Of a stretch of 64,000 nucleotides of DNA, positions 1 to 64,000 are shown one piece after another. Location: IMG/VR virus record IMGVR_UViG_3300043772_003377, positions 32,001-96,000 of that record; one strand, given 5' to 3'. The notes under the pieces are model-generated. The model was not told the origin of the DNA and made no database searches. It saw only the letters and a program-made list of their open reading frames with translations. Source of the stretch: a virus. The position numbers and the translations under genes were made by a program. Positions within the stretch are counted from its first letter, which is position 1, and each line of letters opens with the position of its first letter.

Positions 1-1
1 A

Positions 2-817
2 GTTTCTGCGGCAACAACTACTTCATTCGTTGCAGTATTTAAAAGATACCGTGAATTAGAATTTGAAGATAAAATTGGTGAAGTTTCTTTTGATTTAGAT
101 TCAGTTACCGTTTCTGTTACTGAAAGAAAATTAAGAGCACAATGGTCTCCTGAATTAGCACAAGACGTTGCGGCATTCCACAACATCGATGCTGAAGCTG
201 AATTAACAGCATTATTATCTGAACAAGTTGCGGCCGAAATCGACCGTGAAATTTTACGTGATTTACGTAAAGGTGCGGCTTGGTCATTACGTTGGGATTA
301 CAACGGATGGAGAAGAGTTACAGGATTATCAACTTCTTATACTCAGAAAGATTGGAATCAAACTTTGATTACTGCAATTAACCAATTGTCAGCTCAAATC
401 CACAAGTCAACTCTTCGTGGTGGTGCTAACTGGATCGTTGTATCAAGTGAGATTTCTGCAATCTTCGATGATTTAGAATACTTCCACGTATCTAACGCAT
501 CTCCTGAGCAAGATCAGTATAATATGGGTATTGAAAGAGTAGGTACTTTAGCAGGTCGTTACCAAGTGTATCGTGACCCTTACTTCCCACCAAACACAAT
601 TTTGTTGGGTCATAAAGGAACATCGTTACTTGACACTGGTTACATCTACGCACCTTACGTTCCACTTCAATTAACACCTACAATGTATAATCCGTTTAAT
701 TTCACTCCAATAAAAGGAATAATGACAAGGTATGCTAAGAAAATGGTAAACAACCGTTTCTACGCGAAAATTACCGTAGATGGTGTTCGTACATTTGATT
801 TAAGAGAGTTAAGATAA
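2..817 (+). CDS. gp23: Major capsid protein, T4 gp23-like, 3' part (5' end lies outside the window)
   Basis: Frame 2 is open from base 2. It encodes RKLRAQWSPELAQDVAAFHNIDAEAELTALLSEQVAAEIDREIL and GYIYAPYVPL...FTPIKGIMTRYA, hallmark gp23 motifs, with high-expression codon bias (CGT, ATC, TAC). Confidence 0.95.
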   Translation, partial: VSAATTTSFVAVFKRYRELEFEDKIGEVSFDLDSVTVSVTERKLRAQWSPELAQDVAAFHNIDAEAELTALLSEQVAAEIDREILRDLRKGAAWSLRWDYNGWRRVTGLSTSYTQKDWNQTLITAINQLSAQIHKSTLRGGANWIVVSSEISAIFDDLEYFHVSNASPEQDQYNMGIERVGTLAGRYQVYRDPYFPPNTILLGHKGTSLLDTGYIYAPYVPLQLTPTMYNPFNFTPIKGIMTRYAKKMVNNRFYAKITVDGVRTFDLRELR

Positions 818-840
818 TTAAACTCTTAATGATAAAATTA

Positions 841-870
841 AAAGGTCAGAGAAATCTGACCTTTTTTTTT
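841..870. terminator. Intrinsic terminator, probably bidirectional
   Basis: AAAGGTCAGA-GAAA-TCTGACCTTT hairpin with a T tract after and an A tract before, between convergent genes. Confidence 0.9.
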
Positions 871-2488
871 AAATAACAACAAGTTCGTATTTTAAATTAC
901 CGGTATCCCAAATTTTATCAAAACCCAACTCATACATTATCTCATTTTCAGTTTTTGTCTTATCGTACCCCATACTAACTAACTTATCTTTTCTAAAATT
1001 ATATCTATGATACCTAATGGAATAATTTTTAGTATATGAATAATTAGGTTTTGTTTCTCCAACAAAATTAAACCCCATTTTACTATAAAAACAAAATTCA
1101 TCTGATGGTGACCAATTTCTATCGGCATATGTAATTATTTTTTTTGGCGAATGTATTTTAATAAAATATTTTAATAATTTAGAAAACCCTCCAATAACAT
1201 TTAAGTTACAATATCTATAAATTTCAAATTCACCATCTTTAATATTCTTATGACCTAAAGAATTTCGTAATTTACCAAAGGTAATTACTGACACCAATTC
1301 CTTATTATACTCCAACCCATAAAAAATAGAGGATTTATCATTACCCTGTAAATGATTTTTATTTAAAAAATCTTTTTTTTGTTCATTGGTTAATTCAATG
1401 ACCTTACAATTTCTAGCATATATTTTACTCTGGTTTAAATTTAAAATAGTTTTTAATCTTTCTTTAATTATATTTTTCTTATCACTCCATTCATCTGAAA
1501 AGATATGGATTAGTCTTATATTTTTATTTAAACATTTTTTTGTTTTATCTATATGATACGTTTTTGTTTTACCTCTTTTTTCTGAATGCCAATATAAACC
1601 ATTATATTCTATGGCCATATTATGATCCGGTATGAAAATATCTAATTCAGTACCATTTAAAACACTTTTATTGTTAACTAATATATTTAAACCCAAACCA
1701 CTAATAAATTCACTTATTTCATTTTCAGATTGACTTCTATAATATACTCCTAATTCAATATCATTTAATTGGTCAACAAATTTTTTATGTAAATTATTTG
1801 ATAATATTTCACGACCATATAAATTTTTGTATTCTTCTTGTGTTATGTTGTGTAATTTCAAATGAGTGTTTGATAAAATTTTCAATTTTTCATTACATAT
1901 CATGCAAGTTGTGAAATTACCAACATCTTCAAATAAAGTATTTCTTTCAACATATTTCTTTAATGTATTAAAAAATATTTCATAATCGGGATTATTCTCA
2001 ATAAATTCTGAAATAGATCCGTGAGTTTTGTCTATATGTTTAGTAAATGAACCCGTTTTATTAGTTAAGTCATTAGTTTCCCACTCACATAACGGACATT
2101 TTAATTTTTCAATTTCTTCAATTTCTTTTTTAATAAAAAAATCTGAATGAAAATGATGACCATTTTCTTTTAAAAACATTCTTCGTTTAAAAGAGGATGG
2201 AATTATTACATCAGGATAACATTCTTTTATGTGATTCGTTATTGACCCGCTTTTATTTTCATAATCATTAAATGTTTTTTTGCATTTTTTACATTCTAAT
2301 GTGTGAGGGTCTATTTTAATGACATTGTCTTTATTTAGATATTTGGTCTGACCTCCTTTTTTTCTTATATCCACATTATTATCTTTTAAAATTTTTTTCA
2401 ATTTTAATTTACCAATTTTAAATTCTTTACATAAATCCTCCAAAGAAGAATTCGAATTTTTGTATTTTTCAATTATAAGTGTTTCCAT
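869..2488 (-). CDS. Free-standing Hef-like homing endonuclease: C2H2-type Zn fingers, Vsr/DUF559-like nuclease, Mom/GNAT-like C-terminal domain
   Basis: Three CxxC...H...H/C fingers; nuclease motif ELDIFIPDHNMAIEYNGLYWHS...IRLIHIFSDEW; C-terminal FLNKNHLQG...IGGFSKLL...ITYADRNWS...GF...IWDTG. Confidence 0.75.
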   Translation of the reverse strand: METLIIEKYKNSNSSLEDLCKEFKIGKLKLKKILKDNNVDIRKKGGQTKYLNKDNVIKIDPHTLECKKCKKTFNDYENKSGSITNHIKECYPDVIIPSSFKRRMFLKENGHHFHSDFFIKKEIEEIEKLKCPLCEWETNDLTNKTGSFTKHIDKTHGSISEFIENNPDYEIFFNTLKKYVERNTLFEDVGNFTTCMICNEKLKILSNTHLKLHNITQEEYKNLYGREILSNNLHKKFVDQLNDIELGVYYRSQSENEISEFISGLGLNILVNNKSVLNGTELDIFIPDHNMAIEYNGLYWHSEKRGKTKTYHIDKTKKCLNKNIRLIHIFSDEWSDKKNIIKERLKTILNLNQSKIYARNCKVIELTNEQKKDFLNKNHLQGNDKSSIFYGLEYNKELVSVITFGKLRNSLGHKNIKDGEFEIYRYCNLNVIGGFSKLLKYFIKIHSPKKIITYADRNWSPSDEFCFYSKMGFNFVGETKPNYSYTKNYSIRYHRYNFRKDKLVSMGYDKTKTENEIMYELGFDKIWDTGNLKYELVVI

Positions 2489-2639
2489 AATAATATAATT
2501 ATACCTAATAATGGTATAAAATCAAATAGTATGAAAAAATATTTAAATTTCAATAAAATATGGGATTGCGGTTTATTTAAATATAAACTGATTATCAAGT
2601 AGTTAATAATTTATTTTTTTTAAAATCAAATTATTTTTG

Positions 2640-2647
2640 TATATTTG
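2640..2647 (+). promoter_or_regulatory. Bacteroidetes-type -7 promoter element (TAnnTTTG)
   Basis: TATATTTG lies 4 nt upstream of the ATG at 2652; the same geometry occurs at 5656-5663 and 12819-12826. Confidence 0.7.
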
Positions 2648-2651
2648 TATT

Positions 2652-3200
2652 ATGAGAATATTGATAATTTTATTGTTAATTAGTTTAACACTTAATTCAC
2701 AGACATTTACTGAAAAAAACTTTAATGTTCACATTTTTAACAAAAAATTATACCAAAAAATTAACGATTATAGGAAAAAGAACAATATCGATACATTAAT
2801 TTATTCTAATGTTTCTGAAGAATTGGTTTCCAAAATTAATGTTAATAAAATGGTTGAAAAATCATTATGTTATCATCCTGATGTTAATTTTTATGATGGT
2901 AGAAAAATTGGTGAATCATTGTTTATTGAGTATTATAAAAAATTGAATTTGAAGAGGGAGTATCCGGAGGATGATTTTGTCACATATGCCGAAATTTCTG
3001 CCTTTACAAGTAGGACATTTAATAATTATGATGATATGACGGAATATTTTTTAAATTGTTGGATAAACTCACCAAAACATAAAAAAATATTACACATCCC
3101 ACTTTATAATGGATTATGTTCATCATTTATAAAAAAAGGTAAAGAAGGGTTTTACGTCACCTTTGATTTTATCGACATTAGTGTTTTTACCATACATTAA
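2652..3200 (+). CDS. Secreted CAP (SCP/PR-1) domain protein, copy 1
   Basis: Signal peptide MRILIILLLISLTLNS; CAP motifs KINDYRKKNN, YAEI, WINSPKHKKIL. Start moved to the ATG at 2652 because the upstream TTG codons overlap the promoter. Confidence 0.75.
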   Translation: MRILIILLLISLTLNSQTFTEKNFNVHIFNKKLYQKINDYRKKNNIDTLIYSNVSEELVSKINVNKMVEKSLCYHPDVNFYDGRKIGESLFIEYYKKLNLKREYPEDDFVTYAEISAFTSRTFNNYDDMTEYFLNCWINSPKHKKILHIPLYNGLCSSFIKKGKEGFYVTFDFIDISVFTIH

Positions 3201-3302
3201 ATAATATATTAATATGAATATGTTTCTTTTTAAAAAAATAAGGAAAATTGAAAATTTGTTAAAACAACCTGTTTTTAACTTTTTAGTGTTAAAATAAACA
3301 AT

Positions 3303-3860
3303 ATGAGAAAATTAATTTTAATTATCGGTTTAATTTATTTAGGGATGATCACTTTTTTGGGGCAAATTAATAATTTTAACGTCAACACATTCAATAAAAA
3401 AGTATATCAAAAAATTAACGATTATAGGAAAAAGAACAATATTGACACATTAATTTATTCCAAGGCATCCGAAGAATTGGTCTCCAAAGTTAATGTTAAT
3501 AAAATGACTGAGAAATCATTATGTTATCATCCTGACGTTAATTTTTACGATTATAGAAAAATTGGTGAATCATTGTTTATTGAGTATTATAAAAAATTGA
3601 ATTTGAAGAGAGAATATCCAGAATTTGATTCTGTTTGGTACGCTGAAATCTCAGCTTTCACAAGTAAAAAATTTAATAATTATGATGAAATGGTTGAGTA
3701 TTTTTTAAATGGTTGGATAAACTCACCAAACCATAGAGAAATTTTAAATACCAACTTTAAATTGTCACACTCAGGTATTTGTTCGACATATATTAAGAAA
3801 GGTAAAGAAGGTTATTATGTATCGTTTAATTTTATTGGTATGATTATTACCAATAATTAA
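3303..3860 (+). CDS. Secreted CAP (SCP/PR-1) domain protein, copy 2 (tandem paralog)
   Basis: Hydrophobic N-terminus; INDYRKKNN and WINSPNHREIL; core nearly identical to copy 1. Confidence 0.75.
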   Translation: MRKLILIIGLIYLGMITFLGQINNFNVNTFNKKVYQKINDYRKKNNIDTLIYSKASEELVSKVNVNKMTEKSLCYHPDVNFYDYRKIGESLFIEYYKKLNLKREYPEFDSVWYAEISAFTSKKFNNYDEMVEYFLNGWINSPNHREILNTNFKLSHSGICSTYIKKGKEGYYVSFNFIGMIITNN

Positions 3861-3861
3861 A

Positions 3862-4980
3862 TTATTTCAAATAATTTGAGACCAATGATTCAAATGAATC
3901 ATTCCCTTTTGAATATTGTCCAGTGTCAGGAGAATATTTCGATAGATTCATAAATTTTTTTAATTCGTTTAAATCCCCTTCACTATCTTTAATGTTCTCT
4001 TTAAAAACCTTATTATTTTTCTCCAAAGAAATCTTATTAATTTTTCCATTTTCCCAATAAAAATTCCATCTGATTTTTGGGTAAACTTCAGTCGAGAATC
4101 GTTCCTTTTCTTTTGCTAAGTCGGTAGATAATTTTTGACTATATTTTATTTCGTATATCGCAATATAATTACCCAAATTTTTAGTATCAGGTGTTTGAAA
4201 TTTACCACCACTATCTTTACATCTTAATGGGGTAACATTAGACGCAAATTCGCCGGCGCCATTTTTTGAATTACAAAAATAACTGCCTTGGATAATATAC
4301 TTCGGATCATATTTTTTTGGTATAACCGTTTCCTTAACATCAGTTTTTATGTAATTAAAAGTTAAATTAACCGATATAAATTGACCTGGCCTTAAATTCG
4401 CCGGTCTATTTGGGGAATTGTCAGTAAATCCACTCGTATTGATAACTACAGATGAGGTTACCTTTGGGACTGAATCATCGACAGAAACTCCAATACTCTT
4501 TAAATAAGTTGTTAATTGTGGTAAAAATATGTCAGCTCTTTGTTTTGCCAAATTTAAATTATTTCTGTAACCATTATCATTTGGTGTTTTTGGATTTTTT
4601 GTGGTTCTATCATTTTCTAAATCATACCCTGTCGCCTTATTTCCCCAACTATTACTGGCCGAACCCATAACCGATATGTTGGTTAATTTTATATTTTTAT
4701 CTTCTAACATTTTTTTTGATTCAGGGTTAGAATTTATTGATGTTAAAATTCCTTCAGTAAATGATTTATAAGATTCCGGTGTTAATGTATTTGAACCTGT
4801 CGAATAAACAACATCTTGAGAATAAGGTATTGATATGGATTGGGTTGTTGTTTCTGTTGTTTTTGTACCCCCTTCAACCCCCTGTTTCGTTACGGTTGTT
4901 GTTTTTTGTTCGGATATGACCTTACCCTTTTCATAATTTACAAGGTATTGTATCCTTAATAATTCTTCTTTAATATTCAT
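3862..4980 (-). CDS. Leader-bearing protein with an OmpA-C-like peptidoglycan-binding domain
   Basis: Leader MNIKEELLRIQYLVNYEKGKVISEQ; YSTGSNTL...ISVMGSAS...NLNLAKQRA resembles the OmpA C-terminal domain. Confidence 0.5.
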   Translation of the reverse strand: MNIKEELLRIQYLVNYEKGKVISEQKTTTVTKQGVEGGTKTTETTTQSISIPYSQDVVYSTGSNTLTPESYKSFTEGILTSINSNPESKKMLEDKNIKLTNISVMGSASNSWGNKATGYDLENDRTTKNPKTPNDNGYRNNLNLAKQRADIFLPQLTTYLKSIGVSVDDSVPKVTSSVVINTSGFTDNSPNRPANLRPGQFISVNLTFNYIKTDVKETVIPKKYDPKYIIQGSYFCNSKNGAGEFASNVTPLRCKDSGGKFQTPDTKNLGNYIAIYEIKYSQKLSTDLAKEKERFSTEVYPKIRWNFYWENGKINKISLEKNNKVFKENIKDSEGDLNELKKFMNLSKYSPDTGQYSKGNDSFESLVSNYLK

Positions 4981-5025
4981 ACCTATAAATATATTATGTT
5001 AGTGTTTAATTTACTATTAATAGGA

Positions 5026-5032
5026 TATTTAT
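5026..5032 (+). promoter_or_regulatory. Candidate phage late promoter TATTTAT (divergent partner on the minus strand at 4985-4991)
   Basis: GATATTTATA lies 6 nt before the ATG at 5039; the motif recurs upstream of many genes in the sense orientation. Confidence 0.55.
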
Positions 5033-5038
5033 AACTAT

Positions 5039-5461
5039 ATGAAACTCAAACAATTAATTAGAGAACATTTATTATTAGAAAAAAGAATAGGTCAGTTGGT
5101 GGATACTCTTGAGGTAACTATGTCCTTCGATTTAATCAAACATATGGGTCATGCAGAACAAAGGTCTATGGGTATTGGTAGGGAAAAAATTGAGGACTAC
5201 GATATGAGGCCTGTAACCAATATGGAAATCAGATACTTCATCGACCTTTTTAAAAGAGATATTGCGGAAAAAATATTAACAGGGGAAATTAAAAATGAAG
5301 AACCTTTTGTCATTAGAAGTTCATCAAAAGGTTTGGCAATTCCTCTTAAACCAATTCATAACGCAGGGACTAATTGGAAATTAGTCGTTTTAACCGTTTG
5401 GAGGGAAAGTAATATTCACAAATTAAAAACATTTGAAGGGCAAGTAATCATTGAGAAATAA
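5039..5461 (+). CDS. Leader-bearing hypothetical protein, possible BECR/RelE-like RNase fold
   Basis: Leader MKLKQLIREHLLLE; HAEQR near the N-terminus and LVVLTVWR near the C-terminus resemble DUF4258-type proteins. Confidence 0.4.
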   Translation: MKLKQLIREHLLLEKRIGQLVDTLEVTMSFDLIKHMGHAEQRSMGIGREKIEDYDMRPVTNMEIRYFIDLFKRDIAEKILTGEIKNEEPFVIRSSSKGLAIPLKPIHNAGTNWKLVVLTVWRESNIHKLKTFEGQVIIEK

Positions 5462-5484
5462 AAAAGGGGACAATCGTCCCCTTT
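5461..5484. terminator. Intrinsic terminator shared by the 5039 gene and the minus-strand RNA
   Basis: AAAAAGGGGAC-AATC-GTCCCCTTT hairpin; the U tract is longest on the minus strand. Confidence 0.85.
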
Positions 5485-5652
5485 GGTTTTGAAATTTTTG
5501 TCTGAGCTTGTGATCTAATCGGTTATCCGCGTAATGAACAAAGGTACCTTCAAATTATTCCATCTTAACGATTGAGGTTTACCACACCTTGAGTTGATCG
5601 TCACTCATTCCGCCGAGTTGTTAGGGTAATCTCGGTTCAACCCTTTTTCATT
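5461..5652 (-). ncRNA. Candidate structured non-coding RNA of about 190 nt with tandem pseudoknots
   Basis: GC-richer ORF-free interval bounded by a TATATTTG promoter (5656-5663) and a terminator. Crossing stems AGGGU/ACCCU and CCGAG/CUCGG, plus UGAGU/ACUCA, AGGU/ACCU and ACGAU/AUCGU. Confidence 0.6.
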
Positions 5653-5655
5653 ATA

Positions 5656-5663
5656 CAAATATA
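5656..5663 (-). promoter_or_regulatory. Bacteroidetes-type -7 promoter element driving the candidate ncRNA
   Basis: TATATTTG on the minus strand. Confidence 0.65.
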
Positions 5664-5683
5664 CAAACTTTTTTTGATTATTC

Positions 5684-6037
5684 CTAATCTTCAATAAAAT
5701 AAATTTGAATGTTAATGTAATTAACACCCCTCATATTAAGATTTGTATTTGTCATAATAAGATAATTTTTTAATTCAAATTCAAATTCTTTGTGATTAAA
5801 TTTAACATCAGAACAATGTTCAAATGAGTAGTTTGACAAATGAAAATCATCCATTTGGTCGTAACAAGTTCTGTCAATATGTTTTGATATAAAATCATCG
5901 CCAAGGGTTATTGTAACATCCACCTGAAGATGAGAAAAATCTTCTCTATATCTTGTAACATATATATTTTCAAAAAACGGATATTGTTTTTTTAAAATGA
6001 TGTTTAATGTCTTTTCGTATCTTTCTTTTTCTGTCAT
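5684..6037 (-). CDS. Hypothetical protein
   Basis: 117-aa ORF preceded by TATTTAT (plus-strand 6044-6050). Confidence 0.7.
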   Translation of the reverse strand: MTEKERYEKTLNIILKKQYPFFENIYVTRYREDFSHLQVDVTITLGDDFISKHIDRTCYDQMDDFHLSNYSFEHCSDVKFNHKEFEFELKNYLIMTNTNLNMRGVNYINIQIYFIED

Positions 6038-6100
6038 TTTTTTATAAATATTCTATTTTTTTATTAATTGAATATATTTATAAATAAATTGAATTTTCAT

Positions 6101-7585
6101 ATGACGACTATTGAGGGAGTATCGAGTAATTTAAAATATCTTTTTACGGATAAAGGTATTATACAATTAGGTGATTATTATAAAACAAATAATAAAAAAA
6201 ACATTATAGAATATTCATTTGAAAATCTCCATATCGCGCTAGACATATTAAAAGAACATAAAGAACTTTATTACAAATTAAACAAAATTTCAGTTACAGA
6301 ATACGTTAATTCTTCAAGAAAATTTCTTTATGAATTAATGGAAACTTTCAATTTAAAAGATAATATCAGTATTATTAAAGAATGGGAAGAAAAGTTCGGT
6401 TCAAAACTTTTATTACTAAATGAATCGACCGATAAATTATTAATAGAAGAAAGAGTTAATAATTCTTGGGAGTCAATAAGAACTATGTTGGAAGAAGCGA
6501 CTTGGAATCCTTTTAGTTCTGATTTTTATTCTAAAGAAAATTTTAAAGGATTGGGGCAAGACATTAAAGGTGCGGTTAAAAGAGTCGATAAATTTGCGAA
6601 AGATACTGCGAAAAGTGCGGTTGATTGGACTAAAGAACAAGGGAGACAAATATCTCAAAAAGGTCTTGGGGGGTATCTTAAAGATAAGGCTAAATCAGTT
6701 TTTAATAGTGTTAAAAATGCCGTTGCTAAAGTTTGGAAATGTCTTACTAATAATCCTATAGAGTGTATGATGGAGGGTCTTAGAACTGCCGCGTTTTCGG
6801 CTTTAGGTATGGGAGCGTTGACCGCATTAACCGTGGCCTTTCCTGGTGTTGGAAATATCCCTGATGCAATTATATTTGGTTCTTTATTGATTTGGGATAT
6901 ATATAAAGCGTTAAGTGGAAAATATGAAAGTGGTGAATATAAATGGAGTTGGACGGATATTATTGTTGATGCGGTTTGTTTAATACTACCGGCGTTAGGA
7001 GGGGCGTTAAAGTCCGCTCTTTCAGGTATTAAAGGTTTTGGGGAACTGGCCGTTAAAGCCTCAACTAAAGGAGGTGTTTTTGCGAAGGCTGTTAATACGA
7101 TTAAAAATGGTATTGGAACTATAATAAGTTTAATAGGTAAAGCAGCCGCTTGGATAGGTCAAAAATTAGGTATTAAATGGTTAAGCGAATTTGGGGGTAA
7201 AGCTCAGAGTTTTATGAAAAATAGTGCTGATGAATTAATTACTAAAGTAAATCAAGGTGTTTCTAAAGTAAAAGAAATACATGGAGTTGCAAAAGAAAAA
7301 TTGGCAACCGCAGGAAAAGAAATCAAACAATTCTCAAAAACTTTACAAACTATGACACCAAAAAGAGTCATTATTAAAAAATCCGGAACCGCGGTATTAT
7401 TAACCGCTGCATTTTGTGCTGCTTTAGGGGTGGACGATCCTTGGATGTGTCAACATAAAGTTGAAAGTGGTCAAGTTAGTGAGGAAGAAATTAATAAAAT
7501 ACAAAACGCAATAAATTCTAAAGGATTTCAAAACCAACTAGACCAATTGTCTGTTGATGATGCGGAAAAATTAGGATTAATATAA
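6101..7585 (+). CDS. Hypothetical protein with multiple Gly/Ala-rich hydrophobic helices (possible injected membrane-active protein)
   Basis: Internal LLNE, LIEE and MLEE sites, then hydrophobic segments AAFSALGMGALTALTVAFPG, AIIFGSLLIW and IIVDAVCLILPALGG. The ATG at 6101 lies downstream of TATTTAT (6075-6081). Confidence 0.55.
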   Translation: MTTIEGVSSNLKYLFTDKGIIQLGDYYKTNNKKNIIEYSFENLHIALDILKEHKELYYKLNKISVTEYVNSSRKFLYELMETFNLKDNISIIKEWEEKFGSKLLLLNESTDKLLIEERVNNSWESIRTMLEEATWNPFSSDFYSKENFKGLGQDIKGAVKRVDKFAKDTAKSAVDWTKEQGRQISQKGLGGYLKDKAKSVFNSVKNAVAKVWKCLTNNPIECMMEGLRTAAFSALGMGALTALTVAFPGVGNIPDAIIFGSLLIWDIYKALSGKYESGEYKWSWTDIIVDAVCLILPALGGALKSALSGIKGFGELAVKASTKGGVFAKAVNTIKNGIGTIISLIGKAAAWIGQKLGIKWLSEFGGKAQSFMKNSADELITKVNQGVSKVKEIHGVAKEKLATAGKEIKQFSKTLQTMTPKRVIIKKSGTAVLLTAAFCAALGVDDPWMCQHKVESGQVSEEEINKIQNAINSKGFQNQLDQLSVDDAEKLGLI

Positions 7586-7611
7586 TAAAAATAAAAATAA
7601 AAATAAAAATA
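7586..7611 (+). repeat. (TAAAAA)n microsatellite forming an A-rich translation leader
   Basis: TAAAAA repeated about 4.3 times directly before the ATG at 7612. Confidence 0.7.
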
Positions 7612-8871
7612 ATGAATAAAAATTTAATTATTGAAGAACTTAATAGAGTTAGGTTGTTAATGAATTATGATACAAAAAAAACTTTATCAGAAAATAAAGA
7701 TAAATATTTTTTTGGTGATATTTTAAATGAGGGAACTGGTAACGAAATGATTGAATTGTTATTTAAAGACATTGCAAAAACTGAGGGTTCTGCGGGTTTA
7801 AGAAGTGCGATTGAGTCGGCAATTAAAGATTTTGGAGGTATTAATATTAAGAGTGATAGAAACATTTTTACATTATCTAAAGATGTCGATGAAATTGTTA
7901 AAGCTATGGAAACTGGAGCAATTGCTTCTGCGACTGAAGCTGGTAAGTTAGCCAAATCACTATTTAAAAATGGGGGTAGTATTGAAGTGAAAACCGCCGG
8001 AGCCGACGCAATTGTCGGTATGACATCATTCACAAAAAAATATGTGGGAATGACTAAAGAGGAGATGATTGAGGCTTTAAGTGCTAAATACTCTAAATCT
8101 GAAGCCGAGACTTTATATAATAGATTTCAGCGTAAAAATAAAATACCTGAACCTGTTAAACCTGAACCCGTTAAACCTGAACCTGCCAAAGTTGAGCCTG
8201 TTGATCCTGTAACTTGGAAGACTAAATTAAAAAAATATTTAAAATATGGGTTAATATCGGGAGGTTTATTGCTTTTGTGGCAATGGTTAACATCTGATAG
8301 TAGTCCTTATCCTGATTGTATTAAAGACAAACTAACTGAAGAAGATGCTAAGAAGGTTGGTGATATGGGTCAGGAAGGTTTAATTATTATCACAAAAACT
8401 AATAATCCTGAAATTGATGCCGATGGCGGAGGTATTTTTTATGAGAACGGTACTTTCCAAAGTGCTGGGGGTAAAATTAAAGGTAAATGGTCTGGGGAAG
8501 ATGAAATATTGGTAACATCAGCTGACGGTAAAACTTATAATATATCTTGTGGTAAAGGTGATGAAGATGTTGTAACAACTACCACAACTATTAGTGGAGG
8601 AAAATGGAGAAAATGTAGTGGGACTTATAGTAGAGGATGTTATGAAACTGAACAAGACGGACCTATACATCAAGTTCAAACTTGTATAGGTACAACGTCT
8701 GATGGTAAATTTGGTCCTAAAACCGAGGCGGCTTTAAAACAAAAAACAGGAAAAACATCTTTTACTGATGCGGATATTGAGAAAATTTGTGGCGGTGCTC
8801 AAGAGGATGAAAAAGGTGATGATTGGAAAAATATAGAGCCTGAAACAGGGGATGATAGTGCGGAGGGTTAA
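7612..8871 (+). CDS. Leader-bearing protein with a transmembrane helix and a C-terminal peptidoglycan-binding-like motif
   Basis: Leader MNKNLIIEELNRVRLLMNYDTKKTLSEN; PEPVK linker repeats; TM segment YGLISGGLLLLWQWL; VQTCIGTTSDGKFGPKTEAAL. Confidence 0.6.
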   Translation: MNKNLIIEELNRVRLLMNYDTKKTLSENKDKYFFGDILNEGTGNEMIELLFKDIAKTEGSAGLRSAIESAIKDFGGINIKSDRNIFTLSKDVDEIVKAMETGAIASATEAGKLAKSLFKNGGSIEVKTAGADAIVGMTSFTKKYVGMTKEEMIEALSAKYSKSEAETLYNRFQRKNKIPEPVKPEPVKPEPAKVEPVDPVTWKTKLKKYLKYGLISGGLLLLWQWLTSDSSPYPDCIKDKLTEEDAKKVGDMGQEGLIIITKTNNPEIDADGGGIFYENGTFQSAGGKIKGKWSGEDEILVTSADGKTYNISCGKGDEDVVTTTTTISGGKWRKCSGTYSRGCYETEQDGPIHQVQTCIGTTSDGKFGPKTEAALKQKTGKTSFTDADIEKICGGAQEDEKGDDWKNIEPETGDDSAEG

Positions 8872-8912
8872 ATATATTAAAAATAATAATTAAATGGTAG
8901 AATTAAAATATT

Positions 8913-9971
8913 ATGAAAAAAATAATTAAAGAGCAGAATGAACATAGTATAGATCTAGTTAAAGGTAGGGATATGTATAAATGTCCTTTCTTAATTGGTG
9001 CCGAATTAGGAGATAGTCAAAAATTTGGTAAAGGTGTTATGAGAAGAATCGCGAACAGTGATAGTCCTAAGAAAAATTATTTAGTTGGTGACACTTTAAT
9101 TATAAAGTCAAACTATACTTATGATGTTATAAGAAACAATTCGTATGTTAAACAAGGACTTCCTTGGAAATGTTCTACTATGGGAACGATTGAGGTTAAA
9201 CCTCAATTATCCGCAGACCAACAAAGAAGTGTTGACGATAAGATTAGTTTTTATAAATCTGAAGACGGCCAACCTTTATATCAAAAAGAAACTCCTACTG
9301 CGGATCAAATGAATGACTTTGAAAAAATTAATTTAAAAGATGACCCAAATTTTAAAGAATTAATAAAGTTCGATTATTTTATTTGGAAAAGAAAAGGTTT
9401 AAGACAAACTGAAGGTCCCCAACAAAGGGCAATTATTAAAACTTTTACAGATCAAGGTTATCTTGATAAGGGAGGTAAAATAAATCCTGCTGAGGAAGAT
9501 ATGTACGAAGTTATTGACCTTAGCACCGTATATCCTACAGAATTTACTAAACCTTATAAAGTATATAGAAAATTAGAATCTGCGGATACTAATAAAATAG
9601 TAAAAGAACTTGATTCTTTAGTAAGACAAAGAAATTATGGAGATAGAGAATTTTGTAGAAATTTTATTAGAAACTATGATAATGCGAGAAAATTAAAAGC
9701 ACCTGTAAGTGGTCCTCAAATATTAAAATGGAAATCAGGTGTTAAAATGTGTAAACAAAAAAATACAAATTTCTTAGATTTAAATATAACTAACAGAATT
9801 CTAAAAAAATTAGAGACCGATACCGGAAAATATGGTATTTCAGATAACGCGACTCCAGCAAACCAACAATCTATGAACGAATCTTTTTATAATTCAAATA
9901 AAATTTTAAAATCAAGAATCCATAATATGTTACTGGAGACTTATTATAAAAAAAAATATAACAAAAAATGA
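8913..9971 (+). CDS. Hypothetical protein of the leader family
   Basis: Starts MKKIIKEQ; C-terminal SMNES...MLLET; two internal similar units (Y/GYxxxxP...YExIDL). Confidence 0.6.
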   Translation: MKKIIKEQNEHSIDLVKGRDMYKCPFLIGAELGDSQKFGKGVMRRIANSDSPKKNYLVGDTLIIKSNYTYDVIRNNSYVKQGLPWKCSTMGTIEVKPQLSADQQRSVDDKISFYKSEDGQPLYQKETPTADQMNDFEKINLKDDPNFKELIKFDYFIWKRKGLRQTEGPQQRAIIKTFTDQGYLDKGGKINPAEEDMYEVIDLSTVYPTEFTKPYKVYRKLESADTNKIVKELDSLVRQRNYGDREFCRNFIRNYDNARKLKAPVSGPQILKWKSGVKMCKQKNTNFLDLNITNRILKKLETDTGKYGISDNATPANQQSMNESFYNSNKILKSRIHNMLLETYYKKKYNKK

Positions 9972-11110
9972 AAAATTTATTTATAATAAACGAAGATGAG
10001 AGAAAAAGAATTTTAGGTCTTCACGAAAATGCAACTAAAAAACAATATTTAGGTGAAGCCAAAATAACTGGTGACCAATATAGCGGAAGAAATATTAAAT
10101 TTGATTCTGAAGATCCGATCACCCAAAGTATTTTTAATCTTGTTCACAATGTATCTGATATTGATGAGACTAAATTAGTTAAGGAAATTCTTAAAATAAA
10201 AGACAAAAATACATTTGTTAAAATTAATAACGAATTAAAGAATGTTTTTAAAATGATGGGGTCTAAATATACTGGTTTGGATAGTGTAATTGCAGATGCG
10301 ATGGATTATGATTACGACCAATATGATACGTATAAAGTATTAGAACCTCACCTAAAAAAAATAGGAATTAATACAGATAGATTGGGGTATGACGACTACG
10401 TTTTCAAAAATCTACCAACTAATACAAGTATGGCGGCAAATCCTGACCAAAATAAAAAAACAGATACTTTAACACCGGCTCAAAGAGAAATGAGTTTCGC
10501 AAGTAAATATGGTCAAACCTATCCTTGTGTTGTTGGTGGTACTAAATTAAAATACACTAAAAATGATGGAGGTTTTTATTATAAACTTGGTGATGTTGCG
10601 TATTATATAAATGGTGAGTATAAAAACCTTACAACAGGATCCAAAGGAACTTTTAAATGTAATGGTAAACAAATTTCATTGGATGGTAAAACAACCGCAA
10701 ATCCTGATGTAACTCCAAAACAAAGAGTTGTGCCAACAACTAGCGACGAATTATTACAAGGTAAAGGGTATTTAAAATTAAATGATAAAAATGATTTGGT
10801 AAAACTAGTTCAAAATCAATTAATAAGTGCTGGAGAAACCGTTACACCATCAGGAATTTTTGACAAGACCACATATGATGCGGTTAAATCATTCCAAAGT
10901 AAACAAACCCCACCATTAAAGACCGATGGAATTGTAGGTAAAGGTACTTGGTTAATATTATCTAAAGTAAAGTCAGAAATGATGACACCTAAAGAAGTTA
11001 CATTAACTAATCCACAACAAAATAGTTCCACAACAAACGATAAATCGGTAACAAGTAATTCAACACAACCAACACCTACAAGTAATCAACCTGATGAAGC
11101 CGAAGGATAA
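9968..11110 (+). CDS. Leader-bearing protein with a PG_binding_1 peptidoglycan-binding domain
   Basis: Leader MKNLFIINEDERKRILGLHE...YLGEA; LKLNDKNDLVKLVQNQL...SGIFDKTTYDAVKSFQ...LKTDGIVGKGTW is a canonical PG-binding domain. Confidence 0.75.
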   Translation: MKNLFIINEDERKRILGLHENATKKQYLGEAKITGDQYSGRNIKFDSEDPITQSIFNLVHNVSDIDETKLVKEILKIKDKNTFVKINNELKNVFKMMGSKYTGLDSVIADAMDYDYDQYDTYKVLEPHLKKIGINTDRLGYDDYVFKNLPTNTSMAANPDQNKKTDTLTPAQREMSFASKYGQTYPCVVGGTKLKYTKNDGGFYYKLGDVAYYINGEYKNLTTGSKGTFKCNGKQISLDGKTTANPDVTPKQRVVPTTSDELLQGKGYLKLNDKNDLVKLVQNQLISAGETVTPSGIFDKTTYDAVKSFQSKQTPPLKTDGIVGKGTWLILSKVKSEMMTPKEVTLTNPQQNSSTTNDKSVTSNSTQPTPTSNQPDEAEG

Positions 11111-11111
11111 T

Positions 11112-11324
11112 TTATTTTTCTTTAGATAAGACCCTTATAGATTTAGAAATAATTTCTGTCTCCCCAATTGAAAACGCGCCTGAATGATAGGCGTGTTTTA
11201 CTGCTTGTATAAGTATGTATTTTGAAAACTCTTCATTCATATTATTATATAATGTATCAAAATGGTCTTCACTTAATAAGGGTATTGAATTAAATAACTT
11301 TCCGTAAACTTTTTCTTCTTCCAT
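11112..11324 (-). CDS. Hypothetical protein
   Basis: 70-aa ORF filling the gap between two plus-strand genes. Confidence 0.65.
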   Translation of the reverse strand: MEEEKVYGKLFNSIPLLSEDHFDTLYNNMNEEFSKYILIQAVKHAYHSGAFSIGETEIISKSIRVLSKEK

Positions 11325-11370
11325 TTTATATAGTTTGTTATATTTATAATAATAAGAACTTTTTATTTAA

Positions 11371-12150
11371 ATGTTAAGAGATTTAATAAAACAAATATTG
11401 AGAGAAGCGACATCTGATAGTACAGGTGCGAGAGGATCGTATGTACTTCCATTACAACCTGGTTTAAGAAAATTTAAAAAAAATGAATTAAAACCTTTTA
11501 CCGAAGAATTATCTGAAATAGATAACGCCGAAAAATATTGGGATAGTTTGGATGGTGATTTAACTAAAACAAAAAATAAAAGATTATCTGAAACCGATAT
11601 TGATAGAATAGTTAAAAATATTTTAGAATCGGATTCTTCCGTGTCTGCCGGTGAATATAGTGGTCCTATAGAGTTAGGTATAAAAAAGTGGTCTAAAAGT
11701 GAATTAGGACCTTTTTATGAGTTTGTTGATACAGAACACAATCATAAGAAGGTTAAGAGTACCACTAAGAATAATATAGAAAGAGAAGTGGGAATGTGGG
11801 AAAAAGGTAAAGATGGTACTTATGATATTGATACCCACCCTGTTCATACCATAAAAGAAGATTTAGCCGTTTGGTTTGGTACTAAAAAGAAACCTAAAGG
11901 TAGTTCACAACCTAAAGGTCCTTGGGTTAATATATGTAAAAAGGTTGATGGTAAACATCCACCTTGTGGTAGACCTGAAGCAACTGATAAAGCGTATCCT
12001 AAATGTAGGGCAGCTGGTGTGGCAGGTAAAATGTCAGATTCTCAAAAGAGAGCGGCGTGTAATCAAAAAAGAAGGGCTGAAAAATCAAACCCTAAACCTG
12101 GTACAGGAAACAAACCTAAAATGGTAAGTTACAAACCTAGAAAGAAATAA
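11371..12150 (+). CDS. Leader-bearing protein with a basic Cys-containing C-terminal domain
   Basis: MLRDLIKQILREA; duplicated S-S-GxYxxPxxxGxxK unit; C-terminal WF...WVNIC...PCGR...YPKCR module of a type I recall from large phages. Confidence 0.65.
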   Translation: MLRDLIKQILREATSDSTGARGSYVLPLQPGLRKFKKNELKPFTEELSEIDNAEKYWDSLDGDLTKTKNKRLSETDIDRIVKNILESDSSVSAGEYSGPIELGIKKWSKSELGPFYEFVDTEHNHKKVKSTTKNNIEREVGMWEKGKDGTYDIDTHPVHTIKEDLAVWFGTKKKPKGSSQPKGPWVNICKKVDGKHPPCGRPEATDKAYPKCRAAGVAGKMSDSQKRAACNQKRRAEKSNPKPGTGNKPKMVSYKPRKK

Positions 12151-12414
12151 TTATAAACTATCTTTCTTTGTTTCCTCTACTCTAACTTCTTCTTTTACTT
12201 CAGTTTTTTTTGGTTTTTTTTCATTAACACGAATTGTGTCATAAAAAATTTTTTTAACTTTAACGGTATCATATACCACTTTTTTATCAACACTGGTGTA
12301 ATCTTTATCTTTTTTAGGGCCTATTATACTGAGTGTCGACATTAAAATTATAAGCAAAATAGGTGTACCAATTAATGTTAATCCTGTTAAGAATATCTTA
12401 TCAAATTTGTTCAT
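12151..12414 (-). CDS. Small membrane-anchored protein
   Basis: N-terminal TM helix followed by YDTV/YDTI repeats typical of Bacteroidetes-associated proteins. Confidence 0.65.
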   Translation of the reverse strand: MNKFDKIFLTGLTLIGTPILLIILMSTLSIIGPKKDKDYTSVDKKVVYDTVKVKKIFYDTIRVNEKKPKKTEVKEEVRVEETKKDSL

Positions 12415-12814
12415 TTGTGATGTTTTTAAAAATGTTACTTAATGAATGTTTTACGTTAGACCTGATTTCGTCTTCCATTTTCTTTCTACGAGTTTCTACC
12501 TCATTATCAAATGAATTGTATAACCTATCACTTGTTTTAGGTGTTAGTTCGATTGTATAACTATAATTGTGATTTACGATGGTGATGACTCTTTTATCCA
12601 TAATAATAAAGATTTGGTCATCATAACTCTTAATATACCTTTTTCCTGAGATTGGGGAAATTAGTAATTTTGTGGATTCCTTGTTAATCAGGTTCTTACA
12701 AATGCCGATACATTCATACTCATACTCTGATTTAACATACTCTTCTTTGGGGGTTGTTTTTTTTATGAAGGTAATCCCTACTTTTTGGAAGAACCTCTTT
12801 ATTTTGTGTTTCAT
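12401..12814 (-). CDS. Hypothetical protein
   Basis: The ATG at 12814 lies 4 nt after TATCTTTG. Confidence 0.7.
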   Translation of the reverse strand: MKHKIKRFFQKVGITFIKKTTPKEEYVKSEYEYECIGICKNLINKESTKLLISPISGKRYIKSYDDQIFIIMDKRVITIVNHNYSYTIELTPKTSDRLYNSFDNEVETRRKKMEDEIRSNVKHSLSNIFKNITNEQI

Positions 12815-12818
12815 AATA

Positions 12819-12826
12819 CAAAGATA
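12819..12826 (-). promoter_or_regulatory. Bacteroidetes-type -7 promoter element
   Basis: TATCTTTG on the minus strand, 4 nt before the ATG. Confidence 0.7.
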
Positions 12827-12860
12827 CAACTTTTTTTAGAAACTACAAAAAAAAATTAAA

Positions 12861-13340
12861 TTATTTTTTCTTCCATTTACCACCCTTTTCTTTATATCTT
12901 TTTGCGGCGGCACCATTACAATAAGCGCTTGGACATACTTTGTATCTTGATTTAGCCCAAGATAAGCATTGAGACCATAATTTCGGGTTTGTTGGTACAT
13001 TTTTTTTCTTTTTACCTTCTTCCATCATTTCGGGTTCAGAAGGAACCATAACCTCATCTTCCATTTTATGATAACGTTTTGTTTCATTCATAATGAAGTC
13101 AAAAACTTGGTCAAGGTTATTTTTGGATTCTGCTATGTGATCTTGAGCCCAATCGTGACCATTTTCCAATAACTCAGTAACTTCATTTTTATCCAAATTT
13201 AATAACAATTCACATTGTCTTTTCATTTGTTCTAAATTTGAAAAGAACATATATCGAGATGAATCATCATCGTGAGTCTCATTTAGAACTCTTTGAACTA
13301 TCTTAGTTAAGTCCGATTCTTTTAGTTTAATGACTCTCAT
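12861..13340 (-). CDS. Leader-bearing protein with a basic C-terminal module (DUF5872-like)
   Basis: MRVIKLKESDLTKIVQRVLNE; C-terminal PTNPKLW...PSAYCNGAAAKRYKEKGGKWK. Confidence 0.65.
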   Translation of the reverse strand: MRVIKLKESDLTKIVQRVLNETHDDDSSRYMFFSNLEQMKRQCELLLNLDKNEVTELLENGHDWAQDHIAESKNNLDQVFDFIMNETKRYHKMEDEVMVPSEPEMMEEGKKKKNVPTNPKLWSQCLSWAKSRYKVCPSAYCNGAAAKRYKEKGGKWKKK

Positions 13341-13642
13341 TATTCTTCGTCTTTTAACATAGTTGTATCCAACATATTTAAATCCAATAAACGTTTGGTT
13401 AAAGTTTTTCTACCTAACTTTCTTAAATATCTAATAACAATAGGAGGAACATCGTCAGAGTACTTTCCAAATAAAGTCGCAATTTCATCTTCTTTTGGTG
13501 TGGATTCATAATCCGCTCTTGATCTTGATGATCTAATACCTCTAGGACCTTTTTCATAAGGAGTCTCGTCTTCACTTTCTTTGATTACTCTTTTTACGAT
13601 TTGTTCTAAATCTGATTCAGTAAGTTTAACAATTTTTTTCAT
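13340..13642 (-). CDS. Leader-bearing hypothetical protein
   Basis: MKKIVKLTESDLEQIVKRVIKE leader. Confidence 0.7.
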   Translation of the reverse strand: MKKIVKLTESDLEQIVKRVIKESEDETPYEKGPRGIRSSRSRADYESTPKEDEIATLFGKYSDDVPPIVIRYLRKLGRKTLTKRLLDLNMLDTTMLKDEE

Positions 13643-13643
13643 A

Positions 13644-14030
13644 TTAATTTAATGTTTGTTTTGATAACGTTTCTATTTTATTTATCTCATCGGCATATTT
13701 TTTAAAATGATTGGTTGCCAAATCAATATGACTAACTAATTCATCTTTTTTATCTTGAGGCATTTTAGATGAATTTATATTATTTTTTAATGAATCTAAA
13801 TCAATCATTATTTTATGATTTGGCTCATCTAATTTTTTTAATTTAGACATTAATCTTTGTAAACTACTTAAATGTTTGAAGTAAGGAAATCCGTGACCTC
13901 TAAAAAATCCTTTAGCCCCTTGATACAAGTCTTTAACGTCTCCAAATAAATCTTCATTTAAGTTTGGATTATTAACTTCATTTACCAATTTTTGTAATTG
14001 TTTTTCCGTTATTTTAACTGAAGTCTTCAT
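13644..14030 (-). CDS. Leader-bearing hypothetical protein
   Basis: MKTSVKITEKQLQKLVNE...LNED; TATTTAT upstream (14035-14041). Confidence 0.7.
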   Translation of the reverse strand: MKTSVKITEKQLQKLVNEVNNPNLNEDLFGDVKDLYQGAKGFFRGHGFPYFKHLSSLQRLMSKLKKLDEPNHKIMIDLDSLKNNINSSKMPQDKKDELVSHIDLATNHFKKYADEINKIETLSKQTLN

Positions 14031-14048
14031 ATTAATAAATATATTATT

Positions 14049-14441
14049 TTAAGAGTTTAATCCGTTAGGACCTCCTAAAGTTATTGCGTTTAATTGAGTT
14101 ATAGGTTTTCCGTATCCGTCAGTCCAAACAGGATGAGGAGGAACTATTTCGGTGAAAGTTCCGGTAGTACAAGTCTCAACACATACTATGGTTTCGGTAT
14201 TTGCACTTTTTGGTAGGTTAATTAAACAATTAAAACAAACATCAAAAGATTCTGATAATGTTATTGATGAATAACTTCCAGAGTCTCCGGTTAAAATTGT
14301 GAAACAAGATGTAATAGGAATCCCTCCATCGGTAATCTCTAATTGGTAAACACCATTAATTGTTAGAGAATCATCAACAATTGTTGATGAGGAATATTCA
14401 AAATTAGTATCACAATCTTTATAAATGTAGTAAGATGCCAT
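14049..14441 (-). CDS. Small Cys/Thr-rich putative virion protein
   Basis: C-terminal PPHPVWTDGYG...AITLGGPNGLNS is shared with the 18457-18696 product. Confidence 0.6.
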   Translation of the reverse strand: MASYYIYKDCDTNFEYSSSTIVDDSLTINGVYQLEITDGGIPITSCFTILTGDSGSYSSITLSESFDVCFNCLINLPKSANTETIVCVETCTTGTFTEIVPPHPVWTDGYGKPITQLNAITLGGPNGLNS

Positions 14442-14501
14442 AGTTTTTTATATTATAAATATCTAATTTATTTGTAATTTTATTTTAAATTATTTATATT
14501 T

Positions 14502-15509
14502 TTATTCGCCTACCCATCTTGCTTGGAACCAAGACCTTGACGCGAATTGACTTCTTGAATTTGATGCTCCACCAACATTTACAATGTTTATGAAATCAGT
14601 TGATCCGTTTAGATATACAATTTTTGTTATTGTTTGAGCCACCGAGTTAAAAGAACCCGCGGCAGCAACAATTACATTATTTTTCTTAATTCCCATACTC
14701 GCTTCAGTATTTCTATAAACATCATACGACGCAGTAATTTCCCAATAACCTACCTTTTGCGGTGTAAATGTATAATTAGATGTATTAAACCAACTACTTG
14801 ATACATTAACCGAATTACTTACAATACTATATCTACAAGGATCTTCAGTAAATGAACCCGGTAAGTTATAAGTTATATCCTCAGTTGTTGCTTCAAGTAA
14901 ATAAAGAGTTGGTACAAGATTTGTGGATACACTATTCCCTAAAGTAGTCAAATCAAAATACCCACCTCTAGCATTACCACCCTGCTCAAAGATTCTTAAT
15001 CTATTTTGATAAACATCAATTGTTATACCATCACCCGAAAGTGACGTGTTGGTTGCCGCTTTCCCTAATAAAATCTCACCTCCTTCATCCCCTGATTGAA
15101 ACAAAAGACTTAATTTAGCGCCATCAAAAGTAATAAGTGATTCTGCGTTTAATTCGCCAACGTTTCCTGTTGCCGTAATTATTCTGTTGTTTACATTATT
15201 TAATATAGTCACTCCAGAATCAGTCCCACCTGTATAAGCGGTTGTTTGTATGGTGTCATCAGGAAAAGTTAGACCTGTCGAAGAAAAACTCCAGGCAGTT
15301 CCGATTCCATAGGAGAAGTTAATGTCAACATCTGTTTCGTTTGCAACAACGGCAGTTCCAGGTGCCGTTGGCCCACTACTTATAGAAGTTGGGATTGGTA
15401 AATTTGAATAAGTGTTAGCAGAAATTGTATCTGTAATAATTGTTGTTGAATTTATTTCAGATATTGTTTGTCCTGATAAATTATTTACTATGTATTTTGT
15501 TATTGACAT
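14502..15509 (-). CDS. Putative fibre/adhesin with a C1q/TNF-like C-terminal domain
   Basis: Thr/Ser/Gly-rich; GLTFPDDTIQTTA fibre motif; C-terminal FNTSNYTFTPQKVGYWEITAS...VYLNGSTDFI. Confidence 0.6.
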   Translation of the reverse strand: MSITKYIVNNLSGQTISEINSTTIITDTISANTYSNLPIPTSISSGPTAPGTAVVANETDVDINFSYGIGTAWSFSSTGLTFPDDTIQTTAYTGGTDSGVTILNNVNNRIITATGNVGELNAESLITFDGAKLSLLFQSGDEGGEILLGKAATNTSLSGDGITIDVYQNRLRIFEQGGNARGGYFDLTTLGNSVSTNLVPTLYLLEATTEDITYNLPGSFTEDPCRYSIVSNSVNVSSSWFNTSNYTFTPQKVGYWEITASYDVYRNTEASMGIKKNNVIVAAAGSFNSVAQTITKIVYLNGSTDFINIVNVGGASNSRSQFASRSWFQARWVGE

Positions 15510-15511
15510 TT

Positions 15512-18454
15512 TTATTCATTTATATTTTTTATTGTTAATACATCTGATTCGTCATAGTATGATAACCTATTTGTTAATGATGAATTTTTAAAAATCTGAC
15601 AAGTGTATAATTCATAAACAGATGGTGTTTGACTAACACCCGTAACGGTAACAATAACACCATTAGAATAAACTGAATCTACCGTTATTGATATATCTTC
15701 CGTACCACCAAATACAGATCCGGTTATTGTTAATATTTCTCCAACCGCATATCCAGTACCACCCTGATTTAATACTACACTATTAACTAATCCATCAACA
15801 ACCTCAACATCAAATGTTGCGTTTTCACCACCAGTACCTTGTGCAAATATATTAGGGTATGAACCTGTGACACCTGTTACACTACTCACAAACCAATTAT
15901 TAGGGATAATGTTCCAAGTGCTACCGGAGTCCGAACTATATAATAAAATTACAATGTCAACACCACTTCTTTCCTGCATTCTAACTTTGATAGGATATGT
16001 TCCACCTGTTAATGTTATAGGATACTGATTTCCGTTCGGAAGATTTCCACTATCACCATGCCCCCCATACCAATCAGCAACTTTAATTCCATTAATGAAT
16101 GCGTCTGAACCATCATCACTACTTAATCCAAAATAGTATGTATTGTTGGAAGGAATGTTTATAATACCTTCAATTACCATTCCATAGTCACTTTGATCAA
16201 CACCTGTTTGTGTTGAATATGAAACGCCCTGAATATTAGGAGAATTGTATGTATCAAAAAGAGGACTATTATTTATTAGATAATCCATTTCTGTTTCATT
16301 AGTTGGGTAAGTATATGTTGAATCGGCAGGTTTATAAATTTTAACACTTAGTTTGTTATTAATTGAAAACCCATTTATAGTGCCCGAAGAACCGCCAATT
16401 TCAGTTCCTGGTATTGTTATTGTATCACCTACTTGGTATAACTTACCTGATGTATTACCACTGACACCTATTACAGTATTCCCCGAAACTTCAACATCAA
16501 AAGACGCATTAATACCGTTACCGTTTGTTGTTCCGGTTAAATTAGTGTAAATACCATCGGTTGCTCCAGTACCTAAAGCGTTATATGTAAACGCAGTTAT
16601 AATACCGTAATTTGTTGTAAAATCAACATTATTTACATATGTGTCAACGATATTCCATTGGAAGAATTCCCCAATTGTGTTATTGTAAAAGTTATCAGGA
16701 ATTGTATTATTGTAGAAGTATTCACCAATAGTATTATTATAAAAATAATTCCCGATCCTATTACCTTGATTAGATGAACCACCAAATCCAAAATCAGGTG
16801 CAATAGAATTGTTACTAAATAAATTTCCAATTTGGTTATATGAGAACTTATCACCAACTGTATTGTTATTAAATTCGTTTCCAATTACATTAAATTGAAC
16901 ATCTCCAAGTGTATCATTTGAGTAAAAATCATTACCAATCTTATTTCCACTAAAATCATATAACCCAATAGTTAAATTGGTTCCGATATCATTATTATTA
17001 AAAACGTGTTCAATATTATTTTCGTAGAAATTTGAATATATGGTATTACCATTATAACCGTTTCCAATTAAATTACGATAAAATTCTGAATAGATTTCAT
17101 TTTGATTATATCCATTACCAATATCATTATTATAGAAGTCATCATAAATTTTATTATCATTAAACTGGTTTCCTATTTCATTATTTTGAAAATCATTATT
17201 AGTCCAAACATTATTATTAAAATTATTTCCAATATTGTTTCTATAAAAATCACTACCTAGTAAAGTGTTACCATAAAAATCACTACCAATTCTATTATTA
17301 TTGAAATTTGATGTGATGTAATTGTTCCTAAAATTTTCCCCAATTATGTTACCGTCAAAGTCATCATTTGTTGAGTTGTTATAAAAACTATCACCTATTT
17401 GATTATTATCACAATCATCGTTAAATGTGTTATTATAAGAACCGTTACCAATGGTGTTGTTTCTAAATGAACCATTTAATAATACATTATTTGCAAGTAA
17501 AAAATCTCCAGTACCAAATTCTAAATGTAAATTAGAATAGTTACCAATATAGTTATTAACCGCGCCACCATCATCAATAGCATCACCAAATGTTGTGTAT
17601 TCGTAAACTTGATTTTGTCTTATATTAGGTTGATAATAACTCATTATACCATCGTCATTTCCAAAATAATAAAGTGAGTCAGTAGTTTCATTTATTGTCA
17701 CACCTGATATAATTGCTAAAGAATTACTCTCTACAGAGATGATTTCAAAAAACACAGGATCTAAATTTCGTACTGAAACAATGTCACCAGTTGAGAAATT
17801 TGAAACAAATGTTGTACCTGTATTACCATATAACACTGCAGTTGTCCCTGTTAAACCACTTATACCAACAAGACCACTTAATGGACTATCTTCGTCATAT
17901 GAATATCCATTATATCTTTTAAATAAGATACTTCTGTGATCGTAGTCGGTTCTGTTATTGTATTGATCAATTCTTTCTGTAATTCTACCTTTTGCTGGAC
18001 CACTAGTGATTTCAGTCGTATCCCAAGTAATATCGTAAGTTATATGATCTTGAGGGTATAATGCGGAATATATGGTAGGTGAAAAATCTGTTGTAGATAT
18101 CGCCAATAATAATATAGGCTCTGTTGTTCCTGTTTTATAATTACCTGTAGTAATAGGGTTTTTGGTATTATCGTAGTTTGGTTGGTCATAACACGTTTGG
18201 AAATCTGTTATTAAATAATAAGAACCTTCAGTTAAACTTGATGAACCAATTAAACTGGTTAATTCTGAATACGTAACTTCGGTAACTCCACTCGACCCTG
18301 AAGACCCGCTTAGTATATAAGTTTTAAGGTCGTTTAATGTTGTATGTTTTGTTTCTCCCAAAACACCTAAATAACTTACGTTTACAAATAAGTCACCAGG
18401 AGTATATCCTGTGTAACCAACGTAAGGTAAATCTGAAATTCTAATATCTTCCAT
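15512..18454 (-). CDS. Large fibre/adhesin with an Asn-rich beta-helix and a PA14 carbohydrate-binding domain
   Basis: Many IGNxFxNN repeats; PA14 motif YGMVIEGIINIP...YYFGLSSDDGSDAFING...YPIKVRMQE. Confidence 0.75.
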   Translation of the reverse strand: MEDIRISDLPYVGYTGYTPGDLFVNVSYLGVLGETKHTTLNDLKTYILSGSSGSSGVTEVTYSELTSLIGSSSLTEGSYYLITDFQTCYDQPNYDNTKNPITTGNYKTGTTEPILLLAISTTDFSPTIYSALYPQDHITYDITWDTTEITSGPAKGRITERIDQYNNRTDYDHRSILFKRYNGYSYDEDSPLSGLVGISGLTGTTAVLYGNTGTTFVSNFSTGDIVSVRNLDPVFFEIISVESNSLAIISGVTINETTDSLYYFGNDDGIMSYYQPNIRQNQVYEYTTFGDAIDDGGAVNNYIGNYSNLHLEFGTGDFLLANNVLLNGSFRNNTIGNGSYNNTFNDDCDNNQIGDSFYNNSTNDDFDGNIIGENFRNNYITSNFNNNRIGSDFYGNTLLGSDFYRNNIGNNFNNNVWTNNDFQNNEIGNQFNDNKIYDDFYNNDIGNGYNQNEIYSEFYRNLIGNGYNGNTIYSNFYENNIEHVFNNNDIGTNLTIGLYDFSGNKIGNDFYSNDTLGDVQFNVIGNEFNNNTVGDKFSYNQIGNLFSNNSIAPDFGFGGSSNQGNRIGNYFYNNTIGEYFYNNTIPDNFYNNTIGEFFQWNIVDTYVNNVDFTTNYGIITAFTYNALGTGATDGIYTNLTGTTNGNGINASFDVEVSGNTVIGVSGNTSGKLYQVGDTITIPGTEIGGSSGTINGFSINNKLSVKIYKPADSTYTYPTNETEMDYLINNSPLFDTYNSPNIQGVSYSTQTGVDQSDYGMVIEGIINIPSNNTYYFGLSSDDGSDAFINGIKVADWYGGHGDSGNLPNGNQYPITLTGGTYPIKVRMQERSGVDIVILLYSSDSGSTWNIIPNNWFVSSVTGVTGSYPNIFAQGTGGENATFDVEVVDGLVNSVVLNQGGTGYAVGEILTITGSVFGGTEDISITVDSVYSNGVIVTVTGVSQTPSVYELYTCQIFKNSSLTNRLSYYDESDVLTIKNINE

Positions 18455-18456
18455 TT

Positions 18457-18696
18457 TTATCCATTTAATCCATTACCTCCAATTAAAACAGCGTCTTTTA
18501 ATAGTACTTCAATACCATAAGAATTTGTCCAAGTTGGTTTTGGTGGGTTTATTTTAACTAAAGTATAAATAGTGGTACTATCCCCAATATAATATAGAGT
18601 ATCTTGAGTAATTATTGGTTTATAATTCTCAGTAACCAATCTAAAAACTGATTTTTTGATACAAGTTGTACATATTACACCTGTTTGATTACTCAT
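18457..18696 (-). CDS. Small putative virion protein, paralog of the 14049-14441 C-terminus
   Basis: PPKPTWTNSYG...AVLIGGNGLNG. Confidence 0.6.
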   Translation of the reverse strand: MSNQTGVICTTCIKKSVFRLVTENYKPIITQDTLYYIGDSTTIYTLVKINPPKPTWTNSYGIEVLLKDAVLIGGNGLNG

Positions 18697-20162
18697 TATT
18701 TATAGTTAACTATTTGAAATTTTATTTGTTTTTTATAAATACTAATTTCACCCGAACTTTCCACTTTAATATCAATATAATATTCGTTTGGAATTTTGTC
18801 CCTAGTGTCAAAGATAAAATAATACTCGTTTGGAGTTCTATTTATTTGAGTCCAATCTTGAACTTGAACTTCCGTTTGACCTTCTCTAACATAAATTCTA
18901 TATTCGGCATGAACTTTATTTAATAATTTGTTTGTTGTGTAGGCCTGTTTAATTATAACACCAACTTTTCTAATATCGGTATTGAAAATTTTCTCGTCTT
19001 GTTTAATACCATAAAAATCAAATCCATAAAGTTTTGGTTCTACTGAATTAGTCCCAATCTGTAATGAACTTTTCAATGGTAATAATGTAAATTCGTTAAA
19101 AATATCCGGTAAAGAAAAACCATTTAATGTTATATTAGTCCATTTGTCCGTAAACGTACAAGGAGTTTTATAACCTAATAATGGTGGTATTGTAACTTCA
19201 TAAACACCTTTTGTTCTCCTACAACTTGTTAAACCTGTTAAACCCGCAATAGGTTCACCTGAATTATCCAGTATGTTAACTTCGGGAGTATAATCCAAAT
19301 TAACAGGAATTCCATTATCGTAAACATATAGATATAATTTATTTACTTTACCTAAAGTAAAAAGATTTCTGTCATCATCGATTAAATCGTTATAAATTGT
19401 TTCAAGAAAAGGTTCGTAAAATGTTTGTGTATGTCTTGTAAAAAATTGAACTTCGTAAGATTCACTTAATCCTGATAAATTTTCTAATTGAGGTTTAAAA
19501 GCGATTACCCAACCTGAAACATTATCTAATGTACCATCAAGAATCTGATTGATTTCATTTGTCATATCAAATTCAATATTTTCATTACCAAATTCAAAAT
19601 GTTGCTCCGCAATTTTTGTTAACGCGCTATAAGGATAAAACCCTTCGTTATTATTGTTATATAATCCAGGTTCATCCCAAACTCCAATAGTTGTCGTTTG
19701 ATACCAATTTGACGGTCTATCGGAAAAATTTTTATCCGAATCGGAAATTGTGTATTGTAAATCAGCGAAATCATACCCAACACCCTCATCCCAAATTTGG
19801 GGTGTGTCAGGGTTGTAATCAATAAAAGGTATTCTAAATAATTCTAAATCAAACGAGGTCGCTCTTTTCCTTCCTTGCGAAGTTGAGGTATTTAAGAATT
19901 CTAAATCAAATGTTGATGTATTAGTCATTCTTAAAATGTGTTTCATATTATTAACACAATCATTTGAAATAGTTCCGTCAATTACTTTATTTTTTAATAA
20001 AGTTAAATCTAAATTAAAGATGAATCTACTAAAACCAGTAGGATACTGAGTCGAAATAGGTGTTCCAAAAAATAGTTCGGTGACAGGGTTTCTACCTGTA
20101 TTAGTAAAACTATTTGATATTAATGTATTATTTTTACTAAAGTAAGAATTATTAATTGACAT
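18696..20162 (-). CDS. Putative virion structural protein (beta-rich)
   Basis: 488-aa ORF (NTGRNPVTELF, SRFIFNLDL, WDEGVGYD, FFTRHT...EPFLE); TATTTAT upstream; adjacent to the spike-like gene. Confidence 0.55.
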   Translation of the reverse strand: MSINNSYFSKNNTLISNSFTNTGRNPVTELFFGTPISTQYPTGFSRFIFNLDLTLLKNKVIDGTISNDCVNNMKHILRMTNTSTFDLEFLNTSTSQGRKRATSFDLELFRIPFIDYNPDTPQIWDEGVGYDFADLQYTISDSDKNFSDRPSNWYQTTTIGVWDEPGLYNNNNEGFYPYSALTKIAEQHFEFGNENIEFDMTNEINQILDGTLDNVSGWVIAFKPQLENLSGLSESYEVQFFTRHTQTFYEPFLETIYNDLIDDDRNLFTLGKVNKLYLYVYDNGIPVNLDYTPEVNILDNSGEPIAGLTGLTSCRRTKGVYEVTIPPLLGYKTPCTFTDKWTNITLNGFSLPDIFNEFTLLPLKSSLQIGTNSVEPKLYGFDFYGIKQDEKIFNTDIRKVGVIIKQAYTTNKLLNKVHAEYRIYVREGQTEVQVQDWTQINRTPNEYYFIFDTRDKIPNEYYIDIKVESSGEISIYKKQIKFQIVNYK

Positions 20163-20187
20163 TATAAAGTTGTTTAACTTATAAATA

Positions 20188-21774
20188 TCAATTAATTCGG
20201 ATATTTTGATTTAGAATTGTATTTTCTGCATTAGATAATAATTCCTCGATTGTTTGAATCGTAACTCCACTACCCTCACTTTGTTTACAAGGAGACATAA
20301 ATGCTATTGGGTGTACGTGGTCTCGTAAAAATACAAACATAATTCTAATTAAAGATAATAATTCTTCCCCTCTTACAGATGAATATGTTAAATTTTGAAT
20401 ACTATTTTCGTTACCCACAAATTTATCTTGAGGGATACCATATAAAGTTTCATTTAAATTTATCCCTCCTTTAGGTCCTATAGAATCTTGAGATAATAAA
20501 TATAATTTTTGAGCACCCATAACTCCATAACTTGTTGGTGTTGGAGTATATTTTGACGGAGTTATTTCAGTTGTTTTTATTTCTTTTTGAGGTCCAAAAA
20601 TAGGTTTATCCTTATTTAACCCTGAAACAATAAAAAAACCTTTTTGTTTATTTAAAGATATTTCGGTTGAGAATTTTGAAAAATTGGCAAATTCTTTAGT
20701 ATCTACCGACAAATCTGTTAAATTAAATTTACTACCTTTCAAATAAGTTATTTTGTTTGGAGTTACCAAAAATGGGAATTGATCGGTTATTTCATAAGTT
20801 AAGGGCGAGCTATATCCCGGTAGTCCAGGTAAATTAATCTTATTCTTTAAAACACCATAAATATATAAATTTATCAGATTTACCGTATCAACAAATGACG
20901 AACCACTAAATGATGCCAAACTTTCATTAATTATTTTATAGTCAATTCCTTCATTATATTTTGTGATTGTCTGTCTGTCGGCGGTCGTTGTTGTTATTTG
21001 ACTATTTATCACATCATATAAAGCGATTTGTCCCGTAAAGGAGTCTTGGTCGTTTTCTAAATTGATTATTGTCCAAATAACCATCTTCTTAATTTCTTGT
21101 GACTTTTCTTTTGTGGATATTATAGTTTCCGTATTACCCTCTTCTTTTTTAGTGTCAAAATGTGATAGCTGAATAAATGACCTATTAATATTTGATGTTG
21201 GGGTTAATGTAGTATCTAATTCTCCGTTGTATTTACCTGATCTAAGTAGTACTTCATTTTTTTTAACAATAACGTCAGAATTACCTCGACCTAATAATGA
21301 ATTATCTCCGGGGTCAGGAAAAATACCGGCACTATCACCGGTATACACTACTAAATTATTTAAAGAAAATTGAGTTCCTTGTGCTAGCATTGATTTAGCA
21401 ACTCGATAATCTTCTTTTTTAATATTTCTCACGTCAGTTAAAACGTTAGAAATGTAAAATTGATTTTTAAATTCATACCTATTATCGTAATAAATTACGT
21501 TAACATATTCGTCTTTTAAAGGTACAGGATTAATTGTGTAGGGTAATAAAGGTAAAAATAATTTTGGGTCATTAGTATCCCACTCTTTATAATTTGGGCT
21601 GGCAGATCCGGTTGCGGACATAACTTTACCCTCAACCTCAATTCTTAGTCTACCTAACTTTCTTGGGTCATCGCTACTAATAACCTTACCAGGAAACAAA
21701 ACTTGAGTGATTTGTTTTTCTTGAATGTACTGGTCAACAACCTCCCTAATTAAAGAGTTATCCGGTTTATTCAT
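20188..21774 (-). CDS. Baseplate central spike-like protein (T4 gp5/VgrG-type N-terminal OB fold)
   Basis: GKVISSDDPRKLGRLRIEV...LPLLP...VPLKDEYVNV at the N-terminus; HVHP metal-binding tip motif near the C-terminus. Confidence 0.65.
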   Translation of the reverse strand: MNKPDNSLIREVVDQYIQEKQITQVLFPGKVISSDDPRKLGRLRIEVEGKVMSATGSASPNYKEWDTNDPKLFLPLLPYTINPVPLKDEYVNVIYYDNRYEFKNQFYISNVLTDVRNIKKEDYRVAKSMLAQGTQFSLNNLVVYTGDSAGIFPDPGDNSLLGRGNSDVIVKKNEVLLRSGKYNGELDTTLTPTSNINRSFIQLSHFDTKKEEGNTETIISTKEKSQEIKKMVIWTIINLENDQDSFTGQIALYDVINSQITTTTADRQTITKYNEGIDYKIINESLASFSGSSFVDTVNLINLYIYGVLKNKINLPGLPGYSSPLTYEITDQFPFLVTPNKITYLKGSKFNLTDLSVDTKEFANFSKFSTEISLNKQKGFFIVSGLNKDKPIFGPQKEIKTTEITPSKYTPTPTSYGVMGAQKLYLLSQDSIGPKGGINLNETLYGIPQDKFVGNENSIQNLTYSSVRGEELLSLIRIMFVFLRDHVHPIAFMSPCKQSEGSGVTIQTIEELLSNAENTILNQNIRIN

Positions 21775-21985
21775 TAGTCTTAGTCCTTTCTTCGTATTCT
21801 TTAAGAATTAAATTATAAGTGTTTTCTAATTTATCTAAATGATTTGTCATTCTGATTAAATTTGATTTGGTTTCCTCAAAATCCTCTTTTATAAAGTCTA
21901 ACGCAAATATTAAATCTTTGTTATTAGATGATTTATAATCTTTAACAATTTTTAAAACTTTTTCTGCCTGTTCTTTTTTTGTCAT
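21767..21985 (-). CDS. Hypothetical coiled-coil protein
   Basis: 72-aa ORF, translationally coupled within the operon. Confidence 0.7.
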   Translation of the reverse strand: MTKKEQAEKVLKIVKDYKSSNNKDLIFALDFIKEDFEETKSNLIRMTNHLDKLENTYNLILKEYEERTKTNE

Positions 21986-21987
21986 AA

Positions 21988-23904
21988 TTAAAACTTTTTA
22001 CCTGATGTCGTTAAGGGAAAGGTAACTAATGTTGGTGCAACAATTAATGATGGTATTGGTATATCTGTTCTACCGTTTTCCGCTTCTTCACTTGCCATAG
22101 CCTTCATCTGTCCAAAACGAGACAATAAATCTAAATTAGGACTACCATCAGGTAAAGTCCCTGTTGGAATTCCCAAACTTTGAAATTCGTCTATCATCCC
22201 TATAAATGCTCTTGTTTCGGAATATCCATCTAAAAATTTTGAAAGTATTAATAATGGTAATGGAACTCCGTTCGGATTATTTGGTATTAATTTTAATAAG
22301 GATAAAATATCGTCTATAACACTTTTACACTTTCTCCAATCCTGAATTAGGTTAGCAACAACTATTAATATCTCGGTTAATTTAGCAATCATTTTGAGTT
22401 TTTTATTGTTACTTTCTTTAAGAATATCCGAAATAACTTGTTGAACTAGCACTTTAATATCTTTTTTAATTAATTCAAATAATTCCTCAATAAAAAGTGC
22501 TCCTACCTTAGAGACCAAATTAACGACTAATCCGTAGAATTGTCTTGTAAATTGTACAAATGAATCAATGATGTCTACAATATCATTACCCAAACCTTTA
22601 AATGCGATATAAATAGGTAGTAACACTTTAGGAGATAATAACGAAACTATTAGTCCTTGGGACATAAGTTTTACAAAATTAACATTTAAAGTTGCCTGTA
22701 TATCGAACCCATTAAATTGTGGGTCATTGTTTACTTGATTAGTTAGATTATCGGCCTCGTCAATTAAATTATTACCCTCAACAAATACTAAATTATTTAA
22801 GGAATTTATAATTGCATTTGAGTCAACAGGAATATCCACATAGTCACATTCCAAAAATTTAACAACACCATTTCTTATATTCGCAACTCTTTCCTCAATT
22901 GTGGATAAATCATTATCCGTAAATTCAAAAAACGAATCGTCAGCCCCATCCAACTCACTAACTTTAGCGTTCCCACTAACATTTATTTCTTTATCTTCAT
23001 CAAAACATAAACCTAAAATTCTTTGTAATATTATTTGGAATTTTGTCATATCTTCAATTTGAAACTGCCCCGCACCAATACTGATAGAAATCATTCCGGT
23101 AAGTTGTTCCATAATTGACGCAACAATATTCTCAAATTCAACAACTTTAATAGTTTTGAAATAATCTAATAAAAACTCAGAAATTAAAAACCTACCTCCT
23201 CTATTTCTAATATCTACTTTATACCACCCTCCACCTTCTCCTGTAACTGGATGCGATTCTAAAAATGTTATATCGAATAATGGTTGATTTGATTTACCTA
23301 AATAATCAGTCCCGTATTGTGAATTAAAACTAACACCAGGAAATTGTATTCTGTTATATAACTCTTTATTAGTTGAGTTTGGTCTGTCGTTAGGGGCTAA
23401 TGTTCTTTTTTCATATAAACATTTACCCTCAATATCGTTAGGGTCTATTTTTAATAAATCGGATAAATCGATAGATTTAACTTTAATATAAACGGTAGTG
23501 TTTTGATTGAATGCTTGTTGCTGATCACAACCAACCACCTTAAAAATTTCTTTATATAGAATATCTAAAACTTTAGGTTCAATATTATTTAAAGCCTTTA
23601 AAAAAGTTCTCTTAATATAATTGTATGTATTACCACCATTTTCATTTGTTAGTGTTAATACTTCTAATAAATGTTCAAATTGAGTTTTAAGATTTTTTTT
23701 AAATTTTTTTGACTTTTGAGTTATGTCATCGGCGTTTTTTTTTGTATTTGAAAGTTTTTTGTTTGTTTTAACCTTACTTTCCTCAAAAGAATTGACCGCC
23801 TTTTTTTTAAGTTTAGAATACTGATTCTGTAAATCTTTATAATTTTTTATAGATTTAACCTTATCCTTAGCCTTTTTATAATCATTTTCTAAATCTAAAG
23901 ACAT
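21988..23904 (-). CDS. Hypothetical protein, possibly structural
   Basis: 638-aa ORF in the operon with the spike-like gene. Confidence 0.7.
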   Translation of the reverse strand: MSLDLENDYKKAKDKVKSIKNYKDLQNQYSKLKKKAVNSFEESKVKTNKKLSNTKKNADDITQKSKKFKKNLKTQFEHLLEVLTLTNENGGNTYNYIKRTFLKALNNIEPKVLDILYKEIFKVVGCDQQQAFNQNTTVYIKVKSIDLSDLLKIDPNDIEGKCLYEKRTLAPNDRPNSTNKELYNRIQFPGVSFNSQYGTDYLGKSNQPLFDITFLESHPVTGEGGGWYKVDIRNRGGRFLISEFLLDYFKTIKVVEFENIVASIMEQLTGMISISIGAGQFQIEDMTKFQIILQRILGLCFDEDKEINVSGNAKVSELDGADDSFFEFTDNDLSTIEERVANIRNGVVKFLECDYVDIPVDSNAIINSLNNLVFVEGNNLIDEADNLTNQVNNDPQFNGFDIQATLNVNFVKLMSQGLIVSLLSPKVLLPIYIAFKGLGNDIVDIIDSFVQFTRQFYGLVVNLVSKVGALFIEELFELIKKDIKVLVQQVISDILKESNNKKLKMIAKLTEILIVVANLIQDWRKCKSVIDDILSLLKLIPNNPNGVPLPLLILSKFLDGYSETRAFIGMIDEFQSLGIPTGTLPDGSPNLDLLSRFGQMKAMASEEAENGRTDIPIPSLIVAPTLVTFPLTTSGKKF

Positions 23905-24275
23905 TATTTTTTCATTTTAAAAGGTGTATTGTTATCAACGTCTTTGTTAATTAACTCTGATAATATGTTATCGTCAACATCTAAATCAGATAGAGAGAAC
24001 GATTCTTGGGTTGAATTCGTTTTCTCCCAAATACTGGATTGTAGTTTAGAAAGTGCCAATTTTTTATCGACACAATCATTCACTATTTTTTGTTGTTTCT
24101 CGATTACAGGACCTATTAGAGTCATATCTTCAGGTTCTTTCATCATCGCTAACATTTTATTTTGAATCCTAATGGCGGTAGTTCTTTGTTCTACCAATTC
24201 ATTATAAATCTCTTGCATTAGAGATAAAATAGATTCTTTAGTTAAATTTATTTCTTTTTTTGGAGGTCTTCCCAT
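23904..24275 (-). CDS. Hypothetical helical protein
   Basis: 123-aa ORF preceded by TATTTAT (24281-24287). Confidence 0.7.
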   Translation of the reverse strand: MGRPPKKEINLTKESILSLMQEIYNELVEQRTTAIRIQNKMLAMMKEPEDMTLIGPVIEKQQKIVNDCVDKKLALSKLQSSIWEKTNSTQESFSLSDLDVDDNILSELINKDVDNNTPFKMKK

Positions 24276-24287
24276 AATGTATAAATA

Positions 24288-25037
24288 TTATTTTACCATA
24301 TTTTGAATTAGGTTCTCATATATTATTTTATATTTTTTCATTGAATTCCTAATTTCTTTGGTACTTAGATTAGTCATTTCTCTTATTGATAATAAAATAA
24401 TATTTTTATTAAATTTATTATTATCATTACCGATAAAAATATCATCATAATCTTCAAATATATCATATAACGCCTTACCCAATTTAACTTCATTTTCGGT
24501 TAAATCTTTTTTAATCAAAAATAAATCAAGTTCCTTTAAAAAATTTTTAATTACTAATTCAGAGTCCATATGTTCCCTATCTATAGTATATGAGAATTCT
24601 TCATTGTTTTCTAAATCAGATGAAATGTCTTCGTAAGATATTTTACGATTAGTTTCTTTTTGGTCTTTTATTATTTGACCCATAAGGTAATTCTTACATA
24701 TCGTACCAAAATAAGAATACGCTTTTTTCTCTTTTGACGGTTTAAACTTCTCAAGTTTTGTCATAAGGAAGGAGTGAGTATCTATATGGATTTCATAAAA
24801 ATCCATATCTTTTCTATATAATTTATATCTTCTAATAATTGAAGATATCATTTTGTCTAAAGGTTTTCTTAAAAACTCATTATATATTTTATTTCTATCC
24901 TCTAAGGAAGTGGCCTCTAAGAATCTTATAACGGCCATTTCCTCTCGGACATCAAAATAATTAGTTTGAGTTGGTTTTCGACCTTTCTTCTTAACTTCGA
25001 AACCAGTTTCTAATATTTGTGGAGTATTTTCTGACAT
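24288..25037 (-). CDS. Putative phage sigma factor (T4 gp55-like)
   Basis: Region-2-like segment KLEKFKPSKEKKAYSYFGTICKNYL parallels the gp55 FD...AYFT.I motif; N-terminal NYF followed by helices. Confidence 0.55.
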   Translation of the reverse strand: MSENTPQILETGFEVKKKGRKPTQTNYFDVREEMAVIRFLEATSLEDRNKIYNEFLRKPLDKMISSIIRRYKLYRKDMDFYEIHIDTHSFLMTKLEKFKPSKEKKAYSYFGTICKNYLMGQIIKDQKETNRKISYEDISSDLENNEEFSYTIDREHMDSELVIKNFLKELDLFLIKKDLTENEVKLGKALYDIFEDYDDIFIGNDNNKFNKNIILLSIREMTNLSTKEIRNSMKKYKIIYENLIQNMVK

Positions 25038-25840
25038 TAAACTTCACTAGGTTCGTATTTTATGGCTCTATCATTAATAAAGAAATATTCTTTTTTTGCC
25101 GAGTCAATCCAAAATTTAACCTCACTATCAGTCAAAATATTGTCACCATTTTTGTAGTTCCAGAATATAGAACCTTCTCTTAAATTAGTATGTTTGTATC
25201 CAATTCTTGGTATTGTCAAAAATTTAACAGAATTATGAGTCATTCTTAGAAAGAACTCATAACCAAATGTTAATTTAAATGAAGGTTTAAAAAGTCCAAA
25301 ATCAACGAAAGACGATTTTTTAATAACCATTCCTGATGTTTGGAAGTTTTGATAATTTTGTAATGTTTCGTTTGTTAATAAACCCATTTCAGAAGAAATG
25401 TTAAGTGCAAATGTCGCCTCATTTGTAAATCCTGCAAATGATTCTTTATTATCTGTGTCAATAACAATCGGTAAAAACGCGTCAACATCAGGGTAAGATT
25501 CTGAAAACTTTTTAACGTTTTTGAACCAAATTTTAGAATACTCATCGTCAAATTCAAATAATGATACCCATTTAGATTTGGCACTTCTAACTCCAAAGTT
25601 AACTTGTCCTGAATAATTAGGTTCTTTAGTCCATTCAATTTTTACAACATTGATATCACCAAAATCAAATTGGTTAAGATATTCGACTAGTGAAGTTTCA
25701 TTAGTGTGAACTATAATTAGTTCATTAATCCCTATAACTTGTTGTTTTAAAGATTCTATACATTTTTTAAAGTAATCTTCAAACCATACGTTTGATGAAG
25801 ATTTAATTGGTAATACTACCGATACGTCAAATTTTTCCAT
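25037..25840 (-). CDS. Glycosyltransferase, GT-A fold (GT2-like)
   Basis: VSVVLPI...CIESLKQQ...ELIIV...VNFGV...SKWVSLFEFDD. Confidence 0.8.
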   Translation of the reverse strand: MEKFDVSVVLPIKSSSNVWFEDYFKKCIESLKQQVIGINELIIVHTNETSLVEYLNQFDFGDINVVKIEWTKEPNYSGQVNFGVRSAKSKWVSLFEFDDEYSKIWFKNVKKFSESYPDVDAFLPIVIDTDNKESFAGFTNEATFALNISSEMGLLTNETLQNYQNFQTSGMVIKKSSFVDFGLFKPSFKLTFGYEFFLRMTHNSVKFLTIPRIGYKHTNLREGSIFWNYKNGDNILTDSEVKFWIDSAKKEYFFINDRAIKYEPSEV

Positions 25841-26904
25841 TATTGTTCTACTGCTTGAAGTTTATTTAATTGTTCTTCAAAAGATTCTAATCTTTTGTTA
25901 ATATATGATTCAAATAATTCTACCGATTTTGAATAAAATTCTTGTTCTGTCGGTAACTCAGATACGGTTTTTTTCATCCCTTCAAATAAACCTTCACTAA
26001 CATTATCTTCTAACCAATTCTGTAAAAATTGGGAAGTAAAATCAACCAATTGATTTTTATTATTAATCCATAATCCATTATCTTCATTCATCCAACTAGG
26101 TACTAAATTAGGTACTAATCCGATAACAGGAACTCCTGACTTCATAGATTCTAAAGGAAATGTTCCATAAGCACTTGTCTCGTCAATCCATATTGAAACA
26201 AAACAATCTTTTAAATTTTTTGCAAATTCTTTTTGAGACAACCCTCTCATATCTTTAAATGTAATCCATCTGTATTGAGGGAATTTAATATAAAAAGTCT
26301 TAATAAAGTTTGAAGTATCTCTTTGTTCTCTTGAGTGGATTGCGATAATTGGTTTTGCAGGATAATTACTTGGAACAAAATGTTCAGAAATAAAAGGTTT
26401 TAAAACATCATAAGAAACGCTTCTCATAACACTTTCAAGATATTCTTTTTGAATCTCAGAAGTTGTAATACATTTATAAAATCCGTGTTGAGTCCAAGTT
26501 TGACCTGGTTGTAATGTTTCTAACATATGGTCGTACGCTTGACACAAAATAATCTTACCACAAGGTAAATTTGCTATCTGACTCATTACAAATCCAAATA
26601 ATTCGGGGATAATAATAAAGTCTTCAGGTGCAACTTCCAAATTTTGTCCCTCAATAGCTTTATGAGGTAATTTTTCCATATATTCAGACCCTAACCACCC
26701 AGATACTCCAGTATAATCAGGTTTTTCGTGTAACATAATAACATTGTAACCCGATTTTAATAACGACATACCTAAATTGTAAATGTAACCAATTGAGGCT
26801 TTCGCATTACCTTTTGTGTCCTGAACCAAAAGATAAATTCTCGATTTTTTTTCTTTTAAATTTTTAACTGATAATTCCAGTTTTGATGTTTGTTCTTGAT
26901 TCAT
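25840..26904 (-). CDS. Putative glycosyltransferase, GT-B fold
   Basis: DFIIIPE; C-terminal YGTFPLESMKSGVPVIG resembles the GT4 E-x7-E region. Confidence 0.65.
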   Translation of the reverse strand: MNQEQTSKLELSVKNLKEKKSRIYLLVQDTKGNAKASIGYIYNLGMSLLKSGYNVIMLHEKPDYTGVSGWLGSEYMEKLPHKAIEGQNLEVAPEDFIIIPELFGFVMSQIANLPCGKIILCQAYDHMLETLQPGQTWTQHGFYKCITTSEIQKEYLESVMRSVSYDVLKPFISEHFVPSNYPAKPIIAIHSREQRDTSNFIKTFYIKFPQYRWITFKDMRGLSQKEFAKNLKDCFVSIWIDETSAYGTFPLESMKSGVPVIGLVPNLVPSWMNEDNGLWINNKNQLVDFTSQFLQNWLEDNVSEGLFEGMKKTVSELPTEQEFYSKSVELFESYINKRLESFEEQLNKLQAVEQ

Positions 26905-26907
26905 AAT

Positions 26908-27183
26908 TTAATATTTGTTTATTAATTTTTTATTTAATAAAGAGTTAAATGATAATTTAAAAGGTATTGATAAATCGTTAGTTCCTTTTAAACCTAACGT
27001 TTCATCCACCTCAGCGTCTTCAGTTAAAACCGTATCAATTAACATTTTTACCATCTCATATTTAACCACAGATATTTGGTTTGTAGTGTCTCCCGAAAAT
27101 TCGCTTTCTATAGGGTCTACATTTATGAAATCCTCAATTTCATCTAAATCGAAATAGTAGTGGTCACCTAAAATTTTTAACAT
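26908..27183 (-). CDS. Hypothetical protein
   Basis: 91-aa acidic ORF within the operon. Confidence 0.7.
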   Translation of the reverse strand: MLKILGDHYYFDLDEIEDFINVDPIESEFSGDTTNQISVVKYEMVKMLIDTVLTEDAEVDETLGLKGTNDLSIPFKLSFNSLLNKKLINKY

Positions 27184-27776
27184 ATTACTTCTTTTAATTT
27201 GTTTTCAAAATCTTTAATAGTTGTAATCGTATTTTGATTTTGAATTTGTTTATTGTAGTCAGTCTCAAATTTTATAACAATTTTGTCTGACGGATAGTCT
27301 AATAATAAGGAAGGATTTGATGTAAGTAAAACATCAATTTCCTCCCACATAGAATTAATTGTGTAATTACTATAAAATTTTACCTTTTCAAATAGACAAC
27401 CGAACTTAGATAGGAAAAATAAAGTGGCCGGTTTTGATTTACCAATCTCATCTGATATAATGACAAAATCGTGATCATCTCTCATATTAAGATAAATTTG
27501 ATTTAAATCGTTAAATGATGAATATTCTGTTGATTGAGAATGTCCAAATATTTCCATCGGAAATTCTTCATAAAGAAATGAAAATAATTCTTCATCATTT
27601 CTAAAATTAAAATGTTCCTTCAAGTCTAAAGACTCAATAGGTAATTTAATTTCATATTTAAAATCTTCTTCAGACTCGATTCCTTCAGTTTTATCTATTA
27701 GGAATTTTTGATATGTCTGAGTGATTTTATCCATAGTGTTTCTTAATACACCATTAACATCAACTCCTATTCTCAT
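27177..27776 (-). CDS. HAD-superfamily 5'(3')-deoxyribonucleotidase-like protein with degenerate catalytic motifs
   Basis: MRIGVDVNGVLRN (DxDGV-like), KPATLFFLSK, and a C-terminal YNK. Confidence 0.6.
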   Translation of the reverse strand: MRIGVDVNGVLRNTMDKITQTYQKFLIDKTEGIESEEDFKYEIKLPIESLDLKEHFNFRNDEELFSFLYEEFPMEIFGHSQSTEYSSFNDLNQIYLNMRDDHDFVIISDEIGKSKPATLFFLSKFGCLFEKVKFYSNYTINSMWEEIDVLLTSNPSLLLDYPSDKIVIKFETDYNKQIQNQNTITTIKDFENKLKEVIC

Positions 27777-27862
27777 AAACAAATTATATTGTTTAACAAA
27801 AAAATGTAAAGTTTTTTGTTAATTTTAGAAAAAAAAGAATAATTAGGATATTTATTTAATAT

Positions 27863-28861
27863 ATGGAAGAAAATAAAAAAAAGATTTGGTCTGAAGAAGA
27901 AATTATTTTTTTAAAGAAAAATTATTCAGATATGTTTAATTACGAATTGTGTGAAGTTTTACGTAGAACTGAACAATCTATTTATTTAAAGGCCAATAAA
28001 TTAGGATTATTAAAATCAAAAATACACAAATCAAAATGTATTTCTAAGAGAAATAAAATGGTTGGTAGAGATTTGGATAATGATATGTTGTTATTAATCG
28101 CTAAAAAATATAAAACCAGATCAGAATTCCAAAAGAATGACCCCGCAGCGTACTCAACTTCAAGAAGAAAGGGTATTTTGGATGAAATTTGTTCTCATAT
28201 GATTTCTAAATCATTTAGTATTCCACAATTAATACTTAAAGATATTGTTTCTAAATTATATAAAACCGATAATGTAATTTATAACGATAAAAAAACATTA
28301 AATCCTTACGAAATCGATGTGTATTTACCTGATTATAATCTTGGGTTTGAGTATAACGGTAAAGGGTGGCACATCGATAATGTAAGAGATAAATTAAAAA
28401 ATGAATTATCTTTATTAAATAACATTTTATTAATAACTATAACCGAAAATAATAGAGATTATGAGTCGGACATTAAAAATCAATTAATTTTTAATATTGA
28501 AAATTTCAAAATAAAAACTTCTGTTAATGAAATTAATGATATTATCATAGATAATCCATATTCTAAAATATATGATATAGACGATTTAATTAGAATTACC
28601 AAATCCTACAACTCTTTTAAAGATTTTTATAAAAATGAACAATCAGTATATGTTAAAATATCAAAATTGGGTTTAATTGACGAATTAACCAAACATATGT
28701 GTTGTAGAAGGAAAAAACGAGAATTAAACGAAGTAATTGAAAAAATAAATATGTACCAATATCTTAATGAATTAATCACTAAAGATCGTGGCACTTATCT
28801 GTATGTTAAGAAAAATAAATTAGAATATTTATTGAACAACCTAAAAAGAATTAAAAATTAA
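27863..28861 (+). CDS. Free-standing putative homing endonuclease (Vsr/DUF559-like) with helical DNA-binding repeats
   Basis: N-terminal WSEEEIIFLKKNY HTH-like unit; AKKYKTRSEF...AY...HM repeats; YEIDVYLPDYNLGFEYNGKGWH; it is the only plus-strand gene inside a minus-strand operon. Confidence 0.7.
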   Translation: MEENKKKIWSEEEIIFLKKNYSDMFNYELCEVLRRTEQSIYLKANKLGLLKSKIHKSKCISKRNKMVGRDLDNDMLLLIAKKYKTRSEFQKNDPAAYSTSRRKGILDEICSHMISKSFSIPQLILKDIVSKLYKTDNVIYNDKKTLNPYEIDVYLPDYNLGFEYNGKGWHIDNVRDKLKNELSLLNNILLITITENNRDYESDIKNQLIFNIENFKIKTSVNEINDIIIDNPYSKIYDIDDLIRITKSYNSFKDFYKNEQSVYVKISKLGLIDELTKHMCCRRKKRELNEVIEKINMYQYLNELITKDRGTYLYVKKNKLEYLLNNLKRIKN

Positions 28862-29586
28862 TCGTTGTAACGTTTAATTATTTCTTTAATTATTGGATTT
28901 CTAACGACATCACTATCAGTAAAAGTACTGATTCCAATACCTCTTACATTATTAAGTCGTTTTATCGCGTCATATAGACCCGATTTCTCCTTATCTTTAA
29001 ATTTGTCCGATTGTTCAATATCTCCTGATATGAAAAATTTGCTATTAAAACCAATCCTTGTTAATATCAATTTCATTTCTAACGGGGTTGTATTCTGACT
29101 TTCCTCAACCACACAAATCGCATTGTCTATGTTAAACCCTCTAAGGTATGAAATAGATAGAACCTCAATAAAACCAGCATCTTTTAATTTTTCCCTCGAT
29201 TCTTTACCTATAATTTTATTTAATAAGTAATAGGATGGTAAAATATAAGGCTCCATTTTTTCCTCGTAAGTACCGGGAAGACTTCCTAAACGGGAGTCCC
29301 CACCCTCAACAACGGGTCTAATAATTATTATCTTTTCATATGGTGTTGTTGGGTCACCTAATAAATCAATAGCCGCCTTCATAGAAATGTAACTTTTACC
29401 TGTACCCGCAGGACCTGAGCAAATGGTTATTTCATTGTCTAATAGAGTGTCATAGTATTTCTTTTGATTTTCAGTTAAAAATTTTTGTTTAGTTTTCTTT
29501 TTTACAATTTCACAAATAATTTCTTTTTTTGTTTTATAAATTTTTTGTTCATCGTTTTGAACACTTGGTTTTTTCTTTTGAGTCAT
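28858..29586 (-). CDS. phoH: PhoH-family ATPase
   Basis: GPAGTGKS Walker A; RPVVE, LGSLPG, LRG, EESQN, LTRIG, GDIEQSD, DVVRNP. Confidence 0.95.
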   Translation of the reverse strand: MTQKKKPSVQNDEQKIYKTKKEIICEIVKKKTKQKFLTENQKKYYDTLLDNEITICSGPAGTGKSYISMKAAIDLLGDPTTPYEKIIIIRPVVEGGDSRLGSLPGTYEEKMEPYILPSYYLLNKIIGKESREKLKDAGFIEVLSISYLRGFNIDNAICVVEESQNTTPLEMKLILTRIGFNSKFFISGDIEQSDKFKDKEKSGLYDAIKRLNNVRGIGISTFTDSDVVRNPIIKEIIKRYND

Positions 29587-29596
29587 ATATTATTTT

Positions 29597-31105
29597 TTAC
29601 TCGAAATGAAGTTTATCTTTTAATTTTTCGATATTACTTACAACAAAAGGTAATAGATTATTTTTATAATCATAGTGTAATTTATTTATATTTTCAGAGT
29701 CCTCGTTTCTACTTACAGATTCGTAATGGTACGCAACCAAATTACCATCAGTATAATTTTCTAAACCATTTAATATACAAGACATATTAAGTTCAACATC
29801 CTCAAAACAGCTAACATATTTTTCATTAAAAAAATTACACTTTTCAAAAATATTTTTACGAATCATTAATAATCCGCCGGTATTACCTAAAACTTTTTTT
29901 ATGGATAAATCAAAATTATAGTAACAATTAAGTCCTATGTGAGAAACTCCAAATATTTTATTTTTATTTATAATTCCGTAGATTCCATTATGTTGTATGG
30001 TGTTATTTTCATAATGTAATCTACACCCAACGGTTCCAACTTTAACATTTTCCTTAAAAATTTTTAACATACCATAGATAATGTTATTCATAACTTTAAT
30101 GTCGTTATTTGAAAATAGGATAAATTCGTATTCGTTACTAATATGATTTTTAACAACATCATTATTTATTTTGGCGAAGTTATAGTAATCATATTCTATT
30201 AAATTTATGTTATCGTGTGAAGAAATAAAATTTTTAATTTTTGTTTTTTCTTCTTCACTTGACCCTGTATCGGCAATAAAAATACTGAACATATTTTTAT
30301 TACAATGTTCATAGAAAGAATTGATACAATCGAATAACATTTCAATTTTACCTTTTGTGGGTATAACAATCGCAACCTTACCTATATTTTTAATAAGTTT
30401 TTCTTTAATCTCAGGAACATAAATTTTATTAGGTTTTAAATCTAAAGGTAATACGTGTCTCCATTTTTGTAAGAATTTTTCTTTTGACTCATAGAATTCT
30501 TGATTTGGTCTCCCTACAGACTGATGAGTAATTTCAAATGAAGATGTTACACCAATTTTAACGTCATCCATATAATTTGGTATACAAAATAAATGATCGT
30601 AAAAGTGAAACTTACCAATCGATTCATCAAATTTATGTTTGATTTTAGTCTTATCAAATGAAATGAACAAACCATCAATTGTTACTACCGGTATTAAAAA
30701 AGGTAATTTTGGAGAATATTTACTTAGAAATTTTTTTTGACCTTCAGGTTGATGATAAACTTGACCGACCATAGTTTGGAACATTTTCTCCCAATAAACT
30801 CCTGATTCGGGAAAATAACAAGAACCGGCTTTCCCAATTATACCAAATTCAGAATTATTTGAAAAATCTGATAGTAGTTTTTTACCCCAACCTTTTTCAA
30901 GGTGAATGTCATTATGACAACAAACAACAATGTCGAATTTAGATTGTTCAATACCATAATTATAAACTTGAGATAATGAATGAGTGTTGTGATTAACAAA
31001 CTCAATTATTTGAACATCCTTTAAACCAACACTATCTAAGATATGTTGTTTAAATTTTTTATTGTAGTTCTCGTCTTTGTGCGTTGAATAAATTATTGTT
31101 ATCAT
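29597..31105 (-). CDS. Two-domain glycosyltransferase (tandem GT-A/GT2-like domains)
   Basis: N-domain YNYG...VVCCHNDI...IDGLF...FHFYD; C-domain VAIVIPT...IADTGS...NFAKINN...FSNNDI...FEDVEL...YHYES. Confidence 0.85.
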   Translation of the reverse strand: MITIIYSTHKDENYNKKFKQHILDSVGLKDVQIIEFVNHNTHSLSQVYNYGIEQSKFDIVVCCHNDIHLEKGWGKKLLSDFSNNSEFGIIGKAGSCYFPESGVYWEKMFQTMVGQVYHQPEGQKKFLSKYSPKLPFLIPVVTIDGLFISFDKTKIKHKFDESIGKFHFYDHLFCIPNYMDDVKIGVTSSFEITHQSVGRPNQEFYESKEKFLQKWRHVLPLDLKPNKIYVPEIKEKLIKNIGKVAIVIPTKGKIEMLFDCINSFYEHCNKNMFSIFIADTGSSEEEKTKIKNFISSHDNINLIEYDYYNFAKINNDVVKNHISNEYEFILFSNNDIKVMNNIIYGMLKIFKENVKVGTVGCRLHYENNTIQHNGIYGIINKNKIFGVSHIGLNCYYNFDLSIKKVLGNTGGLLMIRKNIFEKCNFFNEKYVSCFEDVELNMSCILNGLENYTDGNLVAYHYESVSRNEDSENINKLHYDYKNNLLPFVVSNIEKLKDKLHFE

Positions 31106-31135
31106 ATTTGTTTATTTTAATAAAAATACCTGTAA

Positions 31136-31696
31136 CTATAGTTTTTCAAAAACCATTATAGTGTTTCTAAAATAAGAACATTTATCTTCAGGAACTAGTC
31201 TTGCATCTTCGCTCAACCCCTTTAAATACCTAAAACCTAAATCTTCAATTAATGGAAGTATCTCATCATTATTAAGTTCATTAAAATGCCCATACCCCCC
31301 TTGACCTCTAACCGCCCAAGATAGGATTAAATACTTATCGCAATTATTTTTTAGATTATTCAGTAATATTTGTTGATATTCTTTAGGTATATGTTCACCC
31401 ACTTCTAAACAAATAACAATTCCTTTTTTATCCAATACAATTGGTTGGGCTAAATTTAATTTTAAAATGTTAAACTCGTAATCAGTTTTCATAGGGTCAG
31501 CTTCAACACCTGTAATATTTTTAAACCCCCTATTATGTAAATCATTTAGATAATAACCTAAACCACATCCAAAATCATAAATTTGATGTTCTTTATAATC
31601 ATTTAAAAAATTAGAAATCCAATTACTTAGATTCTCACTATGTATATGATGTGAAACCGAATTTTCTTTTAACCAATAACCTGTGTTGTGTATCAT
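31136..31696 (-). CDS. Class I SAM-dependent methyltransferase
   Basis: IYDFGCGLG; ICLEVGEHIP; GQGGYGHFNE. Confidence 0.85.
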   Translation of the reverse strand: MIHNTGYWLKENSVSHHIHSENLSNWISNFLNDYKEHQIYDFGCGLGYYLNDLHNRGFKNITGVEADPMKTDYEFNILKLNLAQPIVLDKKGIVICLEVGEHIPKEYQQILLNNLKNNCDKYLILSWAVRGQGGYGHFNELNNDEILPLIEDLGFRYLKGLSEDARLVPEDKCSYFRNTIMVFEKL

Positions 31697-31720
31697 ATTT
31701 TATTTTATTTTATTTTATTG

Positions 31721-32386
31721 TTATATTAAAAAATTATTAGTTCGTCTATATCCAATGTGGTAGCAAGATGTATTTTCTAACGTTGCGGATAAGTAATTAA
31801 ATTGTTTTGTATGTACAGAACAATAATATTCGTCCCCGAAAGCTGAAATTCCATGTGGAAACATTTTATTATAATCAGATTTTCTTCGTAATCCTGGATT
31901 CCAAGAATATCCATTCCATATTTGAGTTGTTGATACGACATAACTTTGTGTTAATAACCTATATGGGACTAATTTGGTGGTTAGAAGTTTTTCTGAACTA
32001 ATAGGATGTAAATAATCATATCTATGTCTAATATAGACTTGATGTATACTTAAATTTTCTTGTAGTATCTCTAAAGAATCTGAAATAAAATTAGAATTAC
32101 CATCAAACAACCAATCGTCCTCACAATGAAATATATATTCATTTTTAGAATTAGTAAATAAATTATCCAAGCTTTTAGATAACCCTAATCTTGGGTTATT
32201 TTTTATTATTCTAAATTTATCACCAAACTTACTAACTAATAATTCGTTAGTTTCATCATTACCGGAATCGTCTGACATTATGAATTCATCAATGGGGTAA
32301 TTACTTGTTTTAAAAAAACTATCAATTGTTTTCTCTAATAAACCAATTCTATTACAAGATGTGATAGTAAATGTTATAGGTATCAT
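31721..32386 (-). CDS. Glycosyltransferase, GT2-like
   Basis: ITSCNR...TIDSF...SDDSG...YIFHCEDDW...WNPGLRR...HIG. Confidence 0.85.
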   Translation of the reverse strand: MIPITFTITSCNRIGLLEKTIDSFFKTSNYPIDEFIMSDDSGNDETNELLVSKFGDKFRIIKNNPRLGLSKSLDNLFTNSKNEYIFHCEDDWLFDGNSNFISDSLEILQENLSIHQVYIRHRYDYLHPISSEKLLTTKLVPYRLLTQSYVVSTTQIWNGYSWNPGLRRKSDYNKMFPHGISAFGDEYYCSVHTKQFNYLSATLENTSCYHIGYRRTNNFLI

Positions 32387-33111
32387 AAAATCACCATATT
32401 TTTTTCGTTTAAAATTTTATCCATCATATTGTAAACCCATTCAATTTCCGAGTAATGTTTACCCCATTTTTTCGTTTTATTTAATTCACTTAGTCTTGAT
32501 AATCTTTGTTTATAAATGTTGCCAACATATTCTTTACCCAAATATTTATAATGTAATATTTTAATTTCGTCACAATATGAAAATATTGAATTATTTGATG
32601 TACAATGATGTGCTCCTACATCAAATCTAATATCTATCTTTGGGTTAAAAATTATTGATTTAGATAAATACGTCATTTTTCCTGACCCTATTTTAACTTT
32701 TTCAAGTAATGATTTCCCGTCGTATTCTGGAAATACTTCAGAAACCATTTCGTGTCCTGAAGTATTAATTATAGTTATACCTTCGTTTTTGTAACGGGAT
32801 AAAACATTTAATAAATTCGGGTGATAAACAAATTCATCACAATCACACGTTATTACCCAATCAACATTATTTCTACTTCTGTCTTTATAACAATTACTTT
32901 TAATATCGACATAATTCATTTCATTAATTTCATTATTACTATTCCACTTAATAACCTCAACCTTTGGGTATTTAGAATATATTTCATCGGACGAATCTGT
33001 CGACATATTATCCCAAACAAAAATTTTTTCACAAAATGACGAATAATGGTCTAATGTAAATGGTAGCATTTTTTCCTCATTATAGGATAATATATGTGCG
33101 TGTATATTCAT
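32383..33111 (-). CDS. Glycosyltransferase, GT2-like
   Basis: YNEEKMLPFTLDHY...WDNMSTDSS...DWVITCDCDEF...LHYKY. Confidence 0.85.
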   Translation of the reverse strand: MNIHAHILSYNEEKMLPFTLDHYSSFCEKIFVWDNMSTDSSDEIYSKYPKVEVIKWNSNNEINEMNYVDIKSNCYKDRSRNNVDWVITCDCDEFVYHPNLLNVLSRYKNEGITIINTSGHEMVSEVFPEYDGKSLLEKVKIGSGKMTYLSKSIIFNPKIDIRFDVGAHHCTSNNSIFSYCDEIKILHYKYLGKEYVGNIYKQRLSRLSELNKTKKWGKHYSEIEWVYNMMDKILNEKNMVIL

Positions 33112-33112
33112 A

Positions 33113-33817
33113 TTATAGAACTAAATTAAATTTTTTATTAACAAATTCAGATATACCGTCTAAATTATTTTCTCTCGGTTTTCTTGGGTAGATATTAACA
33201 ATCTCAGATTTCAATGATAAAGTTTCTAATAAAAATAAATTAGATGTCGATACTGTATGTATTTCGGAAGCATTTTCAATAATTTTACCCCAATCTAATA
33301 ATGTAAAACCATTTATAAAATCCATATTAACAATATCAAAATTAGACTCCGTTTGAATTGGGACATTCCCATCACTCCATCTACTATTCACCAAAATGTA
33401 ATTTTCATTTTTTACCAATAAATTATACAATTCATTTTCTTTTTCTATATTCCTTTCCCAACTCAATGTTTTCCATAAATTTTCAGATAGATTTAACATT
33501 CGGTATTTATCTAACATAGTGTGATATTGATCCGAATAATCGTGAGGATTTAAATTTCTAAAAATTGGATTTGCAAATCTTAGAGGTATGTGAATAATAG
33601 AATCATTAATTTTACCAAAAAAAGTATTTTCATAATTAAAATTAAAATCACTTTTTTTTACAAAATTAATATATGGTATATAATCTTTTATCCAAAAATA
33701 TTCGTCTAAAATAGGCCAAATAATTTCATTTTTACCATTCTCATATAAATGTTTTGCTATAGGTTCACAAAATAATATATCCCCCAATCCTTGAAATTGA
33801 TTAATTAAGTACTTCAT
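33113..33817 (-). CDS. Putative glycosyltransferase (GT-B-like)
   Basis: QFQGLGDILF at the N-terminus; DWGKIIENASEIHTVSTS. Start set at the ATG overlapping the upstream TGA. Confidence 0.55.
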   Translation of the reverse strand: MKYLINQFQGLGDILFCEPIAKHLYENGKNEIIWPILDEYFWIKDYIPYINFVKKSDFNFNYENTFFGKINDSIIHIPLRFANPIFRNLNPHDYSDQYHTMLDKYRMLNLSENLWKTLSWERNIEKENELYNLLVKNENYILVNSRWSDGNVPIQTESNFDIVNMDFINGFTLLDWGKIIENASEIHTVSTSNLFLLETLSLKSEIVNIYPRKPRENNLDGISEFVNKKFNLVL

Positions 33818-34302
33818 TTTTCGCACATCGACATAAAAGAATTATTTAAATCGGTCTGACTGACAAAAATATTCTTATAATTTTTATGGGTTAGATAATT
33901 TTTAATTATTTCGGGTGTAAAAATATTTAAATGTTTTCTATTATTCCAAGGTCTCCAATATTCTTGCGAATAATCGGGTAGATATATAAATAACGTACCA
34001 CCAATTTTCAATGTATCATACCAATAATCCATAACCTCAACCCAATTTTGGATATGTTCTAAACAATGACTTGAAAATATGTAATCAACATCCTGTTTTG
34101 GTAAGTTTAATGCGTGATACCCATCTTTAAATGATTCGTCTATTGGAATTGAACCTGGAAACGACCATTCAATTTTCATACACCCAATGTCATAACCTTC
34201 CCCTATACATACGTGTTTTGCGAATGGAAACGCGAATTGAGACGCAAAACCTTCACATTGAAAGTGCGGATATATTTTATTTTTATAATTAATAATCTTC
34301 AT
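33814..34302 (-). CDS. SAM-dependent methyltransferase (type 11-like)
   Basis: GYDIGC; DYIFSSHCLEH; LKIGGTLFIYLP. Confidence 0.85.
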   Translation of the reverse strand: MKIINYKNKIYPHFQCEGFASQFAFPFAKHVCIGEGYDIGCMKIEWSFPGSIPIDESFKDGYHALNLPKQDVDYIFSSHCLEHIQNWVEVMDYWYDTLKIGGTLFIYLPDYSQEYWRPWNNRKHLNIFTPEIIKNYLTHKNYKNIFVSQTDLNNSFMSMCEK

Positions 34303-34313
34303 AATAAATTTAA

Positions 34314-34853
34314 TTATTTTTTAATTCCCCAAAAATACAAATCACAATCAATAGGATTAAACGTAAATTCATATTTGGAGAATATGTTATCAGGATTAAT
34401 AACGTCTCTTATATCTTCTTCTGTTAAATTTTTATAATAATTTCCCCATTCATCTAACCCATTAAGTAATGGGGCGTCTTGAGGTTTGGTTCTTCTAGTT
34501 CCGTGTTCTGGTCGACCTGTAGACGCACAGGTAAACGTGAATAATCCCCCTGATTTAGTTAATAATATGGCATTTTTAATTGTTTCAGAATAAAACATAT
34601 CGTGTTCAAAACATTCTGAACTAATTACGATATCGAACAAAACTTCACTTCTGTATTCGTGACCTTTACTAACAATGTCTACATTTGGTCCTTTACCAAC
34701 ATCTACTCCAACATAAGTATATTCATCGAATAAAAATCGGTTATTACCATTAATATCTAAAGATCCTATATCTAATACCGAACAATTGATGAATTTTTCG
34801 GGAAATAATTTTTTAACATTAATGAAAAAATTTTTTTGTGCCAGATGAGCCAT
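34314..34853 (-). CDS. SAM-dependent methyltransferase (type 11-like)
   Basis: VLDIGSLDING; YVGVD...GPNVD; FDIVISSECFEHD. Confidence 0.85.
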   Translation of the reverse strand: MAHLAQKNFFINVKKLFPEKFINCSVLDIGSLDINGNNRFLFDEYTYVGVDVGKGPNVDIVSKGHEYRSEVLFDIVISSECFEHDMFYSETIKNAILLTKSGGLFTFTCASTGRPEHGTRRTKPQDAPLLNGLDEWGNYYKNLTEEDIRDVINPDNIFSKYEFTFNPIDCDLYFWGIKK

Positions 34854-34880
34854 ATTATTTTTATTTATTTTTATTTATTT

Positions 34881-35477
34881 TTAAATACCTGTCGAACCGA
34901 ACCCGTTACTGCCGCGGTCTTTATCAAATTTATTATTGCTTTCAGTTGGATTTACCCACTTACCATTAACCACAGGACATAAAACCGCTTGAGCAATTTT
35001 CATACCTTTATTAATTGTGAAAGGTTCTTTATTTGTATTAAAAATAATAACCTTTACTTCACCTGTATAAGAATTGTCCACGGTTCCTGGCGAATTTAAA
35101 CACATTAAACCTTGATTTATAGCTAACCCACTTTTAGATCTAACCTGAATCTCATATCCATCTTTAATGTCAAAAGATAATCCTGTAGGGACTAATGCTC
35201 TACCTAACCCATCAACAACAACTTCTTCAGTAGAATATAAATCAAATCCCGAATCTCCATCATAATTGTATTTTGGACTAACAGCGTCTTCGTGTAATTT
35301 ATGGAATGGTAAATCCATTTTTGGAACATAATTGGACATATCCTTTTCTAACCCAAGAATATCCACCCCATATTCCTCTTCAATTAAATTGTAATCAATA
35401 TCGTTATTTTCATCATCACCTAACATTGACCTCAATTTTTTTGTTTGTTCTCTGAGAGAATTTAAATCGTAATTCAT
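34881..35477 (-). CDS. dut: Trimeric dUTPase with an N-terminal extension
   Basis: Motifs SGFDL, RSKSG, NSPGTVDNSYTGE, KIAQ, RGSNGFGSTG. Confidence 0.95.
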   Translation of the reverse strand: MNYDLNSLREQTKKLRSMLGDDENNDIDYNLIEEEYGVDILGLEKDMSNYVPKMDLPFHKLHEDAVSPKYNYDGDSGFDLYSTEEVVVDGLGRALVPTGLSFDIKDGYEIQVRSKSGLAINQGLMCLNSPGTVDNSYTGEVKVIIFNTNKEPFTINKGMKIAQAVLCPVVNGKWVNPTESNNKFDKDRGSNGFGSTGI

Positions 35478-36208
35478 TCTAACTCTTTTAATTTTTTAAT
35501 TACTTTTATTAATACATTAACATCTTCTTCACAATATTCGGATATTTCTTTTAATTTCCCACCATTCCAATAAGAATCGTGAACATTATCTCCTTTAACT
35601 TCCCCTTCTTTTGATGAAGGTAATCCAAGACAAGAACATAATAAATCTAAGGAACCTATTGAACTATATGAACCATATTGCCAAATTTCTTTTGTATCAA
35701 TCGCTTTTATTTCCCAAGGTTTTGTGTCATAACTCGGTAAAATAGATGAAGGCATTATTCCGTTTACTATCATTCTTTTGGCAATCATTGGAATATCAAA
35801 ATTCTTTAAATTATGTCCGCACAAAAAGAACTCTAATTTTGAACATCTATCAAGTAAAACTTTACAAGATTTTAGTAATTCTTTTTCATCGTGACCTGAA
35901 AATGTTTGTCTTTTAATATCTCCACTATCAGTAACAAACGCGAAACTAACACAAACTATTTTGGCGAACTCAGGAACTAAAGCCGATCTTTTAATGAAAA
36001 CATTATTTTTATGGTCGAAAATTTCCTGAAGATTAGCGCCAGTTCCAATATCGTCTTCAGGAAATCTTTTCAAGAACCAATCAAAATATTTATCGAATTG
36101 CGAACATAAGTTTACGTCTTGTTCTAAAAAGGTCGTGTAGTTTTTATAACATCCGACCGTTTCAATATCCATAAATAATATCTTAGTTAAAGGAATTTTT
36201 ACAATCAT
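35474..36208 (-). CDS. DEDD 3'-5' exonuclease (PolB-exonuclease-like)
   Basis: ExoI FMDIET, ExoII GHNLKNFDIP, ExoIII YCEEDV. Confidence 0.85.
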   Translation of the reverse strand: MIVKIPLTKILFMDIETVGCYKNYTTFLEQDVNLCSQFDKYFDWFLKRFPEDDIGTGANLQEIFDHKNNVFIKRSALVPEFAKIVCVSFAFVTDSGDIKRQTFSGHDEKELLKSCKVLLDRCSKLEFFLCGHNLKNFDIPMIAKRMIVNGIMPSSILPSYDTKPWEIKAIDTKEIWQYGSYSSIGSLDLLCSCLGLPSSKEGEVKGDNVHDSYWNGGKLKEISEYCEEDVNVLIKVIKKLKELE

Positions 36209-37422
36209 TTTACCAAATCTTTATAAATTTCACTTCTTGTTTTCGTCACATTTTTAAGATGATACGTATCTTTAACCTCCTCATATAGACGATTACCCAT
36301 ATCTTCAATCATATTTGGATTGGTAACTAATTTTTTAATGTATTTAGCCCAATCACTATGATTTTTTTGTTCATCAACCAATAAAGCGTTACCATCAACA
36401 AAATTACCATCTTTTAAACAATGTTTTAAATCTATCGTGTAAGGACCTATATTAGACGCAATTAATGCTTTTTTATAGAAACCCGCCTCAATAACTTTTA
36501 ATTGAGATTTAACTCTATTAAAGATATGATTTTTAATTGGTGCTAATGAAATATCAAACTTTGAGTAGTTCTTAGCGTAAGTAGTTACAGGTAATGTCCA
36601 AACTCTTCTATATGGTAAGATATAATCCGAGGTATACTCATCATCTTTAAATTCCATTAAGAATTTTTTATAATTTTCATCAATTGTTTTATAGTTATTT
36701 GTGAAAATTTCTTCATATCTAGCCCAAACCGTTTCGTGAGGTAAAATATCTCTCCTTGTTTGTTTACCTGTCTCTTTATTAATTTCGGTTACAGAACCTC
36801 TTGTATCAAATCCACATAAAACATATTGAATATTTTTATTGAAGTCTTCTCCGTTTTTTGAAATGAATCCGTCTAATAGTTTTAAGTCGTGAAAATGAGA
36901 AGAACCTCCTAACCAACCAATTCTAATTTTATCAGACTTTAATGTTGGTTCTTTAAATTGTGGTTCGTCAGGATTAATTGCGTTTGGTAATATGTAAACA
37001 TTTTTATTATATTTACGAATTTCATTAGCAAATAATGTTGTAGTTGTTGTAACACAACTTGCGACTTTTAAGTTTGCGATAATTTTTTCGTGAATTTTAT
37101 TTTGAACAATAATACTATGTATTGGATGTTCCATTGTCGGTAACCAATAATCGTCCAAATCCACAATAACCACAATACCCATAGACTTTAATTTAGTAAT
37201 TAACGCCGGTACTTTATCATAATCTTGTCCAATACTTCTATGGGCGTGGACTATTTGATATTTTTTCCAATAATTATCGTTTTCTATTTGGGGGTTATAA
37301 TCAATATCCACGTGAAATTCATCGGGATACATATTTTGTAACATTACGTGCGGGTCAACTGATCTAAATTTTCCAACTCCCGTATAGTCAGATGCGAGTA
37401 CTAAAACATTAATTTTTGACAT
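36205..37422 (-). CDS. Glycosyltransferase, GT-B fold (GT4-like)
   Basis: VDLDDYW, LPNAI, RIGWLGGSSHFHDL, DISLAP...FNRVKSQLKVIEAG...IASNIGPY. Confidence 0.85.
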   Translation of the reverse strand: MSKINVLVLASDYTGVGKFRSVDPHVMLQNMYPDEFHVDIDYNPQIENDNYWKKYQIVHAHRSIGQDYDKVPALITKLKSMGIVVIVDLDDYWLPTMEHPIHSIIVQNKIHEKIIANLKVASCVTTTTTLFANEIRKYNKNVYILPNAINPDEPQFKEPTLKSDKIRIGWLGGSSHFHDLKLLDGFISKNGEDFNKNIQYVLCGFDTRGSVTEINKETGKQTRRDILPHETVWARYEEIFTNNYKTIDENYKKFLMEFKDDEYTSDYILPYRRVWTLPVTTYAKNYSKFDISLAPIKNHIFNRVKSQLKVIEAGFYKKALIASNIGPYTIDLKHCLKDGNFVDGNALLVDEQKNHSDWAKYIKKLVTNPNMIEDMGNRLYEEVKDTYHLKNVTKTRSEIYKDLVK

Positions 37423-37480
37423 ATTTGTTAAATCTTTAATAAAGTATAAAACAAATAGGTTAAAATATCAACTTTAAATA

Positions 37481-37508
37481 AAAAATCCCCACATTAATTG
37501 TGAGGATT
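37481..37508 (-). terminator. Probable intrinsic terminator
   Basis: Imperfect hairpin AATCC-C-CAC...GTG-A-GGATT with a plus-strand A tract (U tract on the minus strand), downstream of the 37531-38112 gene. Confidence 0.55.
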
Positions 37509-37530
37509 CGTATAATAATTTTAATTTATT

Positions 37531-38112
37531 TTATTGGACTTTCTTAATCTTAGTAACCTTACCTTCAAAAATATGTTTCCCAACTCTAAATGAAAATACA
37601 TCATTAGTTTTTGAGGTCGACTCTACTAATAATCCATTTTCAGATAAAACTTCCTCAACGGTTTCTCTAACTATTGATTTAATAGTTTCCGCATCAATTC
37701 CAATATTAGTTTTCTGAACAGGTTGGGATTTATTAGTTTGCTGACCAGCAGCATTTGTATTCATAAGTCTTGCCGCTTTCTCAACTAAATCATTAGAGAG
37801 TGATGGACTTGTAGAAGTATTCGGTTGATTAATTGGGTGTTCGATCATTAATCTTTTAATTTCATCGGGTAATTTCGATGACATAACTCTTTCCTCAGTT
37901 ATTGGTTGGGGACTTATAGTCTTTTTATTTTCAATTGCAAATTCATCAGGTAACGAATATTTTGCTGATGGTGCGTTAAATTCTTGTACTTCAGGTGTTG
38001 ATAACTCTTCATTCATAGGTAATTCATTTCCTGATCTTGGCATTTGCTTATGTTTATCCATTATTTGTTTGGATATCATTAATTTTTTAATTAAATCGTT
38101 TTCGTTTGTCAT
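37531..38112 (-). CDS. Hypothetical protein
   Basis: 193 aa; SKLPDEIKRLMIEHPI; IKSIVRETVEEVLSE. Confidence 0.7.
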   Translation of the reverse strand: MTNENDLIKKLMISKQIMDKHKQMPRSGNELPMNEELSTPEVQEFNAPSAKYSLPDEFAIENKKTISPQPITEERVMSSKLPDEIKRLMIEHPINQPNTSTSPSLSNDLVEKAARLMNTNAAGQQTNKSQPVQKTNIGIDAETIKSIVRETVEEVLSENGLLVESTSKTNDVFSFRVGKHIFEGKVTKIKKVQ

Positions 38113-38513
38113 TATTCCGCCATTCTTGTATCGTCAAAAGACGTGTTTATTATTACTCTTGTCATTCCTTTATCACCTGTTTTATTATATCCAGGTCTAA
38201 TCTCACTAAAATCTTCACCTGAAGGTTTAAAAGATAGAATTTTGTCAACTCTAAACAATCTCCACCCCGGTAAAGGTTGTTCTCCCGTATAATTAGTATG
38301 GGAAGATCCTTCAGAATCCCACGCTCTTAAAACAGGATTATCTGCTTTACTATAACCAAAACAAACGGGTTCAATTTCTCTCAAACCTCTTCCTCCTGGC
38401 TCATCTCCATCATAGTAAATTATCACTTTTTTTCTTTTTTTAATAGCGTCAACGATAGAATCGATTGATGCTACTTCTAAAATAAGTGATTTTGCTATGT
38501 TGTAAAGTTTCAT
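38112..38513 (-). CDS. Stand-alone WYL-domain protein with an ILE-ending leader
   Basis: IVDAIKKRKKVIIYY...REIEPVCFG...VLRAW...GWRLFRVDKILS matches the WYL pattern. Confidence 0.8.
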   Translation of the reverse strand: MKLYNIAKSLILEVASIDSIVDAIKKRKKVIIYYDGDEPGGRGLREIEPVCFGYSKADNPVLRAWDSEGSSHTNYTGEQPLPGWRLFRVDKILSFKPSGEDFSEIRPGYNKTGDKGMTRVIINTSFDDTRMAE

Positions 38514-38803
38514 TATGTTGTTGGTTTTGTATATGGTTTTGATGGTCCGTATTCATTAATAGCTAACTCTTTTTTTCTTTCTACAATGTCTTGAACCGCA
38601 CCTGCTTTATCATTAAAAATATCCAAAAATTGACCAGTACCCTTACCATTTTCGTCCCCATCAGCTAAAGCGTCCTTATTAACCGCAGAGTATTCATTTT
38701 TTTTATTAAAATCATTTTTTGGTAAAAGTCGAGATCTTTCCATCTCAGCAACTTCAGTAAGTTTGTTTTTTGGTTGTTCAAAATTTAATGGTTCTTGTAT
38801 CAT
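38513..38803 (-). CDS. Hypothetical protein
   Basis: 96-aa coupled ORF. Confidence 0.7.
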   Translation of the reverse strand: MIQEPLNFEQPKNKLTEVAEMERSRLLPKNDFNKKNEYSAVNKDALADGDENGKGTGQFLDIFNDKAGAVQDIVERKKELAINEYGPSKPYTKPTT

Positions 38804-38807
38804 AACT

Positions 38808-39266
38808 TTAAATTATTTTATTTATTATGTCCTTTATTCTTCTAAGACTTTCTGTAACTTGTAAATCATATTGACCCAAATTAGTTTTATGTGATTTTGA
38901 CGGTCTATTTAAATTTCTAACATCAATATTAGTGTAAGGGTCTTCAGGATCGTGAGGTCTGAACTCATCATTTGATTTTGTATCTCTTCTCATACCATCT
39001 AAAGTTTTATCAACCCAATCTTTAACATAATGACCACCATTTAATATGTAGGGTAACTCATTTTCTTGTCCGTTAAAGTTATCAAAGAAATTTTTCATTC
39101 TTTTTAGTTGTTGATAAGTAACTTCCCTACTATCTCTTAGTTCTTTATTTCTTTTAAACCCTTCGGTTTTATCATCAGCACCTTTCGCAGCGTCAAAACA
39201 TTGTCCCAAATAAGTGACAACATCTTCAGGTAATTCAATTTTATTTCCGTATAATTTACTATTCAC
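38808..39266 (-). CDS. Hypothetical protein
   Basis: 152-aa ORF; VTYQQLKRMKNFF...LNGG; C-terminal VTESLRRIKDII. Confidence 0.7.
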   Translation of the reverse strand: MNSKLYGNKIELPEDVVTYLGQCFDAAKGADDKTEGFKRNKELRDSREVTYQQLKRMKNFFDNFNGQENELPYILNGGHYVKDWVDKTLDGMRRDTKSNDEFRPHDPEDPYTNIDVRNLNRPSKSHKTNLGQYDLQVTESLRRIKDIINKII

Positions 39267-39969
39267 CAGTCTTTAAAACTTTAATTAATTGATTAATACT
39301 AATACCTTCTTTGTCGGCCAATTTTTTAATATTTTGAAGATTTTTAGTTAAAATTTTACTTACAGATGTTTCTTTTTCAATAACATCATTTTCTTTTTTA
39401 GATTTTTTCGCCAAAATATCCTCAACCATTTTAATCATTCTTTTTTTCTGCTCTTCTTCTAAACTATCTTTCTCAACAAGTCTTTGTTTTAACACTTTTT
39501 TACCTGTTTTAGTCTTTTTTACTTTTTTACCTCTTAATTTTCCAAAAGCTTGAGCTCTTTCATCTCTCTCAAAAGGGTCTTCAATACCCATCTTTTTTAG
39601 TGTTTTAATTGTACCGTTATAATCCAAGTCTTTTGTCTCTTCATAACCGAAAGCGTCTGAAAAATCCATCTCAGAAACAACGTTTTCGTCCTTTTCTTCA
39701 CTTTCACCCCAATACACACGATAACCTCTTGATACAGGGTCATTAGGTGTTCTTGTCCCTACAATGGTCTGATCCATAGTTTTTCTAGGGTGTAATGTTG
39801 CGTTATATAATGGTACTTTACTACCCAATAAACCTCCGTCAGAATCAACTAATTCGTCTAATTCTCCTTTTAATTTATCTAATTCATTCTTAACATCATC
39901 ATCGGATATCGAATCTTCATTAGATGGTTTAATTTTTTTTGAGTTTAAATTCTTTTTTTCCTTTTTCAT
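39259..39969 (-). CDS. Hypothetical charged protein
   Basis: 236-aa ORF preceded by two TATTTAT motifs (39988-39994, 40013-40019). Confidence 0.7.
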   Translation of the reverse strand: MKKEKKNLNSKKIKPSNEDSISDDDVKNELDKLKGELDELVDSDGGLLGSKVPLYNATLHPRKTMDQTIVGTRTPNDPVSRGYRVYWGESEEKDENVVSEMDFSDAFGYEETKDLDYNGTIKTLKKMGIEDPFERDERAQAFGKLRGKKVKKTKTGKKVLKQRLVEKDSLEEEQKKRMIKMVEDILAKKSKKENDVIEKETSVSKILTKNLQNIKKLADKEGISINQLIKVLKTGE

Positions 39970-40032
39970 AATTGATTTATAACTATTATAAATATTCTCA
40001 GCTTTTTTAATAATAAATACTTCACTTTAATG

Positions 40033-40039
40033 TATTTAT
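40033..40039 (+). promoter_or_regulatory. Candidate late promoter at the head of the virion-surface module
   Basis: GTATTTATCATAAAAAAA before the ATG at 40051; the same string recurs at 57215 before the 57238 gene. Confidence 0.6.
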
Positions 40040-40050
40040 CATAAAAAAAG

Positions 40051-42882
40051 ATGTCAAATCAAAATATTAATCATTGGGCTAACTCAAAATGGTTTCCTAA
40101 GTTGTCTTTGGGGTCTTACGATATGTCATTAACTACTGACGAGACTGAATTTAATCAGGAAGTAGTGTTTTCGCCATATCTAATATCTCAAACATATGGT
40201 AATAAATTACCTTTTTATTTTGATTTAAATAATTCAGGTACTACTCAAAACATTGTTTTAAATTACAAAGAATATAATGCAGATAACATAATAGTTTCTC
40301 AGAACTATTATAATCCTAATAATGAAAACCTTAGTTGTTTTACTTCATCAACATCTTGTGATATTGGATTAACAGGTACAGATAATGGACTCGTAAATAA
40401 AATGACAGGAGAGACCATAACATTTACAAATGGATTATTAAGCAATAGTTCAAAATTTGATAGATTACATTTTGATAGAAGATTAAAATTATTTCAAGTT
40501 ACGGGTTACACTCAATCACCTAATGTTAAATTTTCAGGTATACAAAACACGACCCTATATGAGGTTGTTAGTAAAGAAGATTCATCATTTGGGAAATATC
40601 ACGAATTGTATGGAGGATTTTACCAAGGATTTTATAAATTATTTGGTTATGATTATGAAATTTTTCCTGAGAGATTTAATAAGGGATGGTCAGTTGAGAT
40701 GTTAATGAGGCCTAGATTATATGATGAATATAGTCCTGGTTTGGGTGAAACAACATTAAATCAAATATACCCTAATAACAAAAATATATTCTTTTATTTT
40801 GGTACTAGATCCGAAAACAAATATTACCATCATGCGGATGGAACACCAAATTGTTTTACAGGATATACCAGAGTTACATCGGATTTAACGGGGGTAACCA
40901 CTTGTTCTTGTTGTAATGAAAATATTACAAATAGTAGGTGTATCTTTATATATCCCCCACGATCAGTTAATGGGGTTCACGACCCTCACGTAAATTACGG
41001 GTGTAGTAGTTGTAATGGTGATAAAAATGTTAGCGTTACCTGTGGATGTAATTGTTATAAAACAGAATGTGAAACTTGTGGTTGGGAATGTCAAACACAT
41101 AAATGCGACACAATTATAACCGCATCAACGACTACCACAACAACCACAATAATTGATGATTGTACAATCACTACCACTTGTAGTGAAATTTGTCAAACTT
41201 GCTCTGATTGTTCAGATTGTGACACTTGCGAAGAGACTTTCGATTCAATAGAGGATACTTGTGAGAAAAACCCATTATATGATGGAATGTCAAATGCGTT
41301 TGCGTTAAAACTTTGCGGAGACCCAAAAAACCCTCAAATAGGTGTTAGATTTTTAAGATTTACCGGTGATTGTGTTACGACAGGGACTTGTGAAACAGGT
41401 AACACATATAGTACAGGATATACAATAACAGAATATTGTACACCACCAATTTACTCAAGATGTCAAAAAGAAAACCCGTCTTGGTTAGATATTGAACATT
41501 GGTTTCAGGTTAATGTTGTTTGGGAACGATATACATTTTTAGATGAATGTGATTTAAAATATAGAGGAGGTTTATCAGACATAACCAAAAAAATATTTTT
41601 AGAATCTTTAGCGAATAACACGGCCTCGTTAATTACCACTCCTTATACTAACGGTAAAAAAACAGCGTTACAGATGGAGTTAGTTAATTTAAATGAAAAA
41701 TGGTTATTAGATGGTAAATTTAGAAAAGGTAGATTAAAAATCTATGTTAACGGTAAATTACACGATACTATTGAGGATTTTGAGGAGATAATTCCAAGGG
41801 CGTTAAATACCGACAAGGAAAGACAAATTGGAGTTCCGTTTAATATTTCTTGGGGTGGGGGAACTCAAGGACTTAGAGACCACTTAGTTTTTAGTTCATC
41901 AACTCAATTAGAAGGACCATATATACAAGACCCCGAATTATTTCCTACAAATGTATTGTCAGGAACAACTTTTAGTGGTTTAAACACTAACATACAAATA
42001 GAACAAAATTTTGCAGGAACTTTTGAGGGCGGGATTTCTCAGTTTAGAATGTACATAGAACCTTTAAGTGCTCCTGAAGTAAAACATAATTTCAAAATTT
42101 TAAAGGATCAGTTCATTATGTTTGACCCTGATTGTCCTAATTGTAATACGACATTTTGTGAGCCTAATGATTTCGAATACGATATTTTAACTACCACAAC
42201 AACAAGTATGGAATTATTCCAAGACTTGGGATTTGGATTGGGTAGGGAATTAAAAATTGATAAAAGGGATTTAAATTATTTAATTGAGAATAAAATTAAT
42301 TTACCGAAAACTTTATTAACTGAAAAGTATTGGGATGCCGATGGATGGTGGGGTAATCAAAAAAATACACCTCATTGTGTCGGATTTTCTTGGGCTCATT
42401 GGATTGATGACGGACCAATAAAACACGTGGGTCTCAAACCAAATACTGACCCTGTTTTAATTTATCGAAATGCTCAAAAATTAGATGAATGGCCGGGAGA
42501 AAATTATAATGGAACTTCAGTTAGAGGAGGAGCTAAATACTTAAAAAGTGTTGGAAAAATAAAATCATATTTATGGACTTTCAATATAAACACTTTAATA
42601 CAAACATTATTAACTCAAGGACCTGTTGTGGTTGGAACAAATTGGTATACGGGAATGTTTTATCCGAATAAAGACGGATTAATAAAATTAAGTGGTAGAG
42701 TTGCCGGTGGACATGCTTACGTATTAAATGGTGTTAACACTAAAAAACAACAATTTAGAATAAAAAATAGTTGGGGGAAATCTTGGGGATTATCAGGACA
42801 CGCTTTTATAAGTTTTTCTGATATGCAAAGATTAATAAAAGAAAATGGTGAAATTTGTTTAGCGGTTGAGAATAATTTTTAA
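40051..42882 (+). CDS. Putative virion protein: split LamG/concanavalin-like domain with a Cys/Thr-rich insert, fused to a C-terminal papain-like (C1A) peptidase
   Basis: GWSVEM, LKIYVNGKL and FEGGISQFRMY...LS (LamG-like); NQKNTPHCVGFS, GGHAY and IKNSWGKSWGLSG (Gln/Cys/His/Asn catalytic set). Confidence 0.8.
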   Translation: MSNQNINHWANSKWFPKLSLGSYDMSLTTDETEFNQEVVFSPYLISQTYGNKLPFYFDLNNSGTTQNIVLNYKEYNADNIIVSQNYYNPNNENLSCFTSSTSCDIGLTGTDNGLVNKMTGETITFTNGLLSNSSKFDRLHFDRRLKLFQVTGYTQSPNVKFSGIQNTTLYEVVSKEDSSFGKYHELYGGFYQGFYKLFGYDYEIFPERFNKGWSVEMLMRPRLYDEYSPGLGETTLNQIYPNNKNIFFYFGTRSENKYYHHADGTPNCFTGYTRVTSDLTGVTTCSCCNENITNSRCIFIYPPRSVNGVHDPHVNYGCSSCNGDKNVSVTCGCNCYKTECETCGWECQTHKCDTIITASTTTTTTTIIDDCTITTTCSEICQTCSDCSDCDTCEETFDSIEDTCEKNPLYDGMSNAFALKLCGDPKNPQIGVRFLRFTGDCVTTGTCETGNTYSTGYTITEYCTPPIYSRCQKENPSWLDIEHWFQVNVVWERYTFLDECDLKYRGGLSDITKKIFLESLANNTASLITTPYTNGKKTALQMELVNLNEKWLLDGKFRKGRLKIYVNGKLHDTIEDFEEIIPRALNTDKERQIGVPFNISWGGGTQGLRDHLVFSSSTQLEGPYIQDPELFPTNVLSGTTFSGLNTNIQIEQNFAGTFEGGISQFRMYIEPLSAPEVKHNFKILKDQFIMFDPDCPNCNTTFCEPNDFEYDILTTTTTSMELFQDLGFGLGRELKIDKRDLNYLIENKINLPKTLLTEKYWDADGWWGNQKNTPHCVGFSWAHWIDDGPIKHVGLKPNTDPVLIYRNAQKLDEWPGENYNGTSVRGGAKYLKSVGKIKSYLWTFNINTLIQTLLTQGPVVVGTNWYTGMFYPNKDGLIKLSGRVAGGHAYVLNGVNTKKQQFRIKNSWGKSWGLSGHAFISFSDMQRLIKENGEICLAVENNF

Positions 42883-42884
42883 TT

Positions 42885-43808
42885 ATGAGTAATTTTATTG
42901 AAATAAAAAGTGTTAATTATGATGGGGAGGAAGCCAATATTCTTTTCACCCCATATCAAGAATCTAACGTTATAAATTTAGGAATTGTAACTTTACCATT
43001 CATATTTGAACCTGATTTATTAGTTCCGCCAAAAAATATTTACGGAAATTATACGATATTAGTTAAAGGAAGTAATTGTCCTTATATTTTAAATGTTCCG
43101 TCGCCGCCACCCACTCCAACACCTACTCCAACACCAAGACCAACAAGGACTCCAACTCCCACACCCACCCCAACTCCTACCCCAACCGAAACTTGTCCCA
43201 CACCAACACCAACTCCAACTCCCACACCAACACCAACTCCATTTGTGGAATCGGCATTTTTATTTATTGAACCGGTTTCAGGATCCTCAGCAATTGGTCA
43301 ATGGATGTATGATAATGGTTCCAATTTCTTTGGTTTCACCAACGCGTCTCAGCCGGCTCAAAATCAACCCCAATTTAATATTGATATGAATTTGTACGTT
43401 GATTTTGGCGCATGGACTTGCGGTCAATTTCCAAAAATTATTAGTCAATTAGTTCCACAAACTACTGGTGGTTTAGATTCTTTTGGTAACTTAAAAGTTG
43501 CTTACAATTTTTTAACAACGGAAGTTCCTGAAAATTATGTGGGTGGAGAAGCTTGGTACACTTGGATAATACCGGTTTCGTTAACAAATAATGAAACACA
43601 AACAATGATTGATATAAACACGAATAATAGTCCTAATTTAATGACCGCAGTATCTACTGAAGGTGCAATAAATTCTTACACATTTACTTATTCGGGAACA
43701 ACAATACCTAAAACAACTTATAAAGTTTATACAACTTTCCCTAATACAATTTTCCAAATAAACAATAGTCAGAATATTTATTTCAAAGGTAATACTATAT
43801 CACCTTAA
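42885..43808 (+). CDS. Putative virion protein with a Pro-Thr repeat linker
   Basis: PSPPPTPTPTPTPRPTRTPTPTPTPTPTPTETCPTPTPTPTPTPTPTP. Confidence 0.7.
   Translation: MSNFIEIKSVNYDGEEANILFTPYQESNVINLGIVTLPFIFEPDLLVPPKNIYGNYTILVKGSNCPYILNVPSPPPTPTPTPTPRPTRTPTPTPTPTPTPTETCPTPTPTPTPTPTPTPFVESAFLFIEPVSGSSAIGQWMYDNGSNFFGFTNASQPAQNQPQFNIDMNLYVDFGAWTCGQFPKIISQLVPQTTGGLDSFGNLKVAYNFLTTEVPENYVGGEAWYTWIIPVSLTNNETQTMIDINTNNSPNLMTAVSTEGAINSYTFTYSGTTIPKTTYKVYTTFPNTIFQINNSQNIYFKGNTISP
43098..43241 (+). repeat. Pro-Thr codon repeat (CCN-ACN)n
   Basis: Degenerate 6-bp periodic repeat within the CDS. Confidence 0.9.
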
Positions 43809-43819
43809 TCTACCTTAAA

Positions 43820-44806
43820 ATGAGTTTTAATTATAAAAATCCGTTAACCCCCCTAACTGCTTTAGGTAACATAAGTACCAAAAGAGATGACGTATTTGGT
43901 ACACACTTTAGTATTTTATCTACGGGTGGTTATATGGAGGTGTTTAGTCTCGATGATTTAATATATAGTATACCACCATCTACAACAGGTTTAATAAAAT
44001 TTTCAGGGAATACGATACCAATACAATTTAACAAAGGTAGTGGTTCTGTATTTTCACCAGATGTTTTAACTCTTAATTCAGATAATTTTTCTTCAGGTAG
44101 AAGAAGAATTGGTATGTTGGTTTATGTTAAGGAAGTTGACCAAGTTTACCAATATCAAATACCAAATTTTGATTCGTTATGGTCTTCAGTTACGGGAGCG
44201 ACAGGACCTGGAGGGAACACAACAATATTTTCAAATTTTGGAACAACAATCAAAAATAACTCGGTTCAAGGTCAAAATTTTATTAATTCTTGGACAGGTT
44301 CAACAATTGAAGGTATTAGTGGTAATACGAGAAGTAATTCTAATTGGATTAAATATTATGGGACAACGTTAGCGATAACAGGTGGGACATATGATTCGAC
44401 AACCAACACTCTCGATTTAGTTAACATAACGGGGGGTTCGATTTCTATATCTGGATTCAGTTCTTTTACTGGTGGTTCGGGTAATTGTGTTACAGAATTG
44501 TTTGTAGATGAAATAAGTTCTTGTTTAACCGCGATAACAATCAATAACGAATTAATTGTATTAAGTGGTATAACATTAACTGGTAATATAATTCCGTCTT
44601 CAGATGGTCAATCTGATATTGGAAGTCCTATAAAAAGGTTTAGAGATATAAACACAATTAGTGGAACATCGACCATATGGTCGGCAACGACAAAAATTTA
44701 TACACCCGAAGTTGACTTAGGTTTAGATAGTTTGGGTAATAGTAGAATAATAACACCAGATAGTTCCGTATTGAATAACGATATTTTATCGGGAGGAACA
44801 TTTTAA
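43820..44806 (+). CDS. Putative fibre/virion protein
   Basis: GGYMEV...RRRIGMLVYV module; Ser/Thr/Gly-rich; ends ILSGGTF. Confidence 0.6.
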   Translation: MSFNYKNPLTPLTALGNISTKRDDVFGTHFSILSTGGYMEVFSLDDLIYSIPPSTTGLIKFSGNTIPIQFNKGSGSVFSPDVLTLNSDNFSSGRRRIGMLVYVKEVDQVYQYQIPNFDSLWSSVTGATGPGGNTTIFSNFGTTIKNNSVQGQNFINSWTGSTIEGISGNTRSNSNWIKYYGTTLAITGGTYDSTTNTLDLVNITGGSISISGFSSFTGGSGNCVTELFVDEISSCLTAITINNELIVLSGITLTGNIIPSSDGQSDIGSPIKRFRDINTISGTSTIWSATTKIYTPEVDLGLDSLGNSRIITPDSSVLNNDILSGGTF

Positions 44807-44838
44807 AAGTAAAGATATTTATATAAAAAAACAAAAAA

Positions 44839-46338
44839 ATGGCAAATAGAAGTACAACGTTTTTATTAAAAAACTCAACAACATCAGGAGCGACATTACC
44901 CTCAGTATTAAAAGGTGAACCATTGGTTAACCTATATAATGGTATTATGTATTTTTCGGGTGTTACGGGTGGTGACTTTACTACGGGTAATACGAATACA
45001 AGTTATTTTGAGGTTGGTTCTCATTTAACAAACTTAAAACTGGATGGGCGTATACAAAAATACGATAATACTACGGCTTTAAGTGGTAAGTTCTTGTCGG
45101 GTACATCTCAAGGATTTGTTTTGGCGGATATTACCCAAATTGGGGGTATTTCAGATTTTGATTATTATCCTTTAACCAATACTTTTGTAATAACCGCGTC
45201 AGACTCATCAACGTATTCGGCAACCGTTACTTCAGTTTCAGGTTTAACCGTAAATGGTGATTTGTCGGTAACTGGAAATACAAATACAAACAATATTTAC
45301 GTAACGACTTCAGCGATTACAAATAATCTATCAATTACAGGAACAGGTTATTATAGTCAAACCGCAACGGGTGCGAGCTCAAACGAACTCGTTAATTACG
45401 GTACTTTAACAGGATTTTCACAAACGAATGATGTTTATGTTACAGGTTCTACTTTAACTCCGGCGGATAATAATACTAACACACAATCATCTCAATTATT
45501 ATATCACGGAACTCCTATCGGTGGACCATATACAATAGATACTGAAAACACTTATACCACAGGAGGTACTTATTCGGCGGGAACTATAACGTTCACAAAA
45601 AACGACTCAACAACCTATCAAGTAACAGGAATTGATGGTACTGATACATATGTGACAGGATTTACGTATAATCCGTCAAACAATACTTTAACTATTTCCA
45701 GAAATGAAGGTGAACCTGATTTAACCGCGTATATAGATTCTGTATCGGGTTTAACAATAAATGGTAATTTAAATGTAACAGGAACAACAACTACAGGAAC
45801 TATTAGTGCGACAACTTATGACACTAACTTAACACCTGGTACCGTTGTATATGTTAATGGGTCAGGTGAATTGACGAGTGAAAATGAGTTTAGTTATAAT
45901 GATGGTACAAAAACTCTAACCGTTGATAATATTTTAGCGAATCAGAATGTTATAATTAATGGTGATTTAACGGTATTTGGTGCTGCGATATCCGCGTTCA
46001 CGACAAACCTATATGTTGAAGATAAAAATATTACTCTAAACTATAATCCAACAGGTAGTACGTCAGCAACTTCAGTAAATGCGGGATTCACAATACAAGA
46101 CGGAAATGGAACTGGTGGTGGTGATGTTAATTTTGATATTATTAGATTACAAAATCTATCCGGAGTTACGGTTGGTGAATATACTTCCGACACAGGTTAT
46201 ACTAATAGAGGCTGGATTACCCAATTAAATGACATTGTAATTAGAAGTACAGATGTTGTTGATGAGGGAGGTGCTAACTCAGTAACAGGTGTTAGAGTCT
46301 TATGTGAACGGGATATTTTAGATGGAGGTTCTTATTGA
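44839..46338 (+). CDS. Putative tail fibre protein
   Basis: MANRSTTFLLK...GEPLVN N-terminus; LTVNGDLSVTG repeats; VEDKNITLN; ends ILDGGSY. Confidence 0.65.
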   Translation: MANRSTTFLLKNSTTSGATLPSVLKGEPLVNLYNGIMYFSGVTGGDFTTGNTNTSYFEVGSHLTNLKLDGRIQKYDNTTALSGKFLSGTSQGFVLADITQIGGISDFDYYPLTNTFVITASDSSTYSATVTSVSGLTVNGDLSVTGNTNTNNIYVTTSAITNNLSITGTGYYSQTATGASSNELVNYGTLTGFSQTNDVYVTGSTLTPADNNTNTQSSQLLYHGTPIGGPYTIDTENTYTTGGTYSAGTITFTKNDSTTYQVTGIDGTDTYVTGFTYNPSNNTLTISRNEGEPDLTAYIDSVSGLTINGNLNVTGTTTTGTISATTYDTNLTPGTVVYVNGSGELTSENEFSYNDGTKTLTVDNILANQNVIINGDLTVFGAAISAFTTNLYVEDKNITLNYNPTGSTSATSVNAGFTIQDGNGTGGGDVNFDIIRLQNLSGVTVGEYTSDTGYTNRGWITQLNDIVIRSTDVVDEGGANSVTGVRVLCERDILDGGSY

Positions 46339-46363
46339 GTTTAATATCTCAAAATAATAAATT

Positions 46364-46391
46364 AAAAGGAAGGTTTTACCTTCCTTTTTTT
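46364..46391 (+). terminator. Intrinsic terminator
   Basis: AAAAGGAAGGT-TTT-ACCTTCCTTTT followed by further T residues. Confidence 0.85.
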
Positions 46392-46450
46392 GTTTATATT
46401 ATATTTATAAATTGAGGTTATATAATCTTATAAATTTATAGGTCATATAT

Positions 46451-49400
46451 ATGGCAAATCGAAATTCAACGTTTTTATTAAAACGTTCAAATATTATTGA
46501 TAAAGTCCCAAATCTTACGGGACTCACAATTGGGGAATTGGCTCTAAACACGGCAGATTCAAAGTTATATACAATTTTTACATCAGGAACAACAGGTGCT
46601 ACAGAAGTTAGACAAATTGGTTGGGATAGAGTTAGTAGAACTGGTGATACAATCACAGGTGATTTATATGTAACAGGAAAAACAATAACAAATCAACTAC
46701 AAGTAACGGGAGGAACATTAACTTCAGGTTATGTTTTAACTTCAGATGGTGTTGGAAACGCTACTTGGGTTTCTCCAACAATTGTTTCCGGTTATTATCT
46801 ACCTCTGTCAGGTGGTACCGTAACAGGTGGAACTAGTTTTAATAGTGGTCTAACGGCAAATACAATTTATACGGATTATATTGATTTTAATACAAATCCA
46901 ACCGTACCTTCTCCAACAGGAGGAACACTTTATTTTGATTCAAATGAAAACGCTTTATCATACAAACCATTAACAAATCAAAATGATGTTACGGTTAATT
47001 TAGGTCAAGAATCGTTAATTAAAATTTACAATAATTTAGGATATCAAATTAATAATGGTCAAGTTTTACATATAACAGGTGCAACTGGTGGGGTACCAAC
47101 GGTTGCGTTAGCGAACGCTTCAAAATTGGGGACAACATTTACTGAAAGTATCGCTCAAACTTCGGGTGTTGCGACTCACGACATACCGACAGGGGAATTT
47201 GGTTTTATGACAAACTTTGGTATTGTTAGGGATTTAAACACAACCGCGTTTACCGTAGGTCAAGAAGTTTTTTTGTCAGACACTATTGATGGTGCCTTAA
47301 CCAATGACCCAAATAATATTGCCTTCACATCAAGGATATCGACCGTTGGATATTGTATCGAATCTGACCCAACTAATGGAAAGATACTTGTTGTAATAAC
47401 AAATGAAAATGCGTTACAAAGTTTAACTCAACAAGAAATAAATGTTTTATTAGGTAATACGATTTCAACCGGTGCGTATTTTTATACGGGAGCAACAACT
47501 GCGTCAACAACAACAATAAATGTATCACCAGTTAGAGGGTGGATAGTTTATAACACAGGAAGTCAGTACGCGACAAATCCTTTAGTTCTTAATGTTTATT
47601 ATAGTGGTGGTACAAATTTACCAGTTACGGGTTTAACTAGTTCATCCGACACTTATTTATTAGTTAATAGTGGCGGTACTTTATATCAAACAAACACATT
47701 CCCATCACCAGAGGAGAGAAGATATAATATATTTTTAGGTAGGGTAGTTCATCCAAACAAAACAACAATACTAAATGTTGAACAATCTGTGGATTATGAT
47801 GTTTCCCCATTATCATCTCTTAGAGATTTATGGGTTCCGATTAAAATAATAAATGAAGGTGTGGTGCCAAGTCCTAATGGTGCTACTTTAACATTTAAAA
47901 CTTCATCCGGTACTTTTTGGGGTAATGGGATAGGTTTCCCAACAAATGAACTTAATCCAAATTCAATCACCGTACCCGCTTATATTCCGGCGTCTTTTTA
48001 TTATACAACACAAACAGGTGGAACTTTTACCGCAACCACGACAACCGTTGATTCTGAAAATTATGACGTTGGTGGTGTTATAACTAATATACCCGGAGCC
48101 GGAAATTACTCGACTCAAAGAATTTATATGTCACAAAGTGGTGTGATTAGACTTCAGTATGGTCAAAATTATTATTCCACTTTAGCGAAAGCAATTGCAG
48201 CAATACCAAGTGAGACATTTATTGTTAATCCCGATAATTCATTGGATTGTACTTTAATTGGTTTATTGACCGTTAAAGATGGTACATCAGATTTGAGTAA
48301 TGCTGATGACGCAATTTTTACATTTGTGTCTAAGTTCGGTGAAATTTTAGGTGGTACCGGAGGGATTTCAACCACAACATTACAACAGGCTTATGATAAT
48401 TCGATTAACCCCGAAATTGTTACAAATACCACTTTAGGTGGAGTTCAATTTAAAGGGGGTACTGGAAATAATACCGATAAAAATATTATCATTGAAAATA
48501 ATAGTAGTGTTGAAACGGGTTATTGGAACGCCGACGGTTCATTGTTCGCTTCGACAATAACTGGGGGTACAACAACAATTAATGGTAATTTAACCGTAAC
48601 GGGAAATACAAGTTTACAATCGTTAACTGCGGGGACTAGTACTATAAATGGTAATTTAACCGTAACGGGAAATACAAGTTTACAATCGTTAACTGCGGGG
48701 ACTAGTACTATAAATGGTAATTTAACCGTAACGGGAAATACAAGTTTACAAGGGTTGACCGCGACAACAATTTCGGCAACAACTTACCAAAATTTACCAA
48801 CTGATATTAGAGTTACAGGAGCTAGTTATTCGAACAACACGTTCACATATACTAACAATACGGGAGGAACTTTTTCAGTATTATTCAATACCTTAACGGG
48901 TTTAACCGTGAATGGTAATTTAACCGTAACGGGAAATACGAGTTTACAATCATTAACCGCAGGAACTAGTACCATAAATGGTAATCTATCGGTAACAGGT
49001 AATACGTCAATGACGGGTACGTTAAGTGTTACGGGTAATACAAATATTAGGTCATTTACAGGAACGAGTGGTTATATATCGGGTAGTGGACAAAATATTT
49101 TAACCGTAATTGGTTCGGGTAATAGTACGACATCACCATTATTTACTGTACAAGGTTCATCGGGTGAATTGTTTAGTGTTACAGATTCATTAACGGGTTC
49201 TTTATTTAGTGTTAATGATATTTCGGGTTTACCAATATTAGAAGTCTTTTCTGATAATAGAATATTACAAGGAAGTTATTTAGCACCATCACTTAATACA
49301 ACGGTCAGAACATCATTAACCGCTGGAACTAATAGTGTTTACTCAATTCCGACAAGTGCTTATACGGGAGCATTTTTCGATTACACCTTAATAAGTACTG

Positions 49401-49600
49401 GTAGTACGGGTGCAAGAGCTGGAACGATTATGTCAATATGGAGTGGTTCAACCACACAATATACTGATGTTTCAACGAATGATATTGGAACAACAACTGG
49501 GGTCACATTCTCAGTCGCGGTCTCAGGTAGTAACGCAGTTCTAAGTAGTTCTGCAACAACAACGGGATGGACATTAAAAACAATTGTTAGGTCAATATGA
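46451..49600 (+). CDS. Long tail fibre-like protein
   Basis: N-terminal FLLKRS...VP..L..GELALNTADSKLY fibre-anchoring motif; GYVLTSDGVGNATW; YLPLSGGTVTG; 22-aa repeats. Confidence 0.75.
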   Translation: MANRNSTFLLKRSNIIDKVPNLTGLTIGELALNTADSKLYTIFTSGTTGATEVRQIGWDRVSRTGDTITGDLYVTGKTITNQLQVTGGTLTSGYVLTSDGVGNATWVSPTIVSGYYLPLSGGTVTGGTSFNSGLTANTIYTDYIDFNTNPTVPSPTGGTLYFDSNENALSYKPLTNQNDVTVNLGQESLIKIYNNLGYQINNGQVLHITGATGGVPTVALANASKLGTTFTESIAQTSGVATHDIPTGEFGFMTNFGIVRDLNTTAFTVGQEVFLSDTIDGALTNDPNNIAFTSRISTVGYCIESDPTNGKILVVITNENALQSLTQQEINVLLGNTISTGAYFYTGATTASTTTINVSPVRGWIVYNTGSQYATNPLVLNVYYSGGTNLPVTGLTSSSDTYLLVNSGGTLYQTNTFPSPEERRYNIFLGRVVHPNKTTILNVEQSVDYDVSPLSSLRDLWVPIKIINEGVVPSPNGATLTFKTSSGTFWGNGIGFPTNELNPNSITVPAYIPASFYYTTQTGGTFTATTTTVDSENYDVGGVITNIPGAGNYSTQRIYMSQSGVIRLQYGQNYYSTLAKAIAAIPSETFIVNPDNSLDCTLIGLLTVKDGTSDLSNADDAIFTFVSKFGEILGGTGGISTTTLQQAYDNSINPEIVTNTTLGGVQFKGGTGNNTDKNIIIENNSSVETGYWNADGSLFASTITGGTTTINGNLTVTGNTSLQSLTAGTSTINGNLTVTGNTSLQSLTAGTSTINGNLTVTGNTSLQGLTATTISATTYQNLPTDIRVTGASYSNNTFTYTNNTGGTFSVLFNTLTGLTVNGNLTVTGNTSLQSLTAGTSTINGNLSVTGNTSMTGTLSVTGNTNIRSFTGTSGYISGSGQNILTVIGSGNSTTSPLFTVQGSSGELFSVTDSLTGSLFSVNDISGLPILEVFSDNRILQGSYLAPSLNTTVRTSLTAGTNSVYSIPTSAYTGAFFDYTLISTGSTGARAGTIMSIWSGSTTQYTDVSTNDIGTTTGVTFSVAVSGSNAVLSSSATTTGWTLKTIVRSI
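48581..48751 (+). repeat. 66-bp exact tandem repeat (about 2.6 copies; a diverged copy starts at 48911)
   Basis: Unit starts at 48581, 48647 and 48713 and encodes NGNLTVTGNTSLQSLTAGTSTI. Confidence 0.9.
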
Positions 49601-50283
49601 GTTATAATTTTTCCCCTAAAATAGTTACCGATGGTCTTGTCTTTTATTTGGATGCTGCGAATACCAAATCATATATTGGTTCAGGTACAACTTGGACAGA
49701 TTTAAGTAGAGGTGATAATAGTGGGATTTTAAATGGGGCGGTCTTTAATAGTTTAAATGGTGGTAGTATATCTTTTGATGGTGTTGATGATAATGTAAAT
49801 TGTGGAAATAATTCCGCGTTGGACGTTGGAAACAATATTACGGTAAATGCTTGGATTTTTTTACCTAGTGCGGGAGCAATTACAGGTTATAGACCAATAG
49901 TGTCCAAAGTTGTTAGTGGAGCGACATTGGGTTGGGAGATGGGAAATAGTGCGGGAACTCTTAGGTGTGTATTCAGACCAACATCAAGTATTATAGACCT
50001 TTCAGGACCAACATTATCTATAGGTGTTTGGCAGATGTGTACATTTACTTATAATAATGTAACCGCTAGATTATATTTAAACGGGGTTTTAGGGGCGTCG
50101 ACATCAAGTGGAGGTCCTGTAACATTAAACTCAACACAACCACTTCAGGTTGCGACAAGAGGTATTGGCGGTAGTACATTTTTTGGTAGAATATCGATGG
50201 TTTCAGTATATAATCGAGCTTTATCTACTACAGAAATATTACAAAACTACAACGCGAATAAATCAAGATTTGGATTAAGTTAA
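49597..50283 (+). CDS. LamG/concanavalin A-like lectin domain protein
   Basis: IVTDGLVFYLDAAN..SY.GSGTTWTDLS...FDGVDD...LYLNG...YNRALS. Confidence 0.85.
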   Translation: MSYNFSPKIVTDGLVFYLDAANTKSYIGSGTTWTDLSRGDNSGILNGAVFNSLNGGSISFDGVDDNVNCGNNSALDVGNNITVNAWIFLPSAGAITGYRPIVSKVVSGATLGWEMGNSAGTLRCVFRPTSSIIDLSGPTLSIGVWQMCTFTYNNVTARLYLNGVLGASTSSGGPVTLNSTQPLQVATRGIGGSTFFGRISMVSVYNRALSTTEILQNYNANKSRFGLS

Positions 50284-50284
50284 A

Positions 50285-50980
50285 ATGGCGGGAAGAATAT
50301 CATATTTAGGTGGAATCGTAAAGGATGGTCTAGTATTAGATTTAGATGCGGGTAAAATAGATTCTTATCCAAGAACAGGAACTTTATGGAGAGATTTAAG
50401 TGGTAATAACAATAATGGTACTTTAACAAACTTTGGTTCTCAAACTATATGGAATGGTGATAATGGGGGAAGTATTATTTTTGATGGTAGTAATGATATC
50501 GTTTCGGTAAATAATGTCGTACCAACTGGGGATAGTTCTAAAAGTGTCTTTATGATTTTTAAATCAACAACTACGATATCAACAAGACAATGGTTATTTT
50601 ATTCTGGTACCGAAACTGTTGGTGGTAGATTTGCGTTAGAAATAGAAAATAGTAGGTTTACCTTTAATTATTATAGCGCGGCACTACAACCAACAACACT
50701 TATCAGTAATACTTGGTACTACGGAGGTGTAACATATAACTCAACAACAAAACAATTATTAATATATTTAAATGGTGTATTACAAAGTACTACAACTTTT
50801 CCGGTAGCATCAATTAGTTTAAACACAGGTAATGGTGCTACAAACTACGTTGGGAATATTTTTAACGCCAGTTTCCCTTTAAACGGGAACATTGCCGTAA
50901 CACAAGTGTATAATAAAGTGTTATCACAATCAGAAGTAACACAAAACTACAACGCATTAAAAGGAAGATATAATTTATAA
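50285..50980 (+). CDS. LamG/concanavalin A-like lectin domain protein
   Basis: IVKDGLVLDLDAG...FDGSND...NTWYY...IYLNG...YNKVLS. Confidence 0.85.
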   Translation: MAGRISYLGGIVKDGLVLDLDAGKIDSYPRTGTLWRDLSGNNNNGTLTNFGSQTIWNGDNGGSIIFDGSNDIVSVNNVVPTGDSSKSVFMIFKSTTTISTRQWLFYSGTETVGGRFALEIENSRFTFNYYSAALQPTTLISNTWYYGGVTYNSTTKQLLIYLNGVLQSTTTFPVASISLNTGNGATNYVGNIFNASFPLNGNIAVTQVYNKVLSQSEVTQNYNALKGRYNL

Positions 50981-50983
50981 AAT

Positions 50984-51253
50984 ATGGAAACACAATTATA
51001 CGAAAACAGAAAATTTATGATATTTGATGTTAGTGAACTACCAAATATTGATTTCACTCAAGTATGTGAAACTTCAATTGATACGGTTAGAAAATCGGTT
51101 GACGGAACAAAAACATTTGTTAAATGGGATACTGAAGGAATTCCTTCATCAGTAGATAGTTTAACAACTAAAGAAGGTCCATACAACTATGAAGAGATAT
51201 TAACAATATTATCAACCCCAGAATGGACTAATCCAAATCCAATGACAATATGA
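50984..51253 (+). CDS. Hypothetical protein (fibre-associated)
   Basis: IDFTQVCETSIDTVRKSVDGTKTFVKW; lies between LamG genes. Confidence 0.7.
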   Translation: METQLYENRKFMIFDVSELPNIDFTQVCETSIDTVRKSVDGTKTFVKWDTEGIPSSVDSLTTKEGPYNYEEILTILSTPEWTNPNPMTI

Positions 51254-51996
51254 GTACGGTAAATGGTAATTATTATGGTGGAATTGTAAAAGATGGTTTG
51301 GTGTTATTGTTGGATGCCGCCAAGAGAGATTCTTATCCTAGAGTCGGTACTACCTGGACTGATATTACTTGGAATGGAAATAATGGTACTTTAACAAACT
51401 TTGGTTCTCAAACGATATGGAATGGTGATAATGGAGGTAGTATTATTTTTGACGGAACTAATGATTATCTTATAAACACTTCACTTCCAACATTTAATGT
51501 TGGTTCTATTAATATATGGTTTAAACCAACCACCACAATAAATGCTAGTTCTCCCGTTTCAACATTAATACAATTAAGGTACGGGACATCGATAGGAAGT
51601 GGATGGTATATACAATTTGGACCTGCAACTTCATTATTAACCAACGAATATTTAACAATAATCGACTTAGTATCCGGTCGTAGACAAGGGTTAACCACAG
51701 TAGGCGGTTCTTTTTTAGCGAATACTTGGTATAACTTGGTTTTCAATTATGAAAGTACTCAATATCAAATATATGTGAATAGTGTTTTAAACACATCCAC
51801 ATCGTCACCTAGTGGTGTTGGTTTATTGACCAACCCAAATAGATTATTGATAGGAGCGGGTAGTGGTGAGGGTATAGTAAACCCATTTGACTTTCTTAAC
51901 GGAAACGTCTCAATCGTACAGATTTATAATAGAACTCTTTCCACATCTGAAATAACTCAAAACTATAACGCTCAAAAAGGTCGTTTTGGTTTATAA
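51250..51996 (+). CDS. LamG/concanavalin A-like lectin domain protein
   Basis: IVKDGLVLLLDAA...FDGTND...NTWYN...IYVNS...YNRTLS. Confidence 0.85.
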   Translation: MSTVNGNYYGGIVKDGLVLLLDAAKRDSYPRVGTTWTDITWNGNNGTLTNFGSQTIWNGDNGGSIIFDGTNDYLINTSLPTFNVGSINIWFKPTTTINASSPVSTLIQLRYGTSIGSGWYIQFGPATSLLTNEYLTIIDLVSGRRQGLTTVGGSFLANTWYNLVFNYESTQYQIYVNSVLNTSTSSPSGVGLLTNPNRLLIGAGSGEGIVNPFDFLNGNVSIVQIYNRTLSTSEITQNYNAQKGRFGL

Positions 51997-52055
51997 CATT
52001 TCACAAATTCAACATATTTATAATAAAATAAAATTACTGGATAGGGAAAGTAATT

Positions 52056-52295
52056 ATGCCAAACGAATTTGTAATTAAAAACGGCTACATTAGCCAAGGA
52101 AACTCAACGGTCAACGCGATATTATCGGCAAATACCGTTTACGTATCATCCACACCAACAAGTGGAATAACATCAACACAAATTTTAATGAGAAATTCAT
52201 CAACAGGTCTTGTTGAGATAACGGATAATACTTCTCCTTCCATATTTAATTATGGTTTGTCATACGCGATGGCAAACTTTAATTTTACAACATAA
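52056..52295 (+). CDS. Small putative virion protein
   Basis: MPNEFVIKNG N-terminus; TATTTAT upstream (52015-52021). Confidence 0.6.
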   Translation: MPNEFVIKNGYISQGNSTVNAILSANTVYVSSTPTSGITSTQILMRNSSTGLVEITDNTSPSIFNYGLSYAMANFNFTT

Positions 52296-52317
52296 TAAAA
52301 AATAAAAATTATTTACT

Positions 52318-52743
52318 ATGCCAGCAAACGTACAACCAATCTATACGAGATTACCTGATGTACAATGGACGGTTTCAGCTATGACTACCGCCAACACAAC
52401 TAAAGATTTAACGGGAGGTACAATATACTTAGCGTTTACCGCTGATTCAACTAACGGAAGTTATGTTCAAAGGATAAGATTTAGGCCGTTAGGTACAAAC
52501 TCAAACGCCACGGTTGCCAGGGTTTGGATTAATAATGGTTCAGCAACAACTACTGCGTCAAATAATACTTTATTTGACGAGATAACTTTACCAACTATTA
52601 CCAACATAGAGACTGCTGCCCAGTCAAATTATGAATTACCGTTAAATTTTGGTTTAAATCCAGGATATAGGATATACGTAACCGTTGGTACCGCTCCAAC
52701 ATCGGCGGGTTGGAACGCGACGGTAATTGGTGGTGATTATTAA
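52318..52743 (+). CDS. Putative virion protein
   Basis: 141-aa Thr-rich beta protein ending GGDY. Confidence 0.65.
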   Translation: MPANVQPIYTRLPDVQWTVSAMTTANTTKDLTGGTIYLAFTADSTNGSYVQRIRFRPLGTNSNATVARVWINNGSATTTASNNTLFDEITLPTITNIETAAQSNYELPLNFGLNPGYRIYVTVGTAPTSAGWNATVIGGDY

Positions 52744-52756
52744 AAAAAATTACATT

Positions 52757-52939
52757 ATGATATATAGTTTATGTGAATTTGAATACGGATACGAAGGTCG
52801 TTTCTATCAAGAAAGTGATTATAACGGATTGGTTAGATTTATTGATTTAAGTGGAAATACTTTAGAGTTAATCCCACCATATGGTTATTATGTGATTGAG
52901 GATAATTTACCAGAACCGAACTGGGTTAACAATGGTTGA
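52757..52939 (+). CDS. Hypothetical protein
   Basis: ATG at 52757 after an A-rich leader; coupled to the next gene. Confidence 0.55.
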   Translation: MIYSLCEFEYGYEGRFYQESDYNGLVRFIDLSGNTLELIPPYGYYVIEDNLPEPNWVNNG

Positions 52940-53867
52940 TTATTTTAACATACCACAAATAACCAATTGTCAAACTTTTTTTGCTGCTGGGTCAACATCT
53001 TGGCAGACTTGGCAAAAACCAAAAAACACCAAATTTGTTTATATAACCGCAATTGGTGGTGGTGCTGGTGGTGGAGGTGGTGCAAATACATCTGGAAATG
53101 GTGGAGGTGGAGGAGGTGGTGGTTCATCATCAATTACAAACATACTAATCCCATCAATATTAATTCCTGACACATTATATATTCAAGTTGGGTCAGGTGG
53201 TAACGGTGGAACTTCCGGAGGAAATGGTTCATCGGGACAATTATCCTATGTTTCAATTTTACCTAGTACAGGTGCTACCAATGTTATTATATCATCAGGA
53301 ACAATTGCCCCTTCGGGTGGTAATTTAGGTAACCTGTCTGTTGGTGGTACCGGAGGTAGTGGTGGAACCGTATTTACAAGTTCTGTCGGTTTTTTGTCAT
53401 CGTTAGGAAGATGGTCATCAACATCGGGAGATACGGGGGCAAATGGTGCTTTTGGATTTGTCGGTGGTGGTACTAAAACCGCATTAACCTCGTTAGTTTT
53501 AACTGGTGGTGGAGGTGGTGGAGGTAAAAGTAACACTAATGGTGGTGCTGGTGGTTCTATTTTAGCAGGTGGAGTTTTAGGTAGAGTCGCTGGTGGAATC
53601 GGAGGGACAACGGGTCAAAATGGAGGTAAAGGTATTATAACTATAAACCCTATTTTATTAACCTATTCTTCGACAGAATTTCCGTTTGCAACTACAGGTG
53701 GGTCTGGTGGTGGAGGAAGAGCTGGTGCTCCCCCAGATGAACCCACATCAAATGGAGGTGATGGTGAAATTGGTAGTGGTGGTGGTGGAGGAGGTTCTTC
53801 AAACAGTGGTTCAGGAAGATTAGGTGGTAGAGGTGGTAACGGAATTGTATTTATAACAACATTTTAA
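52932..53867 (+). CDS. Glycine-rich fibre/adhesin protein, copy 1
   Basis: WQTWQKP...IGGGAGGGGG...GGRGGNGIVFITT. Start set at MVDYFNIP by alignment to the paralog start MIDIFNIP. Confidence 0.75.
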   Translation: MVDYFNIPQITNCQTFFAAGSTSWQTWQKPKNTKFVYITAIGGGAGGGGGANTSGNGGGGGGGGSSSITNILIPSILIPDTLYIQVGSGGNGGTSGGNGSSGQLSYVSILPSTGATNVIISSGTIAPSGGNLGNLSVGGTGGSGGTVFTSSVGFLSSLGRWSSTSGDTGANGAFGFVGGGTKTALTSLVLTGGGGGGGKSNTNGGAGGSILAGGVLGRVAGGIGGTTGQNGGKGIITINPILLTYSSTEFPFATTGGSGGGGRAGAPPDEPTSNGGDGEIGSGGGGGGSSNSGSGRLGGRGGNGIVFITTF

Positions 53868-53876
53868 ATTTAACAT

Positions 53877-54830
53877 ATGATAGATATTTTTAACATACCA
53901 AACATAACAAATACCCAAGTTTTTTACACTCAAGGTTCTGGTATTTGGCAGACTTGGCAAAAACCAAGAAATTGTAAATTCACCTATATTTTTGTATTAG
54001 GTGGTGGCGGTGGTGGAGGTGGAGGAAGAGGTTCTGCCTCTAACGCGGCAATTGGTGGGGGAGGAGGAGCGTCATCTTCATTAACTACGGGAATTTTTCA
54101 AACAAACTTATTACCCGACACATTATATATCCAAGTCGGTCCTGGTGGTTCTGCGGGTACCGCTGGTTCGGCAACGAATGGTGGTGTTGGAGGTAGTGGT
54201 AATTTATCATATGTTTCAATATTATCAAGTACATCCGCTGCGAATGTTTTATTATCAAGTGGTACTGCAGTACCAACAGGTGGTGGTGGAGGTCTAACAG
54301 GTCCTGGTACATCGAGCGGGGGAACTGTGGGAACAATATTCACAAATTCGGTAGGTATTTTATCATCATTAGGTATGTTTACATCTATTGCCGGTCAAAG
54401 TGGTGTTTTAGGTCAAAATACACAACAGGGTGATAGTATAACAATTGCCGGAGTAACTTCAGGAGGTGCTGGTGGTGGTGGAGCTACAAGTTCATTATCT
54501 TCGTTTTCAGGTGGTTCAATAACAACATCCGGTTTTATACCACAATTAAATGGTGGCGCATTAGGTTTTGTCACAAGTGGTGGAACTGGTAATTCGGGGT
54601 TTATTGGTTTAAACCCCTCTTCTTTATCAACATCAAGATTGCCTTTCTTAACCACGGGAGGTGCTGGTGGTGGAGGGTCAACAAATAACGCGTCAGGAAC
54701 TTTTAATGGTGGTATTGGGGGTAATGGTGGTTTTGGGTCTGGTGGTGGAGGTGGTGGAGGAGCTTATAATGGAGCTGGTGGTGTTGGTGGAAGAGGTGGT
54801 GACGGTTTAGTGATAATTACTTGTTGGTAA
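53877..54830 (+). CDS. Glycine-rich fibre/adhesin protein, copy 2
   Basis: WQTWQKP...LGGGGGGGGG...GGRGGDGLVIITCW. Confidence 0.75.
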   Translation: MIDIFNIPNITNTQVFYTQGSGIWQTWQKPRNCKFTYIFVLGGGGGGGGGRGSASNAAIGGGGGASSSLTTGIFQTNLLPDTLYIQVGPGGSAGTAGSATNGGVGGSGNLSYVSILSSTSAANVLLSSGTAVPTGGGGGLTGPGTSSGGTVGTIFTNSVGILSSLGMFTSIAGQSGVLGQNTQQGDSITIAGVTSGGAGGGGATSSLSSFSGGSITTSGFIPQLNGGALGFVTSGGTGNSGFIGLNPSSLSTSRLPFLTTGGAGGGGSTNNASGTFNGGIGGNGGFGSGGGGGGGAYNGAGGVGGRGGDGLVIITCW

Positions 54831-54843
54831 TATATTTATAGTT

Positions 54844-55605
54844 ATGCAAATTATTGAAATAACAAATGCGGTAGGGTCAGGAACGTATGATATTTATTTG
54901 TGTGATATAACATTAACTTATTGTTTTTTAATATCAGGGTCAACATCAATCCCGCCAACCGTATCTTTTGAGTTACCATCATCTTTACCAAATCCTAATT
55001 CTCCTCCTACGACAATATCTTTTGATGGGGCGACTTCAGTAATAGTTAAATTGGTCGATTCCGTAACAGGGTGTGAAAAATTTATAGTCCGAAATTGCGG
55101 TGACACCCAACCATGCTCCTGTTCGTACTCTATGTTGGATAGTGTTGGATATATTGAGGATGTTGTTAATGGATTTGAGTCGGTATCGGCTTTAACATAT
55201 ACATTAACCGGAATAACAATCAATTCAAATCCGATAATCCCACTAACATATTCTTCGGAAACTATTAACATCTCAACGGTAAATTGGGTACCGGCAACAA
55301 CCTTAGACGGTACGGTTTATACCAATGTGTATGATTTTGTAAGTAGTATAATTTCAACATATAATTTAACAGGATATTCATCTTCATTGATAACGACTCC
55401 AAATTTTATTGGTTTAGATAGAACCGCGATATCAATAACCTACCCTTGTGGGGATACATTTATTTTTAATATTGTTATTTATGGTAGTCAGGTAGGGACT
55501 TCAAATCAATTATATATGGGTGAATATAACTATACTAACAATGGTTATTCATTTTTAACACCAAATATGTATTCAGTCTATCAAGATAGCGAGTGTTTGA
55601 GTTAA
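54844..55605 (+). CDS. Putative virion protein
   Basis: YDIYLCD...C N-terminal module; Ser/Thr-rich; TATTTAT 4 nt before the ATG. Confidence 0.6.
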   Translation: MQIIEITNAVGSGTYDIYLCDITLTYCFLISGSTSIPPTVSFELPSSLPNPNSPPTTISFDGATSVIVKLVDSVTGCEKFIVRNCGDTQPCSCSYSMLDSVGYIEDVVNGFESVSALTYTLTGITINSNPIIPLTYSSETINISTVNWVPATTLDGTVYTNVYDFVSSIISTYNLTGYSSSLITTPNFIGLDRTAISITYPCGDTFIFNIVIYGSQVGTSNQLYMGEYNYTNNGYSFLTPNMYSVYQDSECLS

Positions 55606-55901
55606 TAACATATAAAAATGGTGTTAGACCTAACAGAGGTAAATTAAATGATTTTTACGATTTACCGATAGAAAAACAAAATATTTTTAAAGAAATTAAA
55701 AATAAAGTTAATAACGAATTTGGTAATCATATTGATTTATATGTTTTTGGTAGTTACTTAAAGGGTGTCTGGAACGAATCCTCAGATTTTGATGTTGTAA
55801 CAAGTGAACCAAATTTTAAAATAAGAGAATTAAAATTTAAAAACATAAAAGTTGATTTTATTTATTTTAATAATTTTGATGGAATGGTAAAAATCCCTTA
55901 A
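55593..55901 (+). CDS. Minimal nucleotidyltransferase (Pol beta superfamily)
   Basis: LYVFGSYLKG...SDFDVV...KVD, the hG[GS]-x-DxD motif plus a third Asp. Confidence 0.75.
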   Translation: MFELITYKNGVRPNRGKLNDFYDLPIEKQNIFKEIKNKVNNEFGNHIDLYVFGSYLKGVWNESSDFDVVTSEPNFKIRELKFKNIKVDFIYFNNFDGMVKIP

Positions 55902-55946
55902 TACTTTATTTGTAAAGTTTATTTTTTAATTTTAAAATAAAAAAAT

Positions 55947-64000: not shown

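What the first reader, a model, noticed from the sequence alone, without database searches (positions are those of the whole stretch)
3862..14030. Family of unrelated proteins sharing an amphipathic leader ending in [LIV]-x-E: candidate capsid-targeting tag for an injected arsenal
Seen: MNIKEELLRIQYLVNYEKGKVISE (4980), MKLKQLIREHLLLE (5039), MNKNLIIEELNRVRLLMNYDTKKTLSE (7612), MKKIIKE (8913), MKNLFIINEDERKRILGLHE..YLGE (9968), MLRDLIKQILRE (11371), MRVIKLKESDLTKIVQRVLNE (13340), MKKIVKLTESDLEQIVKRVIKE (13642), MKTSVKITEKQLQKLVNE (14030) and MKLYNIAKSLILE (38513). The downstream domains are otherwise diverse, and most of these units follow the TATTTAT motif. Established: the T4 prohead protease gp21 cleaves after (I/L)-x-E, and T4 internal proteins use a short N-terminal capsid-targeting sequence and are injected with the DNA. 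Inference: a modular tag-plus-cargo system in at least three leader subtypes that loads many effectors into the head.
Basis: partly seen in the sequence, partly recalled or inferred. Interest (0 to 1): 0.8.

Follow-up and report, generated by a model that had tools for sequence, protein, structure and literature searches.

The report
Capsid-loading leader tags, jumbo phage
An uncultured giant T4-like phage starts many unrelated late proteins with a few short peptide tags that end in the cutting motif of its head protease. These are most likely an enlarged, untested version of phage T4's "load into the capsid, then cut off" signal.

Summary
All ten N-termini are at the stated coordinates. Seven clearly belong to recurrent leader families and one (8913) weakly; 5039 and 38513 match none. 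The bare motif [LIV]-x-E is not enriched (9/14 vs 35/89, p=0.09); the signal lies in homology.

Family B (MKKIIRLTESDLTRIVKRVIKE|) is conserved for 22 residues, and conservation collapses after an almost invariant Glu. It heads 128 unrelated cargo clusters in 79 fetched loci and matches 8,659 protein clusters world-wide. Complete 257-296 kb relatives carry 11-15 B genes each. In one, 56 of 376 ORFs carry a leader of some type.

Support for the capsid-targeting reading:
- The contig encodes T4-type portal, Peptidase_S77 protease and gp23-type capsid protein, whose site (INE|A) aligns with T4's LTE|A.
- Most leader subtypes end in [LI]-x-E.
- Cargo bodies are modestly depleted in [LI]-x-E.
- Leader genes share a promoter-like motif with head genes.

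Packaging, cleavage and injection are untested. Internal leader copies, the 15% share of genes and a conserved ClpC-like ATPase leave rivals open. Earlier agents of this scan reached the same reading on other genomes. Verdict: a new, much enlarged variant of the T4 capsid-targeting-sequence system; confidence about 0.55.

The parts
13577..13642 (-). B-type leader (22 aa, MKKIVKLTESDLEQIVKRVIKE|S) of the 100-aa protein 13340..13642
   Evidence: E 1.6e-20 against leaders of other contigs.
13278..13340 (-). B-type leader (21 aa, ...KLKESDLTKIVQRVLNE|T) of the 159-aa protein 12861..13340. Its C-terminus is a weak DUF5872-like Cys motif.
   Evidence: E 8.4e-12.
13977..14030 (-). B2-type leader (18 aa, MKTSVKITEKQLQKLVNE|V) of the 128-aa protein 13644..14030. 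It is the first gene of the run 14030->13642->13340 behind a TATTTAT motif.
   Evidence: The homologous cargo carries A3- or B-type leaders in L012 and L013.
7612..7692 (+). A1-type leader (27 aa, ...EELNRVRLLMNYDTKKTLSE|N) of the 419-aa protein 7612..8871. The body has a helical domain, a Pro-rich linker, a TM helix and a PG_binding-like C-terminal domain.
   Evidence: (E 6.6e-18).
4909..4980 (-). A1'-type leader (24 aa, ...EELLRIQYLVNYEKGKVISE|Q) of the 372-aa protein 3862..4980
   Evidence: E 6.5e-8.
9968..10057 (+). A3-type leader (30 aa, ...INEDERKRILGLHENATKKQYLGE|A) of the 380-aa protein 9968..11110, which has a PG_binding_1 domain at residues 275-330
   Evidence: E 1.2e-22.
11371..11406 (+). 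C-type leader (12 aa, MLRDLIKQILRE|ATS) of the 259-aa protein 11371..12150
   Evidence: LIKQILRE identical in L032, E 1.8e-4; C-type community, n=69.
11581..11628 (+). Internal B-type leader copy (residues 71-86, RLSETDIDRIVKNILE|S) inside the same protein. It begins a second copy of the following ~45-aa module.
   Evidence: Multi-leader proteins also occur elsewhere.
8913..8933 (+). Short possible leader MKKIIKE|Q of the 352-aa protein 8913..9971; weak
   Evidence: E 4.9e-4 only.
6068..7585 (+). Leaderless 494-505-aa Gly/hydrophobic-rich protein. It is the first gene of the run 6101->7612->8913->9968 behind a TATTTAT motif.
5039..5461 (+).
   Evidence: no hit.
38112..38513 (-).
2..817 (+). 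3' end of the gp23-family major capsid gene (genome 31018-32817). The head module lies just upstream of the window: portal, [LI]xE-rich core-like protein, S77 protease, acidic scaffold-like protein.

Best explanation
The leaders are capsid-targeting propeptides of a T4-type head-assembly system.

Shown:
- The phage has a T4-like head module, including a Peptidase_S77 (gp21-family) prohead protease.
- Several families of short N-terminal peptides are fused to hundreds of unrelated, mostly small proteins.
- Selection acts on the peptide, not on the DNA.
- Conservation stops at a Glu that has I/L two residues before it, which is the T4 gp21 cutting rule.

Inferred:
- The leader helix docks the protein onto the scaffold core while the prohead assembles.
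- The protease then cuts after the Glu.
- The freed cargo stays in the head and leaves with the DNA.
- Cell-wall enzymes and binders among the cargo would act in the periplasm. Cytoplasmic cargo (GNAT, PIN, an ECF sigma factor, many unknown small proteins) would act on host takeover or counter-defence.
For: 1. Head module. Portal_T4 (E 5e-76), Peptidase_S77 (E 5e-23, above cut-off) and Gp23 (E 9e-73) lie just upstream of the window. The protease keeps the ELNHP, GISSRGxGS and D..V..PS blocks when aligned with T4 gp21.

2. Same specificity is likely. The capsid protein has FLINE|ATSEG aligned to T4 gp23 FLTE|AEIGG. The protein between portal and protease has the highest [LI]xE density of the contig (12 in 227 aa = 0.053, against a background of 0.012). 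T4 gp22 has 0.059.

3. B leader. 235 of 243 hits are N-terminal. Positions 1-22 carry 3-4.3 bits each. E22 is present in 165/169 and position 20 is I/L in 154/169. Information drops to about 1 bit after E22.

4. Most other subtypes (A1, A3, C and minor ones) also end their conserved block in [LI]-x-E. B2 has no conserved end, only ITE near residue 7.

5. Selection on the peptide. Synonymous codons at invariant residues follow genome usage. Third-position identity is 0.62 against 0.81 at positions 1 and 2.

6. Cargo diversity and modularity. 167 B cargos fall into 128 clusters, 99 of them singletons. Homologous cargos carry different leader types in different genomes.

7. Motif avoidance. At cluster level, [LI]xE observed/expected is 0.94 in 243 leader cargos and 1.10 in 367 non-leader proteins (ratio 0.86, bootstrap CI 0.76-0.97). 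[LI]xD, [LI]xQ and [LI]xN are enriched instead.

8. Co-expression. In a complete relative, 37/56 leader genes have TATTTAT upstream against 72/320 other ORFs (odds ratio 6.7, p=4e-10). The motif also precedes terminase, portal, protease, scaffold and capsid genes.

9. Co-occurrence. S77 is present in 4/4 complete and 4/5 partial leader-bearing genomes.

10. Precedent. T4 internal proteins share only an N-terminal capsid-targeting sequence that gp21 removes (PMC3012670, PMC5694885, PMC12373910).
Against: - There is no direct evidence that any of these proteins is in a virion, cut or injected.
- The closest cultured phages (Flavobacterium phage immuto, Microcystis phage Mel-JY01) lack the leaders. 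No record in the phage genome collection searched matched convincingly, so no proteome can be consulted.
- Leader copies also occur inside proteins: window 11371, 8/243 hits in the loci, and two or three copies in several top database hits. A pure N-terminal address does not need this.
- About 15% of the ORFs of a complete genome carry a leader, far more than any known packaged set that uses a shared tag.
- One cargo is an ECF sigma factor, which need not be packaged.
- The motif depletion is modest, and cargos still hold many [LI]xE sites.
- A-type leaders are not measurably amphipathic, and AF2 gives the 7612 leader low confidence.
- A ClpC-like AAA+ ATPase is conserved in every leader genome tested, so another recognition partner cannot be excluded.
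Confidence: 0.55

Rival explanations
1. The leader is a recognition tag for another phage or host machine. One candidate is the conserved phage ClpC-like unfoldase, which could time degradation or unfolding. Alternatively it is a docking or oligomerisation helix that gathers many late proteins on a hub other than the prohead core.
For: - A ClpC-like double AAA+ protein with a VGF loop (which I take from memory to be the ClpP-docking loop) is conserved at 62-72% identity in all five leader genomes tested.
- Internal and repeated leader copies fit a binding motif as well as a cleavable address.
- The cargo includes a sigma factor.
Against: - It explains neither the invariant Glu with I/L at P3 at the exact end of conservation in most subtypes nor the specific depletion of [LI]xE in cargo bodies.
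- I know of no precedent for a conserved 22-residue helical N-degron of this kind.
Confidence: 0.15
2. The leader is an export signal that sends proteins out of the cytoplasm late in infection, for example a mimic of the double-glycine leader used by peptidase-containing ABC exporters.
For: - Positions L7, T8, D11, L12 and I15 of the B leader match the pattern LSxxELxxIxGG. I recalled this pattern from memory and did not test it.
- Many recognisable cargos act on the cell wall: PG_binding_1, lysozyme, SLT, LysM, M23, NlpC/P60.
Against: - There is no Gly-Gly at the boundary; K-R stands there instead.
- Cargos reach 900 aa and include GNAT, PIN, SET and a sigma factor.
- The leader is charged and is not a Sec or Tat signal.
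- Virion ejection also delivers proteins to the periplasm.
Confidence: 0.05
3. The leader is cut by the head protease but mainly acts as an inhibitory propeptide that keeps enzymes inactive until maturation. Alternatively it is only a recombination handle that moves cargo genes between loci, with no addressing role.
For: - Homologous cargos carry different leader types.
- Leader genes lie in tandem arrays on one strand.
- Another reader of this scan noted DNA-level leader duplication (e1-5342368).
Against: - Synonymous variation shows that the peptide, not the DNA, is conserved.
- Most cargos are small proteins of about 110 aa with no recognisable enzyme domain, so zymogen control cannot be general.
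- A protease that works only inside proheads, as in T4, still requires the substrate to get there.
Confidence: 0.1
4. For 5039, 38513 and perhaps 8913, the resemblance is a chance product of a Lys/Glu/Ile/Leu-rich proteome.
For: - [LIV]-x-E falls within residues 8-30 in 39% of other N-termini and in 29% of internal windows.
- These N-termini have no hit, or only a weak one, in the leader library.
Against: 8913 lies inside a leader-gene run and starts MKKII like the B and B2 leaders.
Confidence: 0.8

Closest known systems
Phage T4 capsid targeting sequence (CTS) on internal proteins IPI, IPII, IPIII and Alt, removed by prohead protease gp21
   Same: - A short N-terminal peptide is shared by otherwise unrelated proteins.
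- It ends in (L/I)-x-E.
- The phage has a gp20/gp21/gp22-like/gp23 head module.
- The cargo set is diverse and fast-evolving (PMC3012670, PMC5694885, PMC12373910).
   Different: - The leaders are longer: 12-30 aa against 6-20 in T4.
- There are several sequence families rather than one.
- A genome has dozens of tagged genes (56/376 ORFs) rather than 3-10.
- Leader copies also occur inside proteins.
- Nothing has been tested experimentally.
N-terminal propeptides of head and ejection proteins of giant phages phiKZ and SPN3US (S80 proteases; cleavage after S/A/G-x-E or A-x-E)
   Same: Giant myophages load many head and ejection proteins, cut them after a Glu in a short motif, and have paralogues that share identical N-terminal stretches (PMC5694885).
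   Different: Those propeptides are mostly longer than 100 aa and are not one portable tag. The protease family (S80) and its P3 preference differ.
Encapsulation peptides of bacterial microcompartments and cargo-loading peptides of encapsulins
   Same: A short helix plus a flexible linker addresses varied cargo to the inside of a protein shell. This comparison is from general knowledge and was not tested here.
   Different: The shell proteins are unrelated to T4-type capsids, there is no proteolytic removal, and there is no sequence similarity.
Double-glycine leader peptides of bacteriocins and RiPP precursors
   Same: An N-terminal helix with a similar spacing of hydrophobic and acidic residues. 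The pattern is recalled from memory.
   Different: There is no Gly-Gly cleavage site, the cargos are large and varied, and the context is a phage late operon.

Membership tests
T4-type capsid-targeting propeptide system | The phage encodes a gp21-family (Peptidase_S77) prohead protease within a T4-like head module | tested here: met
   PF03420 E 4.9e-23, 82 bits against a cut-off of 27. Portal_T4 and Gp23 flank it. Conserved blocks align with T4 gp21.
T4-type capsid-targeting propeptide system | The tag sits at the extreme N-terminus of the precursor | tested here: met
   235/243 B hits start within the first 12 residues. A minority of internal copies exists.
T4-type capsid-targeting propeptide system | The tag ends in the protease motif (L/I)-x-E | tested here: met
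   B: E22 in 165/169 and I/L at position 20 in 154/169. A1, A3, C and minor types end likewise. B2 has no conserved end.
T4-type capsid-targeting propeptide system | The same tag is carried by proteins with unrelated mature parts | tested here: met
   The window cargos are unrelated. There are 128 cargo clusters among 167 B cargos.
T4-type capsid-targeting propeptide system | The capsid protein and core proteins of the same phage carry such sites | tested here: met
   The capsid-protein site INE|A aligns with T4 LTE|A. The core-like protein has 4.5 times the background [LI]xE density.
T4-type capsid-targeting propeptide system | The tag is removed by the protease inside the prohead | not testable with these tools
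   This needs virion or prohead mass spectrometry. The only indirect support is the depletion of [LI]xE in cargo.
T4-type capsid-targeting propeptide system | The cargo is present in mature heads and is injected with the DNA | not testable with these tools
   No cultured carrier of the leaders was found.
T4-type capsid-targeting propeptide system | Sequence homology of the tag to the T4 CTS | not tested
   The T4 ip genes were not fetched. Only the T4 gp24 propeptide (MAKINELLRE|S) was read; it loosely resembles the C type (…ILRE|).
Double-glycine leader peptides | A Gly-Gly (or Gly-Ala/Ser) cleavage site at the end of the leader | tested here: not met
   The positions after I15-V16 are K/R-R, and the conserved end is I/L-x-E.

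The most novel reading that the evidence does not exclude
A whole lineage of 250-300 kb T4-like phages, probably of Bacteroidota, uses a small 'address code' of interchangeable leader peptides. With it they would load some fifty different proteins per genome into the head and inject them, including cell-wall enzymes, acetyltransferases, nucleases and even a sigma factor. The injected proteome, and therefore many counter-defence and takeover factors, could then be read directly from sequence in thousands of uncultured phages.
Probability: 0.3. Interest if true: 0.8.

Novelty: new variant of a known kind. Interest (0 to 1): 0.6.

Why it matters
If the leaders do address proteins to the head, three things follow.
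- A simple sequence rule would pick out the injected proteins of a large group of uncultured giant phages. That is more than 8,600 protein clusters for one leader type alone, and most are of unknown function. This is the class in which T4's anti-restriction proteins were found.
- It would show that the T4 targeting trick scales from a handful of proteins to about 15% of a genome.
- It would offer a ready-made tag for loading foreign proteins into capsids of phages of Bacteroidota.

If the leaders do something else, then a 22-residue peptide conserved on thousands of unrelated phage proteins is an unexplained signal worth solving.

Tried and rejected
- A leader-only word search (region 1-40 of the 7612 protein) found only the query.
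- Alignments A2 and A3 were too diverse for the search for related loci.
- DNA and protein searches of the phage genome collection found no relative of the window. The only leader hit was at E = 1.
- The ESM Atlas gave only unnamed viral clusters below 0.8.
- Foldseek of the 7612 model gave nothing below E 0.4 apart from local PG-binding-domain matches.
- The AF2 model has low confidence over the leader.
- A text search of the paper library for the leader strings found nothing.
- The bare [LIV]-x-E enrichment test was not significant.
- Weak similarities were noted but not counted as evidence: the scaffold-like N-terminus to an A2 leader (E 0.003), capsid-protein 'KVIKED' to the end of a B leader (E 0.026), both, and residues 78-87 of the core-like protein to the B profile (E 0.1).
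- Cargo pI (median 5.5) does not resemble the basic T4 IPII and IPIII and was not informative.

Full report
**What the window is.** The window is bases 32001-96000 of a 104.5-kb IMG/VR viral contig that CheckV rates 33% complete. GC is about 30%. Just upstream of the window lies a T4-type head module:
- large terminase;
- Portal_T4 (E 5e-76);
- a 227-aa protein;
- a Peptidase_S77 prohead protease (PF03420, E 4.9e-23, 82 bits against a cut-off of 27);
- an acidic 462-aa scaffold-like protein;
- a 599-aa Gp23-family capsid protein (E 9e-73) that ends at window base 817.

The order matches T4 genes 20-67/68-21-22-23, even to a homing endonuclease after the capsid gene. The nearest isolates by capsid protein are Flavobacterium phage immuto (40% identity), an uncultured 484-kb phage, Microcystis phage Mel-JY01 and Rak2-like jumbo phages. 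There is no DNA-level relative among the records of the phage genome collection.

**Checking the observation.** All ten N-termini exist as written. The bodies behind them are mutually unrelated by BLASTP. Pfam and PHROGs recognise almost nothing in them: a PG_binding_1 domain in 9968, a weak DUF5872-like tail in 12861 and phrog_23735 in 11371.

[LIV]-x-E within residues 8-30 occurs in 9/14 genes of the region, 35/89 other genes and 24/84 internal windows (p=0.09).

What is real is homology between leaders. I compared each N-terminus with a library of leaders taken only from other contigs:

| Start | Leader type | E-value |
|---|---|---|
| 13642 | B | 1.6e-20 |
| 13340 | B | 8.4e-12 |
| 14030 | B2 | 1.8e-4 |
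| 7612 | A1 | 6.6e-18 |
| 9968 | A3 | 1.2e-22 |
| 4980 | A1' | 6.5e-8 |
| 11371 | C | 1.8e-4 |
| 8913 | weak | 4.9e-4 |
| 5039 | none | no hit |
| 38513 | none | no hit |

The 11371 protein also holds an internal B-type copy at residues 71-86, at the start of a duplicated module.

**Scale of the families.** Homologues of the 7612 protein in the 5.8-billion-protein collection share the leader (...R.KLLM.Y...KTL.E|N) on differing bodies. One body has an SLT domain.

The 79 fetched loci have GC of 28-36%. In these loci plus the own contig (2128 ORFs), an iterated profile finds 243 B leaders. Of these, 235 are at the N-terminus, and up to nine sit in tandem in one 20-kb locus.

An exhaustive profile search of 1.84 billion cluster representatives found 8,659 clusters at E<=0.001 and 631 at E<=1e-10. 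Four 96-100% complete relatives of 257-296 kb hold 11-15 B genes each. Contigs found through A leaders also hold B leaders.

Clustering on N-terminal-only similarity joins 458 of 1697 unique ORFs of the loci into one network. Its communities are B, B2 (MKIIITESQL...), C (MNLQEEIRRILRE|E), A3 (...EEEKKRIL..H/Y......L.E|) and smaller ones. In one complete 296-kb genome, 56 of 376 ORFs carry such a leader.

**Anatomy of the tag.** In 169 distinct B leaders, positions 1-22 carry 3-4.3 bits each. E22 is present in 165 and position 20 is I or L in 154. Information falls to about 1 bit from position 23 on. A1, A3, C and the minor types likewise end their conserved block in [LI]-x-E, and A1 often has a second such site 8-10 residues later. 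B2 has no conserved end; its only such site is ITE near residue 7.

Invariant residues use synonymous codons in genome-like proportions. Third positions are 62% identical against 81% for positions 1 and 2, so selection acts on the peptide. B and C leaders are strongly amphipathic as helices; A leaders are not. AF2 on the 7612 family gives a low-confidence helix at residues 3-17 and a disordered linker at 27-46. Three folded parts follow, the last resembling a PG-binding domain.

**Cargo.** The 167 distinct B cargos fall into 128 BLASTP clusters, 99 of them singletons, with a median length of 110 aa. Pfam names few of them:
- cell-wall domains: PG_binding_1, phage lysozyme, SLT, LysM, M23, NlpC/P60;
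- cytoplasmic enzymes: GNAT, PIN, SET and hydrolases;
- one ECF-type sigma factor behind a B2 leader.

Homologous cargos carry different leader types in different genomes. The cargo of window gene 13644, for example, has B2 here, A3 in L012 and B-like in L013, so tag and cargo are exchangeable modules.

**Link to the protease.**
- The own protease aligns with T4 gp21 through the ELNHP, GISSRGxGS and D..V..PS blocks.
- The capsid protein has FLINE|ATSEG aligned with T4 gp23 FLTE|AEIGG, the known cleavage site (PMC5694885).
- The 227-aa protein between portal and protease has the highest [LI]xE density of the contig (0.053, against a background of 0.012). The scaffold-like protein has 0.028. T4 gp22 and gp68 have 0.059 and 0.035.
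- S77 is present in 4/4 complete and 4/5 partial leader genomes.
With one representative per cargo cluster, [LI]xE observed/expected is 0.94 in 243 leader cargos and 1.10 in 367 leaderless proteins (ratio 0.86, bootstrap 95% interval 0.76-0.97). [LI]xD, [LI]xQ and [LI]xN are relatively enriched in the cargos, and [LI]xK and Ex[LI] do not differ. The effect is modest but specific.

**Expression.** A motif (A/G)TATTTATA lies sense-oriented within 60 nt upstream of 34/103 genes, against 13 antisense. These include portal, core-like, protease, scaffold-like and tail genes, and the first gene of every leader-gene run in the window. In the complete relative it precedes 37/56 leader genes against 72/320 other ORFs (odds ratio 6.7, p=4e-10). 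It also precedes the terminase, portal, protease, scaffold and capsid genes.

**Interpretation.** The best reading is an enlarged T4-type capsid-targeting system. A leader helix docks on the assembling core. The S77 protease cuts after the Glu. The cargo stays in the head and leaves with the DNA.

Published work establishes the model in T4. Internal proteins share only a CTS, gp21 removes it, foreign proteins can be packaged with it, and Ip1-3 are injected anti-restriction factors (PMC3012670, PMC5694885, PMC12373910).

Virion delivery also explains why the cargo mixes periplasm-acting cell-wall domains with cytoplasmic enzymes. An export signal would not explain that.

**Why confidence stays near 0.55.**
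- Nothing shows packaging, cleavage or injection.
- No cultured phage carries the leaders.
- Leader copies occur inside proteins, up to three per protein.
- 15% of a genome is far beyond any known tagged head proteome.
- A ClpC-like AAA+ ATPase is conserved in every leader genome tested and could be an alternative reader of the tag.

**Novelty.** The principle is known from T4. This set of leader families, its size and its spread in uncultured large phages were not found in the paper library. Earlier agents of this scan reached the same reading on other genomes, so within the scan this is a repeat finding on new DNA.

Noticed in passing
genome 24682-25365 (L003:5682-6365), just upstream of the window: A 227-aa protein between portal and protease has 12 [LI]xE sites, the highest density in the contig and similar to T4 scaffold gp22. 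It is a candidate core or scaffold protein that the protease would degrade.
   Followed up: partly
genome 4468-6498 (L002), outside the window: A ClpC-like double AAA+ ATPase with a VGF loop is conserved at 62-72% identity in all leader-bearing jumbo genomes tested. In three of them the first ~74 residues are encoded 1.6-3.4 kb away, which suggests an inserted element or a split gene.
   Followed up: partly
P0023, P0025, P0026, P0033, P0034, P0118: These proteins carry two or three complete B leaders, each followed by a different body. They look like leader-cargo-leader-cargo polyproteins.
   Followed up: partly
L062:8466-9041: A 192-aa ECF-type sigma factor (Sigma70_r2 and r4_2) sits behind a B2-type leader, MKIIITESQYSRIVDIKE.
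   Followed up: partly
window 869-2488 (-): An HNH homing endonuclease (phrog_3339, E 6e-100) lies directly after the capsid gene. T4 has segD in the same position after gene 23.
   Followed up: no
window 2637-3200 and 3303-3860 (+): Two tandem paralogous 185-aa proteins have N-terminal signal-peptide-like segments. The first sits behind a TAnnTTTG-type sequence, which resembles Bacteroidota host promoters (from memory). The same motif lies upstream of 12401-12829. This hints at a Bacteroidota host.
   Followed up: no
G003 (268.7-kb complete relative), 31291-31773 and 233494-233940: This genome has two Peptidase_S77 homologues.
   Followed up: no
G001 (for example 78977, 116814, 166712, 239222, 239708, 241754, 242222, 283644): At least eight dispersed paralogues of a 141-149-aa protein all start MKIIITE[NS]QYK. 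One of them sits between the core-like gene and the protease gene.
   Followed up: no
window 11371-12150 (+) and 12861-13340 (-): Both proteins end in a Lys- and Cys-rich tail (phrog_23735 and a weak DUF5872 hit). 11371 also holds a duplicated module, G.Y..P...G..K..K.EL.PF.E, after each leader. The same module follows a leader in L073:18959-19669.
   Followed up: no
window 40051-42882 (+): A 943-aa protein has a C-terminal papain-like peptidase domain (Peptidase_C1, phrog_16701). It stands at the head of the tail-fibre-like gene block behind a TATTTAT motif.
   Followed up: no
L035:14732-15250 and two other leader proteins: Pfam DUF6576 (a 47-position model) matches residues 17-48, right after a B2 leader, in three leader proteins.
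   Followed up: no

Follow-up and report, generated by a model that had tools for sequence, protein, structure and literature searches.

A small structured RNA encoded on the minus strand of the window, by which we mean the whole 64,000-nucleotide stretch of viral DNA analysed (positions 32,001 to 96,000 of IMG/VR record IMGVR_UViG_3300043772_003377), is, judged from its sequence, a member of an uncatalogued and strongly conserved small RNA family of large lake-water Bacteroidota phages. It lies tail-to-tail with ORF140, a plus-strand gene whose 140-residue product is probably a RegB/RelE-like endoribonuclease. We read the RNA as a partner or antidote of this phage RNase, an interpretation that we prefer while giving it slightly less than an even chance.

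The first-pass annotation had described a promoter box, both stems of a pseudoknot, two further hairpins and a terminator on this strand, and all of them are present. The box TATATTTG (5656–5663) matches the Bacteroidota-type −7 element TAnnTTTG, and together with the RNA's own terminator it delimits a separate structured small RNA unit, as had been proposed. Transcription would start downstream of this box. The TTTG −33 box is absent at the usual spacing in the window clade; many relatives carry the full TTTG-N19/20-TAnnTTTG at the same position. A near-identical box and ATG spacing also occur in front of a CAP-like gene (2635–2649). Upstream of the RNA and on the same strand is a gene of 117 codons (5684–6037; from the ORF list and domain searches). 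The window sequence has no terminator between this gene and the RNA, so its late transcript may also carry the RNA. No tRNA or tmRNA was found.

The RNA opens with an H-type pseudoknot (5613–5644), in which stem 1 pairs AGGGU (5640–5644) with ACCCU (5623–5627) and stem 2 pairs CCGAG (5631–5635) with CUCGG (5613–5617), with loops UGAA, AUU and AACAA. Folded singly, each stem has a free energy of −5.6 kcal/mol. Hairpin 2 (5590–5607) has the form UGAGU-GACGAUCA-ACUCA, with a conserved ACGA in its loop, and is followed by hairpin 3 (5575–5589), AGGU-GUGGUAA-ACCU. Alignment to the family model places the invariant CAAUC linker and a remnant of hairpin 4, AUC-GUUAA-GAU, at 5562–5574; the remnant has 3 bp, against 8 bp in the family. 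Next, cmsearch aligns GAAGGUACCUU (5541–5551) to the GGUACC loop of the family terminator. This element is a former terminator that has lost its role in the window, and it is already mutated in the two closest relatives (L011 and L018). Comparison with relatives marks 5485–5540 as a clade-specific 3′ extension containing AACCGAUUAGAUCACAAG, and the unit ends at an intrinsic terminator (5457–5484) made of a hairpin (5463–5484) and a U tract. The same hairpin probably also ends ORF140 on the opposite strand. Tandem Repeats Finder returned no repeat array within the RNA body; nearby it reported one repeat of 35 bp and 1.9 copies (5397–5465), which lies in the 3′ end of ORF140 and touches the RNA's terminator with its last bases, and otherwise only trivial repeats of 6–8 bp.

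To its relatives the window RNA is connected by a family model built here (R1), which matches positions 5529–5650 of the minus strand with 80.3 bits and an E-value of 7.3e-19 in cmsearch. The family architecture comprises the pseudoknot, three hairpins and a terminator in about 135 nt. The invariant 5′ module that forms the pseudoknot, GGGUUGAACCGAGAUUACCC-nnACAA-CUCGG-CGGAAUG, is present in the window, as are hairpins 2 and 3 and the CAAUC linker in family order, and the differences between hairpin 2 of the window and that of its relatives are compensatory. An exact 31-mer of the 5′ module is shared by the window and 9 viral contigs; in a looser form, the pattern of this family (type A) occurs in 52 viral and 80 metagenome contigs, from freshwater in every case with a recorded habitat. 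The typical 3′ half, an 8-bp hairpin 4 followed by GAAACUACAC and the GGUACC-loop terminator, is absent in the window, where the RNA instead continues through an extension of roughly 90 nt to a new terminator and reaches about 190 nt. With its 3-bp hairpin 4, lost family terminator and extension, the window RNA is thus a divergent variant rather than a typical member. A weak R1 match in the complete genome G006 proved to be a small ORF with a terminator and not a relative.

Support for the fold comes from an alignment of 46 distinct family sequences over 35 pairs. In it, 97% of the cells are paired and 19 of the 35 pairs show compensatory (double) changes, values that none of 500 shuffles equalled. 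Covariation is seen in five of the six helices and is good in hairpins 2, 3 and 4 and the terminator: four of the five pairs of hairpin 2 and five of the eight of hairpin 4 show it, and the first pair of hairpin 3 is A-U in 16 members, G-U in 15 and G-C in 13. The first-pass annotation had called for covariation in both crossing stems of the pseudoknot. For stem 1 this was found at the closing pair (U-A in 22 sequences, A-U in 17, other in 7), the remaining four pairs being invariant. Stem 2 is near-invariant, with one compensatory change from G-C to U-A, one G-U and one mismatch, all from the 80 metagenome contigs; pattern scans of the viral collection, one with fixed loops and both stems left free and one with only stem 2 free, gave no new variants. 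A compact H-type pseudoknot at the start of the RNA is plausible, in line with the original proposal. Near-invariance extends over about 40 nt of the pseudoknot region, including sites where a compensatory change would preserve the fold, which suggests base-specific recognition. The RNA core is 80–92% identical between phages whose ORF140 proteins are 35–44% identical.

Other structural proposals fared less well. The RNA had been described as tandem pseudoknots, but in the second, ACGAU with AUCGU, 62% of cells are paired, a value equal to that of shuffles and slid controls, and there are zero compensatory changes, which leaves one supported pseudoknot. A switch between CAAUCGU and ACGAUUG of the terminator is confined to the near-identical clade of the window and is not a family feature. 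The AUG that opens only MKKG-stop is there as described (AUG-AAA-AAG-GGU-UGA), although relatives do not keep this micro-ORF; nor do they have a 40-codon ORF that we considered at 5605–5727. We also dropped a resemblance to 16S rRNA segments, as chance alone would give about nine shared 7-mers.

Rfam gave no hit for the whole window at gathering scores and no credible one for the 401 bases around the RNA at E-values up to 10, where the best hit (E 0.21) covered only the terminator. INPHARED, which holds isolated phages, gave no DNA match for the locus, and the core pattern was found in none of about 186,000 prokaryote species genomes in GTDB. In one metatranscriptome, two 151-nt contigs fell on ORF140 (5158–5438) and none on the RNA; being contigs of an RNA library in which DNA may be present, they show neither expression nor silence.

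ORF140 occupies 5039–5461 of the plus strand, with its stop codon at 5459–5461. It belongs to no Pfam or PHROG family. Its AlphaFold model (pLDDT 84) has helices at residues 2–23, 37–43, 61–69 and 72–81 and strands at 25–28, 90–94, 99–109, 112–117 and 137–139; the N-terminal helix is invariant among relatives and ends in LLLEK. In RelE/RegB-like enzymes an antiparallel sheet of four strands has two helices packed against it, with one more at the start in RegB. Fold matches in the PDB are weak (Z 3–4.8) and dominated by RelE, HigB, YoeB, ParE and BrnT together with T4 RegB, with CdiA-CT also present. About half of the listed rows are RelE-superfamily toxins, all at Z below 5, where the search tool warns that a match may reflect only a common arrangement. 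Among viral models in BFVD, ORF140 matched a protein of Tenacibaculum phage PTm1 (E 1.7e-5) and one annotated as RegB, a "site-specific RNA endonuclease" (E 1.2e-3). Residues H38, Y54 and E63 are invariant across relatives and R42, R57 and R122 near-invariant, a set compatible with an RNase. A box resembling T4-type late promoters, TATAAATA, lies at 4984–4991 on the plus strand, 47 nt upstream of the gene, and a mirror box at about 5026–5033 on the minus strand faces the divergent gene at 3862–4980. The window has six such boxes, each 45–64 nt upstream of a gene start, and they would act as late promoters.

Of the roles that the first-pass annotation had suggested for the RNA, an antitoxin for this convergent RNase-like gene is the one that genomic context supports best. 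In 28 of the 34 loci found via ORF140 (given as 26 of 30 loci examined, plus 4 by nhmmer scan), a convergent small RNA unit, running from promoter to terminator, lies directly behind the gene. These RNAs are of three types (A, B and C), and the loci fall into at least three different gene contexts. Model R1 does not match the type B or C RNAs. The loop motif of these other types, carried by type B as GGAAnACGAUUnAGAUACAA in two loops, is rare, and in three contigs of 50–80 kb it occurs beside ORF140 only. Two records have ORF140 but no adjacent RNA, and in each of them the motif recurs in exact form at another place; in one, the complete genome G006, this copy sits within a promoter-driven hairpin. 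A motif match in L234 falls inside a coding region. AACCGAUUAGAUCACAAG in the 3′ extension of the window RNA resembles this loop motif. The idea that the window RNA joins a type A RNA to a type B/C motif as a chimera was rejected, as local alignments of the 3′ extension to the type B and C RNAs were not significant (p 0.04–0.3) and the sole lower p value covered only the terminator U tract. RNA type clusters on the ORF140 tree, with 8 changes where shuffled labels give 18.5; since relatives would carry the same label in any case, we do not read this clustering as a sign of co-evolution.

The strongest competing account, which we consider possible though on the unlikely side, is that the RNA acts independently in trans on a conserved host or phage component, such as the transcription or translation machinery or an mRNA, and that ORF140 was merely inserted alongside. 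About half of the family loci have the RNA but not ORF140, among them one in a 93%-complete genome of 272 kb in which ORF140 is found nowhere (positive control 5/5); there, the RNA must have some use without the gene. The constant neighbours of the family are not ORF140 but a phage sigma factor (PHROG 351) and a 441-residue membrane protein, and adjacency to ORF140 in the sigma-factor context may stem from a single insertion event. Near-invariance of the pseudoknot region would also suit a trans-acting RNA. Weighing against a link with the gene, an ORF140 relative in a 635-kb phage has no RNA beside it, and among 15 hand-picked large records, 5 have both, 4 the RNA only, 2 ORF140 only and 4 neither, a co-presence that is not striking. 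Against this account, no target was found, and small RNAs face relatives of ORF140 in several contexts that are unrelated. The window clade has left the sigma-factor context, yet its RNA is still tail-to-tail with ORF140. (The 104-kb fragment of the window's own genome has neither the sigma factor nor the membrane protein, but at 33% completeness this is uninformative.) Furthermore, both genes are jointly absent from sister phages: at 67 loci from phages with a 95–99% identical major capsid protein, 65 lack ORF140 and such RNAs alike, one has both and one has ORF140 alone.

Alternatively, the structure could be a cis element of a longer transcript, either a 3′-UTR stabiliser or processing signal belonging to the gene upstream, or a riboswitch-like or antitermination leader with a terminator ahead of downstream genes. 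In several relatives the pseudoknot begins 3–10 nt past the upstream stop codon with no recognisable promoter between, orphan loci run from structured RNA to terminator to membrane-protein gene on one strand, and the missing terminator after the 117-codon gene of the window would fit as well. Compact H-type pseudoknots that bind a ligand or protein include the preQ1-I and SAM-II aptamers and the T4 gene 32 leader, and the phage RNA shares with them 5-bp stems, an A-rich third loop and near-total invariance of the knot. Unlike them, it has three further hairpins and no Rfam match, even to a riboswitch or leader at E-values up to 10, and many loci lack a regulated downstream gene. As a full TTTG-N19-TAnnTTTG promoter lies directly upstream in about half of the loci, and the flanking genes vary by context with the next gene often on the opposite strand, we regard a role in cis as improbable.

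We give very little credence to the type III antitoxin mimic of the first-pass annotation, an anti-defence decoy that would imitate a host antitoxin and let the phage escape ToxIN-type abortive infection. Phage phiTE reportedly escapes a ToxIN-type system with its pseudo-ToxI, a precedent for such a decoy, and the compact pseudoknot, A-rich flanks and early host-type promoter are in keeping with it. Like pseudo-ToxI, the window RNA is a phage-encoded RNA proposed to neutralise an RNase; however, pseudo-ToxI copies a host antitoxin repeat, whereas here the genomes searched yielded no host counterpart, and the phage itself encodes the candidate RNase. The RNA has no tandem repeats and no known Rfam relative, it is convergent with its neighbour, and that neighbour resembles RelE and RegB, with ToxN-type toxins not among its listed fold matches. 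The absence of the core from GTDB means that no host template to mimic was found, and near-invariance across phages that must infect different hosts also speaks against mimicry. Finally, that there is no RNA at all, and the spacer holds a DNA-level element or chance structure, is just as improbable: a fold predicted from the single sequence does not improve on shuffles (z = −0.98) and no transcript was seen (metatranscriptome contigs only), but strand-specific G-U pairs, the 19 compensatory pairs over 46 sequences, and a promoter box and terminator that frame the unit in each lineage all indicate an RNA.

Under the partner or antidote reading that we prefer, the RNA would be made from its host-type promoter, perhaps also as the last part of the late transcript coming from upstream, and would act on the convergent ORF140, a predicted endoribonuclease whose gene has a box like those of late promoters and whose leader may target it to the capsid. 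The folded RNA would bind the enzyme or serve as a pseudo-substrate, so that the enzyme is held in check or regulated, and the two genes would travel between genomes as one accessory cassette.

This arrangement invites comparison with type III toxin-antitoxin systems, of which ToxIN, CptIN and TenpIN are known; their antitoxins are short tandem direct repeats encoded upstream of the toxin on the same strand, with a terminator between (Blower et al. 2012, PMC3401426). As in those systems, a pseudoknotted RNA is encoded beside a small, here predicted, endoribonuclease gene, the two genes together behave like a mobile accessory unit, and the "antidote" can also occur alone as an orphan. In type III systems the toxin cuts the antitoxin RNA, which binds and neutralises it; the window RNA may neutralise ORF140. 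Unlike type III antitoxins, however, the window RNA is single-copy, has its own promoter, and is convergent with ORF140, sharing the hairpin at 5463–5484. The carriers are large phages of lytic type rather than bacteria or plasmids, and the protein is RelE/RegB-like; ToxN/AbiQ-type (Kid/MazF-like) folds are not among its listed matches, an absence that does not exclude them.

T4 RegB is an early gene product that is activated by ribosomal protein S1 and has no known RNA partner; a review of T4 noted its extra first helix and raised a possible anti-RegB partner (PMC3014915). ORF140 is likewise a small phage protein with a predicted extra N-terminal helix on a RelE/YoeB-like core, and one of its viral structural matches is annotated RegB. 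In the 635-kb phage, the ORF140 relative adjoins a protein whose sequence, judged by eye, resembles an S1 RNA-binding domain. ORF140 differs from RegB in lacking sequence similarity to it, in the weak fold match (Z 3.0 to 2hx6), and in its late-promoter-like box and possible capsid-targeting leader.

These last features suggest a more specific version, which we think unlikely while worth setting out, in which the RNA is the antidote of a virion-delivered ribonuclease of RegB/RelE fold. ORF140 would be made late from the TATAAATA box, taken into the capsid by its LLLE-K leader and delivered along with the injected DNA, after which it would shut off host messages. The pseudoknotted RNA, among the first transcripts from a host-type promoter, would titrate the enzyme so that phage messages survive, and orphan copies in other phages would provide immunity against the injected enzyme of rivals.

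Structured RNAs of phages are poorly catalogued, and the family described here is abundant in lake viromes, absent from Rfam 15 and well supported by covariation, with a core of about 40 nt far better conserved than the surrounding proteins. If the RNA neutralises or regulates a RelE/RegB-like RNase, RNA antidotes would no longer be limited to the three known families of type III, as both the toxin fold and the layout of the genes would be new, and the finding would point to a strategy by which phages control their own, possibly injected, ribonuclease. Should virion delivery hold, the pair would form a new class of RNA-protein toxin-antidote system, set apart from type III by its toxin fold, non-repeat RNA, convergent layout and phage-borne nature, and it would answer the old question of an "anti-RegB" for RegB-like enzymes. 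Even without the link to ORF140, a pseudoknot that stays near-invariant in phages infecting different hosts implies that its molecular target is conserved and would merit a search.

On the minus strand at 5457-5663, tail-to-tail with the plus-strand gene ORF140 (5039-5461; 140 aa), lies what is very probably a genuine gene for a structured small RNA. The window spans bases 32001-96000 of an IMG/VR virus record that is 104.5 kb long and an estimated 33% complete, and it has a G+C content of about 30%. A promoter box, TATATTTG (5656-5663), precedes a stem that pairs AGGGU with ACCCU (5640-5644 with 5623-5627) and a second that pairs CCGAG with CUCGG (5631-5635 with 5613-5617), the second crossing the first in an H-type arrangement. 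Hairpins closed by UGAGU/ACUCA (5590-5607) and AGGU/ACCU (5575-5589) come next, and a 9-bp hairpin with a U tract (5463-5484) forms the terminator, one base away from the ORF140 stop codon. The first-pass annotation had read the box, both crossing stems, the two hairpins and the terminator from the minus strand, and all were found as described. No Rfam family was reached at gathering scores across the whole window; at relaxed thresholds over 401 bases the best E-value was not below 0.2, and that match comprised only the terminator. A search of the window for tRNA and tmRNA returned none, and no second copy of the RNA was found within its own genome fragment. Folded alone, the sequence does no better than its shuffles (z = -0.98), and the argument for structure therefore depends on its relatives.

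Four close relatives, reached via neighbouring proteins, match the entire intergenic stretch at 96% identity, and the 31-nt pseudoknot sequence recurs without change in nine viral contigs, several of them... with wholly different flanks. Looser patterns matched 52 viral and 80 metagenome contigs. Wherever habitat was recorded, runs containing the window's DNA came from lakes or other freshwater metagenomes; about 186,000 prokaryote species genomes gave no match to the family pattern, and isolated phages yielded no DNA match for the locus. Two lake DNA runs cover the pseudoknot about four to ten times as deeply as the covered flanking bins, and many contigs continue past it into unrelated sequence, which fits several co-occurring phages with a common core. 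A typical member of this family, type A, is about 135 nt long and consists, in order, of the pseudoknot, CGGAAUG, hairpin 2 (loop ACACGA), hairpin 3 (GG-UGAAAAU-CC), CAAUC, an 8-bp hairpin 4, GAAACUACAC and a long terminator hairpin with the loop GGUACC. Phages whose ORF140 protein shares just 35-44% identity with that of the window have an RNA core 80-85% identical to the window's. At L012:2415-5217, L016, L017 and about 40 further loci, a sigma factor gene (PHROG 351) is followed by 0-3 kb of variable small genes, a type A RNA and the gene for a multi-pass membrane protein of 400-440 aa with no known family.

Covariation was assessed on A6, an alignment of 46 distinct type A sequences, with 500 shuffles and slid partners as controls. 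Standard pairs fill 97.0% of pair cells, against 91.4% in shuffles and 38-54% with slid partners; changes on both sides occur in 19 of 35 pairs, and none of the 500 shuffles reached the observed covariation values. For the two crossing stems that had been proposed, covariation holds in stem 1, where variation is confined to the closing pair (U-A 22, A-U 17, other 7). Stem 2 is nearly frozen and offers one compensatory event only: among the 80 metagenome contigs we found a single G-C to U-A double change, followed by a mismatched pair, and one G-U. Each stem alone has an energy of -5.6 kcal/mol, and loops of 4, 3 and 5 nt are compatible in length with both stems at once. Because of this stem covariation and these energies and loop lengths, we accept the H-type pseudoknot as probable, stem 1 being backed by covariation and stem 2 by energy, invariance and the single compensatory event. 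About 40 nt stay invariant even where a compensatory change would preserve the fold, a pattern that suggests base-specific recognition by a partner. A second pseudoknot, proposed between the hairpin 2 loop and AUCGU, did not hold up: 62% of its cells are paired, as in controls, with no double change. The proposed switch pairing of CAAUCGU with the terminator loop is present only in the window's near-identical clade.

The convergent gene, ORF140, matched no family in Pfam or PHROG. Its structure model (pLDDT 84, built on 22 relatives) gave uniformly weak matches to solved structures, with Z at most 4.8; the RNase toxins RelE, HigB, YoeB, ParE, BrnT or CdiA-CT make up about half of the rows listed, and T4 RegB is among the fold matches at Z 3.0. 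Hits to predicted viral structures included a protein of a Tenacibaculum jumbo phage (E = 1.7e-5) as well as a T4-like 'site-specific RNA endonuclease' (E = 1.2e-3). Like RegB, described in a T4 review as carrying an extra first helix on a two-helix and sheet core (PMC3014915), the model has an additional first helix on such a core; the same review raises the question of a T4-encoded anti-RegB partner (PMC3014915). The N-terminal helix of ORF140 is invariant and ends LLLE-K. On the fold model, our judgement tips modestly towards ORF140 being an RNase. A 35-bp direct repeat (5397-5465; 1.9 copies, 82% matches) runs from the 3' end of the gene into its stop codon. In LR745206.1, a 635-kb uncultured phage, an ORF140 relative with 43% identity (L109:1501-2260) lies tail-to-tail with a gene whose product, judged by eye, is S1 RNA-binding-domain-like. 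This neighbour is notable, since ribosomal protein S1 activates T4 RegB.

A profile search with ORF140 gave 34 viral loci, and at 28 of them a small promoter-to-terminator unit lies convergent with, and directly behind, the ORF140 relative (26 of the 30 loci read, plus 4 scored by nhmmer). These small RNAs fall into three types, A, B and C. Type B has two hairpins with 20-nt loops containing GGAAnACGAUUnAGAUACAA, a motif usually present twice per RNA; type C combines a hairpin with the loop AACGAAACAAUC and a terminator with the motif in its loop. In both, stems vary among phages and loops are constant, as at L028:2908-3010, L035:2900-3045, L042:2900-3045 and similar loci, all on the minus strand in the same position behind ORF140 relatives. 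The motif is rare. In three contigs of 50-80 kb it was found only beside ORF140, and two records that have ORF140 without an adjacent RNA (G006 and G014) each hold an exact copy elsewhere. That of G006, a complete 321-kb genome, lies 23 kb from its ORF140 in the hairpin GAGAC-GGACAACGAUUAAGAUACAA-GUCUC (L106:1440-1530, about position 281,700), driven by a stand-alone TTTG-N19-TATATTTG promoter; this single hairpin sits among a run of several promoter-like boxes.

R1, a covariance model of the typical type A family, matches the window over 5529-5650 (80.3 bits, E = 7e-19), and in its alignment hairpin 4 is shortened to AUC-GUUAA-GAU. All that remains of the family terminator is GAAGGUACCUU (5541-5551), already mutated in the nearest relatives, and about 90 further nucleotides lead on to a new terminator. 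The window's copy is a variant that has lost the family terminator and gained length at its 3' end. The extension holds AACCGAUUAGAUCACAAG and the new terminator loop is ACGAUU; both recall the loop motif of types B and C, alignments to which gave no significant scores, and we take the likeness as mere resemblance.

Pairs of ORF140 and RNA are found in three gene contexts or more: one behind the major capsid gene, one between a sigma factor and a 441-aa membrane protein, and the arrangement seen in the window. Sister-phage loci (capsid protein 95-99% identical) were counted if at least 1.2 kb followed the capsid gene; of these 67, 65 carry neither ORF140 nor any of these RNAs, one carries both, and in one ORF140 stands alone. 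Across the best 80 of at least 597 viral contigs, the major head protein (PHROG 138; window 2-817, L191-L270) keeps 95-99% identity in its C-terminal part, and the DNA just downstream of its gene is highly variable among those same phages. Neither ORF140 nor a type A RNA occurs anywhere in four large relatives, one of them complete at 309 kb. The co-occurrence and the shared absences favour a link between gene and RNA; other observations count against it. Where a sigma factor is the neighbour, the RNA is the resident and ORF140 joins it at only about 45% of loci; a single insertion could lie behind their adjacency there. A 272-kb genome that is 93% complete has the RNA and yielded no ORF140 (the control was found 5 times out of 5), and no RNA faces the ORF140 relative in the 635-kb phage. 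Such an RNA lies close to the putative enzyme gene in nearly every case, and the RNA is often alone. This asymmetry is what a toxin and its antidote would lead one to expect; it also suits a gene prone to inserting beside small RNA genes. The main rival reading, which we consider rather unlikely, is an independent RNA acting in trans on a conserved host or phage component.

The box TATATTTG matches the Bacteroidota -7 promoter consensus, TAnnTTTG. At 2635-2654 the ATG of a CAP-like gene comes only 5 nt after a near-identical box, TTGTATATTTGTAT, and this short distance suggests a leaderless or near-leaderless message. The full TTTG-N19/20-TAnnTTTG precedes the knot by a constant distance in about half of the family loci; in the remainder the box is absent and the knot lies 3-25 nt past the stop codon of the upstream gene. 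From these two arrangements, the RNA appears to have one of two origins: its own promoter, or the upstream message, whose tail it would form. No terminator was found in the window between the RNA and the upstream 117-aa gene (5684-6037, minus strand), and a TATAAATA box lies 45 nt ahead of that gene's start; both routes may be open here. A cis-acting tail or leader element ranks next after the trans-acting RNA, and we regard it as improbable. TATAAATA, the T4 late-promoter consensus, precedes six gene starts by 45-64 nt (window 4983-5034, 6042-6090, 14498 and 39986), two of the boxes standing back to back between the divergent genes at 4980 and 5039; the box upstream of ORF140 is 47 nt away. 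In RNA-library data, one aquatic metatranscriptome contributed two 151-nt contigs over the ORF140 body (5158-5438; 92% and 99% identity) and none over the small RNA; the two may represent transcription of the gene or carried-over DNA.

The type III antitoxin mimic raised by the first-pass annotation is very improbable, as the RNA has no repeats and lies the wrong way round relative to its candidate partner gene, the prokaryote genomes searched gave no host template, and the partner's predicted fold appears to be of another kind. New in our analysis are the stem 2 variants, the contrast with sister phages, the genome-level exceptions, and the window copy's loss of terminator and extension. We tentatively prefer, at less than even odds, a reading in which the RNA would act as partner to a RegB/RelE-like enzyme of the same phage, inhibiting it, regulating it or serving it as a pseudo-substrate, and the two may form a mobile accessory cassette.
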